Assembly (NCBI GenBank): GCA_964187785.1
Contig: OZ076409.1
Location: 55,492,001-55,556,000 of the forward strand
Direction: 5' to 3'
Origin: Amphiscolops sp. MND2022
Taxonomy: Eukaryota
DNA: 64,000 nucleotides
Part shown: piece by piece, positions 1-64,000 of the stretch
Position numbering within the stretch: position 1 is the stretch's first letter
How the letters are laid out: each line of letters starts with the position of its first letter
The notes under the pieces: generated by a model
What the model was told of the DNA's origin: nothing
What the model saw: only the letters and a program-made list of their open reading frames with translations
Databases searched by the model: none
Translations under genes and position numbers: made by a program

Positions 1-1153
1 GAGGAACAGCATCTTCATCCATGAATAGAAGAAATTTTCAAGGCAATCTAAAGGAAAAGAAAAATCAAGAAAGAAAAAACTACGCTATGTGAACGCAAAT
101 ACTCAAAAAAAAATTTACAACGTCACCCCTACGTATTCAGGAAAGATACACATTCTTCAACTTCACTGAAAGGCCTAATGAGGCATTGACGAGAACAAAA
201 CGTTTCCAGAAAAAACCCTACTGGTGAATAGAAGTTCATCAAGAAGCTCTGAAGAAAACCCTCTTAAAACCATTTTAGAAACTACGTTTCGTGAACGTAA
301 TCCTTTTGAGGAAATTGATGACGTCATGACGACGCTGATGAAAGAAAACGGAATTAGGATGAGGATTTCCTATTTTGACCAATCACAGAAAAGATTAAAG
401 TTCGTCGCCTTAGAAGGTCAGCACGGACCGGAACGAAAGCGGAAAAACCGACCAATAAAACTTCGAGGAAAACTACGACAGAAAGAAAATTGAAACGTTC
501 ACTCGTCGTTCAATTCCACTAATAGCAGGTTGGAAAATAAATCGCAAAAGAAATTCGTCAAACAAAACTACTAAAATGAGCGGATATTCGTTGGTGATTG
601 ACATCTCCTCTGATGAAGAAGAAAGGCGACAAAGCACCACTATCAAAGCACTGCCGCTAAATATGGTCAGGGCGCTTAATATAAGCGATTCCTCAGTTGA
701 AGTGTTGAGGGGAAGCGATGCGGATATGAACTCTGCGTCCGAAACCGAATGAAGACTGGAGTCAGCCCTGAAAAGAACAAAAAGAGAAACGGAAAGGTTA
801 CGTTTAACCTACCTCCCGCAGTAAAAGACTTGAAGACAGACTCAGATACGGATGAAAACTACGAAGAGCCGGACACCCCACGGAAACAGTCCCCCCAAAG
901 CCTTCATTTGTGAAAGACGTCTTCCCCATACACAAAACTGCAAAAGATTACCTGAACAACCTAGAAAGGCCTACAGCAGACAAACTAGCGGCAATGTACA
1001 GCTCAGACGACGAGAAGGACGTATACATGTCTGTTGGACGCGGACGTGGCCCGCATATCCTAAGAAACTACTCCGGTCGGCCTGCAGTGAGAGTAACAAA
1101 GGAGATCCCCCACTGCCACGGACTACCTACGTGCCTAGCAACAAGAGGGGCCC
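1..1153 (+). mobile_element. 3' internal region of a family A LTR retrotransposon (degenerate ORFs, purine-rich tract before the LTR)
   Basis: Lies directly 5' of the LTR that starts at 1154 and ends in AAGAGGGG-ccc (PPT-like). Contains broken ORFs (224-493, 575-752, 910-1263) with no recognisable domain. Confidence 0.55.
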
Positions 1154-1861
1154 TGTCAGGACCCGCTCCCGGTTGTAATTTCACCTGCTGTTCTGGGATA
1201 CCCGGGTACGGAAGGGGACGAGCAACGGCTTTTGCAAGTATTACTAAACTAGTTAAATTTTAACTCAATCAAATGTTTCACTTACAGTACAGCTGAATTA
1301 TCTGTACATATGTTTCCAAATCAAAATTTAACGCAAGCGTCACGGAATATTTTCAGAAATGATTTAGGACTAGCCAAATATTCCGGTTTAATGTTTTCAC
1401 GCGTAACGCTACTTTCATTTCCGGAATCGTCTTCTGAATTTTGTCATACTAATCTAAATATTAAATCAGAAACATTTTCTAATTGGGATCATTCTTCTTC
1501 TGTTCCACAACAAAATGAAAACATCAAAAAGTTATATTTAACTCCGAGATCCCAACGGAGTGCATACGATCTAAAATGAAAAACATACAGAACATAGGGG
1601 AGTTATTTCTCCAGTATTTGAGTAGTTGTCAATATTCACTTAAAGCCTCAGTCGATTGATTTTAAGCAAATGTTTACAACGTTATGACAGCGTCACTCAA
1701 CTGAGCTAATACTAGATGTTTATATTTTTACGGACCAATAGCGTCAATCCTCAACTGAACTTGCGCCGATAGAATTAAGCTCGGTTGCCCCTAGTAACGC
1801 CAATTAGCTAAGAGAAAGAGAATGAATTCGCCTACGCGCTCCGCTTTCCTCTTCGCCGCTC

Positions 1862-1980
1862 AGCTATAACTAATCCTAATACGTACGGAGCGGCTACGGA
1901 GCGGATTGTAAGGTTGTATTTCGCTGGTTAGCTATAACTAATCTTAATACGTACGGAGCGGTTACGGAGCGGATTGTAAA
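1862..1980 (+). repeat. Two-copy ~50 bp direct repeat inside LTR A (AGCTATAACTAATC(C/T)TAATACGTACGGAGCGG...), possible promoter/enhancer duplication
   Basis: Copies at about 1862-1911 and 1930-1980. A related duplicated motif is present in the solo LTRs (about 46610-46720, minus strand). Confidence 0.7.
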
Positions 1981-3050
1981 ACTGTAGATATGAAGTAATG
2001 GTACAAAAAGAATTATGGCAAAGTCTCCTTTTTTGAATTGACGCCTTTAGGTGATCTTTGGAATAGGAGTTCACATGAAGAAAAGTTGTACTGTAAGAAA
2101 AACCGAAGTATTAATTTGATGCTGCCAAATGTGAAATACGGTTGACTTACGTTGCAATTTACTCATCAACAAAAGGGTTTCGATTGAATAGCTTCATATT
2201 ATGGACGATATATTGTGGCAATGAAATAGAAAAATGCAGCGTAAGATTAACTCACTTTCCAAATGCCTTCTTATAATTTCCTGTGTTTGTGACACTACCA
2301 TAATCATGAGTTGCTACCTATTTGATACCAGTCTGTTGTCTGTGTTGATAAGTGGAAACTTTTTACATTATTCTCCTAACTTCTATGGAAATGATGTTTT
2401 GTACAAACGGGTTGTTCCCGTTGTAACTGTTAATGTTTGTGTTTAACCCATACTAGTGCTAAAGGTATGGTGAATGTTTGTTTAAGTTATAATTTGCAAT
2501 ATGCTGTTTCAGCATCGTTTGTTCCTTTACAGTATTTAGGTATTTCCCATTTTTATATTCCTTTACTCCGTTTCATTTCCCTCAATATTTTTGAGCGTCA
2601 TACTTTTGCTTCGAGCATTGATTTCCTAACTTGGGAAGTGACCAATTGATCACGCCGGCGTGTCTTCGTCGATGAAAATTTCAGCTAGACCTTTATTTTA
2701 TCGCAATTTTGAGACTTAAACAGGAAATGGAATTGCCTGAACAGAAATGATTTCAACCAGTATTACGGAATAACGACACAACTAGGAATTTTGATACCTA
2801 ATTTTATGACCCGGGCTGAAATAATTTGAATCATAAGCTCTTTTTGATGAACAAACCTGATTTTTAAGATACCTATTAATTTTTAGGTGAGGAACAAATG
2901 ATGCTGGAAGGGTATAAATTTGTAAGACTTTCATGTAAAGTTAGTTAGTTTTGTGATACCGTACTGTTTAAACTGTTCCGTTAAAACAACGAAAATACCT
3001 TCTTCTAAGAATTTAACATTGTCGAATTTTTTGAATTTTCAACCTGGAAA

Positions 3051-3429
3051 ATGACAACTAGAAGCCAAAAGAGGAAAGTTGTAGCTGAGCTAGTTTCTGG
3101 GGATTTCGAAATCCCTGTGAACGAGAATATCCCGTTTGAGGATTTAATTGCAGGCCCTAGTAAAACTCTCAGGATTGAGCCAGAAAACTTAGACGAAATA
3201 AAAACGTCTTTGAGGAAAGAAATCCTATCTGACCTGTCAAAAATTTTAGCTGTGAACCAAAAGGAAATGCTTAAGTTGACAGCACCTTTGAGTAAAAAAC
3301 GCCCCATCTGTACTAATGACCAGGAATCTGATTCTGAACCTGAAAACATCTCCGTTGCTAGAACGTCAACACCTGTCAAATCAACAATTGCGACTAGCTC
3401 TGGAACTACCCCAGTAAATAGTCGTAACA
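3051..3429 (+). CDS. LTR-embedded ORF (126 aa to the LTR end), probable Gag N-terminus
   Basis: MTTRSQKRK start with a coiled-coil-like segment (LDEIKTSLRKEILSDLSKIL). Same 379-nt length and clear protein similarity in the diverged solo LTR (45412-45034). Continues into flanking DNA to 3494. Confidence 0.65.
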
Positions 3430-4185
3430 GCGCCTACTTTAGAAGTTCTCGTCTTTTTAGAAAATTGAATCTTGTTTTCATCAAGAGTTCGTAAAATTTT
3501 CGGGAACTTTACATTTTTTGCAAGTTGAATTCATCCCAGGGACAGGCCGACGGTTCGAATGCATTAGCTACTAGAATCAGCCTCTACAGTGTCGATGTCC
3601 ATTTAGTTTCTGATGTGCGCAATCATGCTACTTTTGTGTTTGCCACGCTGGTTTTCGTTCATTCGCTTCTTGTATTAACTATTCGTAGAAATATCATTTT
3701 AATCATCATTTTTATCATCATTTCTCTGATTATTACTTAAAAAGTTATATCCTGTTCCTTTAACTTTGGGTAAGTTACAAGTGACAACCCAGGATCAAAA
3801 AGTTTGATAGCTGGAAGTCCAAAAAATGGGTTTCGAAGTAATTTCGAAGAACTTACTACAGAAATACGTATGAAGACTATAGATCACAATTGTAATGCAA
3901 CTGATGTTCTTGTATCAAGATTAAATTATATGGCTGCTTCTCTATAAAAGCAAATCTGTAATAAGCAACATTACAACGATCTTCGAACGCTGAATTTGAA
4001 GGTGAGACGATTCCTTGGTAACATGGTAAAAACTAAGCACCAGAAAAGTTCACTTTTTGATTTGATTCATGAAGTTAGTCCAATGATTAGTTATCAACAA
4101 CAAACTTGAAGAGGAAGGTATCACAGCATGAAAACTATATTGTTTATGAAATGATTTATGAAAAGATTCGGACGTCAAGATGACA

Positions 4186-4856
4186 ACCCGGTTTTCCCTC
4201 CCTTACAAAAAAAGAGGTCAATCATACTCTGCCATCATACTCACAGTTTGATTCCAGGCTGACCATACTCTGGACATATATGGTCTAGTCTTTGATACGT
4301 CATGTTCCATAAAAAAGCAAAGTTTATGGTTCCAGCCTGACCATATTCTGGGCCATATATGGTTCAGTCTATGATCAGCCTGGAGCCATAACTCTTTATG
4401 GCCCAGAGTATGGTCAGCCTGGAGCCATAAATAGAAAATTAGTATAATATAGTCAATTAACGCATACACTGATGAAATTACAAGATATTCCTGAATCAAA
4501 GATCCACTACAATCACCAAATTGAAAACGAGGTAGCAATCATCAATTTTTGGCAGCTTTTGCTGAAATATTGGCAATTTTTTTTTCGAAATAATCGAAAA
4601 TAGTTAGTTATTAACTACGGAGTGGCTGAGAACAAATTGAGTGACTACACTTTGTCTTTAACTCCGCTTTTAGCTTTCCAAATTTATGATTCCAGGCTGA
4701 TCATACTCTGCACTATATATGATTCCAGGCCGATCATACTCTGCACCATATATGATTCCAGGCCGATCATGGCAAGATCATAGTAAGCATTTTTGTATGG
4801 ATTGTATGGTGCCATAATATGGTCAGATTATGATCGGCCTGGTCGGAAAACCCGGG
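4186..4856. mobile_element. MITE-like non-autonomous element with internal ATGATTCCAGGCTGATCATACTCTG repeats
   Basis: Imperfect TIRs CCCGGTTTTCC...GGAAAACCCGGG and subterminal repeats. A related copy lies at 20736-21077. Confidence 0.65.
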
Positions 4857-5019
4857 ATGAAATAATTGAAAGTGAAAAAAAAGACCTTAAAAATGTTTAC
4901 TCTCTCAATGACGTTCAAATCCTGAATTAATTACAGAGGTGGCAGCACATTTATGCAAAACAAATCAAGCTCATCGAGTGGAACGTCATACCAAGTAAAC
5001 AGATACTTTCGCCTATTAG

Positions 5020-5304
5020 ATTACGATGAATGTCAAGAGGATCAAAACATTGTATGCGAAGACAGTTCTACGATCTGTGTCAACAGTGAAGGAAGTTTCC
5101 ACTGTGAGTGCGTTCAGGGATATTGGAGACCTGATGACTCACAATCATGTGAAGATTGGGATGAATGCAATTGCGGCCTGAACAAAACTGAGTGCGACAC
5201 ATTCATTTGTGGACAGTTGCGTGTGTGTACAAACAGTCCCGGCTCATTCACGTGTGACTGTCAAGAAAGATATGTACAAGGTGTCTCCGATTTCAACTGC
5301 GTCG
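5020..5304 (+). CDS. Host exon encoding two calcium-binding EGF-like domains
   Basis: AG acceptor at 5018-5019, GTGAGT donor at 5305, 285 bp phase 1-1. Reads DYDEC...CVNSEGSFHCEC and DWDEC...CTNSPGSFTCDC. Confidence 0.9.
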
Positions 5305-5604
5305 GTGAGTTCCACAAAAAATCTGCAAATTAGGAGGGGTTTGGTTTTGGACCGGACGTTCTTGTTGAATATATGATGGTCACAAAAATCAACCTGTGTT
5401 CGGAACACGTCCAATGCCTGCTCCAGAAATATTCACTTATTTCAAAATTATGAAAATGTTGATTCTTTTCTCTTCTTCATAATTGATTGTAATCAGTTGA
5501 AAGCAAGACCTATTTATGCATATCTTCGTTGATTAAAAAACCAAAGAGTACAACCTAGTTTGTCTCAATTTCCGCTCTTTCAATCATAATTATATATTGT
5601 ATAT

Positions 5605-6264
5605 TTGGAATCAAGAACTCGTATTCTAAAAGACGCACTCAAATCTGAACAAGAAAACCAGAAAGAAATCACAAGAAAAAAATCATTTGTTTTTTCCTCA
5701 GTACATTTTTTATATTCGAAACTTTCGAAATTGATAAAATTATTAAACTTTACGGGTTTAGACTATTTATTAGCAACTATTAATTATTTAACAGAACGCA
5801 ACTATTTATTAAAAATTACCCACGAGAATTTGATACAGGAACTAAATCACCCCATCGATAAAGTGTGTGGCATTTATTCAGCTGTGAAGCATGCAGTGGG
5901 TATGGCTCTAGGGTCCAAGTTTGGCTACTCCGGGATTATTTGCATCGCTGACAATTTTGCAAAAAGAAGCCTTGGATTCGAAAATGAGAAAGATGTCATG
6001 TTTTCAATTCAAAATGCCTGCACTGAAGTTGGATGCAATGAATCTTGGGACTCAGTTCTCGGCAAATCTTGGGACAGAAGACCAGGTTCATACGAAGAAA
6101 GCGATAAATACATCAAGTCAATGAGATTTTATATCCGGAAAATATTCAGCATGTCCTTCATTAAATGTGGTTTGGTGACAATTGAAGGGGTGTATCCAGC
6201 TTCAAGCTACCGAGAAGTAATTAGACACAATTTGAAAGAGGCCCAATCCGATTATTTGATGTAG
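5605..6264 (+). CDS. Uncharacterised 219-aa ORF within the presumed host intron, possibly a mobile-element remnant
   Basis: Long stop-free frame in AT-rich DNA. No ATG at the annotated start and no recognisable motif. Confidence 0.3.
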   Translation: MESRTRILKDALKSEQENQKEITRKKSFVFSSVHFLYSKLSKLIKLLNFTGLDYLLATINYLTERNYLLKITHENLIQELNHPIDKVCGIYSAVKHAVGMALGSKFGYSGIICIADNFAKRSLGFENEKDVMFSIQNACTEVGCNESWDSVLGKSWDRRPGSYEESDKYIKSMRFYIRKIFSMSFIKCGLVTIEGVYPASSYREVIRHNLKEAQSDYLM

Positions 6265-6979
6265 TCGTGAACATGATTCTGTACTTTGGTAAACTTCAAT
6301 GAAATTTATTTTCGTGTTCAAATTTTTGACTCAAATTTAAAATAGTTCTAATATTTCTTTTATATTCCTAGTTTAAAAGTTTTTGAAAACTCAAAGAGTG
6401 ACTCGAAGAGATAATAACAATTAGGATGGTCTAATTCGTTTTCCGGAACCTGTTTCATGTGGCCAAAATCGATGAGGTTTGAAAGTTCAAAGAGTGACTC
6501 GAATTCAATTTCCTTTTGCTTTTGTTGCTCCTGCTGGTTTCAGACAACTGGTTTCTAATAATTCATTGAAAGACTCGATTTCAATTGAAGTTTTTCCTTT
6601 GTTGCTCATAGATTAGAAATTTTTACTAATTCTTTGAAAGACTCGATGTCAATTCAATTTTGCTTTTGTTACTCACGGTTTAGAAACTTTTGACAAGTAA
6701 CGAAGTAAAAAGCTAAAACGGAGGTGCTATTAATTCAGAAAAAAATCTTTGCTGCAAAAAATTGAATTATTCATTCAAAAAATCTAGTAAAAGTCTCAAT
6801 TAAAAAATATTTTAGCACCTTAGAATCTAACTGGTTCAGAACAATTTAACCTGAGCAATCATTGTAAACCTTTATTATAATTTTAACAATGATTCTTCCG
6901 TAAATTTGATGAAAAAAAATATCAACTGATCAATTAAATTCACTATTGTAACATTTGAATAAGAATTCGGGAAAATTTT

Positions 6980-7302
6980 CTAAGAATCCAGACAATTTCC
7001 AAGAATCGACAAAAACTTCAAGAATCGACAAATTTCGAGAATCGACAAACTAATGTTAACACATTATCTCCATGTATTAAAATTAGTGTCTAGATTCTCG
7101 AATCTCTTTTTCTCGATTCTTGAAATTAGTGGAAATACATGCGCACTATTGTTTTCTCAATTCTTGACTTTTATAGGCGGCATAAACAATTTCTTTGAAG
7201 TTCAAATTTCAAGAATCGGGAAAAAATTCACTTCGCTGCGTTAAACTACCACTTTTCTTGATTCTTGAAAAATTGAACATTTCCCACTTTGGCCCCGTAA
7301 TG
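6980..7302. repeat. AAGAATCGA-rich MITE/foldback-like repeat, right end CCCACTTTGGCCCCGTAATG
   Basis: Direct and inverted AAGAATCGA motifs. The same terminal 20-mer recurs at 10108-10127 and a related inverted one at 23093-23113. Confidence 0.55.
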
Positions 7303-7629
7303 TACATCAAATATAAGTTGATGCAGTAAAAATGTTTGTAAGGCCCTTGAAGCCGAGTTTTTGTGATCATGTCGATAATAATGAGAGAATCCCAGAAGAT
7401 CGAACCGGTTCTGGGTGAAAACTTTTCCACTTACTGTGCATCAAATTTTGCGATGAGTTCATTGACCCATTTGACCTGAATATGGTTCGCTCTCCTATTT
7501 TGGTCTGGTTATGTTGTGGACTCTATTATGTCCATTATGGCCCCATGATGGGGGAGCATGATGTAGCGATTACAGCTTTCCACATGTACTGGGCCGTATC
7601 AGATCAGATCTTTGTCAACTCACCATTGC

Positions 7630-7765
7630 TCGAACTTGAGCAATTCCGTCATCCCTAGTTTAGTGTTGTGGTCAAAGACGGAAAAATAACTCACTCGGGC
7701 AAAGCAAAAAGAGCCACGGGGAGCAGTCACTTTGAAACAACAACTTCAAGCCGACTATTGTTTGA
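7630..7765. repeat. Diverged dispersed repeat, homologous to 19483-19635
   Basis: Shared blocks TTGAGCAA..TCATCCCTAG(T/C)TTAGTG..GCAGTCAC..TTTGAAAC..CTTCAAGCCGAC. Confidence 0.6.
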
Positions 7766-8493
7766 CCTCTTGGTATGGTAAATATGGTACCCTCGTTGAA
7801 ACTTCTTGAACTTTTTGCATGTACTTTAATGTTGCCAGCAACTTTTATTATGATTTTCCAAAACTCATACGGAAACTTTAATGAGAAAATATTTACCTGT
7901 TGTATTCGACTTTTATCAAGCTGCTTGAAAGATTCATTAAAGTTTTGGCGGCAATTTTACGCCTTGAAGTTTTGCATGTTTCATTAAGAAGCAGTTCTAA
8001 TTTTAAAAGCAAACAAATTGCTCTCAGTTTAACAGCCATTTTAATGCAAAATTACTTCAGTCACCTAATAAACTGCAATATACCGTCATGTTTAGCGTCC
8101 TATTTGAGACGCGGTGATCACATCAGATGAGTAGTTGAGAAAGCAAATTGTAAATACAATAAGGTCGTGTCGGTGATGATGTTGTATCTATTTTCAAATT
8201 TAATTGCAGTAGTGGAAAATGCAGTGTAATTCTACAAGATTTACCACCTGAATTACCTTGAATTTTCTAGATTTTATAAACAATTACCCTGCATGCAGGC
8301 CTGCAGCATGTACAAAGTTCCTGCAGTCTCAACTAGGGTACTGTAGCTTGCTATGGGAAAATAATACCTGAAAATGCGCCAACTTAGAAAAGCAGAACAC
8401 CCTTCCCGCCGAATTTTTGAAATATTTTTTTTTTGGAAATATTCTTTTTTGGACTCCATGTCACAGATATTTTTGGAGCTTTCGACCTTAAAC

Positions 8494-8533
8494 TCAACTG
8501 GGAAGACGGTAAATTTACCGTCTTCCCAGTTGA
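8494..8533. repeat. Perfect 40-bp palindrome
   Basis: TCAACTGGGAAGACGGTAAA|TTTACCGTCTTCCCAGTTGA. Confidence 0.95.
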
Positions 8534-8626
8534 TCGGCTTTTTTCTGCAAACCGCGTGAACGACTGATACAATCAATGGTTTATGACAACTGATCAGTAA
8601 TAAAATTTTACACGTGTTTCATTCAG

Positions 8627-8737
8627 ATCTCAACGAATGTGTAGATGAACATGATAGATGTGGAGCTAACACGATGGGATCATACTCTTGTAGATGTAGA
8701 GTGGGCTACATTTGGCACTCCTCTGGTGAATGCGAAA
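8627..8737 (+). CDS. Host exon encoding one calcium-binding EGF-like domain with only 5 Cys
   Basis: TTCAG acceptor, GTTAGC donor, 111 bp phase 1-1. Reads DLNECVDEHDRCGANTMGSYSCRCRVGYIWHSSGECE. Confidence 0.8.
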
Positions 8738-8802
8738 GTTAGCTAAGGCTTGTATTGTATTGGTTCTCGAGGTTTAGTCGATTAAGTGCCATGAATTTTC
8801 AG

Positions 8803-9236
8803 ATATTGGTTGGTTTGTTTCAGAGGAATATCCTGGATGGGAAGTTCAATTGCACTATTATACTTACCTTGGATTACGTTTCCAACACCTAATGCAAACC
8901 GATATCTATGGTTCTACGAACAGTTATCATGACGAAGATTACAAAAACGTAAATTTTGGAGTTAATATCCAAGCAGCTGACCTGATTATGTTCGTCTTGT
9001 ACGACGAACAGGGGAAGACGTTTGAAGAACTGCTATTTGTTGATAACAGCAATGGAGCAAACGCTATCTGCCGATGGTTTACAGCTCAACGATTCGATCA
9101 CTCAAATGGCATTTGGAACGATGGAACGTTGAAGGGAACCCAAGAATTCACTTTCAATTCCTCATTTTTTGAGATAACAACTGGAAATGATGTCACGTGT
9201 GAAGAGGTAGGGTTCCTGAAGTTGACCTGTGACCCG
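8803..9236 (+). CDS. Host exon, unassigned extracellular-type domain
   Basis: TTTTCAG acceptor after a 65-bp intron, in frame with the EGF exon and with ORF 8850-9245. The 3' donor is uncertain (GTGAAA at 9237 or GTAGGG at 9207). Confidence 0.65.
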
Positions 9237-9248
9237 GTGAAATAACCT

Positions 9249-9770
9249 TGATGACTCAACTCATAACTCATAACTTGGCTCTTGGTTTAGAAAAAATTGA
9301 TGACTCAACTCATAACTTGGCTCATGGATTAGAAATAATCTTGATGATATTTATTTAAAATTGAGAATGAAATTGCAATGAGAATAAAAATCGAGAACGA
9401 AATTTATTTAAAATTGAGAATCAAATTTTGTTGCACTGGTTTGTTGGGGGAATGGGTTCTGATTTGTTGATAAGCAGGTTTGTTCATCGATGCCATTCGT
9501 GGACAGTAATGTCTGCCAGCAAAACCTGCCATGTGTATTTCAAGAAGGACGGAACGAACAGATGGCTTGAAGTTGAAAAGGCCTTGCGTTTTGATCCCAA
9601 GCCAGTCCGCCAAGTCCCGGGTATTGGCCAAAGCAGTAGAAAGTCCAACCACGCGAACCTGAACAAATTTTTGATTTAAAATTGAGAATTCAAATAAAAT
9701 TGGTTTGAAAAAGGATGATATTTATATAAAAGCGAGAATGAATTTTTTTTAAAACTGAGAATCAAATCTC
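9249..9770. repeat. Repeat with tandem ATGACTCAACTCATAACTTGGCTC and AAAATTGAGAAT motifs
   Basis: Short motifs visibly repeated at 9250-9330, 9355-9425 and 9675-9765. Confidence 0.5.
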
Positions 9771-9794
9771 TAACATTTAGTGTGATTAGATTAG

Positions 9795-10127
9795 ACCAAG
9801 AATTGATGAAAAGTTTTGAAGAATTGACATACAATTTTCAAGAATTCATATAAATTTTAAGAATCAACGTAAAATTGAAGAATCGAGAAAGTTTCAAGAA
9901 TCGAGAAAAACAGCTAGAAGCTGTTTTTCTCGATTCTTGAAACTTTTCTCGATTCTTGCATGCTATGCATTATATTTAAATCAAGAATCGAGAAAAATCC
10001 CCACTTGCTTTCGCTTAGTTTTTCTCGATTCTTGAAATTTGCATGTATTACCATTAGTTCAAGAATTCAAAAATTACTACAACGAAATCGTTGTAGTTCA
10101 CGTTTTTCCCACTTTGGCCTCGTAATG
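9795..10127. repeat. Second AAGAATCGA-rich element, including an ~80-bp hairpin at 9878-9957
   Basis: Arms AAGAATCGAGAAAGTTTCAAGAATCGAGAAAAACAGCT and its complement around a 3-nt loop. Terminal 20-mer shared with 7283-7302. Confidence 0.65.
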
Positions 10128-11044
10128 CCGCGAAACCGAGTGCGATCAGTTCAAATGGTGGTTGAATGACCCAAGCTTGTTGAATTTGTGTGTTTTCCAA
10201 GGAAAGTGCTCCCGGTAACTACCGAAGTGGCTCGTGGGCGAAAGGCATTCAAATTCTTACCAGATTGGAAGTATGATCAAATTGGATAAGTCTATTTTCA
10301 TGATATAATGCCGAATTTAAATGACAAATTATCATACTACTCATGAACATTATTTACTACTTATTAATTGCAGTGACGGATTTGAACCACAATTTTTTGT
10401 GATGCTCTTACTTCATGAACAGACTGCTTTTAGGAATTCTTAAATGTAGAAGATATTGCTTATAAGCGTTCGATTTTTTTCGTTTGCAAGTTTTTCATTG
10501 TTCTCTTTTGCTTTCTTTTCATTTCGAATGATTTGCTTCTCCACTTCGTAGAAAATTTGGAAAATGTGTTCCTAACTTGAGAAAAATGTACTTCGCAACG
10601 CTAGAGCGGAACATTCAAGCTTTTTCCAGATCAACAACTACTCTTTTCGAGTATCGCATTTTTTTATGTAGTTCTTCACAATTCATGTTTTGAAATGTTT
10701 CCAGGTACATGCGACAACTTCAGCATCGTCCCCTGTAGTGCTTGAACTGCTCAGATCTCGAAGACTGCCATCAGAACTCATTCTTTGTTTAATGGATAAT
10801 ATATCTCCAGCTTTCGAAGTTTTGCAAATTGTGTTGCTGTCCGTGGAAGAAACAAACTCCATTTGTCAAACTTTCGCATGATTTTCCAATTTTCTTTGGT
10901 GCTGCAACTACAATACTTACTGTTATAATATTTGAAAATCGAAACAATTAAATTTTGGTTATTCCAGTTTTCGAAAATATTCAATATAAAATCTCAAATG
11001 GCTCAAAAACACACGTAGAACGTATTAAGCTTTGCAAGTTACAA

Positions 11045-11317
11045 CGAAAATCTTGGAATGCTTTGCAAAATGCATGAAAAAATCCTGGTTGGATTGGCAA
11101 GATGGATAGAAAAATCTTGGTATGCTTGGCAAGACACATGGAAAAGCTTGGTAAGATACATGGAAAATCTTGGTACGCTTGGTAAGACGCATGGTCAGCC
11201 TTGCCATGATCTTGCATGATCATGGTAGCCTTTGTAAGATCTTGGCAAGATCTTGCCAAGATCTTGGCAAGCATACCCATGCATCTTGGCAAGCGTGCCA
11301 AGATTCGTGTCACTGGG
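11045..11317. mobile_element. MITE-like fragment rich in CCAAGATCTTGG palindromic units
   Basis: Repeated ATCTTGGCAAG/CTTGCCAAGAT units, ending CACTGGG followed by TA. Left end not identified. Confidence 0.5.
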
Positions 11318-11759
11318 TAGTGTCAAAAATTGCCATGTTAATGATATTTAACACAGCTGTTTTATTTTCGTTGCTCCTTTTGCAAATATATTAGCCAGTT
11401 GCATAGATCTTTGCTGACTGGATGGAAAATTGTAGAACAGGTAAAGTAGTCTTCTGACCAAACTCTAGCTCTCTGTAGGTAAGTTTTGGAATTCAGTGCA
11501 AAATGCTATGTGCACTGGATGATCCGAGGAACATTTTGTATCTCTGGAATCACATTGGGATAGAAATTTAACGGTTCACAAAGCAGAAAAGTTTGAAAAT
11601 TGTAAATTTTGTCACTCAAGCCACAAAAACTATTGAGTGATTAGGGTAAACTGGAGAAATGGGCTGGCTGCTTTGTCGGTTTCCAGAAAACAAATCTCAT
11701 GTATATTTTTCAAAATAGCTCTGTAATTCACAAGTAACTTAACGCGAACTTTCCAAGAA

Positions 11760-12236
11760 TCAAGCTCAAGGGGAACTTTTTCAGATACAAAAAAATTGTA
11801 CGCAAAGCATCCAAAAAATTAATATGGGGACGCTTTGAAGTCATTGAAAATTTTTCGAAGAATGTCTCACAATAACGAAAAAACTCAAAGAGGGACACTT
11901 TCGGATTTTTCAGCACATCTGTCTCGAAACTCAAAAAAAAGAAGGGACTATTGGAGGTCTCAAAAGATTTTTCGGAATGAGTATCACAATGCCGAACAAA
12001 ATGAAAGGGGTGACCCTTTGGGGTTTTTCAACATTTCTGTGGCAAAACTCTCGCCCGGTATTGTATGTTGCGCTAAAAAAGGAACAACTCTTTTGGTTAT
12101 GTTCCTTGGACCAAATAGTCCAGTTTGACCTCTTAAAGTATCGTAGAACTTTTACCAACTAGCTTGGTCAGTTCGTGTGGATTGAAAGAAGTAACTAGTA
12201 TAGTCGCGTTTCACATCATGAAGCGCCGACTAAAAA
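11760..12236 (-). mobile_element. Partial Helentron-associated non-autonomous element (HINE/DINE-1-like)
   Basis: Terminus AGTCGCGTTTCACATCATGAAGCGCCGACTAAAA shared with 13229-13263 and, inverted, with 26547-26582. Confidence 0.6.
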
Positions 12237-12577
12237 GTAGTAGCAAACTTTTCTAAAGCGAAAATACTACAACCCTCAAAACTTTATGGTACTCCGATTC
12301 AACTATTTGATCTCCTTGCAAACAAAAGTTTGAACTTAAAAAGATTGATTTTAATTCAATTGATTAAAAACAACCTTTTGATTCATCGAAAAGTCTCTAA
12401 TCCCCTTATTGAATTCGTATTCTTTAGTATCTTGAAATTATAAACTTATCACTTTTTATATTATTTATACCATTTTTCTGCATTTTGCTTGCCTTCGCGT
12501 AAGCTCAATTAGGTCGGAAAATGTAAACATTCCATAAACATTGATTCTCCAATTGAGAATGGTGCTCGGAATTTGAG

Positions 12578-12651
12578 CCGGCTACCAGTACTACTAGAAA
12601 AATGATAGTGTCATATGACACTATCATTTTTCTAGTAGTACTGGTAGCCGG
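12578..12651. repeat. Perfect 74-bp spacerless palindrome centred on GTCATATGAC
   Basis: 37-bp arms are exact reverse complements. Confidence 0.95.
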
Positions 12652-12673
12652 AATTTCGAAATGGTAGCTGGTA

Positions 12674-12761
12674 ATCGAAATTTCCTATCATTACACAAGT
12701 TTTTTTGATGAAGTCATATGACTTCATCAAAAAAATTTGTGTAATGATGGGAAATTTCGAT
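12674..12761. repeat. 88-bp near-perfect palindrome (2 mismatches), also centred on GTCATATGAC
   Basis: 44-bp arms ATCGAAATTTCC...GAAGTCAT|ATGACTTC...GGAAATTTCGAT. Confidence 0.92.
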
Positions 12762-12881
12762 AATTGAAGTGTGCTGCCAATCAGAAGTCTGGACCAATAG
12801 CAGAGTAACAAACATGGAACTACTTGTTAATGATAACCCGAAGACCAGATAAAGCAGAGTTTCCAAAGGCAAAGTGAAACT

Positions 12882-13263
12882 AAAACAAGACGGGAACGGC
12901 ATAAGTCGGCTTCGCTAAAAATGGGATCCTTCCGCATTTTTTAACATCAATTGTTGCAAAACATCAAAAAACACCAGGGTGCACAAAATATAGTGAAAAA
13001 ATTTTCCGAAACTATCTCACAATGCCAAAAAACTGAAAGGGGGACTATTTAGTCTCTCCCGCTATGGTGGTATGGTATGTTACGCGGAAAAAGAGAGAAA
13101 ACGTTTTGGTTCAGTTCGCTAAGCCAAATGATTCAATTTGGGACCATAAAAATTTTCAAGAACTTTTGTAGAACTCCTTTGATCAGTTCGTGTAGATTAA
13201 AAAAAAGAATAAAAAGAGTCACTATATTAGTCGCGTTTCACGTCATGAAGCGCTGACTAAAAA
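12882..13263 (-). mobile_element. HINE/DINE-1-like element (internally deleted)
   Basis: One end is AAACAAGACGGGAACGGC-ATAAGTCGGC (stem-loop plus subTIR). The other is AAGCGCTGACTAAAAA. Both ends sit in A/T runs. Confidence 0.65.
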
Positions 13264-14069
13264 GCGAAGGAGATGCTTGCAGACTTGGTAAATTGGTAGA
13301 TCCTGGAAAGCTCAAAATATCAATAATCCTTGCTCAATAATCGTAAAATCTAGTTAAACAAACTTCTAACAAAATTCCAAAAAAATCTAGCTTTTACAAA
13401 AAAACTGTTTGATTGGAAAGAGCTTGATCAAATCGATCATTTCGCATTGGGTGTCAGGAACAAGAGGTGCAGGACGTCCTGTGTGCTTGACATTTCCAGT
13501 GACACCTACGAAACCTCAAAGATGATATGTGGGGATGGGGTATGTTTTTCAGCCTTTGTTTTCCAGACCTTTTAACAGTTGAAATTTTGTCTCAAAAACG
13601 ACTGTTCACATTTCTTCTGCAGCAGAGAGTCCAAGGTAGCATTGTGGGGAAGCGAATTCGGCCAATGCTGGATGTGTTTGCCTTTTAGCAAATACGTAAA
13701 TATCAGTGCTGGCTGGTCCACACGTGATTGAGGGCCCGGAGGAAAGGTATTCCCTACATTTTCACAATTCGCTGACAAGGCCACCAAGTTAGTTGCTCTC
13801 TTTTGGTCTTTTTCTTTTTTTGAGCACCCAAATTAGGTTTTTCCGACAAAAAAGGTAGTTGATTAAGGCACAAGTTGTTTAAGGGAACAATACTCTCTCA
13901 ACATCGTCACTATCGTCACAAAGACTTTACGGAATAACAGTTGCTCTGGAACAAAGTTTGCAAAACGGAAGGTGTCAGACTAGTGATTTGTCTGGCGAGA
14001 AATTGTCAACCAAAATCAAACAGAAGTGTCGATAAATTTTTGCAGAAACGGTTCAAAACTTTTGAACGT

Positions 14070-14500
14070 TCACGAGTTGCGTACCAGGGTTGTCGATATG
14101 AAAGACCAATTTCATTACACTAAGCAGTTTTTGGAATGAACTTTGCACGATGTTCTTCATTTAGCGTCTTCAAACAACTGAAAGCTAAGCTATAGTTTTC
14201 ATTCAACACTACTATCCTTTAAGACCTACGTTGAGAATTTGAATCTAGTTTTTGTAAATGATCAAATACTACTTGTGTTTGACGATAGTGTTGTATAGAC
14301 AACGCCCCCTCATCGTGGAAAAAATGAAAAAAATAGAATTTCATGAAATGTGATTTCATTGATATACTCTGGATGGATTATAAAAATAAACATGATTGCA
14401 TGGTCTTGACTCACGGAAACGTTTAGTTTCAGCCACTTATTTTCACTTTTGATTTTCTAAATGTCGCTTGTCAATGACTAACATGTACACCAATTGTCAT
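14070..14500 (+). pseudogene. Probable Polinton packaging ATPase remnant
   Basis: Walker-B-like QILLVFDDS (about 14263-14290), a decayed Walker-A-like ..KTNFI (about 14100) and a RLVSATYF motif. Multiple frameshifts. Confidence 0.4.
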
Positions 14501-15359
14501 ACAAATCATTGAAAAGACAGAAAAAGACCATTTCAAATGAAAATTTTGCAGATGGGAAAAATCACACATGAGGCAAAACATCTAAAAAACTTCAAACTTG
14601 TTTTGATGCAAATTTCATGTTCCAGGCAAAAAATTATACAATTTTGATGTGCCCATGTCTAGGATTCGTTCGATATCTTTACATGAATTTTTAGTCTGCC
14701 TTTTTCTTTTCACCTTGACTTGATGTAGGACTCTAAACAACAGTCATAGTAGCTCGTGTTTAGCCTGTTTTACCACATTACAGTCGGTTGTAGTGAAAGA
14801 TTCAGATCTTAAACCAAACAAAACGAATTCCGTTTTTCTTCCACTCTGCAAAAAAGTTTTCCTCGGGTTCTTTATTTTGAAAGTGTGTATTTCATGAAAA
14901 AAACGCGTCAAGAAAGCCATCCTCTCTGGTCACTGCCGAAGCTCCTTCAACACAAAATAATTGCTCTTCGCAGTAGTTTACAATTTTTACGTTAGAGTGG
15001 TTGTTGGATGTGATGTACATCTTTACACAGCGTAATGATTTGGAATGCATTTTTGCCTATAAGACACAATTTTTAGCGTCGACAATCTTAATTTAAGGAA
15101 GAAAAAAGTCAGCAACAATCTACGAGTCGAAAAATTTTCAGTCCTTTTTCCTGTCGCCACAATTACTACATTTGGTTAGTGCTAAAGTTGCCGTTGATAC
15201 AGCAGGAAAATGCTCTGATCGAACGACGACAACGACAACGGAGAAAAGGAAGAAAAAAGCACTGACGACGACAACCTGTGTTTTTGATTTGACAGCTCCG
15301 CCACAACTGCCTCGTCAATACTCTTTTGATTTAATGTTGGAAGTTTGATTTTAAAGGAA

Positions 15360-16103
15360 TTGATTGCACACAGCCAGGATGTTTGAGTCTGGAAAAAGAG
15401 AAGAAATTTCAATCGGTTGGAAAACCTGAGAATCAACTGGGAACACAAGAATACGAAGAATCCATTACAACACACAATATCCAACACTACAGATAGCCAT
15501 GCAGAAACTACAGTATCGACAGACGACGACAACATCACCGACGGTGATTTCACACTTGGCTACTTTTCTTACACCGGTTCATCAACGTTATCGTGTTATT
15601 GTGAACAAACCAGATGCCATTTTAACATTACAAAGAGTTGTTACAATGAAATTCGTCAAATTTTTTACGGAATGAATTCTGAAATTACTACAATTACCAA
15701 CATGGAGAGAACAATCACTTTTGCCCACAACGAGGAAACTTAGCACCTTTCATTCACATTTCAAAGAACTACAGAAGGACAGACCGCGAGTACTTAAAAT
15801 TTCAAAGTGAAGACTCGGCACACACTTCTGGGAATGGGAACGCATGCTGTGTACTGTGAGGCGAACCAAACCATTCCTCCATATACTTTTGATATTGCAC
15901 GCTTTCACACCTTTTATTTTAGTAAATTTGTAGTCTTCAGTAATTTGTGCATTGTGAAAAACCAACTTTTACGCGCATTCACATTTCGTCAACAAACGAA
16001 AAATGAGGATTTGGTCGTGATATACCGGTACGACTACCGAGCCTTAGCCAACTTGCAGTATCGCACTGTATGTTTGGATGATAATAATATTATACAAACC
16101 TAG
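15360..16103 (+). pseudogene. Polinton minor capsid (penton) protein remnant
   Basis: NITDGDF in ORF 15417-15743 and FVVFSNL..NQLLRAFTF..YRALANLQYRTV in ORF 15807-16103 resemble Polinton mCP motifs. Confidence 0.5.
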
Positions 16104-16161
16104 ATTCGAGTTATGAAGGGACCCAATTCCTTTCTCCAAATTGGGTCATTTAGTTCTATAT

Positions 16162-16560
16162 TTACATTTTCGCAGAAAACGTGTGCCCAGAATTATTGAA
16201 TTTTAAAAAAGAAATCTTTTCACAAACAAAGTTTTTTCTATAAAATATTACAAATAATTGATACAATTCAAAATCATTCTTTACTTTAGGTGTATTGCCA
16301 AACAAGTTCCATGCAAAAAAAATACGGTAGAGACCATCAAAAGAATCCACCTGCTTTATTGTAATGTTCAAAGGTACGAACGTTTTCCGTTCTGGTAGTC
16401 AGTTAAACAACTTTGAGTAATTATTCAAAGTAGCTGCTTTCAAAGAATATCCAAAGTAGTGAAAACCATTGGAAAAGCGAATCAACGTTATCCAATGTTC
16501 GTCAATGTCTGTACTGGTGTTTACAATATGAAAAATGTCTTTTGGCATCCGAAAAACGTG
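16162..16560 (-). pseudogene. Polinton adenain-like cysteine protease remnant
   Basis: Minus-strand translation FHIVNTSTDIDEHWITL..HYFGYSL..QVDSFDGLYRIFFA matches IVNT..GEHW..YFDS..Q..CGLYC. The catalytic Cys is lost and there is an in-frame stop. Confidence 0.7.
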
Positions 16561-17199
16561 TGTTGAGGCAGAAGCAACCCAAGTTATGATGTTTTAGTGT
16601 GAGAATTTTTCAAATAATTTGTAACAAGACTGCACTTTCCATGTTTCAACACTTTCCATGTTCTATGAATTTGAACTGTCGTAGATCGTTCTTCGAGCAC
16701 AAAAAGCTCCAAATGTGCCCTAGTTTTGGTGAAAAACTCGAGCTCGACCCGTATTGGAGCTTCCATAATTTCGGGGCCGCAAAAACCTTTTTGCACTGTT
16801 GTGTGGATGCTCCAACAGCTCCCTATAGTTGGTTTCAACAACGGGTTTTTTGAACTTGATGAAGCCATTCTATTCGAAGTAACTGCAACGTTTCGTTAGC
16901 TTGTCATTCATCGAGTGTATCAAGCTAGATACTCGCTTCTTACTTCTTTCGACACCAAACCTGCGTTTGATTAACTTCATTGCTATTGTTGCAGCTGGTA
17001 CATCGTAAGATAAGTTTTTGGAAGCCTACGGTAGCGAAGTCATCATTTTTTTCCGTAATAGCATCTCAACAGTTTTGAATTTCTATAAGAATCTTCATTA
17101 CCACCATACGAATCTATCGTTTCATCATTGAAGAATGGAAATGTTTCGGAGAGCCAGATTATTGATTTTGTTTGGAAAGGAGAGAGTCTCAACGTCCAA

Positions 17200-18470
17200 G
17201 AAGTAAACCAAAAAACATGATATCGAAAGTATATGAGGATAATAAACAAACATGGGCGGAGGATTACCAGTTCTTTTGAGCAACTTTTAATTGACTTGCT
17301 GAAGAAAACTTTAGCTCTCAGTGGTGCCGCCAAGTCATATTTTATCGATCAAACAAAGGCGAGAAAATTGTCCTATTCAATCATAAAAAGTAGGATTTGT
17401 ATCAAACACTTCGAAACAAGATTATTGGTGATCTTAGCATAGTTTTCGGATCTTTAAAAAAATCAATGAAATTTAGTCAAAGATGAAATAATAAAGTCAA
17501 TGATGCCAAAGCCTTGTCTTTGTCCGGTATTGGTAAAAACATGCCAACTGGGCCTTTGACTCATTGAGGGTGCAACATCGACAATTTGACAATTTCCAAA
17601 GAGGGTAACTTTTTACAGGCCGAAAGGCTGAATGTTGCCTTCATATCCAAACGTCATCAAGATCAAAATGCAAAATGTTCACTGACCACGCGTTTCACCA
17701 ACATATGCCACCAAGTTAGAACACTCAATCCTGATGCTATCTGTGTGTCCTGTTATACTGTTTGGGAATTTTTAGGATCTTATCATCAAGCTCAAGATTG
17801 TATGAGTTTGGTTATTTGACTATACCTGAACTTAACAGCAGGATGAATCTAACATTCCGTCAACAGGTTCTTTGTACTGCTAAGTACTTCAGCCGCCTCC
17901 ATTTCGTGACAAAACACCGGCGAAAATAATTGAAAATGATACGGAGCTTTAAGAAATGATAAAAAGTGCTGGTTTCCGTGCAATTGAACAGTGGGAGTTT
18001 CAGGGGAATCACCCTAAAGAAACCGACCCCGCGGTAAAAGGGTTCATAGGAAACATTGAATGTCTATCAAAAAGTTTACAAGGTTGGACTCTTTTCTAAA
18101 TGCCGTTTGGGAAGAAAAATTCTATAGAATAGCTGACGTTGACGTACCACGTTCCAAATCACTTGAAGGAACACTTCAAAGATTTTCCACCCATCTTCAA
18201 AATTTCAACAGTTGAGAGACAACATCTTTTTGCGGAAATACAAGATAAGGCTAAGGAGATTGGTATGATAAAAAACGGGTGAAATAGCTTGTGGTCAGCT
18301 ACTTCGATGAAAAGATGATGCAATCTACAGACTACATCAAGTGTTTTAGAAAATTGTTAAGTTGTTACAAAATGCTACAAGTTCCTTTGTTATCAAAACG
18401 CACAGCCCTTCAATGTTTTTTTTGGAGTTTGTAACGAAAAACAAACGAAAGAGACGTTGACAATTGGCTC
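17200..18470 (+). pseudogene. Protein-primed family B DNA polymerase (pPolB) remnant
   Basis: Ordered decayed motifs: IDLLKKTLALSGAA, IGDLSIVF, DAKAL...NMPTG (motif A), PDAICVSCYTVWEFLG, GFRAIEQWE, VPNHLKEHFKDFPPIFK, VVTKCYKF. Confidence 0.78.
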
Positions 18471-19482
18471 AGTGTGATTGCACAAACACAGTGGAAAGAG
18501 CGCATAACTCATCCAACTCATAAAGAAATCAAAATTTCAACAATCATTTTTTCTTGATGAAACTGAAGTTGATCAAAAAATGAATTCACCGAATTTCCGG
18601 AACTATGACATTGTGAAAAAAAAGATCTACGAAATAAACATGGCCAAAAGGAAATGCCCACAATGACCCAATTCTCGTTGGTTTTGATCATTGAAAACAT
18701 TTCGTTCATCGTTACTGACGCGATCACGCTATCGAGCATCGATGATATCGTAATTACTCACCTGAAGTAATGACTTCTCAAGTAGCACACATGTTGGCCG
18801 TTTTTACGTGACTAATTTCATTTTGAATTGAATGGCGGTAGAACTGATAGAATCTATTTGCATATAAAATTGAAACTTCTCTCAATGAAACTTGCAATTT
18901 CTTCGAGGCTTCAACATAGGATCCTTCGTTAAAGTTGAATGTCCAATACAACAGGAATTAATTTTGCATTAAGTTTTCCGTAAACGCTTTCGATAATCAC
19001 ACAAGACGTTGTTGTTAACTTCAAAGAACATCAAAAAGTTCAAACAATCTCAACCAAGGATATAGTCAAACGGAATCAAGCTAATCTTGAAAACGACTGA
19101 TGCTCATATTGGATCCACACGCGATCACTTCGGTGAAGATCCTCTCTATCCTCGTTTCTAATTCCTCAAGGACCTTCTATTATAATTTCGCATATGAAAT
19201 CAAACTTCGGTAAGACAATGAAGTCGAGTCCAATTGTTGAGTTTGAAAGTTTTCGAAATTTATCGTAAAAAATCTTTCATTGCGACAGAACTTCAATATG
19301 CATCAAAACAAGACTTCACTGGTTCATGTTTCAACTTTAAGCATTGAAGTGCTTTTCAAGAGGAAGATGAAATTGTGCGTTTTCAAGAACCTGAGTTTTA
19401 AAAAAATATGAATTCAAGAGATTGTGATTGGTCATTGATTGTTCAATTTCTGAAACTCAAAGTGTTTCGATATTATTATTGG

Positions 19483-19635
19483 ACTTTGAGCAAGTACTTC
19501 ATCCCTAGCTTAGTGGTATTGCCAATGACATAAAGATAACGCATTTGGCGGAAACAATTAGAAAGAACCGGTGGGCAGTCACAATTTGGGATTTTGAACA
19601 AGTGGCTTTGAAACCACAGCTTCAAGCCGACACCT
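19483..19635. repeat. Diverged copy of the repeat at 7630-7765
   Basis: Shared sequence blocks in the same orientation. Confidence 0.6.
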
Positions 19636-20735
19636 TACTGACTATTTGGTTGCAAGGATGTTACCAGCTCCCTTCGTTTTCAGCGTCCACCCCCGGAATT
19701 GGGAAATAAACTTTCTTTCTTCTTTTTCAAATGATCAATAACTCCTTTTCTTCATCTGCAATTTTCAACTATCTTTCTGAATACTTCATGAGTTTGTAAA
19801 CTTTTACTACCTGTGGAAAAAAGTGGATGATTAATATTTGACGGTTTCAGCTTTTCATCCAAAGTTACCAAACCATCATTCTGTTATCTTTCAATAGTAT
19901 TTTCGCTATATTATTTTCTATTTCTGCACCTTCTAACTTTTCAAGCTTCAATTTTCAAGCTTTTCAAATGCCGAATAACATTTTAGGATCTTGATTCCTT
20001 TTAACATTGTGAGGTATTCAGATGGAAAACGTCATTCTGATTATCACATTAGGCTTTCTGTGCCTGGTGTCTTGTTATAGTAAGTTCCACAATTACTTTT
20101 TTGCTTAGAAAAAGACCTTACGATGAAATTCAGAGGCATTTCATCGTTGTTTTCGTGGTGCTGATAGGAGTAAAAGTGTGGATTTTTCTCGGTGGATCAT
20201 CAATGACCACGGGTGGAACGATTGCATAAACAGTATTCACTCAGTTCAAGCTGTATATTCTAATTTGAAGCTCAAATTCTAATTTGAAGCTCAAAGGCTT
20301 CGAAGATCCTAGAATTCATGACCTGCTCGACGGCACCTCTGCCAGCGCCGACAGTTTTTCAATTTTCTTGAAGCCAGCCAAACTTAGAAAAACTCAATTT
20401 TCTAAGCTCCTGATCTCATCTTTGAAGAATCTCGGAAGTGCACATAAGTTCATGTTTCTTTTGTAAAATTTTCTTCATCATTCGTTGGTTGGTTGTACAT
20501 GGGGCTTTTTTAGGCACCTGCTCGGCAGTAGCGCCGCCAGTGCCGAATGTGTTTCAGTTGGGCAACCAATACTAGAGAGTTTTAGTTTTTGCGATGTCCT
20601 GATGTGTATTTTTAAAGACCACAGGAAGCAATCCCACATTATGCATACAGGATACTTTTATCCAGCTTGCAATAGATACTTCCAAGCCGCAAACTTTTAT
20701 CGGTTGAATTCTGCTCCAGTATTCGCCAGATTATT

Positions 20736-21077
20736 CCCGGGTTTCCCTCCCATACAAAAACATGTTGATCATACTCAGGTCCATAAAGGTTCTTGGTTTT
20801 AAGACCCTTTATGGTCCAGAGTATGGTCAGCCCGGAAACACAAATAGAAAATTAGGATAACGTAGTCAATTAACGCGTACACTGATGAAATTACTGATAT
20901 TCCTCAACCAAAGTGCCAATACAATCACTAAACTGAAAACAATTCCCAATCATCAATTTTTGGCAGCTTTTGCTGAAATATTGGTAATTATTCTCGAAAG
21001 AATCAGAAATCACACTGAAAATGTATGGTTTTGTATGATACCATATATGATCAAAGTATGATCAGCCTGGTCGGACG
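20736..21077. mobile_element. Second, shorter copy of the MITE at 4186-4856
   Basis: Begins CCCGGGTTTCCCTCCC, shares GTCAATTAACGC..CACTGATGAAATTAC and TTGGCAGCTTTTGCTGAAATATTGG, and ends ATGATCAGCCTGGTCGGA. Confidence 0.7.
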
Positions 21078-22049
21078 CTTGATTCGGTGGGACTGGTAAG
21101 ATCTTCTCCAGTATTCCCAAAGGCTGATAAGGACTGGTCCCGTCCTTGTATGGCTAGAAGTGGCATTAGTAAGGAATTGGTCGAGGGCTTGACCAGTCCT
21201 TGCTATGTGATCCAGTCCTTGCTATGAGTTCTTGGCATCCATGTGATCAAAGTTTTGCCAGTACGGTCGTATACGTTCGCAGAACTAATTCTGTCAATAT
21301 TGATTTTCAGGTCTATTGTGCTCCAATGGGATCTTTATATGTACTCATTTGAAGTGTGACGGCATTAAAGACTGTTCAGACGGAGCGGACGAAAAACAGT
21401 GCGAGTCACCAAGCAACCACACAAGTCCTGGTTACTTTTCCCACGATTCAACTTCGATTAACAGTTCGTTTTTCCTACAAATTTTCTGAAAACTTTCAGA
21501 ATCTAAATGGACAGTTGAGTGGAGTACTGATTTTAAAAATTACTCTTTTAACAAACGTGAAACGCTTTAGTTCATTCTTTGAGGAGGTCCAACAAAATAT
21601 AATTGCTGACCATTTTGCACCGATTGGTTTCACCAACCAGCCCCCGAACTAATTAAAATTTTGAAAAAAAAACTAATCAAAAAACGTTCATTTCCCCAAA
21701 GCACCTTTTCCAAGGAATGGTGGAAAAGGAATATTTGAAAGGATCATGCAAAATTAGGCATCATATGAAATTCCAATAAAGCAAACTTTACATTTCGAGA
21801 GAATGATTGCAAAAGATATTCTCATATCGAATGGGATAAATGCTATATCCGTGTGAAAAAACAATCCTGACATTGTCCTCTCATCAAAACGTTTCATCCG
21901 AAACGTTCTGGTTTACAAACAAAACTGACATGTTTTTAATAAAAACGTGATTTAAAATTTCATTAGACAACGTTTGAGTCATAAGAAAGAAGAATCATTC
22001 AAATTTTGAGGAAAGTTTCATTTTGATAAGACTTTTGTTCAAATTTCAG

Positions 22050-22283
22050 ATTCGGTTCCTCCACTCCCAGTGGGAGAAGCTCCAATTGCAATTATGAAAG
22101 CCGAGGCAGATCAACCGTATCACACACTACACGCGTCTGTAATTGCAAACACATTTGATGGCAACTATTCTACTGACCCACACGACTGCTACATGTCAAA
22201 CATGAGAAACAACGGATGGGCCATATTCCGTACAAACTATGCACACATTCAAAGAGTCTCTGTTCTCAGTAGAAGTGATAAAA
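22050..22283 (+). CDS. Host exon, N-terminal half of an F-type lectin / galactose-binding-like domain
   Basis: TTTCAG acceptor, GTGAGT donor, 234 bp phase 1-1. Reads NTFDGNYSTDPHDCYMS..GWAIF..IQRVSVLSRSD. Confidence 0.78.
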
Positions 22284-23092
22284 GTGAGTTGCTTATTGTA
22301 TTTTTGAAGCTTTGAATAATTTTCAACACAGTTTCTGGCATCTTGGAGTGGTAAAAAGTTGTCATTTCTAGTTTGATATTCCTTGGGCAGTCCCTCCATG
22401 CGCCTGCGATGAGAATTTTTACTCGATCAGCCACACGTATGAGAGATGCCTGCCCTGAACAGTGCCGCTGAACTAAAAACCAAACTGATAAAAACTAAAA
22501 ATGTTTCGCTTACTATTTTCCAGCTTATTGAGTATATCAGCCGAAATCAGATCCTCCAGATTGTGCCAAAGATTTTGTCTCAGTAGATGTTTCCATTGCG
22601 TTTTTGTCATTTTTGTATGGAAACCAAGATTTTTCGGATTTTGTTAGTGTGTGCAAATATGTATCGAGGATTATTACCTGATTTCTGGATCATCTGGAGT
22701 GAGGAGTGATTGTGTGTCAATTTTCATTCTATAATGAAAACTTTTGATCCACCTGGATTCAATTTTTTTCAGAATGTCTGTTTTTATGTTCAATGATGGT
22801 CCGCGCATGGAAAAATTTTTGTGATTTTAAAAACTGCTTTAGAGTGGTTCATGATTGGAGCATGATTGGCCATGCATGGGAACCCGTGTGATCTCAGTAA
22901 TGGTGAACAGATAATTAAAAGGTATTACGGTAGCACAAACACGTCAAAGGAGTCTTGAAATTTAAAATCTAATTTTTGCGCGCTCAGTGCCTCGAAAAAA
23001 CTAAAGAGGAACCTAGTTTGGTGATGAAAACATGTTGCCCCTCTTGATGGTTTTTTGTTCGATCATAAATTGACTCGATTATAAACTGCTTA

Positions 23093-23520
23093 CATTACTG
23101 TGCCAAAAGTGGGTTAACACACTTTTGTGCTATTAAGTCACCGAAATCCACTGACATACTTTTAAACATGTATTTCACTGATTTTCATTGGATTCCGCTG
23201 TTGCCTGTTTTGGATTCCACTAACATATCTAGCTAATGTACAAAAATGTGTGCACCGAAATCCACTGCTTTTCACTGCCAACCGATTGAACCAATCGCGT
23301 CAGCTTACTTCAACTTTCAGCGAAATTCGCTGAAACTTGCAGTGGATTCCACTTCAGCTTACAGTGGATTCCACTTTGGCTTACAGTCGATTCCACTTTG
23401 GCCTACAGCCGATTCCACTTTTCAACTTGTGGAATTGACTGCAAAACGAGTGGAATTGACAGTAAGCCAAAGTTGAATTCACTGTAAGTTGAAGTGGAAT
23501 CCACTGCAAATTTCAGCGAA
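23093..23520. repeat. Foldback/MITE-like element with GTGGATTCCAC units and a ~70-bp-arm inverted repeat (23325-23520)
   Basis: TTCGCTGAAACTTGCAGTGGATTCCACTTC... pairs with ...GAAGTGGAATCCACTGCAAATTTCAGCGAA. Confidence 0.65.
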
Positions 23521-24771
23521 AGGACAGATCAATGAAACATAAATAATAACTTTCTAATAATCTTCTTTCATTTTTTCATGCTGAAACAAACCTTTTGGCC
23601 CTTTAGTTTTGTCCCCCCACACCTGTTTTAACAAATTATATATATTTATTATTATTAATTTATTATTAATTTATTATGTAGGAACGGCGAAAAATTTTCG
23701 ATTCAGCGAAATATTCGATAAAACGAAAACATGCTAGTATGACCTATACTGTCGGGGATTTTTATTCGTTTACCCGAAATTTTGATTTCGATATTTAGCC
23801 GATATTCGATTATCCGAATCTTACTGTAATTGCAAAAACAACATCTTGAAAAGTGTAGGGAAAAGGAAAAAGTTCCATACTTTTTATTTTTGTTTGTTTC
23901 AGATCAAATTCATACAAATTCTGTGAAGCAATCGGCGAATGGTGGGAACTTCAAAATCACTCTTTATGGTTGCAATGTTTACAACTTCAATGGTTACAAC
24001 TCACACCTGATGCGTTCCTCTCTTCTCTATTATTATAAAGTTCTCTCCTTATTATAAAAATTTTGTTAAAAGTTTTCTTTACGTCTTTCTTTTTGTCATG
24101 ATAATATGTAGTTTTTTACAATTGAAAAAATTTTCTTCACCATTTTTTGCCAAGAACTTTTAGTGCTTGAACTGTGTTCACTGTCAACTCACGGTCGAAT
24201 AACAACAGAATCATTTGCTGGCAAATCCTCTATACAATGTCAACCGATTCACGGTTGATAACCAACTCACGGTGGAGACAAAAAAAATCAGTGAAAAATT
24301 AGTGAAAAATAAGGTTGTATGCCCCAGGATAGAAAAAAAGGACTCCGTAGAGATAATGATATTTTAGGGACGTAAAGCAATTTTCCGTAATACTACACAA
24401 AAATATGTAAGAGTTCCCTAACTTTAAATTACATGACTACTGGAAATGCTAGTAAACTTTTGCCAAGAAAAATCCTTCCACATGATTGTTTGGGAACAAT
24501 CACACCTAATTTTATCACCTACTAGTGAGCGCACGTATGACCTTGTAGTTTTAGTTCAACGCGTGCAATCAAATAGTTTCAAACAGGTGTTGAAGAATTA
24601 TTTAAACAGCGTGCGGTAATACTGTGAGAAAAATGTTGCAAGATGAACAAGACTAGTAGTCCTAACAAGATTTGTAAAGATTTGTTTGTTACTATGAATT
24701 GTATAGCAGCTAGCAGATTTATTCGGATCCCTTAGGAATGTAAGAATTCATTCAAAATTGAAAAATTATGA

Positions 24772-25497
24772 TGTAACGTCCAGCAAAAGACGTCACAAAA
24801 ATTCGATGAAATGTGCGATAGCAAAATTTCTAAATCAAGATGGCCGACCTGACAGGTACTTGAAATTGAAAAGGATGATGGAAAATAGTGCAAAGACACC
24901 CCCCACCCAGCCCGAGAGAGAACACACCGCCATAGAAGTATCCCCGAAATTGCCGTGTTGTGCCATCTCCCTCGGAAGACGTCCCAGCTGCCAGCAGAAC
25001 CCGAAGAATGGCCCAAGAGATGAAGAAACTCAGAAGTTTGCATATTTTGCATGTGCCACCTAGTAGGTCCAAGACCAAGGCTCGCTGACACTGACGCCTG
25101 ATGTTTTTTCAGCCTGTTGTACCATATTTGTGGTTTTTGTAGATGTTTGGCGATGTTTTACCCCTTATTTCACCCAGTTTAGACGTTATTCACTAATTAA
25201 ATGTACTTTGGCTAAACCCCTGTTTTTGGATCTCGGAGGTATGTAGGAACACGCAGGAGCATTAGGAATTGTTTTTACAGGCTTGTGGGACGTGTCCGGA
25301 CTTTGAGAGCGCCGGCACGTCGCCTCGGAGCTCTAATAGAAGAGACTCCTTAGACAATTGGAAAAGTCCCTTTTAGGAGACCATTTTGGGATTAAGAACT
25401 AATGCCTAGGGCTGTAGTAACACAACGGTCTCCTGCCTAAGCACCCTAGGCATTGTCCCACTTCTATGATGTACTCTGCTAGGTGGCTGACGTTACA
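24772..25497. mobile_element. 726-bp insertion with TGTAACGTC...GACGTTACA ends, probable solo LTR of a third family
   Basis: 9-bp perfect inverted TG..CA termini. Absent from the paralogous segment at 25645-25800. Only TGA is duplicated at the flanks. Confidence 0.55.
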
Positions 25498-25546
25498 TGA
25501 AATTCCTCAACTTTCCGATTTTGAATGTTTTTTGTTTTGATGTCAA

Positions 25547-25624
25547 GAAGAATACGGTTATTCAGAAACTTTTTCGTATCATCCAGGTTTCACTGCCATT
25601 GGTCTTGGTGGAACGGAGGTGAAC
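25547..25624 (+). pseudogene. Truncated duplicate of the 5' part of the lectin C-half exon
   Basis: Reads EYGYSETFSYHPGFTAIGLGGTEV. The last 46 bp are identical to 25830-25875, then homology breaks. Confidence 0.75.
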
Positions 25625-25804
25625 TCCATATTACACTGCCTAGACCTAACAAGATGTAAGATGTGTCAAGTGTTTGCTAGTGTTTGTATAGCAGAAAGCA
25701 ACTTTTCGGATCCCTTAAAAATGTAAGGATTCATTCAAAATTGAAAAAGTATTAATTCATAACTTCGGATTTTTGATGAACTTTTGCGTTTTGATTTCAA
25801 AAAG

Positions 25805-26059
25805 AATACAGTTATTCTCAGACACTTTTGTATCATCCAGGTTTCACTGCCATTGGTCTTGGTGGAACGGAGGTGAAACTTTGTTTGAACTCTCACACGT
25901 GTTTTCTTTGTGGAGTTCTGCCAGAACCTGTCACGGGTCAATGGGTCAGTGTAACGTGTCAAAACGTTGATAAAAAAAGAACAGTTAACCAAGTACAGCT
26001 TAGCAACACCAGAATGCCACTCACGTTCTGCGAAGTGCAAGTGTATGGAATCGAAAATG
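25805..26059 (+). CDS. Host exon, C-terminal half of the F-type lectin-like domain
   Basis: Reads CGVLPEPVTGQWVSVTC...LTFCEVQVYG with a GTTAGT donor at 26060. The phase-1 AAG acceptor at 25802-25804 is weak. Confidence 0.78.
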
Positions 26060-26546
26060 GTTAGTTTGATTTTGTTACCCAGATTCTTGGAAAAAAGTTT
26101 CTGACAGTTTCTCTTAAGATGAAAGAACGTTGAAAAGCAGCCAGTGGTTCATCCATGCTGATTTATGACAGTTGATTTGGAAATGAAATTTTGAAATGTA
26201 CTTTTTTCAGAAAAGTTCAATCCTTCAAAAACCTTGTTGTTTAAACTCCAGTTGGATCCTTCAATAATAAAATACTATTCTGATCAAATCACTGACCACC
26301 GAGTTTTCTTTTTGACAATGGATGAGTCTCCTGTAAATGCATTTGAAGCTGAAGTAGAAGTTATCATCTAATAAAACCGTAGTTAAAGAAAAATAATTAG
26401 TTCTCATAACTTTTTGACTCCCAGTAGTGATCCGAAATACCCGTAGTCTTCCATACCAAGTCGGATGGCTTAATCATTAAGCAGTTTATTTATTCTCGAA
26501 AGATTATTGAAAAATTTCGAGAATTGCTTCAAAAATCCGAACAACA

Positions 26547-27127
26547 TTTTTAGTCGGCGCTTTTAAAGAAAAGCGCTCGACTCTTAAATTGGGTAGTTTT
26601 TTCAGACGCGTAAGATCCACTTTTTGTTCATTTGTTCAACAACTCGAACTTAGGAGGTTCAAAACACTGGAAACCTCAAAACCTCGTCAGAAACAAAAAA
26701 AAACAAAATCGACATCCAGAACCTCGAAAACATACTAAGAATCCCCCTTTGGTTATCTTTATTCTGTTTTTCACTTGGATGTTTTCGGCACAATGAGACT
26801 TTTTCGAAACTTTTTTGATTACACCAAAGGAACTCAAGGCGTCCTTTGATTACACCATCAATTGCTTCGATAATTTTCAACAGAATGGATGTTGAAAATT
26901 ACCAAAAGGTTCCCCTTTTACGTTTTTCCGCACTGTGACACTGTTCAAAAATCTCAGTTTTTGATAATTTTTTCGAAAATTTTTCAATGTCTCCAAAGGG
27001 TCCCCCTTCAGTTTTTTCCTTATTCTGCAACTGAAAAGCTCAAAGTGTCCCCTTTAACAATTTTGAAAACTTTGCGCTTTCTGAGCCTTAGATATAGTGC
27101 GGTGTTTGGCCGTTCCCGGCGTGTTTT
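26547..27127 (+). mobile_element. HINE/DINE-1-like Helentron-associated element
   Basis: 5' TTTTTAGTCGGCGCTT..AAGCGCTCGACT (subTIR plus inverted repeat). 3' decayed subTIR followed by a GCCG-TTCC-CGGC stem-loop and TGTTTT. Confidence 0.7.
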
Positions 27128-28718
27128 AATAAAAAAGTCCATGACCATGATCGTTTAAGGTGGTTTCCTGGCAAGAAAATCTCTTCAGTATCTCATACGC
27201 TTGTTCAGAATTACTCAAAATGATGAACTCTTTTCCAAGCATTTAATAAGGTCGAATTGCCAAATTAACCCTAAAAAACACCATTGCAACAAAAAATAGT
27301 GCGAAACGTTTCACTTATAAGCGCTGTCGTATTCTCTATTACTATCATTAGAGTCTAGGGAACTCTCTCTAGCGTTCTGAATAGAAATACTCTTCTTTTC
27401 GTTCTTTTTGAGCTGTTTGGATGTGGTTTGATTTGTCAGAGTACCATCGGAACTCCTATGTATTCCAACACACTGAAGGTCCAATCTTGCATTTAACCCG
27501 TTCTCCAATGCGCCAACTCCGGAATCACTTACTCAATTAGTGCAGTGTTTACTGCTATTAATATTTGAGAAACTAGACTTAAATTTCCTCTAAATTTTTT
27601 TTGTCTCCTGATAATTTAACTTTGTATTGATCACGACAACTGTCTCTGCAGTCTTCTCACTATTTCCTCTACTATTGCTGTTTAAAAGTGATCTAAAATC
27701 CTCTTCCAACATAAGATATCAGTAATCTCTTATAGTCCGACTAACACTGAGTCAACTTGTTACCTGTTGTCAGGGTGAATTGGGAACCATTTCCAGGGAA
27801 ATTTCCCAACATAATTTCCATATTTTCAAAATCAGACTTTACGTCCGATTGTCTGTAGCGCTTTTTTCAGCTTTTTTTCTGATTGAAGGCACAATGAAAT
27901 TAAAAAAAGTTCGAAACTAAATCGATCAAAGGTCTGAGAGCTTAATTAAGTATTGGAACAGAGCAGCGGTATGTATATTGGCTTGACAGTTGTGGTTTGA
28001 TTAAATGTCCTCCTTTTAACATCAAACAACCAAACAACTTCGATATATACTTAGCCGACCATCACACTTCTAAATTAGAGTGTCACGCTGCTAAAAATAC
28101 ATACAAAATTAGGCCACTGAGACTATGAATAGATTGGAACTATAACAACACATTACGTCACAACCTAAAGTGTTCTGCAAAGAGCAGCTATAATTATTTC
28201 ATATCTAGAACAAAAAAACATTATAAACTGCTTACATGACCGCAAGTTTACAAGCTCTAAACCTGTATGAAACTAACAAAGCATCATGGTTTTAAAATGG
28301 ACATAAAGTTCGCTTGACTACAGCACAAGTACGATTGATCTAAATGCGGTAATCTGATTTGTTGGATTAGTTTGCGGTTAACGCGTCAACTGGAGTACAG
28401 CTTTGTACCACTCGAACGCGTTTTGTTTTCAGATTTAAGTTGTACATTTTGAGTTTTTCTGATTTACTGCACTCACAACAGTATTAGCAGAGTCTATTAT
28501 GTACAATTTCGTGTACATGGGAAATAACACTTATGGTTAAATCTAGTCGTATAACAATATCACTAGAAAATATACATGACAATGAGATATCCGTTCATTG
28601 CTAGGTGGTAGCTTGTGACAACGGCTGTTTCAGCAAACATATCCCACGACAATACAAAATGCATTTCCATTTGATTCTGTACATTAAATTGAATGATTCT
28701 ATTTCGTCAAGTGGTAAC

Positions 28719-29333
28719 TGTCATGCCGGAAGCATGAATGAAACTGATAAAAAACATTCTAAACATTAAAAACTCAGTTAAATGTAATACTCTTGATATT
28801 TCAATAACCATGAATTACCATTGAACAATGACGGGCCTATCCTATCATCATTACTACTTTCCAAGAATAAAATCAATTTGTAAAGGTTGGCATCATTTAC
28901 TCATTACACGCTACGTACAAGGGCTTTCATCATTTTTAACTTCATCAGTAATCTGTAGTATTATATATAACAATGGTATGACACCATCATCATAGATTCA
29001 ATTTGTATCAACCAACGCAATACTAAAGTGATAGATGATTCATGTAACCATGGTAACATATCGGCGCTATCTTTTGTACCAAACGCCATTTACGTTGCTA
29101 CCAGCAGGACGCACCAATTAACACCTAATCAATAGCGCAATACTATTGGTCAATGCAGTCACGTGACCAGCTTCAGTGAAAATTGCGACAAGTGTTGAAA
29201 TTCCTTCAGTACAATTTAACTTCAGCTAACGTAGTATTGCTTACCTCATTGATTTACGCAAAACTTGATATTCACATTTTCAACTTGATCAATAAACCTT
29301 TAAAACAGCAATTCCTTTCGAAGATTTTGAAGA
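28719..29333 (+). mobile_element. Truncated 5' LTR of family B
   Basis: Matches 42768-43382 up to TTTTGAAGA, then joins directly to RT sequence. Confidence 0.92.
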
Positions 29334-32300
29334 ACGGGAAACTTCGGATATTAGTCGACTTGAGGCGGATCAACCACCTCCTCAAAAACGACTACAACAA
29401 ACACAACCATCCAGTAACAACAATTGCCGATGCAGCCCAGCACATGGCTGGCAAGAAGTACTTTTGCAAGCTTGACTGTTCGCAAGCTTACACCTGCCTC
29501 CAAATGGCCGTCGAACAGTCAATACAACTTCTGGCATTCAATTTTGGCAGCAGAACCTTTGCTTATCTCCGACTTGCGCAAGGGTTGAACAGGTCTTTGT
29601 CTGCATTCAACAGCACAATTCGCGAGTATCTGGATGCACTAGTAAAAGCAGACAAATGTGCCCAATATGTCGACAACATTGGGATCGCTGCCAACAATGT
29701 GGACGAACTGATAATCAACATCGAAGCAGTTTTCCTGCAGATACAGAAAGCAGGACTAAAGTTGTCGTTGTCCAAATGCGCTTTTGGCCACCCGAAGATC
29801 GAGTTCTTGGGTAGAAACATCACTACCAAAGGGATCGCACTGCTTCAGGACAAGACCGACAAATTCCTCAACAACTTGAAACTACCAACGTCAGTCAAAT
29901 CACTGCAACGCTATATCGGATTTGTACAGTTCTACAGACAATACAGACCGATGTTGGCAGAAAAGCTCGTAACCTCTGTACAAGTTACTACAGAAAGACG
30001 TCAAGTTCGCCCTGACACAGGTTCACAAGGACGCAATCTTCGACATCAATCAGAACCTGGCACGGGCTGCTAAACTGTCTCTTCGACTACCCCTGCCAGA
30101 CAAACAGATAGTCATCATGTGCGACGCGAGCGAACACGCAGCAGGATACGTACTCCTCATTGAAGACTACACCGAAGCCAATGATGGACAGAAGAAGACA
30201 TACGCCCCGGGAGCATTTGGCTCGCAACGATTTACTGAAGGTCAAATGTCATTGACCATGTGTGCGAAAGAATTCCTCGCAATGCACTTCGCCTTCGACG
30301 AATTTGCTCACATACTGTGGGGAGTCAAAAACCCACAATTGTGATGACGGATTACAAAGCACTGACCCGCTTTTTCCAATCGAAACGAATCCCACCAACG
30401 CTGTGGAACCATTGCGACCAAGCACTGCAGTTTGATTTTGTCCTGGCTCACGTCCCTGGAGTCGAGAATCCTGCAGCAGACTACTTGTCAAGACTCGATA
30501 TAAACCCTGAGGACAGGATACACTTCGAATTGAACGACCAGATCCCAGTCCACCACATCGAGATAGATCTTGCGGCCAAAACCCCAAAACAGGACGATGA
30601 CGAGGAAGACTACGATCCTGACAAACAGCAACCCGATGTAACGACGATCACTACACCAAACCAACCCGAGACCACTGCTCCCACTGACGACTTTGCGAAA
30701 ATGCAGTCTTTGCTAAACTCCCTGGCGAGCAACCACCATCAACATGACGATGAACGCCTCAAAATGATTCAACTCATCAGCAGACACCTTGAACCAGTTC
30801 TGGCAGGCGACGCCCCTTCCGTCATACTAACGAGGTTTACCAGACGTCATCACCCCAACTCGGAAAATCAGGTATGCCCATATGGGGATTCACAAACTAT
30901 CCAGGACCAGTTAAGTGACCAGGAGATCCAAAAAATGGTTCGCATTTTAACAAACAACGAACCACTGCCAAGCCACGTTAACTTTACCAGTTCTTTTTTC
31001 CAAAAACTTGTAAAAAGCAGAAAACGACTTGAAGTTGTCAACAAGGTCTTGTATAGGAACTTTTTTGATAACACTGGCAGAATTCTACTTACACAAATTG
31101 TAGTACCTCCAGAAACTACTATGCCCATAATCAGGACAATGCATGGCGACCCCATGCAGGGACGACCTGGGGCATCAAAAATGTTGGTAGCGTTATTACA
31201 TACCAAACGCGAGTTAACACGTGTCAAAGTACGTAAGTAACTGTATTGAGTGCATAAAAGCAAAACCTGTTAACCGGAAACGACTGACGCCTCCTTTGGA
31301 AAAGATCTACGACCCCTGCAACGGTCCGGAAGACGTACTGGAAATTAATTTGGTAGGCGAGCTACCTAATTCAAACGGATATACGCACATCCTGACGGCG
31401 TGCGACTACTTCTCGCGTTATCTGTTCGCGGTACCGATCCGAGAACCAGATGCGAAATCCGTGGTGAAAGCACTCATGCAAATATTCACCCAACACGCCT
31501 ACGTCCCGAAAACAATAATCGCTGACAAAGGCACAGCTTTCATATCCAGCATCATGACCGAAATAATGAAAACTGCGGAAATCAAGATCGACCACGCTAC
31601 TGTAAAGCACGCCCAAACCATAGGGATGGTGGAACGTTCCCACCAAAAACTGAAACAGATTCTGAAAATTAACGTTTTCGCTGACTCCCCACAATGGGAT
31701 AGGTACGTTAACATTGCAGTAATGGCACATAACACAACCTACCACCAATCACTCAAGTGTGCTCCAAGCGAAGTCTTCCACGGTAGGATTCCGTTTAACG
31801 AACTAGATCTCAAATTCGGCAACCCCCTGAAGTGTGAGACTACGGAAACTGACCTAACGAGACTAGTTGATCAAGTGAATGAGAAGTACCGACAAGTGAA
31901 CGACAATATACTACAAGCGTACCATAAGTACAGAAGGTATTACGACCGCAAAGCTCAAGCGTTATCGTTAAAAGTCAACGACTTCACCTTCCTGCTTAAT
32001 CCCAAACTCACAACACAGTCCGACAAAATTAACTTCAGTGACTTCAAATGGGAAGGTCCCTTCAAAGTAATTAAAGTCCTAGCAAACTTCAACTACATAA
32101 TCAGGAAAGTTGGCACTTTCCGAACGCAGTGCGTGCAAAGGATGCGACTACGTCCCTTTACACCGAACGCACCAATACCGGACATTGAAGACGACTCAAA
32201 TCGCTTGTTCGCTGACCCTGACGTGGCCGATGATCAAGCGCTCTTCAATGACCAAATACCTCAATACCCTCACATCGAACCGGTACCAGAAATTGTAGAC

Positions 32301-32660
32301 CAAGAAGAAATCGACAGCGAGCATGGCAACATTTATTATGAGCACGTGCGGAAGTTACGTGATCAAACAACTCCGCAACCAATTCCTGAAGGTCCACCCG
32401 AAACCTGTGAACAAACTTATGACAACTCAGCCGCTTATAACGACACACACAACGAATCTGCTACCGAAGCAAACGAATCTGTTACTGAACATACCACGAC
32501 AATTCACAATGAGCACAACCATACGACGTCGCGTAACAACGCAACACGGTACAACCTCCGAACCGAGCCGCAACCGAAAACCTACAAAGACTTCTTAGTT
32601 CACGAACTCCGAGTCAAACCAGCTTTGCTAAAATTCAGGCAAGACAGACCCGTCAACTAA
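29334..32660 (+). pseudogene. pol: Degenerate pol (RT, RNase H, integrase)
   Basis: GKLRILVDLRRIN, KLDCSQAY, YVDN (normally YVDD), CDASEHAAG, VMTDYKAL, ENPAADYLSR, CIEC, EINLVG (normally a catalytic D), ADKGT, GMVERS, WEGPFKV. Several frameshifts. Confidence 0.95.
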
Positions 32661-32686
32661 AACTCATGCAAACATAACATCTGTTT

Positions 32687-32735
32687 TTCCTCTTGCTGGC
32701 AACTCGTAGGATTCGCCTCGTGTCAGTAATGGGAG
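32687..32735 (+). other. Conserved RNA stem-loop motif just 3' of the pol stop (further copies at 33744-33774, 35291-35321, 36835-36865)
   Basis: 31-nt core CTGG(CA/TG)A(C/T)TCGTAGG(A/C)TTCGCCTCG(T/C)GTCAG with compensatory pairs and G-U-rich outer stems. Confidence 0.6.
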
Positions 32736-33280
32736 TGTTCTACACTCTCCCCACAAAAAAAGAGTCTCGTAACACATACATGTAAATTAAATCAAGTATC
32801 TACGAAGAAAACCGATACTGAAAAATACCACAAATAACGTCTGACACTCACTGTCATTAAATTTCAAAATTACCGGTCGGAGCATATTTCCGCCCTTAAC
32901 CGGCTAACGAACGACAGACGAGACACCTGTAACACAGTTACACACACCGTGTCACTACATGTTACTTAACGTTTCACTCTATTCCGACAGTGGAATGAAC
33001 AAAAAGAAACATCTAACGCTGTCAAGCATACCACGTCAATCTTACCATAAATAAAAAACACATGCATTTAACTGAATGTAGCCTACATCACCACATGTAA
33101 CAACCATACCATCGAATTACTTATTTTATTTTACACCATTCAGTGCCGACTGATACTCACTGTCCTGCAGACCCGAGTTTTACTGGCAGAGTAAATTGTT
33201 ACTCTCTACCGAGACAGCTATGCGCGAAAGTGAATACATGTAATGCAGTCACATGCACCACATCAACCTAACCGGAAATT

Positions 33281-36200
33281 ACTAAGTACATGTAAAACAC
33301 TTGTAAGCGAGCCACTAAATTATTCATTTCACGAAAATCTCCAACCACACGCCTTCAAAGGAATTGCTTTGCAATTCCGTATCCAACAACTCTGAATCAA
33401 CTGAATTCGTCGCTTTGGAAAACATAATAGCCCACAAACGAGAATGTACAAGAAATAGCCGATTCGTTTAAGTTACGTCACCAGAACCTAGTTTCAAACT
33501 TCCGCCCCGATTAACCATGATGTGGTTCGGCTGTGTGGGTGCGTCATCAAAAGCGCGTCTGTGTGGTTGGTCAAACATTCAGATGAAGCTTGCTCTTTAG
33601 CAAGTGGATTCGGTGTTAGTTTTGTATGGGTTTTTGCGACGGCAAATACCTTCCCAATTAACGAAAACAAAATCACTTTCCTTGGACAGTAACATGCAGA
33701 CGTCGCCCTCATTCGACTTTAAGTCGTGACGTTGTTGTTTTTACTGGTGATTCGTAGGCTTCGCCTCGCGTCAGGAGGAACAACGGTACGAAATACATGT
33801 AGTCACCATTACCACATAACCGGAATTCGAAACAAGAAATGGATCACACCACCCCTTGCCAAAATATTTAACGGACATGGGGAAACCCATTTTCCATTAA
33901 ATTAACGTTAACATTTGACACACGTTACGAGTGATGACGTCTCATGACACACATCAGCGATGACGACGTCGGAAATAACGCTCAATTTTACAACCAAAGT
34001 AATACATGTAAAGCACAAAAAATGATTGACACCTTAGAATGACACTTATGCTCCTAAACACCCGTTAAACCACACGCACTTAGAGTATATAAAGCATGCA
34101 AGACATTAGTTCGATCATTGGGAAGTAGCGGTGCAGCTCCGTTCATTCACCTTGGTGTAACCACAGGGTATCAGTACCACTTTCCGAGACCTGTGGGCAA
34201 ACCTCCGTGAATGAAACTCTGTCTTAAGTGGTGGCTACGCAAGTAACCACCATGCAATCTCACTAGAATAAGAAACAACTCTATTCAGTCTCCTAACAAA
34301 ATGAAACGAGCTAACGAAATTCTCATGTAAAAAATTTGTATAACGTAGGCAACATGTAAAGTCAACTTCAGTAACGATGCTGGAAGCAAAACAAAATAAG
34401 GTCAAAGGTCATGCACCAACAACAACTGAATACTACAAATCATGAACAACAAACAACACAACGGGTATGCGGCATGAACCAAAAATCATCAAAATGAAAA
34501 CTGAAAAACAAGTTCAACGTTCTAAAACATGTAAATTAACCGGAAGTCAAACAAAAAAAACTGCACGTTAGCACAACTAGCCTCTTGTGTCCTCTGATAT
34601 ATCCAAAACCGCTCCCGCAGTAAAACAACAAAATCATATATGAACTATCCGCTCAGAAGCAAAACTTTCAAATTTGATACAAGTCATTCGAACAGGCAAC
34701 AAACTACCCTCTACAAAATTAAGCTCAACACAGTTTAGTTCACAACTATTGATCCGACGAATCACGGATGGCTTGCTTCGTCCGCTTGCTAGTAGACAGT
34801 GGCTCATCAACACTGGACAATTGAGTACTAAGTACATGTAAAACACGTGTAAGCGAGCCACTAATTTATTCAATTCACGAATATCTCCAACCACACGCCT
34901 TCAAAGGAATTGCTTTGCAATTCCGTATCCAACAACTCTGAATCCACTGAATTCGTCGCTTTGGCAAACATTGTAGCCCACAAACGAGAATGTACAAGAA
35001 TTAGCCGATTCGTTTAAGTTACGTCACCAGAACCTAGTTTCAAACTTCCGCCTCGATTAACCATGATGTGGTTCGGCTGTGTGGGTGCGTCATCAAAAGC
35101 GCGTCTGTGTGGTTGGTCAAACATTCAGATGAAGCTTGCTCTTTAGCAAGTGGATTCGGGTGTTAGTTTTGTATGGGTTTTTGCGACGGCAAAAACCTTC
35201 CCAATTAACGAAAACAAAAACACTTTCCTTGGAAAGTAACATGCAGACGTCGCCCTCATTCGACTTTAAGTCGTGACGTTGTTGTTTTTACTGGTGATTC
35301 GTAGGCTCCGCCTCGCGTCAGGAGGAACAACGGTACGAAATACATGTAGTCACCATTACCACGTAACCGGAATTCGAAACAAGAAATGGATCACACCACC
35401 CCTTGCCAAAATATTTAACGGACATGGGGAAACCCATTTTCCATTAATTTAACGTTAACATTTGACACACGTTACGAGTGATGACGTCTCATGACACACA
35501 TCAACGATGACGACGTCGGAACCAACGCTCAATTTTACAACCAAAGTAATACATGTAAAGCACGAAAAATGATTGACACCTTAGAATGACACTTATGCTC
35601 CTAAACACCCGTTAAACCACACGCACTTAGAGTATATAAAGCATGCAAGACATTAGTTCGATCATTGGGAAGGAGCGGTGCAGCTCCGTTCATTCACCTT
35701 GGTGTAACCACAGGGTATCAGTACCACTTTCCGAGACCTGTGGGCAAACCTCCGTGAATGAAACTGTCTTAAGTGGTGGCTACGCAAGTAACCACCATGC
35801 AATCTCACTAGAATACGAAACCACTCTATTCAGTCTCCTAACAAAATGAAACGAGCTAACGAAATTCCCATGTAAAAAATTTGTATAACGTAGGCAACAT
35901 GTAAAGTCAACTTCAGTAACGATGCTGGAAGCAAAACAAAATAAGGTCAAAGGTCATGCACCAACGACAACTGAATACTACAAATCATGAACAACAAACA
36001 ACACAACGGGTATGCGGCATGAACCAAAAATCATCAAAATGAAAACTGAAAAACAAGTTCAACGTTCTAAAACATGTAAATTAACCGGAAGTCAAACAAA
36101 AAAACTGCACGTTAGCACAACTAGCCACTTGTGTCCTCTGATATATCCAAAACCGCTCCCGCAGTAAAACAACAAAATCATAGATGAACTATCCGCTCAG

Positions 36201-37917
36201 AAGCAAAACATTCAAATTTGATACAAGTCATTCGAACAGGCAACAAACTACCATCTACAAAATTAAGCTCAACACAGTTTAGTTCACAACTATTGATCCG
36301 ACGAATCACGGATGGCTTGCTTCGTCCGCTTGCTAGTAGACAGTGGCTCATCAACACTGGACAATTGAGTACTAAGTACATGTAAAACACGTGTAAGCGA
36401 GCCACTAATTTATTCAATTCACGAATATCTCCAACCACACGCCTTCGAAGGAATTGCTTTGCAATTCCGTATCCAACATCTATGAATCAACTGAATTCGT
36501 CGCTTTGGCAAACATTGTAGCCCACAAACGAGAATGTACAAGAATTAGCCGATTCGTTTAAGTTACGTCACCAGAACCTAGTTTCAAATTTCCGCCCCGA
36601 TTAACCATGATGTGGTTCGGCTGTGTGGGTGCGTCATCAAAAGCGCGTCTGTGTGGTTGGTCAAACATTCAGATGAAGCTTGCTCTTTAGCAAGTGGATT
36701 CGGGTGTTAGTTTTGTATGGGTTTTTGCGACGGCAAAAACCTTCCCAATTAACGAAAACAAAAACACTTTCCTTGGAAAGTAACATGCAGACGTCGCCCT
36801 CATTCGACTTTAAGTCGTGACGTTGTTGTTTTTACTGGTGATTCGTAGGCTCCGCCTCGCGTCAGGAGGAACAACGGTACGAAATACATGTAGTCACCAT
36901 TACCACATAACCGGAATTCGAAACAAGAAATGGATCACACCACCCCTTGCCAAAATATTTAACGGACATGGGGAAACCCATTTTCCATTAAATTAACGTT
37001 AACATTTGACACACGTTACGAGTGATGACGTCTCATGACACACATCAGCGATGACGACGTCGGAACTAACGCTCAATTTTACAACCAAAGTAATACATGT
37101 AAAGCACAAAAAATGATTGACACCTTAGAATGACACTTATGCTCCTAAACACCCGTTAAACCACACGCACTTAGAGTATATAAAGCATGCAAGACATTAG
37201 TTTGATCATTGGGAAGGAGCGGTGCAGCTCCGTTCATTCACCTTGGTGTAACCACAGGGTATCAGTACCACTTTTCGAGACCTGTGGGCAAACCTCCGTG
37301 AATGAAACTCTGTCTTAAGTGGTGGCTACGCAAGTAACCACCATGCAATCTCACTAGAATAAGAAACAACTCTATTCAGTCTCCTAACAAAATGAAACGA
37401 GCTAACGAAATTCTCATGTAAAAAATTTGTACAACGTAGGCAACATGTAAAGTCAACTTCAGTAACGATGCTGGAAGCAAAACAAAATAAGGTCAAAGGT
37501 CATGCAACAACAACAACTGAATACTACAAATCATGAACAACAAACAACACAACGGGTATGCGGCATGAACCAAAAATCATCAAAATGAAAACTGAAAAAC
37601 AAGTTCAACGTTCTAAAACATGTAAATTAACCGGAAGTCAAACAAAAGAAACTGCCCGTTAGCACAACTAGCCTCTTGTGTCCTCTGATATATCCAAAAC
37701 CGCTCCCGCAGTAAAACAACAAAATCATATATGAACTATCCGCTCAGAAGCAAAACATTCAACTTTGATACAAGTCATTCGAACAGGCAACAAACTACCA
37801 TCTACAAAATTAAGCTCAACACAGTTTAGTTCACAACTATTCATCCGACCAATCACGGATGGCTTGCTTCGTCCGCTTGCTAGTAGACAGTGGCTCATCA
37901 ACACTGGACAATTGAGT
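33281..37917 (+). repeat. Three-copy tandem array of a ~1545-bp unit inside the retrotransposon
   Basis: Units 33281-34826, 34827-36370 and 36371-37917 each start ACTAAGTACATGTAAAACAC. They are near-identical with scattered SNPs. Confidence 0.95.
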
Positions 37918-38031
37918 ACCATGATCTGAAGCCTCACCAGCTGCCACAGATAACACCAGCGTCTTAGCTGCATGCGGCTTTCCGCCGGTTCGCCGTCCTT
38001 TTCCAGACTTCACCACTATGCTATGACCTCG

Positions 38032-41000
38032 TCAACTGACTGCACCGCCCGTTGCTCGCCCTGTAGACTTGGAGGTCCCAACTGTAGCCACGTTAGGTTT
38101 CTTCTTAGGCGTCTTCAACTTGACATCGGACTGACTGCGGGGCCGCTTAGCCTTCACGTCTGAACTGGATGGCATCGCTCTAGAACCCGGCGCCATACTA
38201 GTAGGGCTCGTTGCCATTACCTCCATGACATTCAACTGTGCAAGTACTTTTGAACGGTACTCATCTACCACCGGAACGACTGTCGTATCAGGACCATTGT
38301 CCAACATGGACAGACACAAGGACAGCGTTTGATCCAGCCCGATTTTGAGAAGCTGATCCCACGGCTTGATTGATCCCACAAAGGATTGACTAAACCAACT
38401 CCGGACGAAATGCAAGCTTGAGGCGAGTTCATCAGCATCCAAAGCCCCATTGACGTCGTCCACAATATCCGCCCGGTACGAATTAGTTACCACTGCACTG
38501 AAAGCCAGATCGACGACCTGCCGCAACTGTTCACACCGCTTCCAGTGAGGATATGACATCCACAACGCGATAATGTCCTCTACCACTGGTAGTTTTTCCA
38601 CAGAAAATGCCCAACGTCTCTTAAAAAATTGGGTAACTTCTCGATACTGTTGCTGAACTACTCCGCCATCATCTAGCTCCACAAGCCCATGAGCAGTCAA
38701 TACAGCACAAGTTGCTACTAAGGAGTCGACACGGCGATCATCAGACCCACTATGGATAAGGATCGGATCGAATGGAGTCCAACTCAAATGCTGGGGCCAC
38801 GTACGCTGCCACAATCCGCTCAATCCACGGCATATACCAACTAACATTTTCTGGACACATTTGTAAAAGAAAGGCAGTTGAGTACTGATTTCAAAACGGA
38901 AATACTGCTCGGAATGTAATCTGTACAAGTTAGAGTCTACGTCTGCATACTCCCAGTCCACGGGTGAACTGGATAGATAAACCTCATTAGCCCACGCAAA
39001 AAGTGAGCCAGTTCTCTTTCCGAGACAATGCCATAATCACGTCCTCGTCCAAACAAACTAGGACAATGCTTCACCACTGCAACACAAATACCAATGAGTC
39101 ACCCTCCAAACTTTGCACACGGAACCTTAGTTCTATACCCCACCCATAACCTAAGTTCAGTCCATAACAAAACATACGATTATACAGCTACACGTACACC
39201 CAAACGAGTCTCCGAACAACAACACATAAATCCATACTCACTCAAATCTAGCACAAGGCGTAGAACAGCAAAATGAGGCCGAATCAATGCATCCTTGAAC
39301 ACCTGACTTTCTAGAAGAGTAATTGGACGCAGTTCTGATGTCACACCCGGTCTATGAGTGCCAAAGTACAGCGCCAAATCATTCCAGTAGTCCACCACTT
39401 CTGCGCAAACGAGTGCAAGTTGAGACACGTCATCTCCACCGAGTCGAATATACTACAAAACAAGAGCACAATCTACCCTTTCACCAGAGCGAAACAACCG
39501 CAATCCTACACAAATGCCACGGCCTACACAAAAAAATTTCCTATACTAACCCGCCGCAATAAAGGCAACCGATCTAAGAAACCCTCTTGAGCCACAGACA
39601 TCAGTCTCACACGAAAGTACAAGAGCTTGCTTCAATCAGTGCGTCTAACTGCTTCACTGCATATTGGTATAATCTATACAACACGAGACTCTAAACAGAA
39701 TCAAACAACCTGATAAACTAGCGAAAACTTAACCAAACACAACACTCATACCCAAAAAGTGTAACAATGAACCGATAACAACCACATCACTAGCAAGTTA
39801 CCTAAGTCGCCCGTACCGTTTAAAGTAACTGCAAAATTCGATTAAACCTGACACCGAGTGTAGGTCAGGGTACGGCACTCAAAATGAAGTTCGTTTGCCA
39901 TACAGTCCCTCCATGCGTCCAGCGACCGGAGCACCCCATCAAAGGACGTCACGGTCAGAAAACTCGAAACGAAATTACTCAACCACAAGTAATTCACACT
40001 TTCGTAATGCAAATGTGGGCGTGCGCCTTCTTCAGCCTCTGCCTCTTCAATTGCTATTCGCTCCTCCACAGTTAGCTTTAGGGCAGACTCTAGGAAGACC
40101 GGCAGTTCGGTCAGCCGGGCACGTCTAATCCGTCGATCTTCTTCTGCAGATACTGGCCTGCAAGACTTGTCCAGTAATGGCTTGTGTGTCATAATTCTGT
40201 ACTTTTGTTCTAATCGGGTATGTTCTACCCCCTTCCAGTGATCCCACAGCGATGACAGCCCACGCCCTGCAATACTCAGGTCCGCCTGACAAAGCATACA
40301 CCGAGCGTATCCGTCAATCACCCGCTTGTTTCGGGGGAAACCAACGAAGGTCCCCACGACGACAGAAACAAAGTAGGACGACTTTAGCGTCTTGATCTTC
40401 CGGCACGAACTAGAACAAACACACACAATGTGTTAAATAGTCCCACATAAACTCAAACTTGCAAAAAAAAAACAAAACAAATTGTCTTGTCTCTTGATAG
40501 TCTTAGCATTATTGTTAACTAAAACCCCACCCATTATCTTTTGAGATTCTTACCAGATTTAGCAGCTGTCACTTTCCCCGCACTGGATGCTCCCGCTGTC
40601 GTCCCCTCTCTAAACATGGAGGGAACCATCGATGCCGGCCGACTCATGACCGACAAGTCTTTTTGAGCGTCACTTCCACCTGGCACAACACCCACAGGCG
40701 AAGATGATATAAGGGGCACATCCTCCACAGGTACGGCTGCTCTCAAGTCACCAGCAGGGACTAAACGGGAAACTGCTGCAGTCAGCTGCCCGACAAACTC
40801 ATCCACAGCCACTGCACCAACTGTCCCTAGCTGACCAAGAGTGGATTCGATGGTAGCCTTTACTACGCCGGACAACTCTTTTTCCAGTCGGGCGATCGAA
40901 GCAACGACGTCGCTCAGAGTCAACACGCCCCCCACCGCCACACCTGGAAACATTCCACCCAAGGGATAACAATGCAGATTACTACACGTCGTGCAAACGA

Positions 41001-41732
41001 GATCAAATCTCGACGCCAACTCTAAACAACTGACACGCCGTACAGAGTAATAACGGTTATGCTACACCTTCGTTACAACAATGGACCAGTTAGCGAACAG
41101 ACCTACCAGTTTGGCTGTACACATAATTCCGGAGCCCAGTCTCGACGGCACTCACGGGAGACGCACCTACTGGAGGCTCATTCTGTTGGAGCATTCGACG
41201 TAGAACGGCGACGATATCGGTCAGACTCAAAGCTTCTGCAACACACACAGTACAACCTAACCTATGGGTATCATTAGCAATGTCTAAAAGTCTATCCAAG
41301 GTAAAAATTCCCGGGATGTTCTTTCAGTCGTGACGTTGGTAACTACACTACACAAATACCAATGCCACAAACACTCCAATTACCTTGACGAGCTTAACCC
41401 TAATTAAAAATCACCCAATAACGAACTCGTAGAAAGACCGTCTCAATAGCCGAAAAAAAATGACAACTACGGATTTACTTACGGAATTCGCTGGACAGAG
41501 CTATGTCCAACAACGTCAACAACGTAGTCGCAGCCTCTACATTGGATGAATTCACACGCCGAGCAAACTGGCAGCATAATAATTGCGTCTCTCCTTCCAA
41601 CAACGCATCAACTGAGGCTTGGAAATCCTCTTCATCGGATAACTGCTCCAGATTGGACATCTCAGCTAACGCACATTCTGTGGCTATCACAATCGATGCG
41701 ACTTCTTCTTCAGATAACTCAGCTGATAACAT
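38032..41732 (-). pseudogene. Antisense spliced hAT-transposase-like cargo gene, copy 1 (retains C-terminus; ~350-bp and ~42-bp deletions, frameshifts)
   Basis: BED-like finger CMLC..WDHWKGVEH and hATC-like LWMSYPHWKRCEQLRQVVDLAFSAVVTNS. GT-AG introns, e.g. 39691-39847. Confidence 0.72.
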
Positions 41733-42755
41733 TCAAGTAAAAGCCAGAACTAATCATGAACAACGAATGGCGAACAAGACAAAACGGTCTATGGCTGTAG
41801 AATTCGCGATCAACCAGGCTTCAGCGTCTTTGACGATACGAGATGTGGACTAATCACCCACACCCTCTGTGTTCACAAGACATCGAAATATCACAAAGAG
41901 AATTTTCAACCGAATTTACTCGAAAATAGTTCACTCGGAAAAAATTCAGGCTCAAAGAACGCTTTCGTTCGAATACTAAAGATCGCCGAAACCTACTCAT
42001 AAACAAAAAAAAGAAAAAGAACAACACCGAAAAGCAAAATTAACAAGAAGACAAAATGCCAAATTCGAAAGTCTTAATACCCTGCAAGTGAGTTTCCACG
42101 CAGAGCAACCTAGATGCAGATAGTATCACTGAACTGATTTCCTGCTACATCCACCTGGTATACCGCTAACTGGACAATAACAACTTCAATCAACAACTAA
42201 ATCAATCGCAACCAAGCTTACTTCCTTCTCTCGTATTTGGCATCGACGAAGATTTGTTTACAAAGCGCACGATGTTCAACTACATTCACTCCAAACAGTT
42301 ACCGAATTAGCCGAGTAATTATATCACGCTGCCACGTTCGATTAATTTCCGGCAGATTCATTCTTACTTAAACTCTCACTGCAAACAACGCGCACGATTG
42401 GATGACGTGGCTACTCTCGCCACATCGACTCTACATTTGCTCTTTACCGAAGTGGATCAATCAACGCGCTAATTTCATTCTCTTCCTCTCGCTTGCTGAA
42501 CTGAACCGAAGTAACCGTTGGTTCCAACCAATCCGACTATTTCCAGCCATGAAGTCGACTCGTCTTTGCCGATGTGGTTGCTATGCCATCATCCGCAACA
42601 AACAATGCAAACGTAGTTGAAGTCACTACATCAGCCGAATAACCTTCGCAGCAAGATTAGGCAGCTAACACTTACTGCACACCTGATGCTGCTACATTTA
42701 CCACACCTCCCCGCTACCAGCCTTCTAAATACCCCTGCATTCCACTTTACTGTTT

Positions 42756-42767
42756 AAGGAGGGGGAG
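42756..42767 (+). other. Polypurine tract AAGGAGGGGGAG
   Basis: Abuts the 3' LTR. Repeated before 53165 and 63844. Confidence 0.9.
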
Positions 42768-43704
42768 TGTCATGCCGGAAGCATGAATGAAACTGATAAA
42801 AAACATACTAAACATTAAAAATTCAGTTAAATGTAATACTCTTGATATTTCAATAACCATGAATTACCATTGAACAATGACGGGCCTATCCTATCATCAT
42901 CACTACTATCCAAGAATGAAATCGATTTGTAAAGGTTGGCATCATTTACTCATTACACGCTACGTACAAGTGCTTTCATCATATTTAACTTCATCAGTAA
43001 TCTGTAGTTTTATATATAACAATGGTATGACACCATCATCATAGATTCAATTTGTATCAACCAACGCAATACTAAAGTGATAGATGATTCATGTAACCAT
43101 GGTAACATATCGACGCTATCTTTTGTACCAAACGCCATTTACATTGCTACCAACAGGACGCATGATTTAACACCTAATCAATAGCGCAATACTATTGGTC
43201 AATGCAGTCACGTGACCAGCTTCAGTGAAAATTGCGACAAGTATTGAAATACCTTCAGTACAATTTACCTTCAGCTAACGTAGTGTTGCTTACCTCATTG
43301 ACTTACGCAAAACTTGATATTCACATTTTCAACTTGATCAATAAACCTTTAAAACAGCAATTCCTTTCGAAGATTTTGAAGATGGTCAAAACTAGATCTC
43401 AAAACGTAGATAGTTACGCAGCATGTTCCAGCGGAATGGAACAAAACAGTGACAATGAGAGCGAATATAATTTCCCTAACACGTTATCACGAAATCAAAT
43501 GAACGAATTCGAGAATGGAGATTTGATCAACGTTAGACATAATTCCAACCTGAATTTCAGTCGACCAGCGTTTCATGGAAATGAACAGACAAATCAATGA
43601 TTTAACAAGTATTGTGTTAGCCCTTACTGAGAAAATTTCATCATCGACAACCGAATGTAGCGGACTCAACACCGTTACTAATACGAACGTGACCCGTTCT
43701 GACA
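42768..43704 (+). mobile_element. 3' LTR of family B (937 bp)
   Basis: TG..CA termini, preceded by the PPT and followed by TSD GTAAC. AATAAA at about 43340. Confidence 0.95.
43382..43704 (+). pseudogene. LTR-embedded ORF of family B, probable Gag N-terminus (one frameshift near 43555)
   Basis: MVKTRSQN... then, after a one-base shift, SVDQRFMEMNRQINDLTSIVLALTEKIS...TRSD to the LTR end. Confidence 0.6.
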
Positions 43705-44644
43705 GTAACATATTCCAATATGATCGTATGTATGTCGTGGTAGTAAGAAGCTCAATTTTGACTGGCCATCGACTAGGATGAAAATCAAGACATGATGTTC
43801 CGTATTTCAACCTAAAAAACGTCATCTTGTTGTACAATCGTCTTCGTGTAATATCATATAGACTCAATTGTGGTGTCTCAATTGGATGTCGAGGTATTTC
43901 ACTATTGGGGCAGTCCCCTTAGTGCTCAAAAAGCGCAGTCTTTTATAATTGCTCGTGTACTTGTGTTTTAGATGGTTCTGTTATATTTTAGATTCGAGAC
44001 CACGGCAAATAATTTACGAAAGGCGATGAATTAAAATGAGTCAAATCATCAGAGTGGATTTTGGAAAAGTTTGAAGCAGTGTATTAGGTTTTGTTCAAAT
44101 TTTAAGTCGGAATAATCTTTAAAGTGGTGTAAAGTATCAAAAGTGTTTAGTTTACTTGTGGAAATGAGAATTGGATATTAAGCTCCTATAATCCACTTAG
44201 AGTGTTGTTTAAAATGAAGAGTTTATAAATGAAGTTTGTTTAAAATGAAGATGTTTTCAATTTGCAAGTATAGAGTCTGTCAGTTGTTCAGAGAAGTATG
44301 TTGGTTGTTCATTTTGTTTCGAGGTTTTTGATTGGCAAGTCTTTAATTTAAATTTAAGAATTATTGAATTGACTTATCGAGACCAGTTTACGTTTAATTC
44401 CTGTTATTTCAGCACAGCGTTGTAGTTTTATAAACACACTCAAAAACAGATTTCATCGATGTGATCTAGGAACATTTCAACATGTGATCTAGTTTTCATC
44501 CAAATGAGAAAGTTGAAAGAAGGTGAGTAAGCTCCTGGTTAGTTAGAAGACTTGGAATTTTAAATCCTTGTGGGACCAATTTGAAATATTCGAGAGTTTT
44601 TGCTTAGTGTGAATTTTCAATTGAATAGTTTCATTTTGTATGTT

Positions 44645-47600
44645 ATGGCGAATGTTCGCAAACTACGAAACAACTCCAAAGCTTCATCTACTCTGTGCAA
44701 GGAATGCAACATGGCTGTCAAGGATGATGACAGATCAGGAATTTGCTGTCACTCTTGCAACGACTGGACCCACGGTGGATGTGTTGACTTGAGTGTCACT
44801 GATGTTGAATGGCTTGGATCCAAACCCAACTGCTTTTGGGTGTGCAATTCATGTGTGCATAATGAAGTTTTCACCAACATATCTGAAGACAAGTTGACAT
44901 CGTTGTTTGATTCTTCTGTTGCTGAACTTATCCCTAATGCAATCGATGACTCTTTGCCAAAAATCATAATTGAATTAAATGAAAAAGTTAAAACTGCTGT
45001 CGTTGATTCGTTACCCTCATATAAAGACGTTGTTGTTACGACTATTTGCCGGTGTTGTTTTTGAGTTAGTCGCAGTGTGTATCTTAACGGGAGTGGACGT
45101 CCTTATTGCGGAAACATTTTCAGGTTCAGAACCAGAGTCTTGGACGTTCACGTGGACCGTTTGTTTCTTGTTTAAAGGTGTTATCAGTTTAAGCATTTCC
45201 TTTTGGTTCTCCCCAAGTATTTTTGTTAAATCAGACATGATTTCTTTTCTCAACGAAGTTTTAATTTCTTCGAGATTTTCAGGTTTTAGCCTAGCCGACT
45301 TACTAGGTCCAGCTATTAGGCTTTCACGAGGATTATTTTCAGCTAGGGAATCTTCAAAGTCACCAGAGACAAGCTCTGCTACAGCCTTCTTTTTCTGACT
45401 TCTAGTTGTCATTTTAGTTGAGAGAGAGAGAGTATCTTTGGAAAGATTGAATTCTTCAAAGATTTAAGTTTTCTTTCGAACACATTACGATAACGGAACA
45501 GAACTAATTGTTACAAAACGGTTTACAAAACTGAATGAATCACATGTATGTTTTACATATTTATACCTTCCCAGCATCATTTGTTCCTCACTTAAAAATT
45601 CCTAGGTGTCACAAAATCGGGTTTGTTCAACAAAAAGCGCTAATGATTCAAATTATTTCAGCCCGGTGTCATAAATTCAGGTATCGAAATTCCTAGTTGC
45701 GTCACTATTCCGTAAAACTTTGTTGAAAGCATTTTTGTTCAGATAATCCATTTCCTGTTTGAGCTTCAAAATTGCGGCAAAATAGAAGTCTAGCTGACAT
45801 TTTTATCAGCGTAGGCACGCCGGCGTGATCAATTAGTCAGGCGTGACGGAATTAAGAATTTCGGAGGAACAGTCTAGTTATTAGAGAGGATAAATGATGC
45901 TAGAAGAATTTCACCAGAACACCTTGAACTACTGTTACACATCATGAAGCCACAACAATACTTATTTAGTACAAAATTACACAAACGTAAACACAACGGT
46001 AATTGTAGCGAAAAATAGGTTCGTATAAAATTTACGCCTCATATAATATTGGAATCATTTGTGGATTTTACATGATCATTATATAGGTCAAACTCAAACC
46101 AAACATAACTTGACTTCAACTAGATTACTACCTTAAAGTAGCATAAATTATGGACTTCCGGCGTTGTTAGGCCAACATTAGTGTAAAGCATCAAAATGAA
46201 AGTTGTCCGTAATATAAAAAGGGGGGGAAATTTCAGAGCACTCTTAACACTGGCTGCGTTGTTGATTATCATTGATAAGAATAACATGTGTGTTCTTAAT
46301 TGAAGGGATTACCTAGGTACAACTAGCACCAAACGTTATCCTCACCTTGTCTTTTTTAACTACGCCAACAGAACGTAATAATATGATACTCAACATTATT
46401 CTTTTAAAAGGGAGTCTTATGCAACGTGGTGTTAACGTATTATCTTTACAATGCAAGATTAAAACACACGGTAAACTTTTCAATTCTCTCTAACAGTACA
46501 GCTTTTCTTATGTAAAGTTATTCCCGAAACCTTTAAATGCGTCGATTCAGAAAGACCTCGTTTAAATTCCATTTAGAACAATACTTCATAGTTGCTATTT
46601 TCACAATTTGCTCCGTAGGCCTTCCGTATGTATTAAGATTGGTTATAGCTGAGCGGCGGAATACAATTTTACAATCCGCTCCGTAAGCGCTCCGTATGTA
46701 ATAAGATTGGTTATAGCTGAGCAGCAGTAGCAAGCGGAGTGAAAACGGAGAGCGTAGGCGTTTTCATTCGCTTTTCTTAGCTAGTAAGCGTTGCTAAAGG
46801 CAATCAAGCGCAATTCTATTGGTATGAGCTAAAATAATTCCGCCAGCAAGCGACGCTATTGGTCCGTAAAAATAGAAACACCCGTTGCTAGCCTAGTTGA
46901 GTGACGCTGTCATAACGTTGTAAACAATTACTTAAAATCACTTGACTGCGGTTTTAAGTGGATATTTAACAACTACTTTAATATTGGAATACATTTTCAC
47001 TATATTTTTGTATGTTCTTTCATTTTAGATTGTATGGACTCCGTTGTGATGTCGGAGTTAAATGTCGTCCCTGTGTTTTCATTTTAGTGTGGAGCAACAA
47101 AAATGATCCCATTTGCAAAAATGTTTTTGTTTTAGTATTTAGATTGGAATGGAAAAACTCAGAAGATAAAACCGGAAAAAAAACGGGGTTGCGTGTGAAA
47201 CATTAATCCGGAAGTTTTAGCTAGTTTAAAAGTCATTTCTGAAAAATCTTCCGTAACGCTTACGTTGAATTCTGTATCTGGAAAATTATTTGCACTTATT
47301 TAGCTGTACTGTAGGTAGAACTTGATTAGTTTAACAGAGTTTAAAGTTATTTACTTTGCCCTTGTCCGTGTCCTCTGCCGAATCCCGGTATTCCAGAGCA
47401 GCAAGTAAAATTACGACCGGGAGCGGGTCGTGACAGTTGTAACTGGCAAAAACGTAAACAAATTCACTACAAACTCTGAGTTGAACTTCATCTCACTGGG
47501 GCCAGCGAAATTGGATCAACTTACTTTCAGCAAGTTGACATGATTCGGAAACTGTGAACAAAATCCCTGGTCACATGCGTCTGGAAAACGAAGGCAATGT

Positions 47601-48661
47601 CACTGCAGTGAGAAGGCTTGGCAAAAAATTGAATCCGGCCAATATCGCACCTAGAGGTTGTCGCCCTTATTGATTACTACATCAAATAGTCATTTTCTAC
47701 AAAATTGTTTCGCCAGAAGTCACTACCTGAAAACATATACTGATCCAGTGTATGTCAAGAAGTTCTTGATACCTAGAGAACGCAAAATTGAGAAAGCTGT
47801 ACTGAAAAATGTTATTCTTTGGTGTCGGAAGGTAAAAAGAGAGAGGATTTCCGCATCAAAAATTTGCAGCTCTTCTACCAAGGCAAACTAGTTCAATCGC
47901 GCACGTACTGACTAAACTGTCTTTTGGTGAAATGTCAGTGAGTCTGTAGCATTGAAAAGAAACAACATTTGAACAAGTTATGTTCTGTCAACACTGTTTT
48001 TTTTAGTCTTTTTAACAAAAACGTGGCTCTCAAATGATGTGAAGAATTCTGAAGTTTTGTGGGCAAGTCTTTCACTGTTATCGCTCGATCTGACCGTTCT
48101 TTTGGCTCTCATGGAGGTGTGCTGGTTGGTGCCTCAAACGATGTCAATGCGAATATTATGGATGTCACTATTGCAGACTACGAATTCTCTCTACCGTGTG
48201 TTGTTGTTGATATCAAACATATATGCTTCGTACTTATTTATTTCCCACTTTCTACATCTGAGGTGACTGCTTCAATGAGTTATCAATGCGGTTTTGGCGA
48301 TGATTATATTTTATACATTCACGGTCATTTCAGTTTTCCTGTTATCGATTGGTCCACACTATCATCTTCAGATACCATTGAGGAAACATTCATTGAAACC
48401 TTTGACTTGTTAGCGGTTTCGCAGTTAATCGACCTCCCTACTCATAAGTTGGGAAATACTCTTGATCTGATTCTAACAAATGACACACTTGCCCTTTCAA
48501 TGATCACAAACAGTTGTTTTCTGATCATTTTCCAATATTATTCCAAACATCTTGTTGCCTGCCTAAACCAGTTTGTAATGAATCGCTCTCCTAATCTTCT
48601 TTTGACCAAATCCTCTTCAATAGTAATCTTGAAACTTTATTCACCTTGAAACTTTATTCAC
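44645..48661 (+). mobile_element. CR1/L2-like LINE fragment (PHD-finger ORF1 plus AP-endonuclease start of ORF2), interrupted by a solo LTR and 3'-truncated at the duplication junction
   Basis: C4HC3 PHD finger. Removing the LTR restores SYKDVV|TGKN. RRLGK..RPLLI ORF1 motif. RSDR..GGVL, PTHKLGNTLDLILTN and SDH endonuclease motifs. Confidence 0.88.
45034..47435 (-). mobile_element. Solo LTR of family A (2402 bp)
   Basis: Minus-strand TGTCACGAC...GTCGTAACA with 5-bp TSD GTTGT (45029-45033, 47436-47440). Carries the MTTRSQ ORF (45412-45034). Confidence 0.95.
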
Positions 48662-48663
48662 CT

Positions 48664-51600
48664 TTACTGTTGCTGAACTACTCCGCCATCATCTAGCTCC
48701 ACAAGCCCATGAGCAGTCAATACAGCACAAGTTGCTACTAAGGAGTCGACACGGCGATCATCCGACCCACTATGGATAAGGATCGGATCGAATGGAGTCC
48801 AACTCAAATGCTGGGGCCACGTACGCTGCCACAATCCGCTCAATCCACGGCATATACCAACTAACATTTTCTGGACACATTTGTAAAAGAAAGGCAGTTG
48901 AGTACTGATTTCGAAACGGAAATACTGCTCGAAATGTAATCTGTACAAGTTAGAGTCTACGTCTGCATACTCCCGGTCCACATTCGTCAACAATGCAGCG
49001 ATCTCATACTCCGCTGGGACACTGTGAACTGGATAGATAAACCTCATTAGCCCACGCAAAAAGTGAGCCAGTTCTCTTTCCGAGACAATGCCATAATCAC
49101 GTCCACGTCCACACAAACTAGGACAATGCTTCACCACTGCAACACAAATACCAAAGAGTCACCCTCCAAACTCTGCACACGGAACCTTAGTTCTATACCC
49201 CACCCATAACCTAAGTTCAGTCCATAACAAAACATACGAATATACAGCTACACGTACACCTAAACGAGTCTCCGAACAACTACACATAAATCCATACTCA
49301 CTCAAATTTAGCACAAGGCGTAGAACAGCAAAACGAGGCCGAATCAATGCATCCTCGAACACCTGACTTTCTAGAAGAGTAATTGGACGCAGTTCGGATG
49401 TCACACCCGGTCTATGAGTGCCAAAGTACAGCGCCAAATCATTCCAGTAGTCCACCACTTCTGCGCAAACGTGTGCAAGTTGAGACACGTCATCTCCACC
49501 GAGTCGAATATACTACAAAACAAGAGCACAATCTACCCTTTCACCAGAGCCAAACAACCGCAATCCTACACAAATGCTACGACCTACACAAAAAAATTTC
49601 CTATACTAATCCGCCGCAGTAAAGGCAACCGATCTAAGAAACCCTCTTTAGCCACAGGCATCAGTCTCACACGAAAGTACTCCAAGACACTGAGGGGATC
49701 CAGACCCGCGAACTCTGCAAGAAACTGTTTCTGTACCTCATCGAACACTGACCGCTGCGTTATCAACCCTACCACGAGTGGAGTCTTAGGCGATACCACT
49801 GCAGCTAATGCCCGCCCAACATGTACAACACCTTCTACCGCAGTCGTCTTCAATTGGGTCCTGTCTTTAAGACACGCAAGAATTGGGATGACGTTGTTCA
49901 ACATACTCTTCTCCCATCCAGTTCCACCAGAAACAAGCACCAGAACCATTGACTTTATGCCATGGACGCCAACGATGTGGAGCTCACCACACCACCGCCA
50001 ATCACACTGACGGATGCAGACGCCGATACAAGAGCTTGCTTCAATCAGTGCGTCTAACTGCTTCACTGCATATTGGTATAATCCATACAACACGAGACTC
50101 TAAACAGAATCAAACAACCTGATAAACTAGCGAAAACTTAACCAAACACAACACTCATACCCAAAAAGCGTAACAATGAACCGATAACAACCACATCACT
50201 AGCAAGTTACCTAAGTCGCCCGTACCGTTTAAAGTAACTGCAAAATTCGATTTTACCTGACACCGAGTGTAGGTCAGGGTACCGCACTCAAAATGAAGTT
50301 CGTTTGCCATACAGTCCCTCCATGCGTCCAGCGACCGGAGCACCCCATCAAAGGACGTCACGGTCAGAAAACTCGAAACGAAATTACTCAACCACAAGTA
50401 ATTCACACTTTCGTAATGCAAATGTGGGCGTGCGCCTTCTTCAGCCTCTGCCTCTTCAATTGCTATTCGCTCCTCCACAGTTAGCTTTAGGGCAGACTCT
50501 AGGAAGACCGGCGGTTCGGTCAGCCGGGCACGTCTAATCCGTCGATCTTCTTCTGCAGATACTGGCCTGCAAGACTTGTCCAGTAATGGCTTGTGTGTTC
50601 TAATTCTGTACTTTTGTTCTAATCGGGTATGTTCTACCCCCTTCCAGTGATCCCATAGCGATGACAGCCGACGCCCTGCAATACTCAGGTCCGCCTGACA
50701 AAGCATACACCGAGCGTATCCGTCAATCACCCGCTTGTTTCGGGGGAAACCATTGAAGGTCCCCACGACGCCAGAAACAAAGTAGGAAGGCTTTAGCGTC
50801 TTGATCTTCCGGGCACGAGCTAGAACAAACACACACAATGTGTTAAATAGTCCCACATAAACTCAAACTTGCAAAAAAAAACAAAACAAATTGTCTTGTC
50901 TCTTGATAGTCTTAGCATTATTGTTAACTAAAACCCCACCCATTATCTTTTGAGATTCTTACCAGATTTAGCAGCTGTCACTTTCCCCGCACTGGATGCT
51001 CCCGATGTCGTCCCCTCTCCAAACATGGAGGGAACCATCGATGCCGGCCGACTCATGACCGACAAGTCTTTTTGAGCGTCACTTCCACCTGGCACAACAC
51101 CCACAGACGATGATGATATGAGGGGCACATCCTCCACAGGTACGGCTGCTCTCAAGTCACCAGCAGGGACTAAACGGGAAACTGCTGCAGTCAGCTGCCC
51201 GACAAACTCATCCACAGCCATTGCACCAACTGTCCCTAGCTGACCAAGAGTGGATTCGATGGTAGCCTTTACTACGCCGGACAACTCTTTTTTCCAGTCG
51301 GGCGATTGAAGCAACGACGTCGCTCAGAGTCAACACGCCCCCCACCGCCACACCTGGAAACATTCCACCCAAGGGATAACAATGCAGATTACTACACGTC
51401 GCGCAAACGAGATCAAATCTCGACGCCAACTCTAAACAACTGACACGCCGTACAGAGTAATAACGGTTATGCTACACCTTCGTTACAACAATGGACCAGT
51501 TAGCGAACAGACCTACCAGTTTGGCTGTACACATAATTCCGGAGCCCAGACTCGACGGCACTCACGGGAGACTCACCTACTGGAGGCTCATTCTGTTGGA

Positions 51601-52118
51601 GCATTCGACGTAGAACGGCGACGATATCGGTCAGACTCAAAGCTTCTGCAACACACACAGTACAACCTAACCTATGGGTATCATTAGCAATGTCTAAAAG
51701 TCTATCCAAGGTAAAAATTCCCGGGATGTTCTTTCAGTCGTGACGTTGGTAACTACACTACACAAATACCAATGCCACAAACACTCCAATTACCTTGACG
51801 AGCTTAACCCTAATTAAAAATCACCCAATAACGAACTCGTAGAAAGACCGTCTCAATGGCCGAAAAAAAATGACAACTATGGATTTACTTACGGAATTCG
51901 CTGGACAGAGCTATGTCCAACAACGTCAACAACGTAGTCGCAGCCTCTACATTGGATGAATTCACACGCCGAGCAAACTGGCAGCATAATAATTGCGTCT
52001 CTCCTTCCAACAACGCATCAACTGAGGCTTGGAAATCCTCTTCATCGGATAACTGCTCCAGATTGGACATCTCAGCTATCGATGCGACTTCTTCTTCAGA
52101 TAACTCAGCTGATAACAT
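48664..52118 (-). pseudogene. hAT-like cargo gene, copy 2 (C-terminally truncated, extra frameshift, one donor mutated GT>AT)
   Basis: Introns 50820-50962 and 50100-50256 join in frame. One extra base near 51290. GTTAGT>ATTAGT at 49610. Confidence 0.72.
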
Positions 52119-53164
52119 TCAAGTAAAAGCCGGAACTAATCATGAACAACGAATGGCGAACGAGACAAAACGGTCTATGGCTGTAGAATTCGCGATCAAC
52201 CAGGCTTCAGCGTCTTTGACGATACGAGATGTGGACTAATCACCCACACCCTCTGTGTTCACAAGACATCGAAATATCACAAAGAGAATTTTCAACCGAA
52301 TTTACTCGAAAATAGTTCACTCGGAAAAATTCAGGCTCAAAGAACGCTTTCGTTCGAATACTAGAGATCGCCGAAACCTACTCATAAACAAACAAAAAGA
52401 AAAAGAACAACACCGAAAAGCAAAATTAACAAGAAGACAAAATGCCAAATTCGAAAGTCTTAATACCCTGCAAGTGAGTTTCCACGCAGAGCAACCTAGA
52501 TGCAGATAGTATCACTGAACCGATTTCCTGCTAGTCAAGCTACATCCACCTGGTATACCGCTAACTGGACAATAACAACTTCAATCAACAACTAAATCAA
52601 TCGCAACCAAGCTTACTTCCTTCTCTCGTATTTGGCATCGACGAAGATTTGTTTACAAAGCGCACGATGTTCCACTACATTCACTTCCGAACAGTTATCG
52701 AATTAGCCGAGTAATTATATCACGCTGCCACGTTCGATTAATTTCCGGCAGATTCATTCTTACTTAAACTCTTACTGCAAACAACGCGCACGATTGGATG
52801 ACGTGGCTACTCTCGCCACATCGACTCTACATTTGCTCTTTACCGAAGTGGATCAATCAACGCGCTAATTTCATTCTCTTCCTCTCGCTTGCTGAACTGA
52901 ACCGAAGTAACCGTTGGTTCCAACCAATCCGACTATTTCCAGCCATGAAGTCGACTCGTCTTTGCCGATGTGGTTGCTATGCCATCATCCGCAACAAACA
53001 ATGCAAACGTAGTTGAAGTCACTACATCAGCCGAATAACCTTCGCAGCAAGATTAGGCAGCTAACACTTACTGCACACCTGATGCTGCTACATTTACCAC
53101 ACCTCCCCGCTACCAGCCTTCTAAATACCCCTGCATTCCACTTTTTATTTTTAAGGAGGGGGAG

Positions 53165-54101
53165 TGTCATGCCGGAAGCATGAATGAAACTGATAAAAAA
53201 CATTCTAAACATTAAAAATTCAGTTAAATGTAATACTCTTGATATTTCAATAACCATGAATTACCATTGAACAATGACGGGCCTATCCTATCATCATCAC
53301 TACTTTCCAAGAATAAAATCGATTTGTAAAGGTTGGCATCATTTACTCATTACACGCTACGTACAAGTGCTTTCATCATATTTAACTTCATCAGTAATCT
53401 GTAGTTTTATATATAACAATGGTATGACACCATCATCATAGATTCAATTTGTATCAATCAACGCAATACTTAAATGATAGATGATTCATGTAACCATGGT
53501 AACATATCGACGCTATCTTTTGTACCAAACGCCATTTACGTTGCTAACAACAGGACGCACGATTTAACACCTAATCAATAGCGCAATACTATTGGTCAAT
53601 GCAGTCACGTGACCAGCTTTAGTGAAAATTGCGACAAGTGTTGAAATACCTTCAGTACAATTTGCCTTCAGCTAACGTAGTGTTGCTTACCTCATTGACT
53701 TACGCAAAACTTGATATTCACAATTTCAACTTGATCAATAAACCTTTAAAACAGCAATTCCTTTCGAAGATTTTGAAGATGGTCAATACTAGATCTCAAA
53801 ACATAGATAGTTACGCAGCATGTTCCAGCGGAATGGAACAAAACAGTGACAATGAGAGCGAATATAATTTCCCTAACACGTTATCACGAAATCAAATGAA
53901 CGAATTCGAGAATGGAGATTTGATCAACGTTAGACATAATTCCAACCTAAAGTTCAGTCGACCAGCGTTTCTTGGAAATGAACAGACAAATCAATGATTT
54001 AACAAGTATTGTGTTAGCCCTTACTGAGAAAATTTCATCATCGACAACCGAATGTAGCGGACTCAACACCGTTACTAATACGAACGTGACCCGTTCTGAC
54101 A
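53165..54101 (+). mobile_element. Duplicated family B 3' LTR
   Basis: 937 bp, PPT upstream, same GTAACATATTCC flank downstream. Confidence 0.95.
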
Positions 54102-55259
54102 GTAACATATTCCAATATGATCGTATGTATGTCGTGGTAGTAAGAAGCTCAATTTTGACTGGCCATCGACTAGGATGAAAATCAAGACATGATGTTCCGT
54201 ATTTCAACCTAAAAAACGTCATTTTGTTGTACAATCGTCTTCGTGTAATATCATATAGACTCAATTGTGGTGTCTCAATTGGATGTCGATGTATTTCACT
54301 ATTGGGGCAGTCCCCTTAGTGCTCAAAAAGCGCAGTCTTTTATAATTGCTCGTGTACTTGTGTTTTAGATGGTTCTGTTATATTTTAGATTCGAGACCAC
54401 GGCAAATAATTTACGAAAGGCGATGAATTAAAATGAGTCAAATCATCAGAGTGGATTTTGGAAAAGTTTGAAGCAGTGTATTAGGTTTTGTTCAAATTTT
54501 AAGTCGGAATAATCTTTAAAGTGGTGTAAAGTATCAACAGTGTTTAGTTTACTTGTGGAAATGAGAAGTGGATATTAAGCTCCTATAATCCACTTAGAGT
54601 GTTGTTTAAAATGAAGAGTTTTATATATTTTTTTCATATTTTACATTCTTTCATTCTCATAGAGTTCGAGTAACAAATTTTCCATCTTCGAGCCAAGTTA
54701 CTAATTGTGGAGTTCTAGTAGTTTCTGTCAAGGTTACAGTCAAGTTGAGTTGCTCGAAGGAATGTATTACCTTGAGAAAGATGTTTTCAATTTGCAAGTA
54801 TAGAGTCTGTCAGTTGTTCAGAGAAGTATGTTGGTTGTTCATTTTGTTTCGAGGTTTTTGATTGGCAAGTCTTTAATTTAAATTTAAGAATTATTGAATT
54901 GACTTATCGAGACCAGTTTACGTTTAATTCCTGTTATTTCAGCACAGCGTTGTAGTTTTATAAACACACTCAAAAACAGATTTCATCGATGTGATCTAGG
55001 AACATTTCAAATTTTGAGTGTCATTGTTGTTCACAATTAGTTCACACTCGGCAGGTTCACACTTGTAGTTGCACTTGGCAATTAAAACTTGGAGAGTTGA
55101 TATCCAGTTTTCATCCAAATGAGAAAGTTGAAAGAAGGTGAGTAAGCTCCTGGTTAGTTAGAAGACTTGGAATTTTAAATCCTTGTGGGACCAATTTGAA
55201 ATATTCGAGAGTTTTTGCTTAGTGTGAATTTTCAATTGAATAGTTTCATTTTGTATGTT

Positions 55260-58200
55260 ATGGCGAATGTTCGCAAACTACGGAACAACTCCAAAGCTTC
55301 ATCTACTCTGTGCAAGGAATGCAACATGGCTGTCAAGGATGATGACAGATCAGGAATTTGCTGTCACTCTTGCAACGACTGGACCCACGGTGGATGTGTT
55401 GACTTGAGTGTCACTGATGTTGAATGGCTTGGATCCAAACCCAACTGCTTTTGGGTGTGCAATTCATGTGTGCATAATGAAGTTTTCACCAACATATCTG
55501 AAGACAAGTTGACATCGTTGTTTGATTCTTCTGTTGCTGAACTTATCCCTAATGCAATCGATGACACTTTGCCAAATATCATAATTGAATTAAATGAAAA
55601 AGTTAAAACTGCTGTCGTTGATTCGTTACCCTCATATAAAGACGTTGTTGTTACGACTATTTGCCGGTGTTGTTTTAGAGTTAGTCGCAGTGTGTATCTT
55701 AACGGGAGTGGACGTCCTTATTGTGGAAACATTTTCAGGTTCAGAACCAGAAACTTGGACGTTCACGTGGACCGTTTGTTTCTTGTTTAAAGGTGCTATC
55801 AGTTTAAGCATTTCCTTTTGGTTCTCCCCAAGTATTTTTGTTAAATCAGGCATGATTTCTTTTCTCAACGAAGTTTTAATTTCTTCGAGATTTTCAGGTT
55901 TTAGCCTAGCCGACTTACTAGGTCCAGCTATTAGGCTTTCACGAGGATTATTTTCAGCTAGGGAATATTCAAAGTCACCAGAGACAAGCTCTGCTACAGC
56001 CTTCTTTTTCTGACTTCTAGTTGTCATTTTAGTTGAGAGAGAGAGTATCTTTGGAAAGATTGAATTCTTCAAAGATTTGAGTTTTCTTTCGAACACGTTA
56101 CGATAACGGAACAGAACTAATTGTTACAAAACGGATTACAAAACTGAATGAATCACATGTATGTTTTACATTTTTATACCTTCCCAGCATCATTTGTTCC
56201 TCACTTAGAAATTCCTAGGTATCACAAAATCGGGTTTGTTCAACAAAAAGCGCTAATGATTCAAATTATTTCAGCCCGGTGTCATAAATTCAGGTATCGA
56301 AATTCCTAGTTGCGTCACTATTCCGTAAAACTTTGTTGAAAGCATCTTTGTTCAGATAATCCATTTCCTGTTTGAGCTTCAAAATTGCGGCAAAATAGAA
56401 GCGTAGGCACGCCGGCGTGATCAATTAGTCAACATTCAAGTTAGGAAATTGAGATTCGAAGCAAAAAAATGACACTCAAAAATGACGACGGAAATGAAAC
56501 GGAATTAAGAATTTCGGAAAATGGAAATGTCTAGTTATTAGAGAGGATAAATGATGCTAGAAGAATTTCACCAGAACACCTTGAACTACTGTTACACATC
56601 ATGAAGCCACAACAATACTTATTTAGTACAAAATTACACAAACGTAAACACAACGGTAATTGTAGCGAAAAATAGGTTCGTATAAAATTTACGCCTCATA
56701 TAATATTGGAATCATTTGTGGATTTTACATGATCATTATATAGGTCAAACTCAAACCAAACATAACTTGACTTCAACTAGATTACTACCTTAAAGTAGCA
56801 TAAAATATGGACTTCCGGCGTTGTTACGCCAACATTAGTGTAAAGCATCAAAATGAAAGTTGTCCGTAATATAAAAAGGGGGGAAATTTCATAGCACTCT
56901 TAACACTGGCTGCGTACTTGATTATCATTGATAAGAATAACATGTGTGTTCTTAATTGAAGGGATTACCTAGGTACAACTAGCACCAAACGTTATCCTCA
57001 CGTTGTCTTTTTTAACTACGCCAACGGAACGTAATAATATGATATTCAACATTATTCTTTTAAAAGGGAGTCTTATGCAACGTGGTGTTAACGTATTATC
57101 TTTACAATGCAAGATTAAAACACACGGTAAACTTTTCAATTCTCTCTAACAGTACAGCTTTTCTTTTGTAAAGTTATTCCCGAAACCTTTAAATGCGTCG
57201 ATTCAGAAAGACCTCGTTTAAATTCCATTTAGAACAATACTTCATAGTTGCTGTTTTCACAATTTGCTCCGTAGGCCTTCCGTATGTATTAGGATTGGTT
57301 ATAGCTGAGCGGCGGAATACAATTTTACAATCCGCTCCGTAAGCGCTCCGTATGTAATAAGATTGGTTATAGCTGAGCAGCAGTAGCAAGCGGAGTGAAA
57401 ACGGAGAGCGTAGGCGTTTTCATTCGCTTTTCTTAGCTAGTAAGCGTTGCTAAAGGCAATCAAGCGCAATTCTATTGGTATGAGCTAAAATAATTCCGGC
57501 AGCAAGCGACGCTATTGGTCCGTAAAAATAGAAACACCCGTTGCTAGCCTAGTTGAGTGACGCTGTCATAACGTTGTAAACAATTACTTAAAATCACTTG
57601 ACTGCGGTTTTAAGTGGAAATTTAACAACTATTTTAATATTGGAATACATTTTCACTATATTTTTGTATGTTCTTTCATTTTAGATTGTATGGACTCCGT
57701 TGTGATGTCGGAGTTAAATGTCGTCCCTGTGTTTTCATTTTAGTGTGGAGCAACAAAAATGATCCCATTTGCAAAAATGTTTTTGTTTTAGTATTTAGAT
57801 TGGAATGGAAAAACTCAGAAGATAAAACCGGAAAAAAACGGGGTTGCGTGTGAAAACATTAATCCGGAAGTTTTAGCTAGTTTAAAAGTCATTTCCGAAA
57901 AATCTTCCGTAATGCTTACGTTGAATTCTGTATCTGGAAAATTATTTGCACTTATTTAGCTGTACTGTAAGTAGAATTTGATTAGTTTAACAGAGTTTAA
58001 AGTTATTTACTTTGCCCTTGTCCGTGTCCTCTGCCGAATCCCGGTATTCCAGAGCAGCAAGTAAAATTACGACCGGGAGCGGGTCGTGACAGTTGTAACT
58101 GGCAAAAACGTAAACAAATTCAATACAAACTCTGAGTTGAACTTCATCTCACTGGGGCCAGCGAAATTGGATCAACTTACTTTCAGCAAGTTGACATGAT

Positions 58201-59321
58201 TCGGAAACTGTGAACAAAATCCCTGGTCACATGCGTCTGGAAAACGAAGGCAATGTCACTGCAGTGAGAAGGCTTGGCAAAAAATTGAATCCGGCCAATG
58301 TCGCACCTAGAGGTTGTCGTCCCTTATTGATTACTACATCAAATAGTCATTTTCTACAAAATTGTTTCGCCAGAAGTCACTACCTGAAAACATATACTGA
58401 TCCAGTGTATGTCAAGAAGTTCTTGATACCTAGAGAACGCAAAATTGAGAAAGCTGTACTGAAAAATGTTATTCTTTGGTGTCGGAAGGTAAAAAGAGAG
58501 AGGATTTCCGCATCAAAATTTTGCAGCTCTTCTACCAAGGCAAACTAGTTCAATCGCGCACGTACTGACTAAACTGTCTTTTGGTGAAATGTCAGTGAGT
58601 CTGTAGCATTGAAAAGAAACAACATTTGAACAAGTTATGTTCTGTCAACACTGTTTTTTTTAGTCTTTTTAACAAAAACATGGCTCTCAAATGATGTGAA
58701 GAATTCTGAAGTTTTTGTGGGCAAGTCTTTCACTGTTATCGCTCGATCTGACCGTTCTTTTGGCTCTCATGGAGGTGTGCTGGTTGGTGCCTCAAACGAT
58801 GTCAATGCGAATATTATGGATGTCACTATTGCAGACTATGAATTCTCTCTACCGTGTGTTGTTGTTGATATCAAACATATATGCTTCGTACTTATTTATT
58901 TCCCACTTTCTACATCTGAGGTGACTGCTTCAGTGAGTTATCAATGCGGTTTTGGCGATGATTATATTTTATACATTCACGGTCATTTCAGTTTTCCTGT
59001 TATCGATTGGTCCACACTATCATCTTCAGATACCATTGAGGAAACATTCATTGAAACCTTTGACTTGTTAGCGGTTTCGCAGTTAATCGACCTCCCTACT
59101 CATAAGTTGGGAAATACTCTTGATCTGATTTTAACAAATGACACACTTGCCCTTTCAATGTTCACAAACAGTTGTTTTCTGATCATTTTCCAATATTATT
59201 CCAAACATCTTGTTGCCTGCCTAAACCAGTTTGTAATGAATCGCTCTCCGAATCTTCTTTTGACCAAATCCTCTTCAATAGTAATCTTGAAACTTTATTC
59301 ACCTTGAAACTTTATTCACCT
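55260..59321 (+). mobile_element. Duplicated CR1/L2-like LINE fragment
   Basis: Near-identical to 44645-48661. Confidence 0.88.
55649..58091 (-). mobile_element. Duplicated family A solo LTR (2443 bp)
   Basis: Same termini and GTTGT TSD (55644-55648, 58092-58096). Confidence 0.95.
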
Positions 59322-62300
59322 ATACTGTTGCTGAACTACTCCGCCATCATCTAGCTCCACAAGCCCATGAGCAGTCAATACAGCACAAGTTGCTACTAAG
59401 GAGTCGACACGGCGATCATCAGACCCACTATGGATAAGGATCTGATCGAATGGAGTCCAACTCAAATGCTGGGGCCACGTACGCTGCCACAATCCGCTCA
59501 ATCCACGGCATATACCAGCTAACATTTTCTGGACACATTTGTAAAAGAAAGGCAGTTGAGTACTGATTTCGAAACGGAAATACTGCTCGAAATGTAATCT
59601 GTACAAGTTAGAGTCTACGTCTGCATACTCCCGGTCCATATTCTTCAACAATGCAGCGATCTCATACTCCGCTGGGATACTGTGAACTGGATAGATAAAC
59701 CTCATTAGCCCACGCAAAAAGTGAGCCAGTTCTCTTTCCGAGACAATGCCATAATCACGTCCACGTCCACACAAACTAGGACAATGCTTCACCACTGCAA
59801 CACAAATACCAAAGAGTCACCCTCCAAACTTTGCACACGGAACCTTAGTTCTATACCCCACCCATAACCTAAGTTCAGTCCATAACAAAACATACGAATA
59901 TACAGCTACACGTACACCCAAACGAGTCTCCGAACAACTACACATAAATCCATACTCACTCAAATCTAGCACAAGGCGTAGAACAGCAAAACGAGGCCGA
60001 ATCAATGCATCCTCGAACACCTGACTTTCTAAAAGAGTAATTGGACGCAGTTCGGATGTAACACCCGGTCTATGAGTGCCAAAGTACAGCGCCAAATCAT
60101 TCCAGTAGTCCACCACTTCTGCGCAAACGAGTGCAAGTTGAGACACGTCATCTCCACCGAGTCGAATATACTACAAAACAAGAGCACAATCTACCATTTC
60201 ACCAGAGCCAAACAACCGCAATCCTACACAAATGCCACGGCCTACACAAAAAAATTTCCTATACTAACCCGCCGCAATAAAGGCAACCGATCTAAGAAAC
60301 CCTCTTGAGCCACAGACATCAGTCTCACACGAAAGTACTCCAAGACACTGAGGGGATCCAGACCCGCGAACTCTGCAAGAAACTGTTTCTGTACCTCATC
60401 GAACACTGACCGCTGCGTTATCAACCCTACCACGAGTGGAGTCTTAGGCGATACCACTGCAGCTAATGCCCGCCCAACATGTACAACACCTTCTACCGCA
60501 GTCGTCTTCAATTGGGTCCTGTCTTTAAGACACGCAAGAATTGGGATGACGTTGTTCAACATACGCTTCTCCCATCCAGTTCCACCAGAAACAAGCACCA
60601 GAACCATTGACTTTATGCCATGGACGCCAACGATGTGGAGCTCACCACACCACCGCCAATCGCACTGACGGATGCAGACGCCGATACAAGAGCTTGCTTC
60701 AATCAGTGCGTCTAACTGCTTCACTGCATATTGGTATAATCCATACAACACGAGACTCTAAACAGAATCAAACAACCTGATAAACTAGCGAAAACTTAAC
60801 CAAACACAACACTCATACCCAAAAAGCGTAACAATGAACCGATAACAACCACATCACTAGCAAGTTACCTAAGTCGCCCGTACCGTTTAAAGTAACTGCA
60901 AAATTCGATTTTACCTGACACCGAGTGTAGGTCAGGGTACGGCACTCAAAATGAAGTTCGTTTGCCATACAGTCCCTCCATGCGTCCAGCGACCGGAGCA
61001 CCCCATCAAAGGACGTCACGGTCAGAAAACTCGAAACGAAATTACTCAACCACAAGTAATTCACACTTTCGTAATGCAAATGTGGGCGTGCGCCTTCTTC
61101 AGCCTCTGCCTCTTCAATTGCTATTCGCTCCTCCACAGTTAGCTTTAGGGCAGACTCTAGGAAGACCGGCGGTTCGGTCAGCCGGGCACGTCTAATCCGT
61201 CGATCTTCTTCTGCAGATACTTGCCTGCAAGACTTGTCCAGTAATGGCTTGTGTGTCATAATTCTGTACTTTTGTTCTAATCGGGTATGTTCTACCCCCT
61301 TCCAGTGATCCCACAGCGATGACAGCCCACGCCCTGCAATACTCAGGTCCGCCTGACAAAGCATACACCGAGCGTATCCGTCAATCACCCGCTTGTTTCG
61401 GGGGAAACCAACGAAGGTCCCCACGACGCCAGAAACAAAGTAGGACGGCTTTAGCGTCTTGATCTTCCGGGCACGAGCTAGAACAAACACACACAATGTG
61501 TTAAATAGTCCCACATAAACTCAAACTTGCAAAAAAAAACAAAACAAATTGTCTTGTCTCTTGATAGTCTTAGCATTATTGTTAACTAAAACCCCACCCA
61601 TTATCTTTTGAGATTCTTACCAAATTTAGCAGCTGTCACTTTCCCCGCACTGGATGCTCCCGCTGTCGTCCCCTCTCCAAACATGGAGGGAACCATCGAT
61701 GCCGGCCGACTCATGACCGACAAGTCATTTTGAGCGTCACTTCCACCTGGCACAACACCCACAGACGATGATGATATGAGGGGCACAACCTCCACAGGTA
61801 CGGCTGCGCTCAAGTCACCAGCAGGGACTAAACGGGAAACTGCTGCAGTCAGCTGCCCGACAAACTCATCCACAGCCATTGCACCAACTGTCCCTAGCTG
61901 ACCAAGAGTGGATTCGATGGTAGCCTTTACTACGCCGGACAACTCTTTTTCCAGTCGGGCGATCGAAGCAACGACGTCGCTCAGAGTCAACACGCCCCCC
62001 ACCGCCACACCTGGAAACATTCCACCCAAAGGATAACAATGCAGATTACTACACGTCGCGAAAACGAGATCAAATCTCGACGCCAACTCTAAACAACTGA
62101 CACGCCGTACAGAGTAATAACGGTTATGCTACACCTTCGTTACAACAATGGACCAGTTAGCTAACAGACCTACCAGTTTGGCTGTACACATAATTCCGGA
62201 GCCCAGTCTCGACGGCACTCACGGGAGACGCACCTACTGGAGGCTCATTCTGTTGGAGCATTCGACGTAGAACGGCGACGATATCGGTCAGACTCAAAGC

Positions 62301-62799
62301 TTCTGCAACACACACAGTACAACCTAACCTATGGGTATCATTAGCAATGTCTAAAAGTCTATCCAAGGTAAAAATTCCCGGGATGTTCTTTCAGTCGTGA
62401 CGTTGGTAACTACACTACACAAATACCAATGCCACAAACACTCCAATTACCTTGACGAGCTTAGCCCTAATTAAAAATCACCCAATAACGAACTCGTAGA
62501 AAGACCGTCTCAATAGCCAAAAAAAAATGACAACTACGGATTTACTTACGGAATTCGCTGGACAGAGCTATGTCCAACAACGTCAACAACGTAGTCGCAG
62601 CCTCTACATTGGATGAATTCACACGCCGAGCCAACTGGCAGCATAATAATTGCGTCTCTCCTTCCAACAACGCATCAACTGAGGCTTGGAAATCCTCTTC
62701 ATCGGATAACTGCTCCAGATTGGACATCTCAGCTAACACACCTTCTGCGGCTATCACAATCGATGCGACTTCTTCTTCAGATAACTCAGCTGATAACAT
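59316..62799 (-). CDS. hAT-like cargo gene, copy 3 (best preserved; C-terminally truncated)
   Basis: Predicted introns 62410-62549, 62089-62173, 61478-61620, 60758-60914, 60171-60268 and 59795-59959, all GT-AG. The last five join in frame; exon 2 needs one extra base. Confidence 0.7.
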
Positions 62800-63843
62800 T
62801 CAAGTAAAAGCCGGAACTAATCATGAACAACGAATGGCGAACGAGACAAAACGGTCTATGGCTGTAGAATTCGCGATCAACCAGGCTTCAGCGTCTTTGA
62901 CGATACGAGATGTGGACTAATCACCCACACCCTCTGTGTTCACAAGGCATCGAAATATCACAAAGAGAATTTTCAACCGAATTTACTCGAAAATAGTTCA
63001 CTCGGAAAAAATTCAGACTCAAAGAACGCTTTCGTTCGAATACTAAAGATCGCCGAAACCTACTCATAAACAAAAAAAGAAAAAGAACAACACCGAAAAG
63101 CAAAGTTAACAAGAAGACAAAATGCCAAATTCGAAAGTCTTAATACCCTGCAAGTGAGTTTCCACGCAGAGCAACCTAGATGCAGATAGTATCACTGAAC
63201 CGATTTCCTGCTAGTCAAGCTACATCCACCTGGTATACCGCTAACTGGACAATAACAACTTCAATCAACAACCAAATCAATCGCAACCAAGCTTACTTCC
63301 TTCTCTCGTATTTGGCATCGACGAAGATTTGTTTACAAAGCGCACGATGTTCCACTACATTCACTTCCAAACAGTTACCGAATTAGCCGAGTAATTATAT
63401 CACGCTGCCACGTTCGATTAATTTCCGGCAGATTCATTCTTACTTAAACTCTTACTGCAAACATCGCGCACAATTGGATGACGTGGCTACTCTCGCCACA
63501 TCGACTCTACATTTGCTCTTTACCGAAGTGGATCAATCAACGCGCTAATTTTATTCTCTTCCTCTCGCTTGCTGGACTGAACCGAAGTAACCGTTGGTTC
63601 CAACCAATCCGACTATTTCCAGCCATGAAGTCGACTCGTCTTTGCCGATGTGGTTGCTATGCCATCATCCGCAACAAACAATGCAAACGTAGTTGAAGTC
63701 ACTACATCAGCCGAATAACCTTCGCAGCAAGATTAGGCAGCTATCACTTACTGCACACCTGATGCTGCTACATTTACCACACCTCCCCGCTACCAGCCTT
63801 CTAAATACCCCTGCATTCCACTTTTCCTTTTAAGGAGGGGGAG

Positions 63844-64000
63844 TGTCATGCCGGAAGCATGAATGAAACTGATAAAAAACATTCTAAACATTAAAAATTC
63901 AGTTAAATGTAATACTCTTGATATTTCAATAACCATGAATTACCATTGAACAATGACGGGCCTATCCTATCATCATCACTACTTTCCAAGAATAAAATCG
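63844..64000 (+). mobile_element. Third family B 3' LTR copy (runs off the window)
   Basis: PPT followed by TGTCATGCCGGAAGC. Confidence 0.92.

Follow-up and report, generated by a model that had tools for sequence, protein, structure and literature searches.

In the Saccharomyces cerevisiae retrotransposon Ty1, GAG starts in U5, and only about a dozen of its codons lie within the long terminal repeat (LTR). The primer binding site (PBS) of this element is inside the GAG ORF (PMC4974528, in part), and a truncated Gag without the N-terminus, p22, restricts Ty1 (PMC9283973, in part). Tca5, a Ty5-like Ty1/copia element of Candida albicans, has a single ORF that begins within the left LTR, with the first ATG at position 382 of 685 bp (PMC4139406, in part). 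By our arithmetic from the same excerpt, about 100 codons lie in the Tca5 LTR, and the frame crosses the PBS. Ty3/gypsy elements, for their part, are described as having TG...CA ends, a 5-bp target site duplication (TSD), a PBS adjoining the LTR, a polypurine tract, a gag with capsid and knuckle, and the order protease, reverse transcriptase (RT), RNase H and integrase (PMC3601003, in part). A published gypsy gag that starts in the LTR was not found in a literature search run without Repbase and most subscription journals, which makes this a weak negative.

Here, we analyze a 64-kb stretch of the Amphiscolops sp. MND2022 genome (the window), which carries LTRs of two families, A and B. We consider it very probable that the reading frame at 3051–3429 is the first quarter of a Ty3/gypsy-clade gag that runs without a stop via the LTR end and a tRNA-Leu PBS into capsid; its translation from the 5′ LTR likely gives the genuine N-terminus of Gag, and the copies found in 3′ and solo LTRs likely arise as a side effect when the LTR is duplicated. 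The window features that the text refers to are as follows.

1143–1150, plus strand: polypurine tract directly 5′ of the 3′ LTR, seen in the sequence; the C5 element has an identical tract there.
1154–3429, plus strand: family A 3′ LTR (2,276 bp, TG...CA), part of a 21.1-kb Ty3/gypsy element by BLAST and flanks.
2913–2918, plus strand: TATA-like box 138 nt 5′ of the ATG, a promoter predicted from sequence.
3051–3429, plus strand: N-terminus of Gag as coded by the LTR (126 codons and the terminal A); it continues 21 codons into the flank, with a stop at 3492–3494.
3180–3281, plus strand: codons 44–77, a long amphipathic helix and the sole predicted structured part of the LTR-coded segment (in a model of the relative P0003, pLDDT about 91–92 at residues 51–70, flanks below 50).
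28719–29333, plus strand: family B 5′ LTR remnant; a deletion that begins at the ATG site fuses it to pol, with RT and integrase downstream.
42768–43704, plus strand: family B 3′ LTR (937 bp) with AATAAA at 43340–43345 and ATG at 43382; the frame is broken, with a stop after 72 codons.
45034–47435, minus strand: 2,402-bp solo LTR from a diverged lineage of family A (TSD GTTGT).
45034–45412, minus strand: LTR-coded frame of this solo LTR, 126 codons, with a stop 5 codons inside the flank.
53779–54101, plus strand: tandem duplicate of the broken family B frame.
55649–56027, minus strand: tandem duplicate of the 45412 frame, not a separate insertion.

The family A LTR at 1154–3429 has its 5′ partner 18.9 kb upstream (G000:C1:55474328-55476523), and GCGCC is duplicated on both sides of the 21.1-kb element (right copy at 3430–3434). 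The purine tract, the partner and this duplication rule out that the LTR is a lone (solo) copy. The two LTRs differ by 110 mismatches over 2,186 aligned bases; a second family A element is flanked by the TSD CCAAG. The family B element spans 28719–43704, with GTAAC at 28714–28718 and 43705–43709, and its deletion took away the LTR–PBS junction and gag, leaving no such junction within the 64-kb window.

The same stretch holds several further structures. The solo LTR at 45034–47435 sits antisense within a PHD-finger ORF (a Pfam match to PHD at E 4.8e-5, slightly short of the curated cut-off) that it splits into pieces at 44585–45061 and 48053–48649; we presume that this ORF is ORF1 of a LINE-type element. 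A tandem segmental duplication runs from 38600 to 64000 and on to about G000:C1:55580835, in at least 5 units of about 10.4–10.7 kb that are 97–99% identical and each include the family B element's 3′ portion together with the family A solo LTR. The family B element also contains three tandem copies of a 1.55-kb unit (33280–37919, 98% identical), located after integrase and before the antisense region. Both families have several long antisense ORF pieces in the region from pol to the 3′ LTR (window 38032–41061, L177:8934–9824 and L034/L035 10300–13300, all on the minus strand), and the two examined have no Pfam match. In the window's family A element, the gag piece is separated from the pol piece by a 748-codon ORF without a Pfam match, probably a nested insertion (L031:8270–10000 into L032). 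At 23326–23520 there is an inverted repeat whose 72-nt arms are made of 22-bp tandem units.

The elements belong to Ty3/gypsy because their pol follows the order protease, RT, RNase H, integrase. Specifically, Asp_protease lies upstream of RT in the C5 element, and in the C4 family B element RVT_1 and RT_RNaseH are followed by Integrase_H2C2 and rve, so that integrase comes after RNase H and not upstream of RT as in Ty1/copia. They also have two direct TG...CA LTRs with a TSD, a tRNA-complementary PBS, a polypurine tract, and a Gag with capsid domains and a CCHC knuckle, and thus share ends, 5-bp duplication, PBS site, polypurine tract, gag and pol order with the described type (PMC3601003, in part). 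The best matches of the RT among solved structures are foamy virus, a caulimovirus-type polyprotein and Ty3 (E 5e-23 to 2e-16). Unlike in Ty3, whose PBS is in or beside untranslated regions (PMC4974528, in part), the PBS here lies within the gag frame and the gag start codon is in the LTR, which is the layout of Ty1 and Tca5. Tca5 differs in turn: according to the excerpted review, it is a Ty1/copia element with a tRNA-iMet primer, low copy number and very few solo LTRs, and its start site is called unclear (PMC4139406, in part), whereas here we find a gypsy clade with 14 families, thousands of junctions and measured selection on the LTR codons.

Evidence for the frame starts with the two family A copies in the window. 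As the initial annotation had reported, the ATGs at 3051 and 45412 (minus strand) each stand exactly 379 nt from the LTR end and open 126 codons with no indels; the two proteins are 70% identical. The indels it had seen upstream are also there, 12 of them in the 380 nt 5′ of the frame when the two copies are compared. Differences are distributed 27/25/67 over codon positions 1, 2 and 3, against 20/26/23 upstream, which excludes a chance ORF. For family B, the annotation had read an LTR protein from MVKTRSQ to a terminal TRSD. This does not hold in the window, where 43382–43704 and 53779–54101 are 323 nt long, stop after 72 codons and have the two motifs in different frames, but it is the usual state of the family: 22 of 30 genomic copies measure 322 nt from ATG to end, and 21 of these 22 are open to the LTR end.

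The frame was expected to read from the terminal A of a 5′ LTR through the PBS into gag, and it does so: in 5′ LTRs of both families it stays open past the PBS and goes on into sequence for capsid and zinc knuckle. From the ATG in the 5′ LTR that pairs with 1154–3429, the frame is open for 406 codons, with matches to DUF1759, Retrotrans_gag and zf-CCHC, and a family B copy has 529 open codons across the junction. Among the top-scoring copies, a set hence biased to young ones, and with 8 tandem duplicates removed, an intact LTR frame is present at junctions in 9 of 16 copies of family A and 7 of 9 of family B, and in 3′ or solo LTRs in 21 of 40 and 14 of 17 copies, respectively (together 35 of 57 distinct 3′ or solo copies). 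The PBS is complementary over 13 nt to the 3′ end of a tRNA-Leu(CAG) gene. Matches to the 3′ end of tRNA-Leu, the tRNA type that primes this clade, number 793 genome-wide, nearly all on one strand; a dense array of them lies at G000:C8:35595873-35653625 and beyond, often about 296 bp apart.

The layout extends well past the two families. The genome contains 3,337 instances of the LTR–PBS junction pattern, and we took the first 70 junctions on contig C1 as a census. At 43 of these 70, at least 90 codons are open upstream in the phase that reads the terminal A with the TG of the PBS (A|TG), compared with 0 and 1 for the two remaining phases. The 70 LTR ends form 25 DNA clusters, and 14 clusters (families) have a member with 103–183 codons from ATG to LTR end. 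Where at least 200 codons are open downstream (35 junctions), 31 also have a long upstream frame, and the other 4 are in families that possess one. The 34 internal Gag pieces that match family A do so at 26–94% identity or are self matches. Five loci (L107, L108, L124, L144 and L145) have an LTR end like that of family A relatives without a downstream gag match, and are possibly a non-autonomous derivative that lost the frame.

Two arguments of the initial annotation do not survive this census. It had regarded families A and B as independent; their Gags are homologous (26% identity), so that A and B are branches of one clade, the quick Gag tree with its two long branches being used for grouping only. 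It had also counted the shared phase of both families as evidence, yet only A|TG can cross this PBS: one alternative phase meets TGG-TGA in the PBS at 70 of 70 junctions, and in 42 of 70 a TAA or TGA immediately ahead of the terminal CA closes the third. The common phase is therefore forced by the PBS sequence, and we reject it as a sign of selection. The N-terminal parts of the main branches have diverged past pairwise detection. They have a common plan, which consists of a basic start, an acidic or polar stretch, one heptad-like helix and a polar linker.

Substitution patterns show that the LTR codons are under purifying selection. The two family A copies in the window differ at 66 of 86 synonymous and 53 of 292 nonsynonymous sites, with no indels; dS of this pair is saturated, and the bootstrap range of 0.04–0.18 comes from unsaturated resamples only. 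Between lineages, the median dN/dS of the LTR part, which the initial annotation had proposed as a check, is far below 1 in five families (0.14, 0.14, 0.17, 0.09 and 0.18; a sixth is saturated). Internal gag in five families gives 0.09, 0.03, 0.04 and 0.09, and an outlier of 0.59 from a single pair over a short stretch, so constraint is weaker on the LTR part (0.09–0.18) than on internal gag (0.03–0.09).

After insertion, the picture is different. Differences between the 5′ and 3′ LTRs of one element are post-insertion changes, and in 18 such pairs, matched by position and strand and with target duplications confirmed in 2 of the 18, pooled pN/pS is 0.93 (bootstrap 0.71–1.24; neutral simulation 0.64–1.07). 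The differences are spread 100/95/94 over codon positions, and none of the 12 indels is a multiple of three. Low dN/dS between lineages against neutral drift after insertion indicates that the protein is selected during element replication and not afterwards.

These patterns bear on whether Gag might instead start at the junction, where the terminal A of the LTR and the PBS form an ATG, with the upstream frame a conserved cis-acting U5 sequence or a relic. Such an ATG is present at every junction by construction, in frame and in a strong context (most families have a purine at −3 and G at +4), and the database has predictions of 343 residues that match the expected length. Yet a cis-acting sequence would not vary chiefly at third codon positions, nor would it avoid indels, and the upstream ATG is conserved, has a good context and is the first after the predicted start. 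A control gypsy-like lineage with the same tRNA-Leu PBS also has the junction ATG, but only a short frame there, and its gag-like ORF begins about 60 codons downstream (5 loci: L110, L152, L173, L174 and L176). As such, the junction ATG alone is uninformative, and the PBS does not impose the LTR-start layout. We regard a junction start as the sole origin of Gag as very unlikely; because the junction itself forms an in-frame ATG in strong context, a shorter Gag may be made from it too. The LTR-start layout is a real, clade-wide variant of a known arrangement, in which the LTR holds the beginning of gag and selection acts on it there.

The predicted protein is in line with an LTR-coded Gag N-terminus. 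An AlphaFold2 model of a full Gag relative (P0003), of low confidence overall (31 sequences, mean pLDDT 57.6, pTM 0.26), has disorder at residues 1–43, a single confident helix at 44–77, disorder at 81–176 across the junction, and capsid-like helices at 194–344 followed by the knuckle region. A coiled-coil N-terminus had been proposed from the sequence; the model does contain the long helix, which may form a coiled coil and is likely a matrix-like oligomerization stalk. Foldseek matches in the PDB are all capsid-like (BLV, Arc, PNMA2 and dArc), none reaching E 0.001. In Pfam, DUF1759 is above cut-off in P0003 and P0084, Retrotrans_gag and zf-CCHC are below it, and the 126-residue LTR-coded piece alone matches no family; Atlas neighbors of the Gag are gag clusters at 0.93.

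Signals around the start codon suggest how the frame could be expressed. Among 60 family A loci there are 58 TATA-like matches 130–159 nt upstream of the ATG, and among 30 family B loci there are 29 matches to AATAAA about 40 nt before it; a conserved AATAAA before the ATG was not found in the family A loci. The 100 nt before the start are free of ATG in 14 of 14 families, compared with 23 of 138 background windows, a leader compatible with first-AUG initiation. One pattern was used to look for polyadenylated retrocopies, from which the cleavage site of family B could be read, and it gave 0 matches.

From these sequence features, family A transcription would start about 110 nt before the ATG, and the ribosome would use the LTR ATG as the first AUG. 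The LTR-coded segment would be U5, as the position of AATAAA in family B suggests, and reverse transcription would copy it from the RNA's 5′ end to both new LTRs; as a consequence, 3′ and solo copies would keep a gene-like look without selection on them. The LTR end and PBS would fall in the disordered linker, which would tolerate their fixed bases.

The initial annotation went on to suggest that solo and 3′ LTRs, with a promoter, an ATG and an N-terminus, could fuse with flanking DNA or yield inhibitory peptides. We find no support for this, given the neutral drift after insertion, the random length of read-through and the absence of common tails among 67 predicted products. Past 57 distinct 3′ or solo ends, the frame runs on for a median of 14 codons (maximum 76), compared with 13 from 513 starts chosen at random in flanks. 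Used as a profile, the family A part matches 666 predicted proteins, which are gene predictions and not expression evidence; among the best 150, 90 reach the LTR end and 3 run into gag. In the same 150, no tail among the 67 non-gag tails of at least 25 residues resembles another. Pfam searches of 50 of these 150 find gag in 2 and weak DNTTIP1-dimer matches to the LTR helix in 2; a single borderline match, to BLOC1S3, has no passing stretch.

That solo LTRs have given their promoter, ATG and N-terminus to flanking sequence and so founded host fusion genes is, on these data, extremely unlikely. By construction, no stop closes the frame at the LTR end, and predicted read-through products have tails of up to 108 residues, but read-through is as short as from random starts, the 67 non-gag tails are all unlike one another, the 50 proteins scanned hold no convincing non-gag domain, and the solo LTR in the window is antisense to the ORF that it splits.

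A further possibility is that a short Gag peptide consisting of the helix alone is produced from solo and 3′ LTRs, and that it binds full-length Gag and restrains transposition in the way of p22 in Ty1. The LTR has a TATA-like box, a first-AUG start and the entire helix, 35 of the 57 distinct 3′ and solo copies keep an open frame, copies number thousands, and an effect exerted by young copies requires no selection after insertion. Since the LTR carries the whole N-terminal helix, preceded by its own promoter and first AUG, there is also a small chance that every new solo LTR adds a dominant-negative gene for the Gag stalk, a copy-number brake that would grow with element debris without selection on single copies. 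Against an inhibitory peptide, the copies drift neutrally and acquire frame-breaking indels after insertion, and an LTR without a built-in stop gives every product a random tail. The likeness to p22 is also limited: p22 is the C-terminal part of Gag, made from an internal promoter and retaining capsid, whereas the LTR codes for the N-terminus, and its piece ends at residue 126, short of the capsid helices that start at 194 (p22 as an N-terminally truncated Gag: PMC9283973, in part). In family B, moreover, AATAAA 5′ of the ATG would end transcripts that arrive from upstream. Taken together, we consider a p22-like peptide unlikely; the evidence favors a by-product over a brake, and consequences of the solo LTRs are most likely incidental.

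For this clade, a layout described for yeast Ty1/copia now extends to abundant gypsy elements, at the scale of a domain (103–183 codons) and with selection measured. It follows that U5, the integrase end and the PBS can code for protein over long evolutionary time, and that annotation which looks for the start behind the PBS makes gag too short. A solo LTR with a random tail accounts for thousands of short orphan genes predicted in this genome, and the clade offers a system for testing the old idea that solo-LTR peptides act as a brake.
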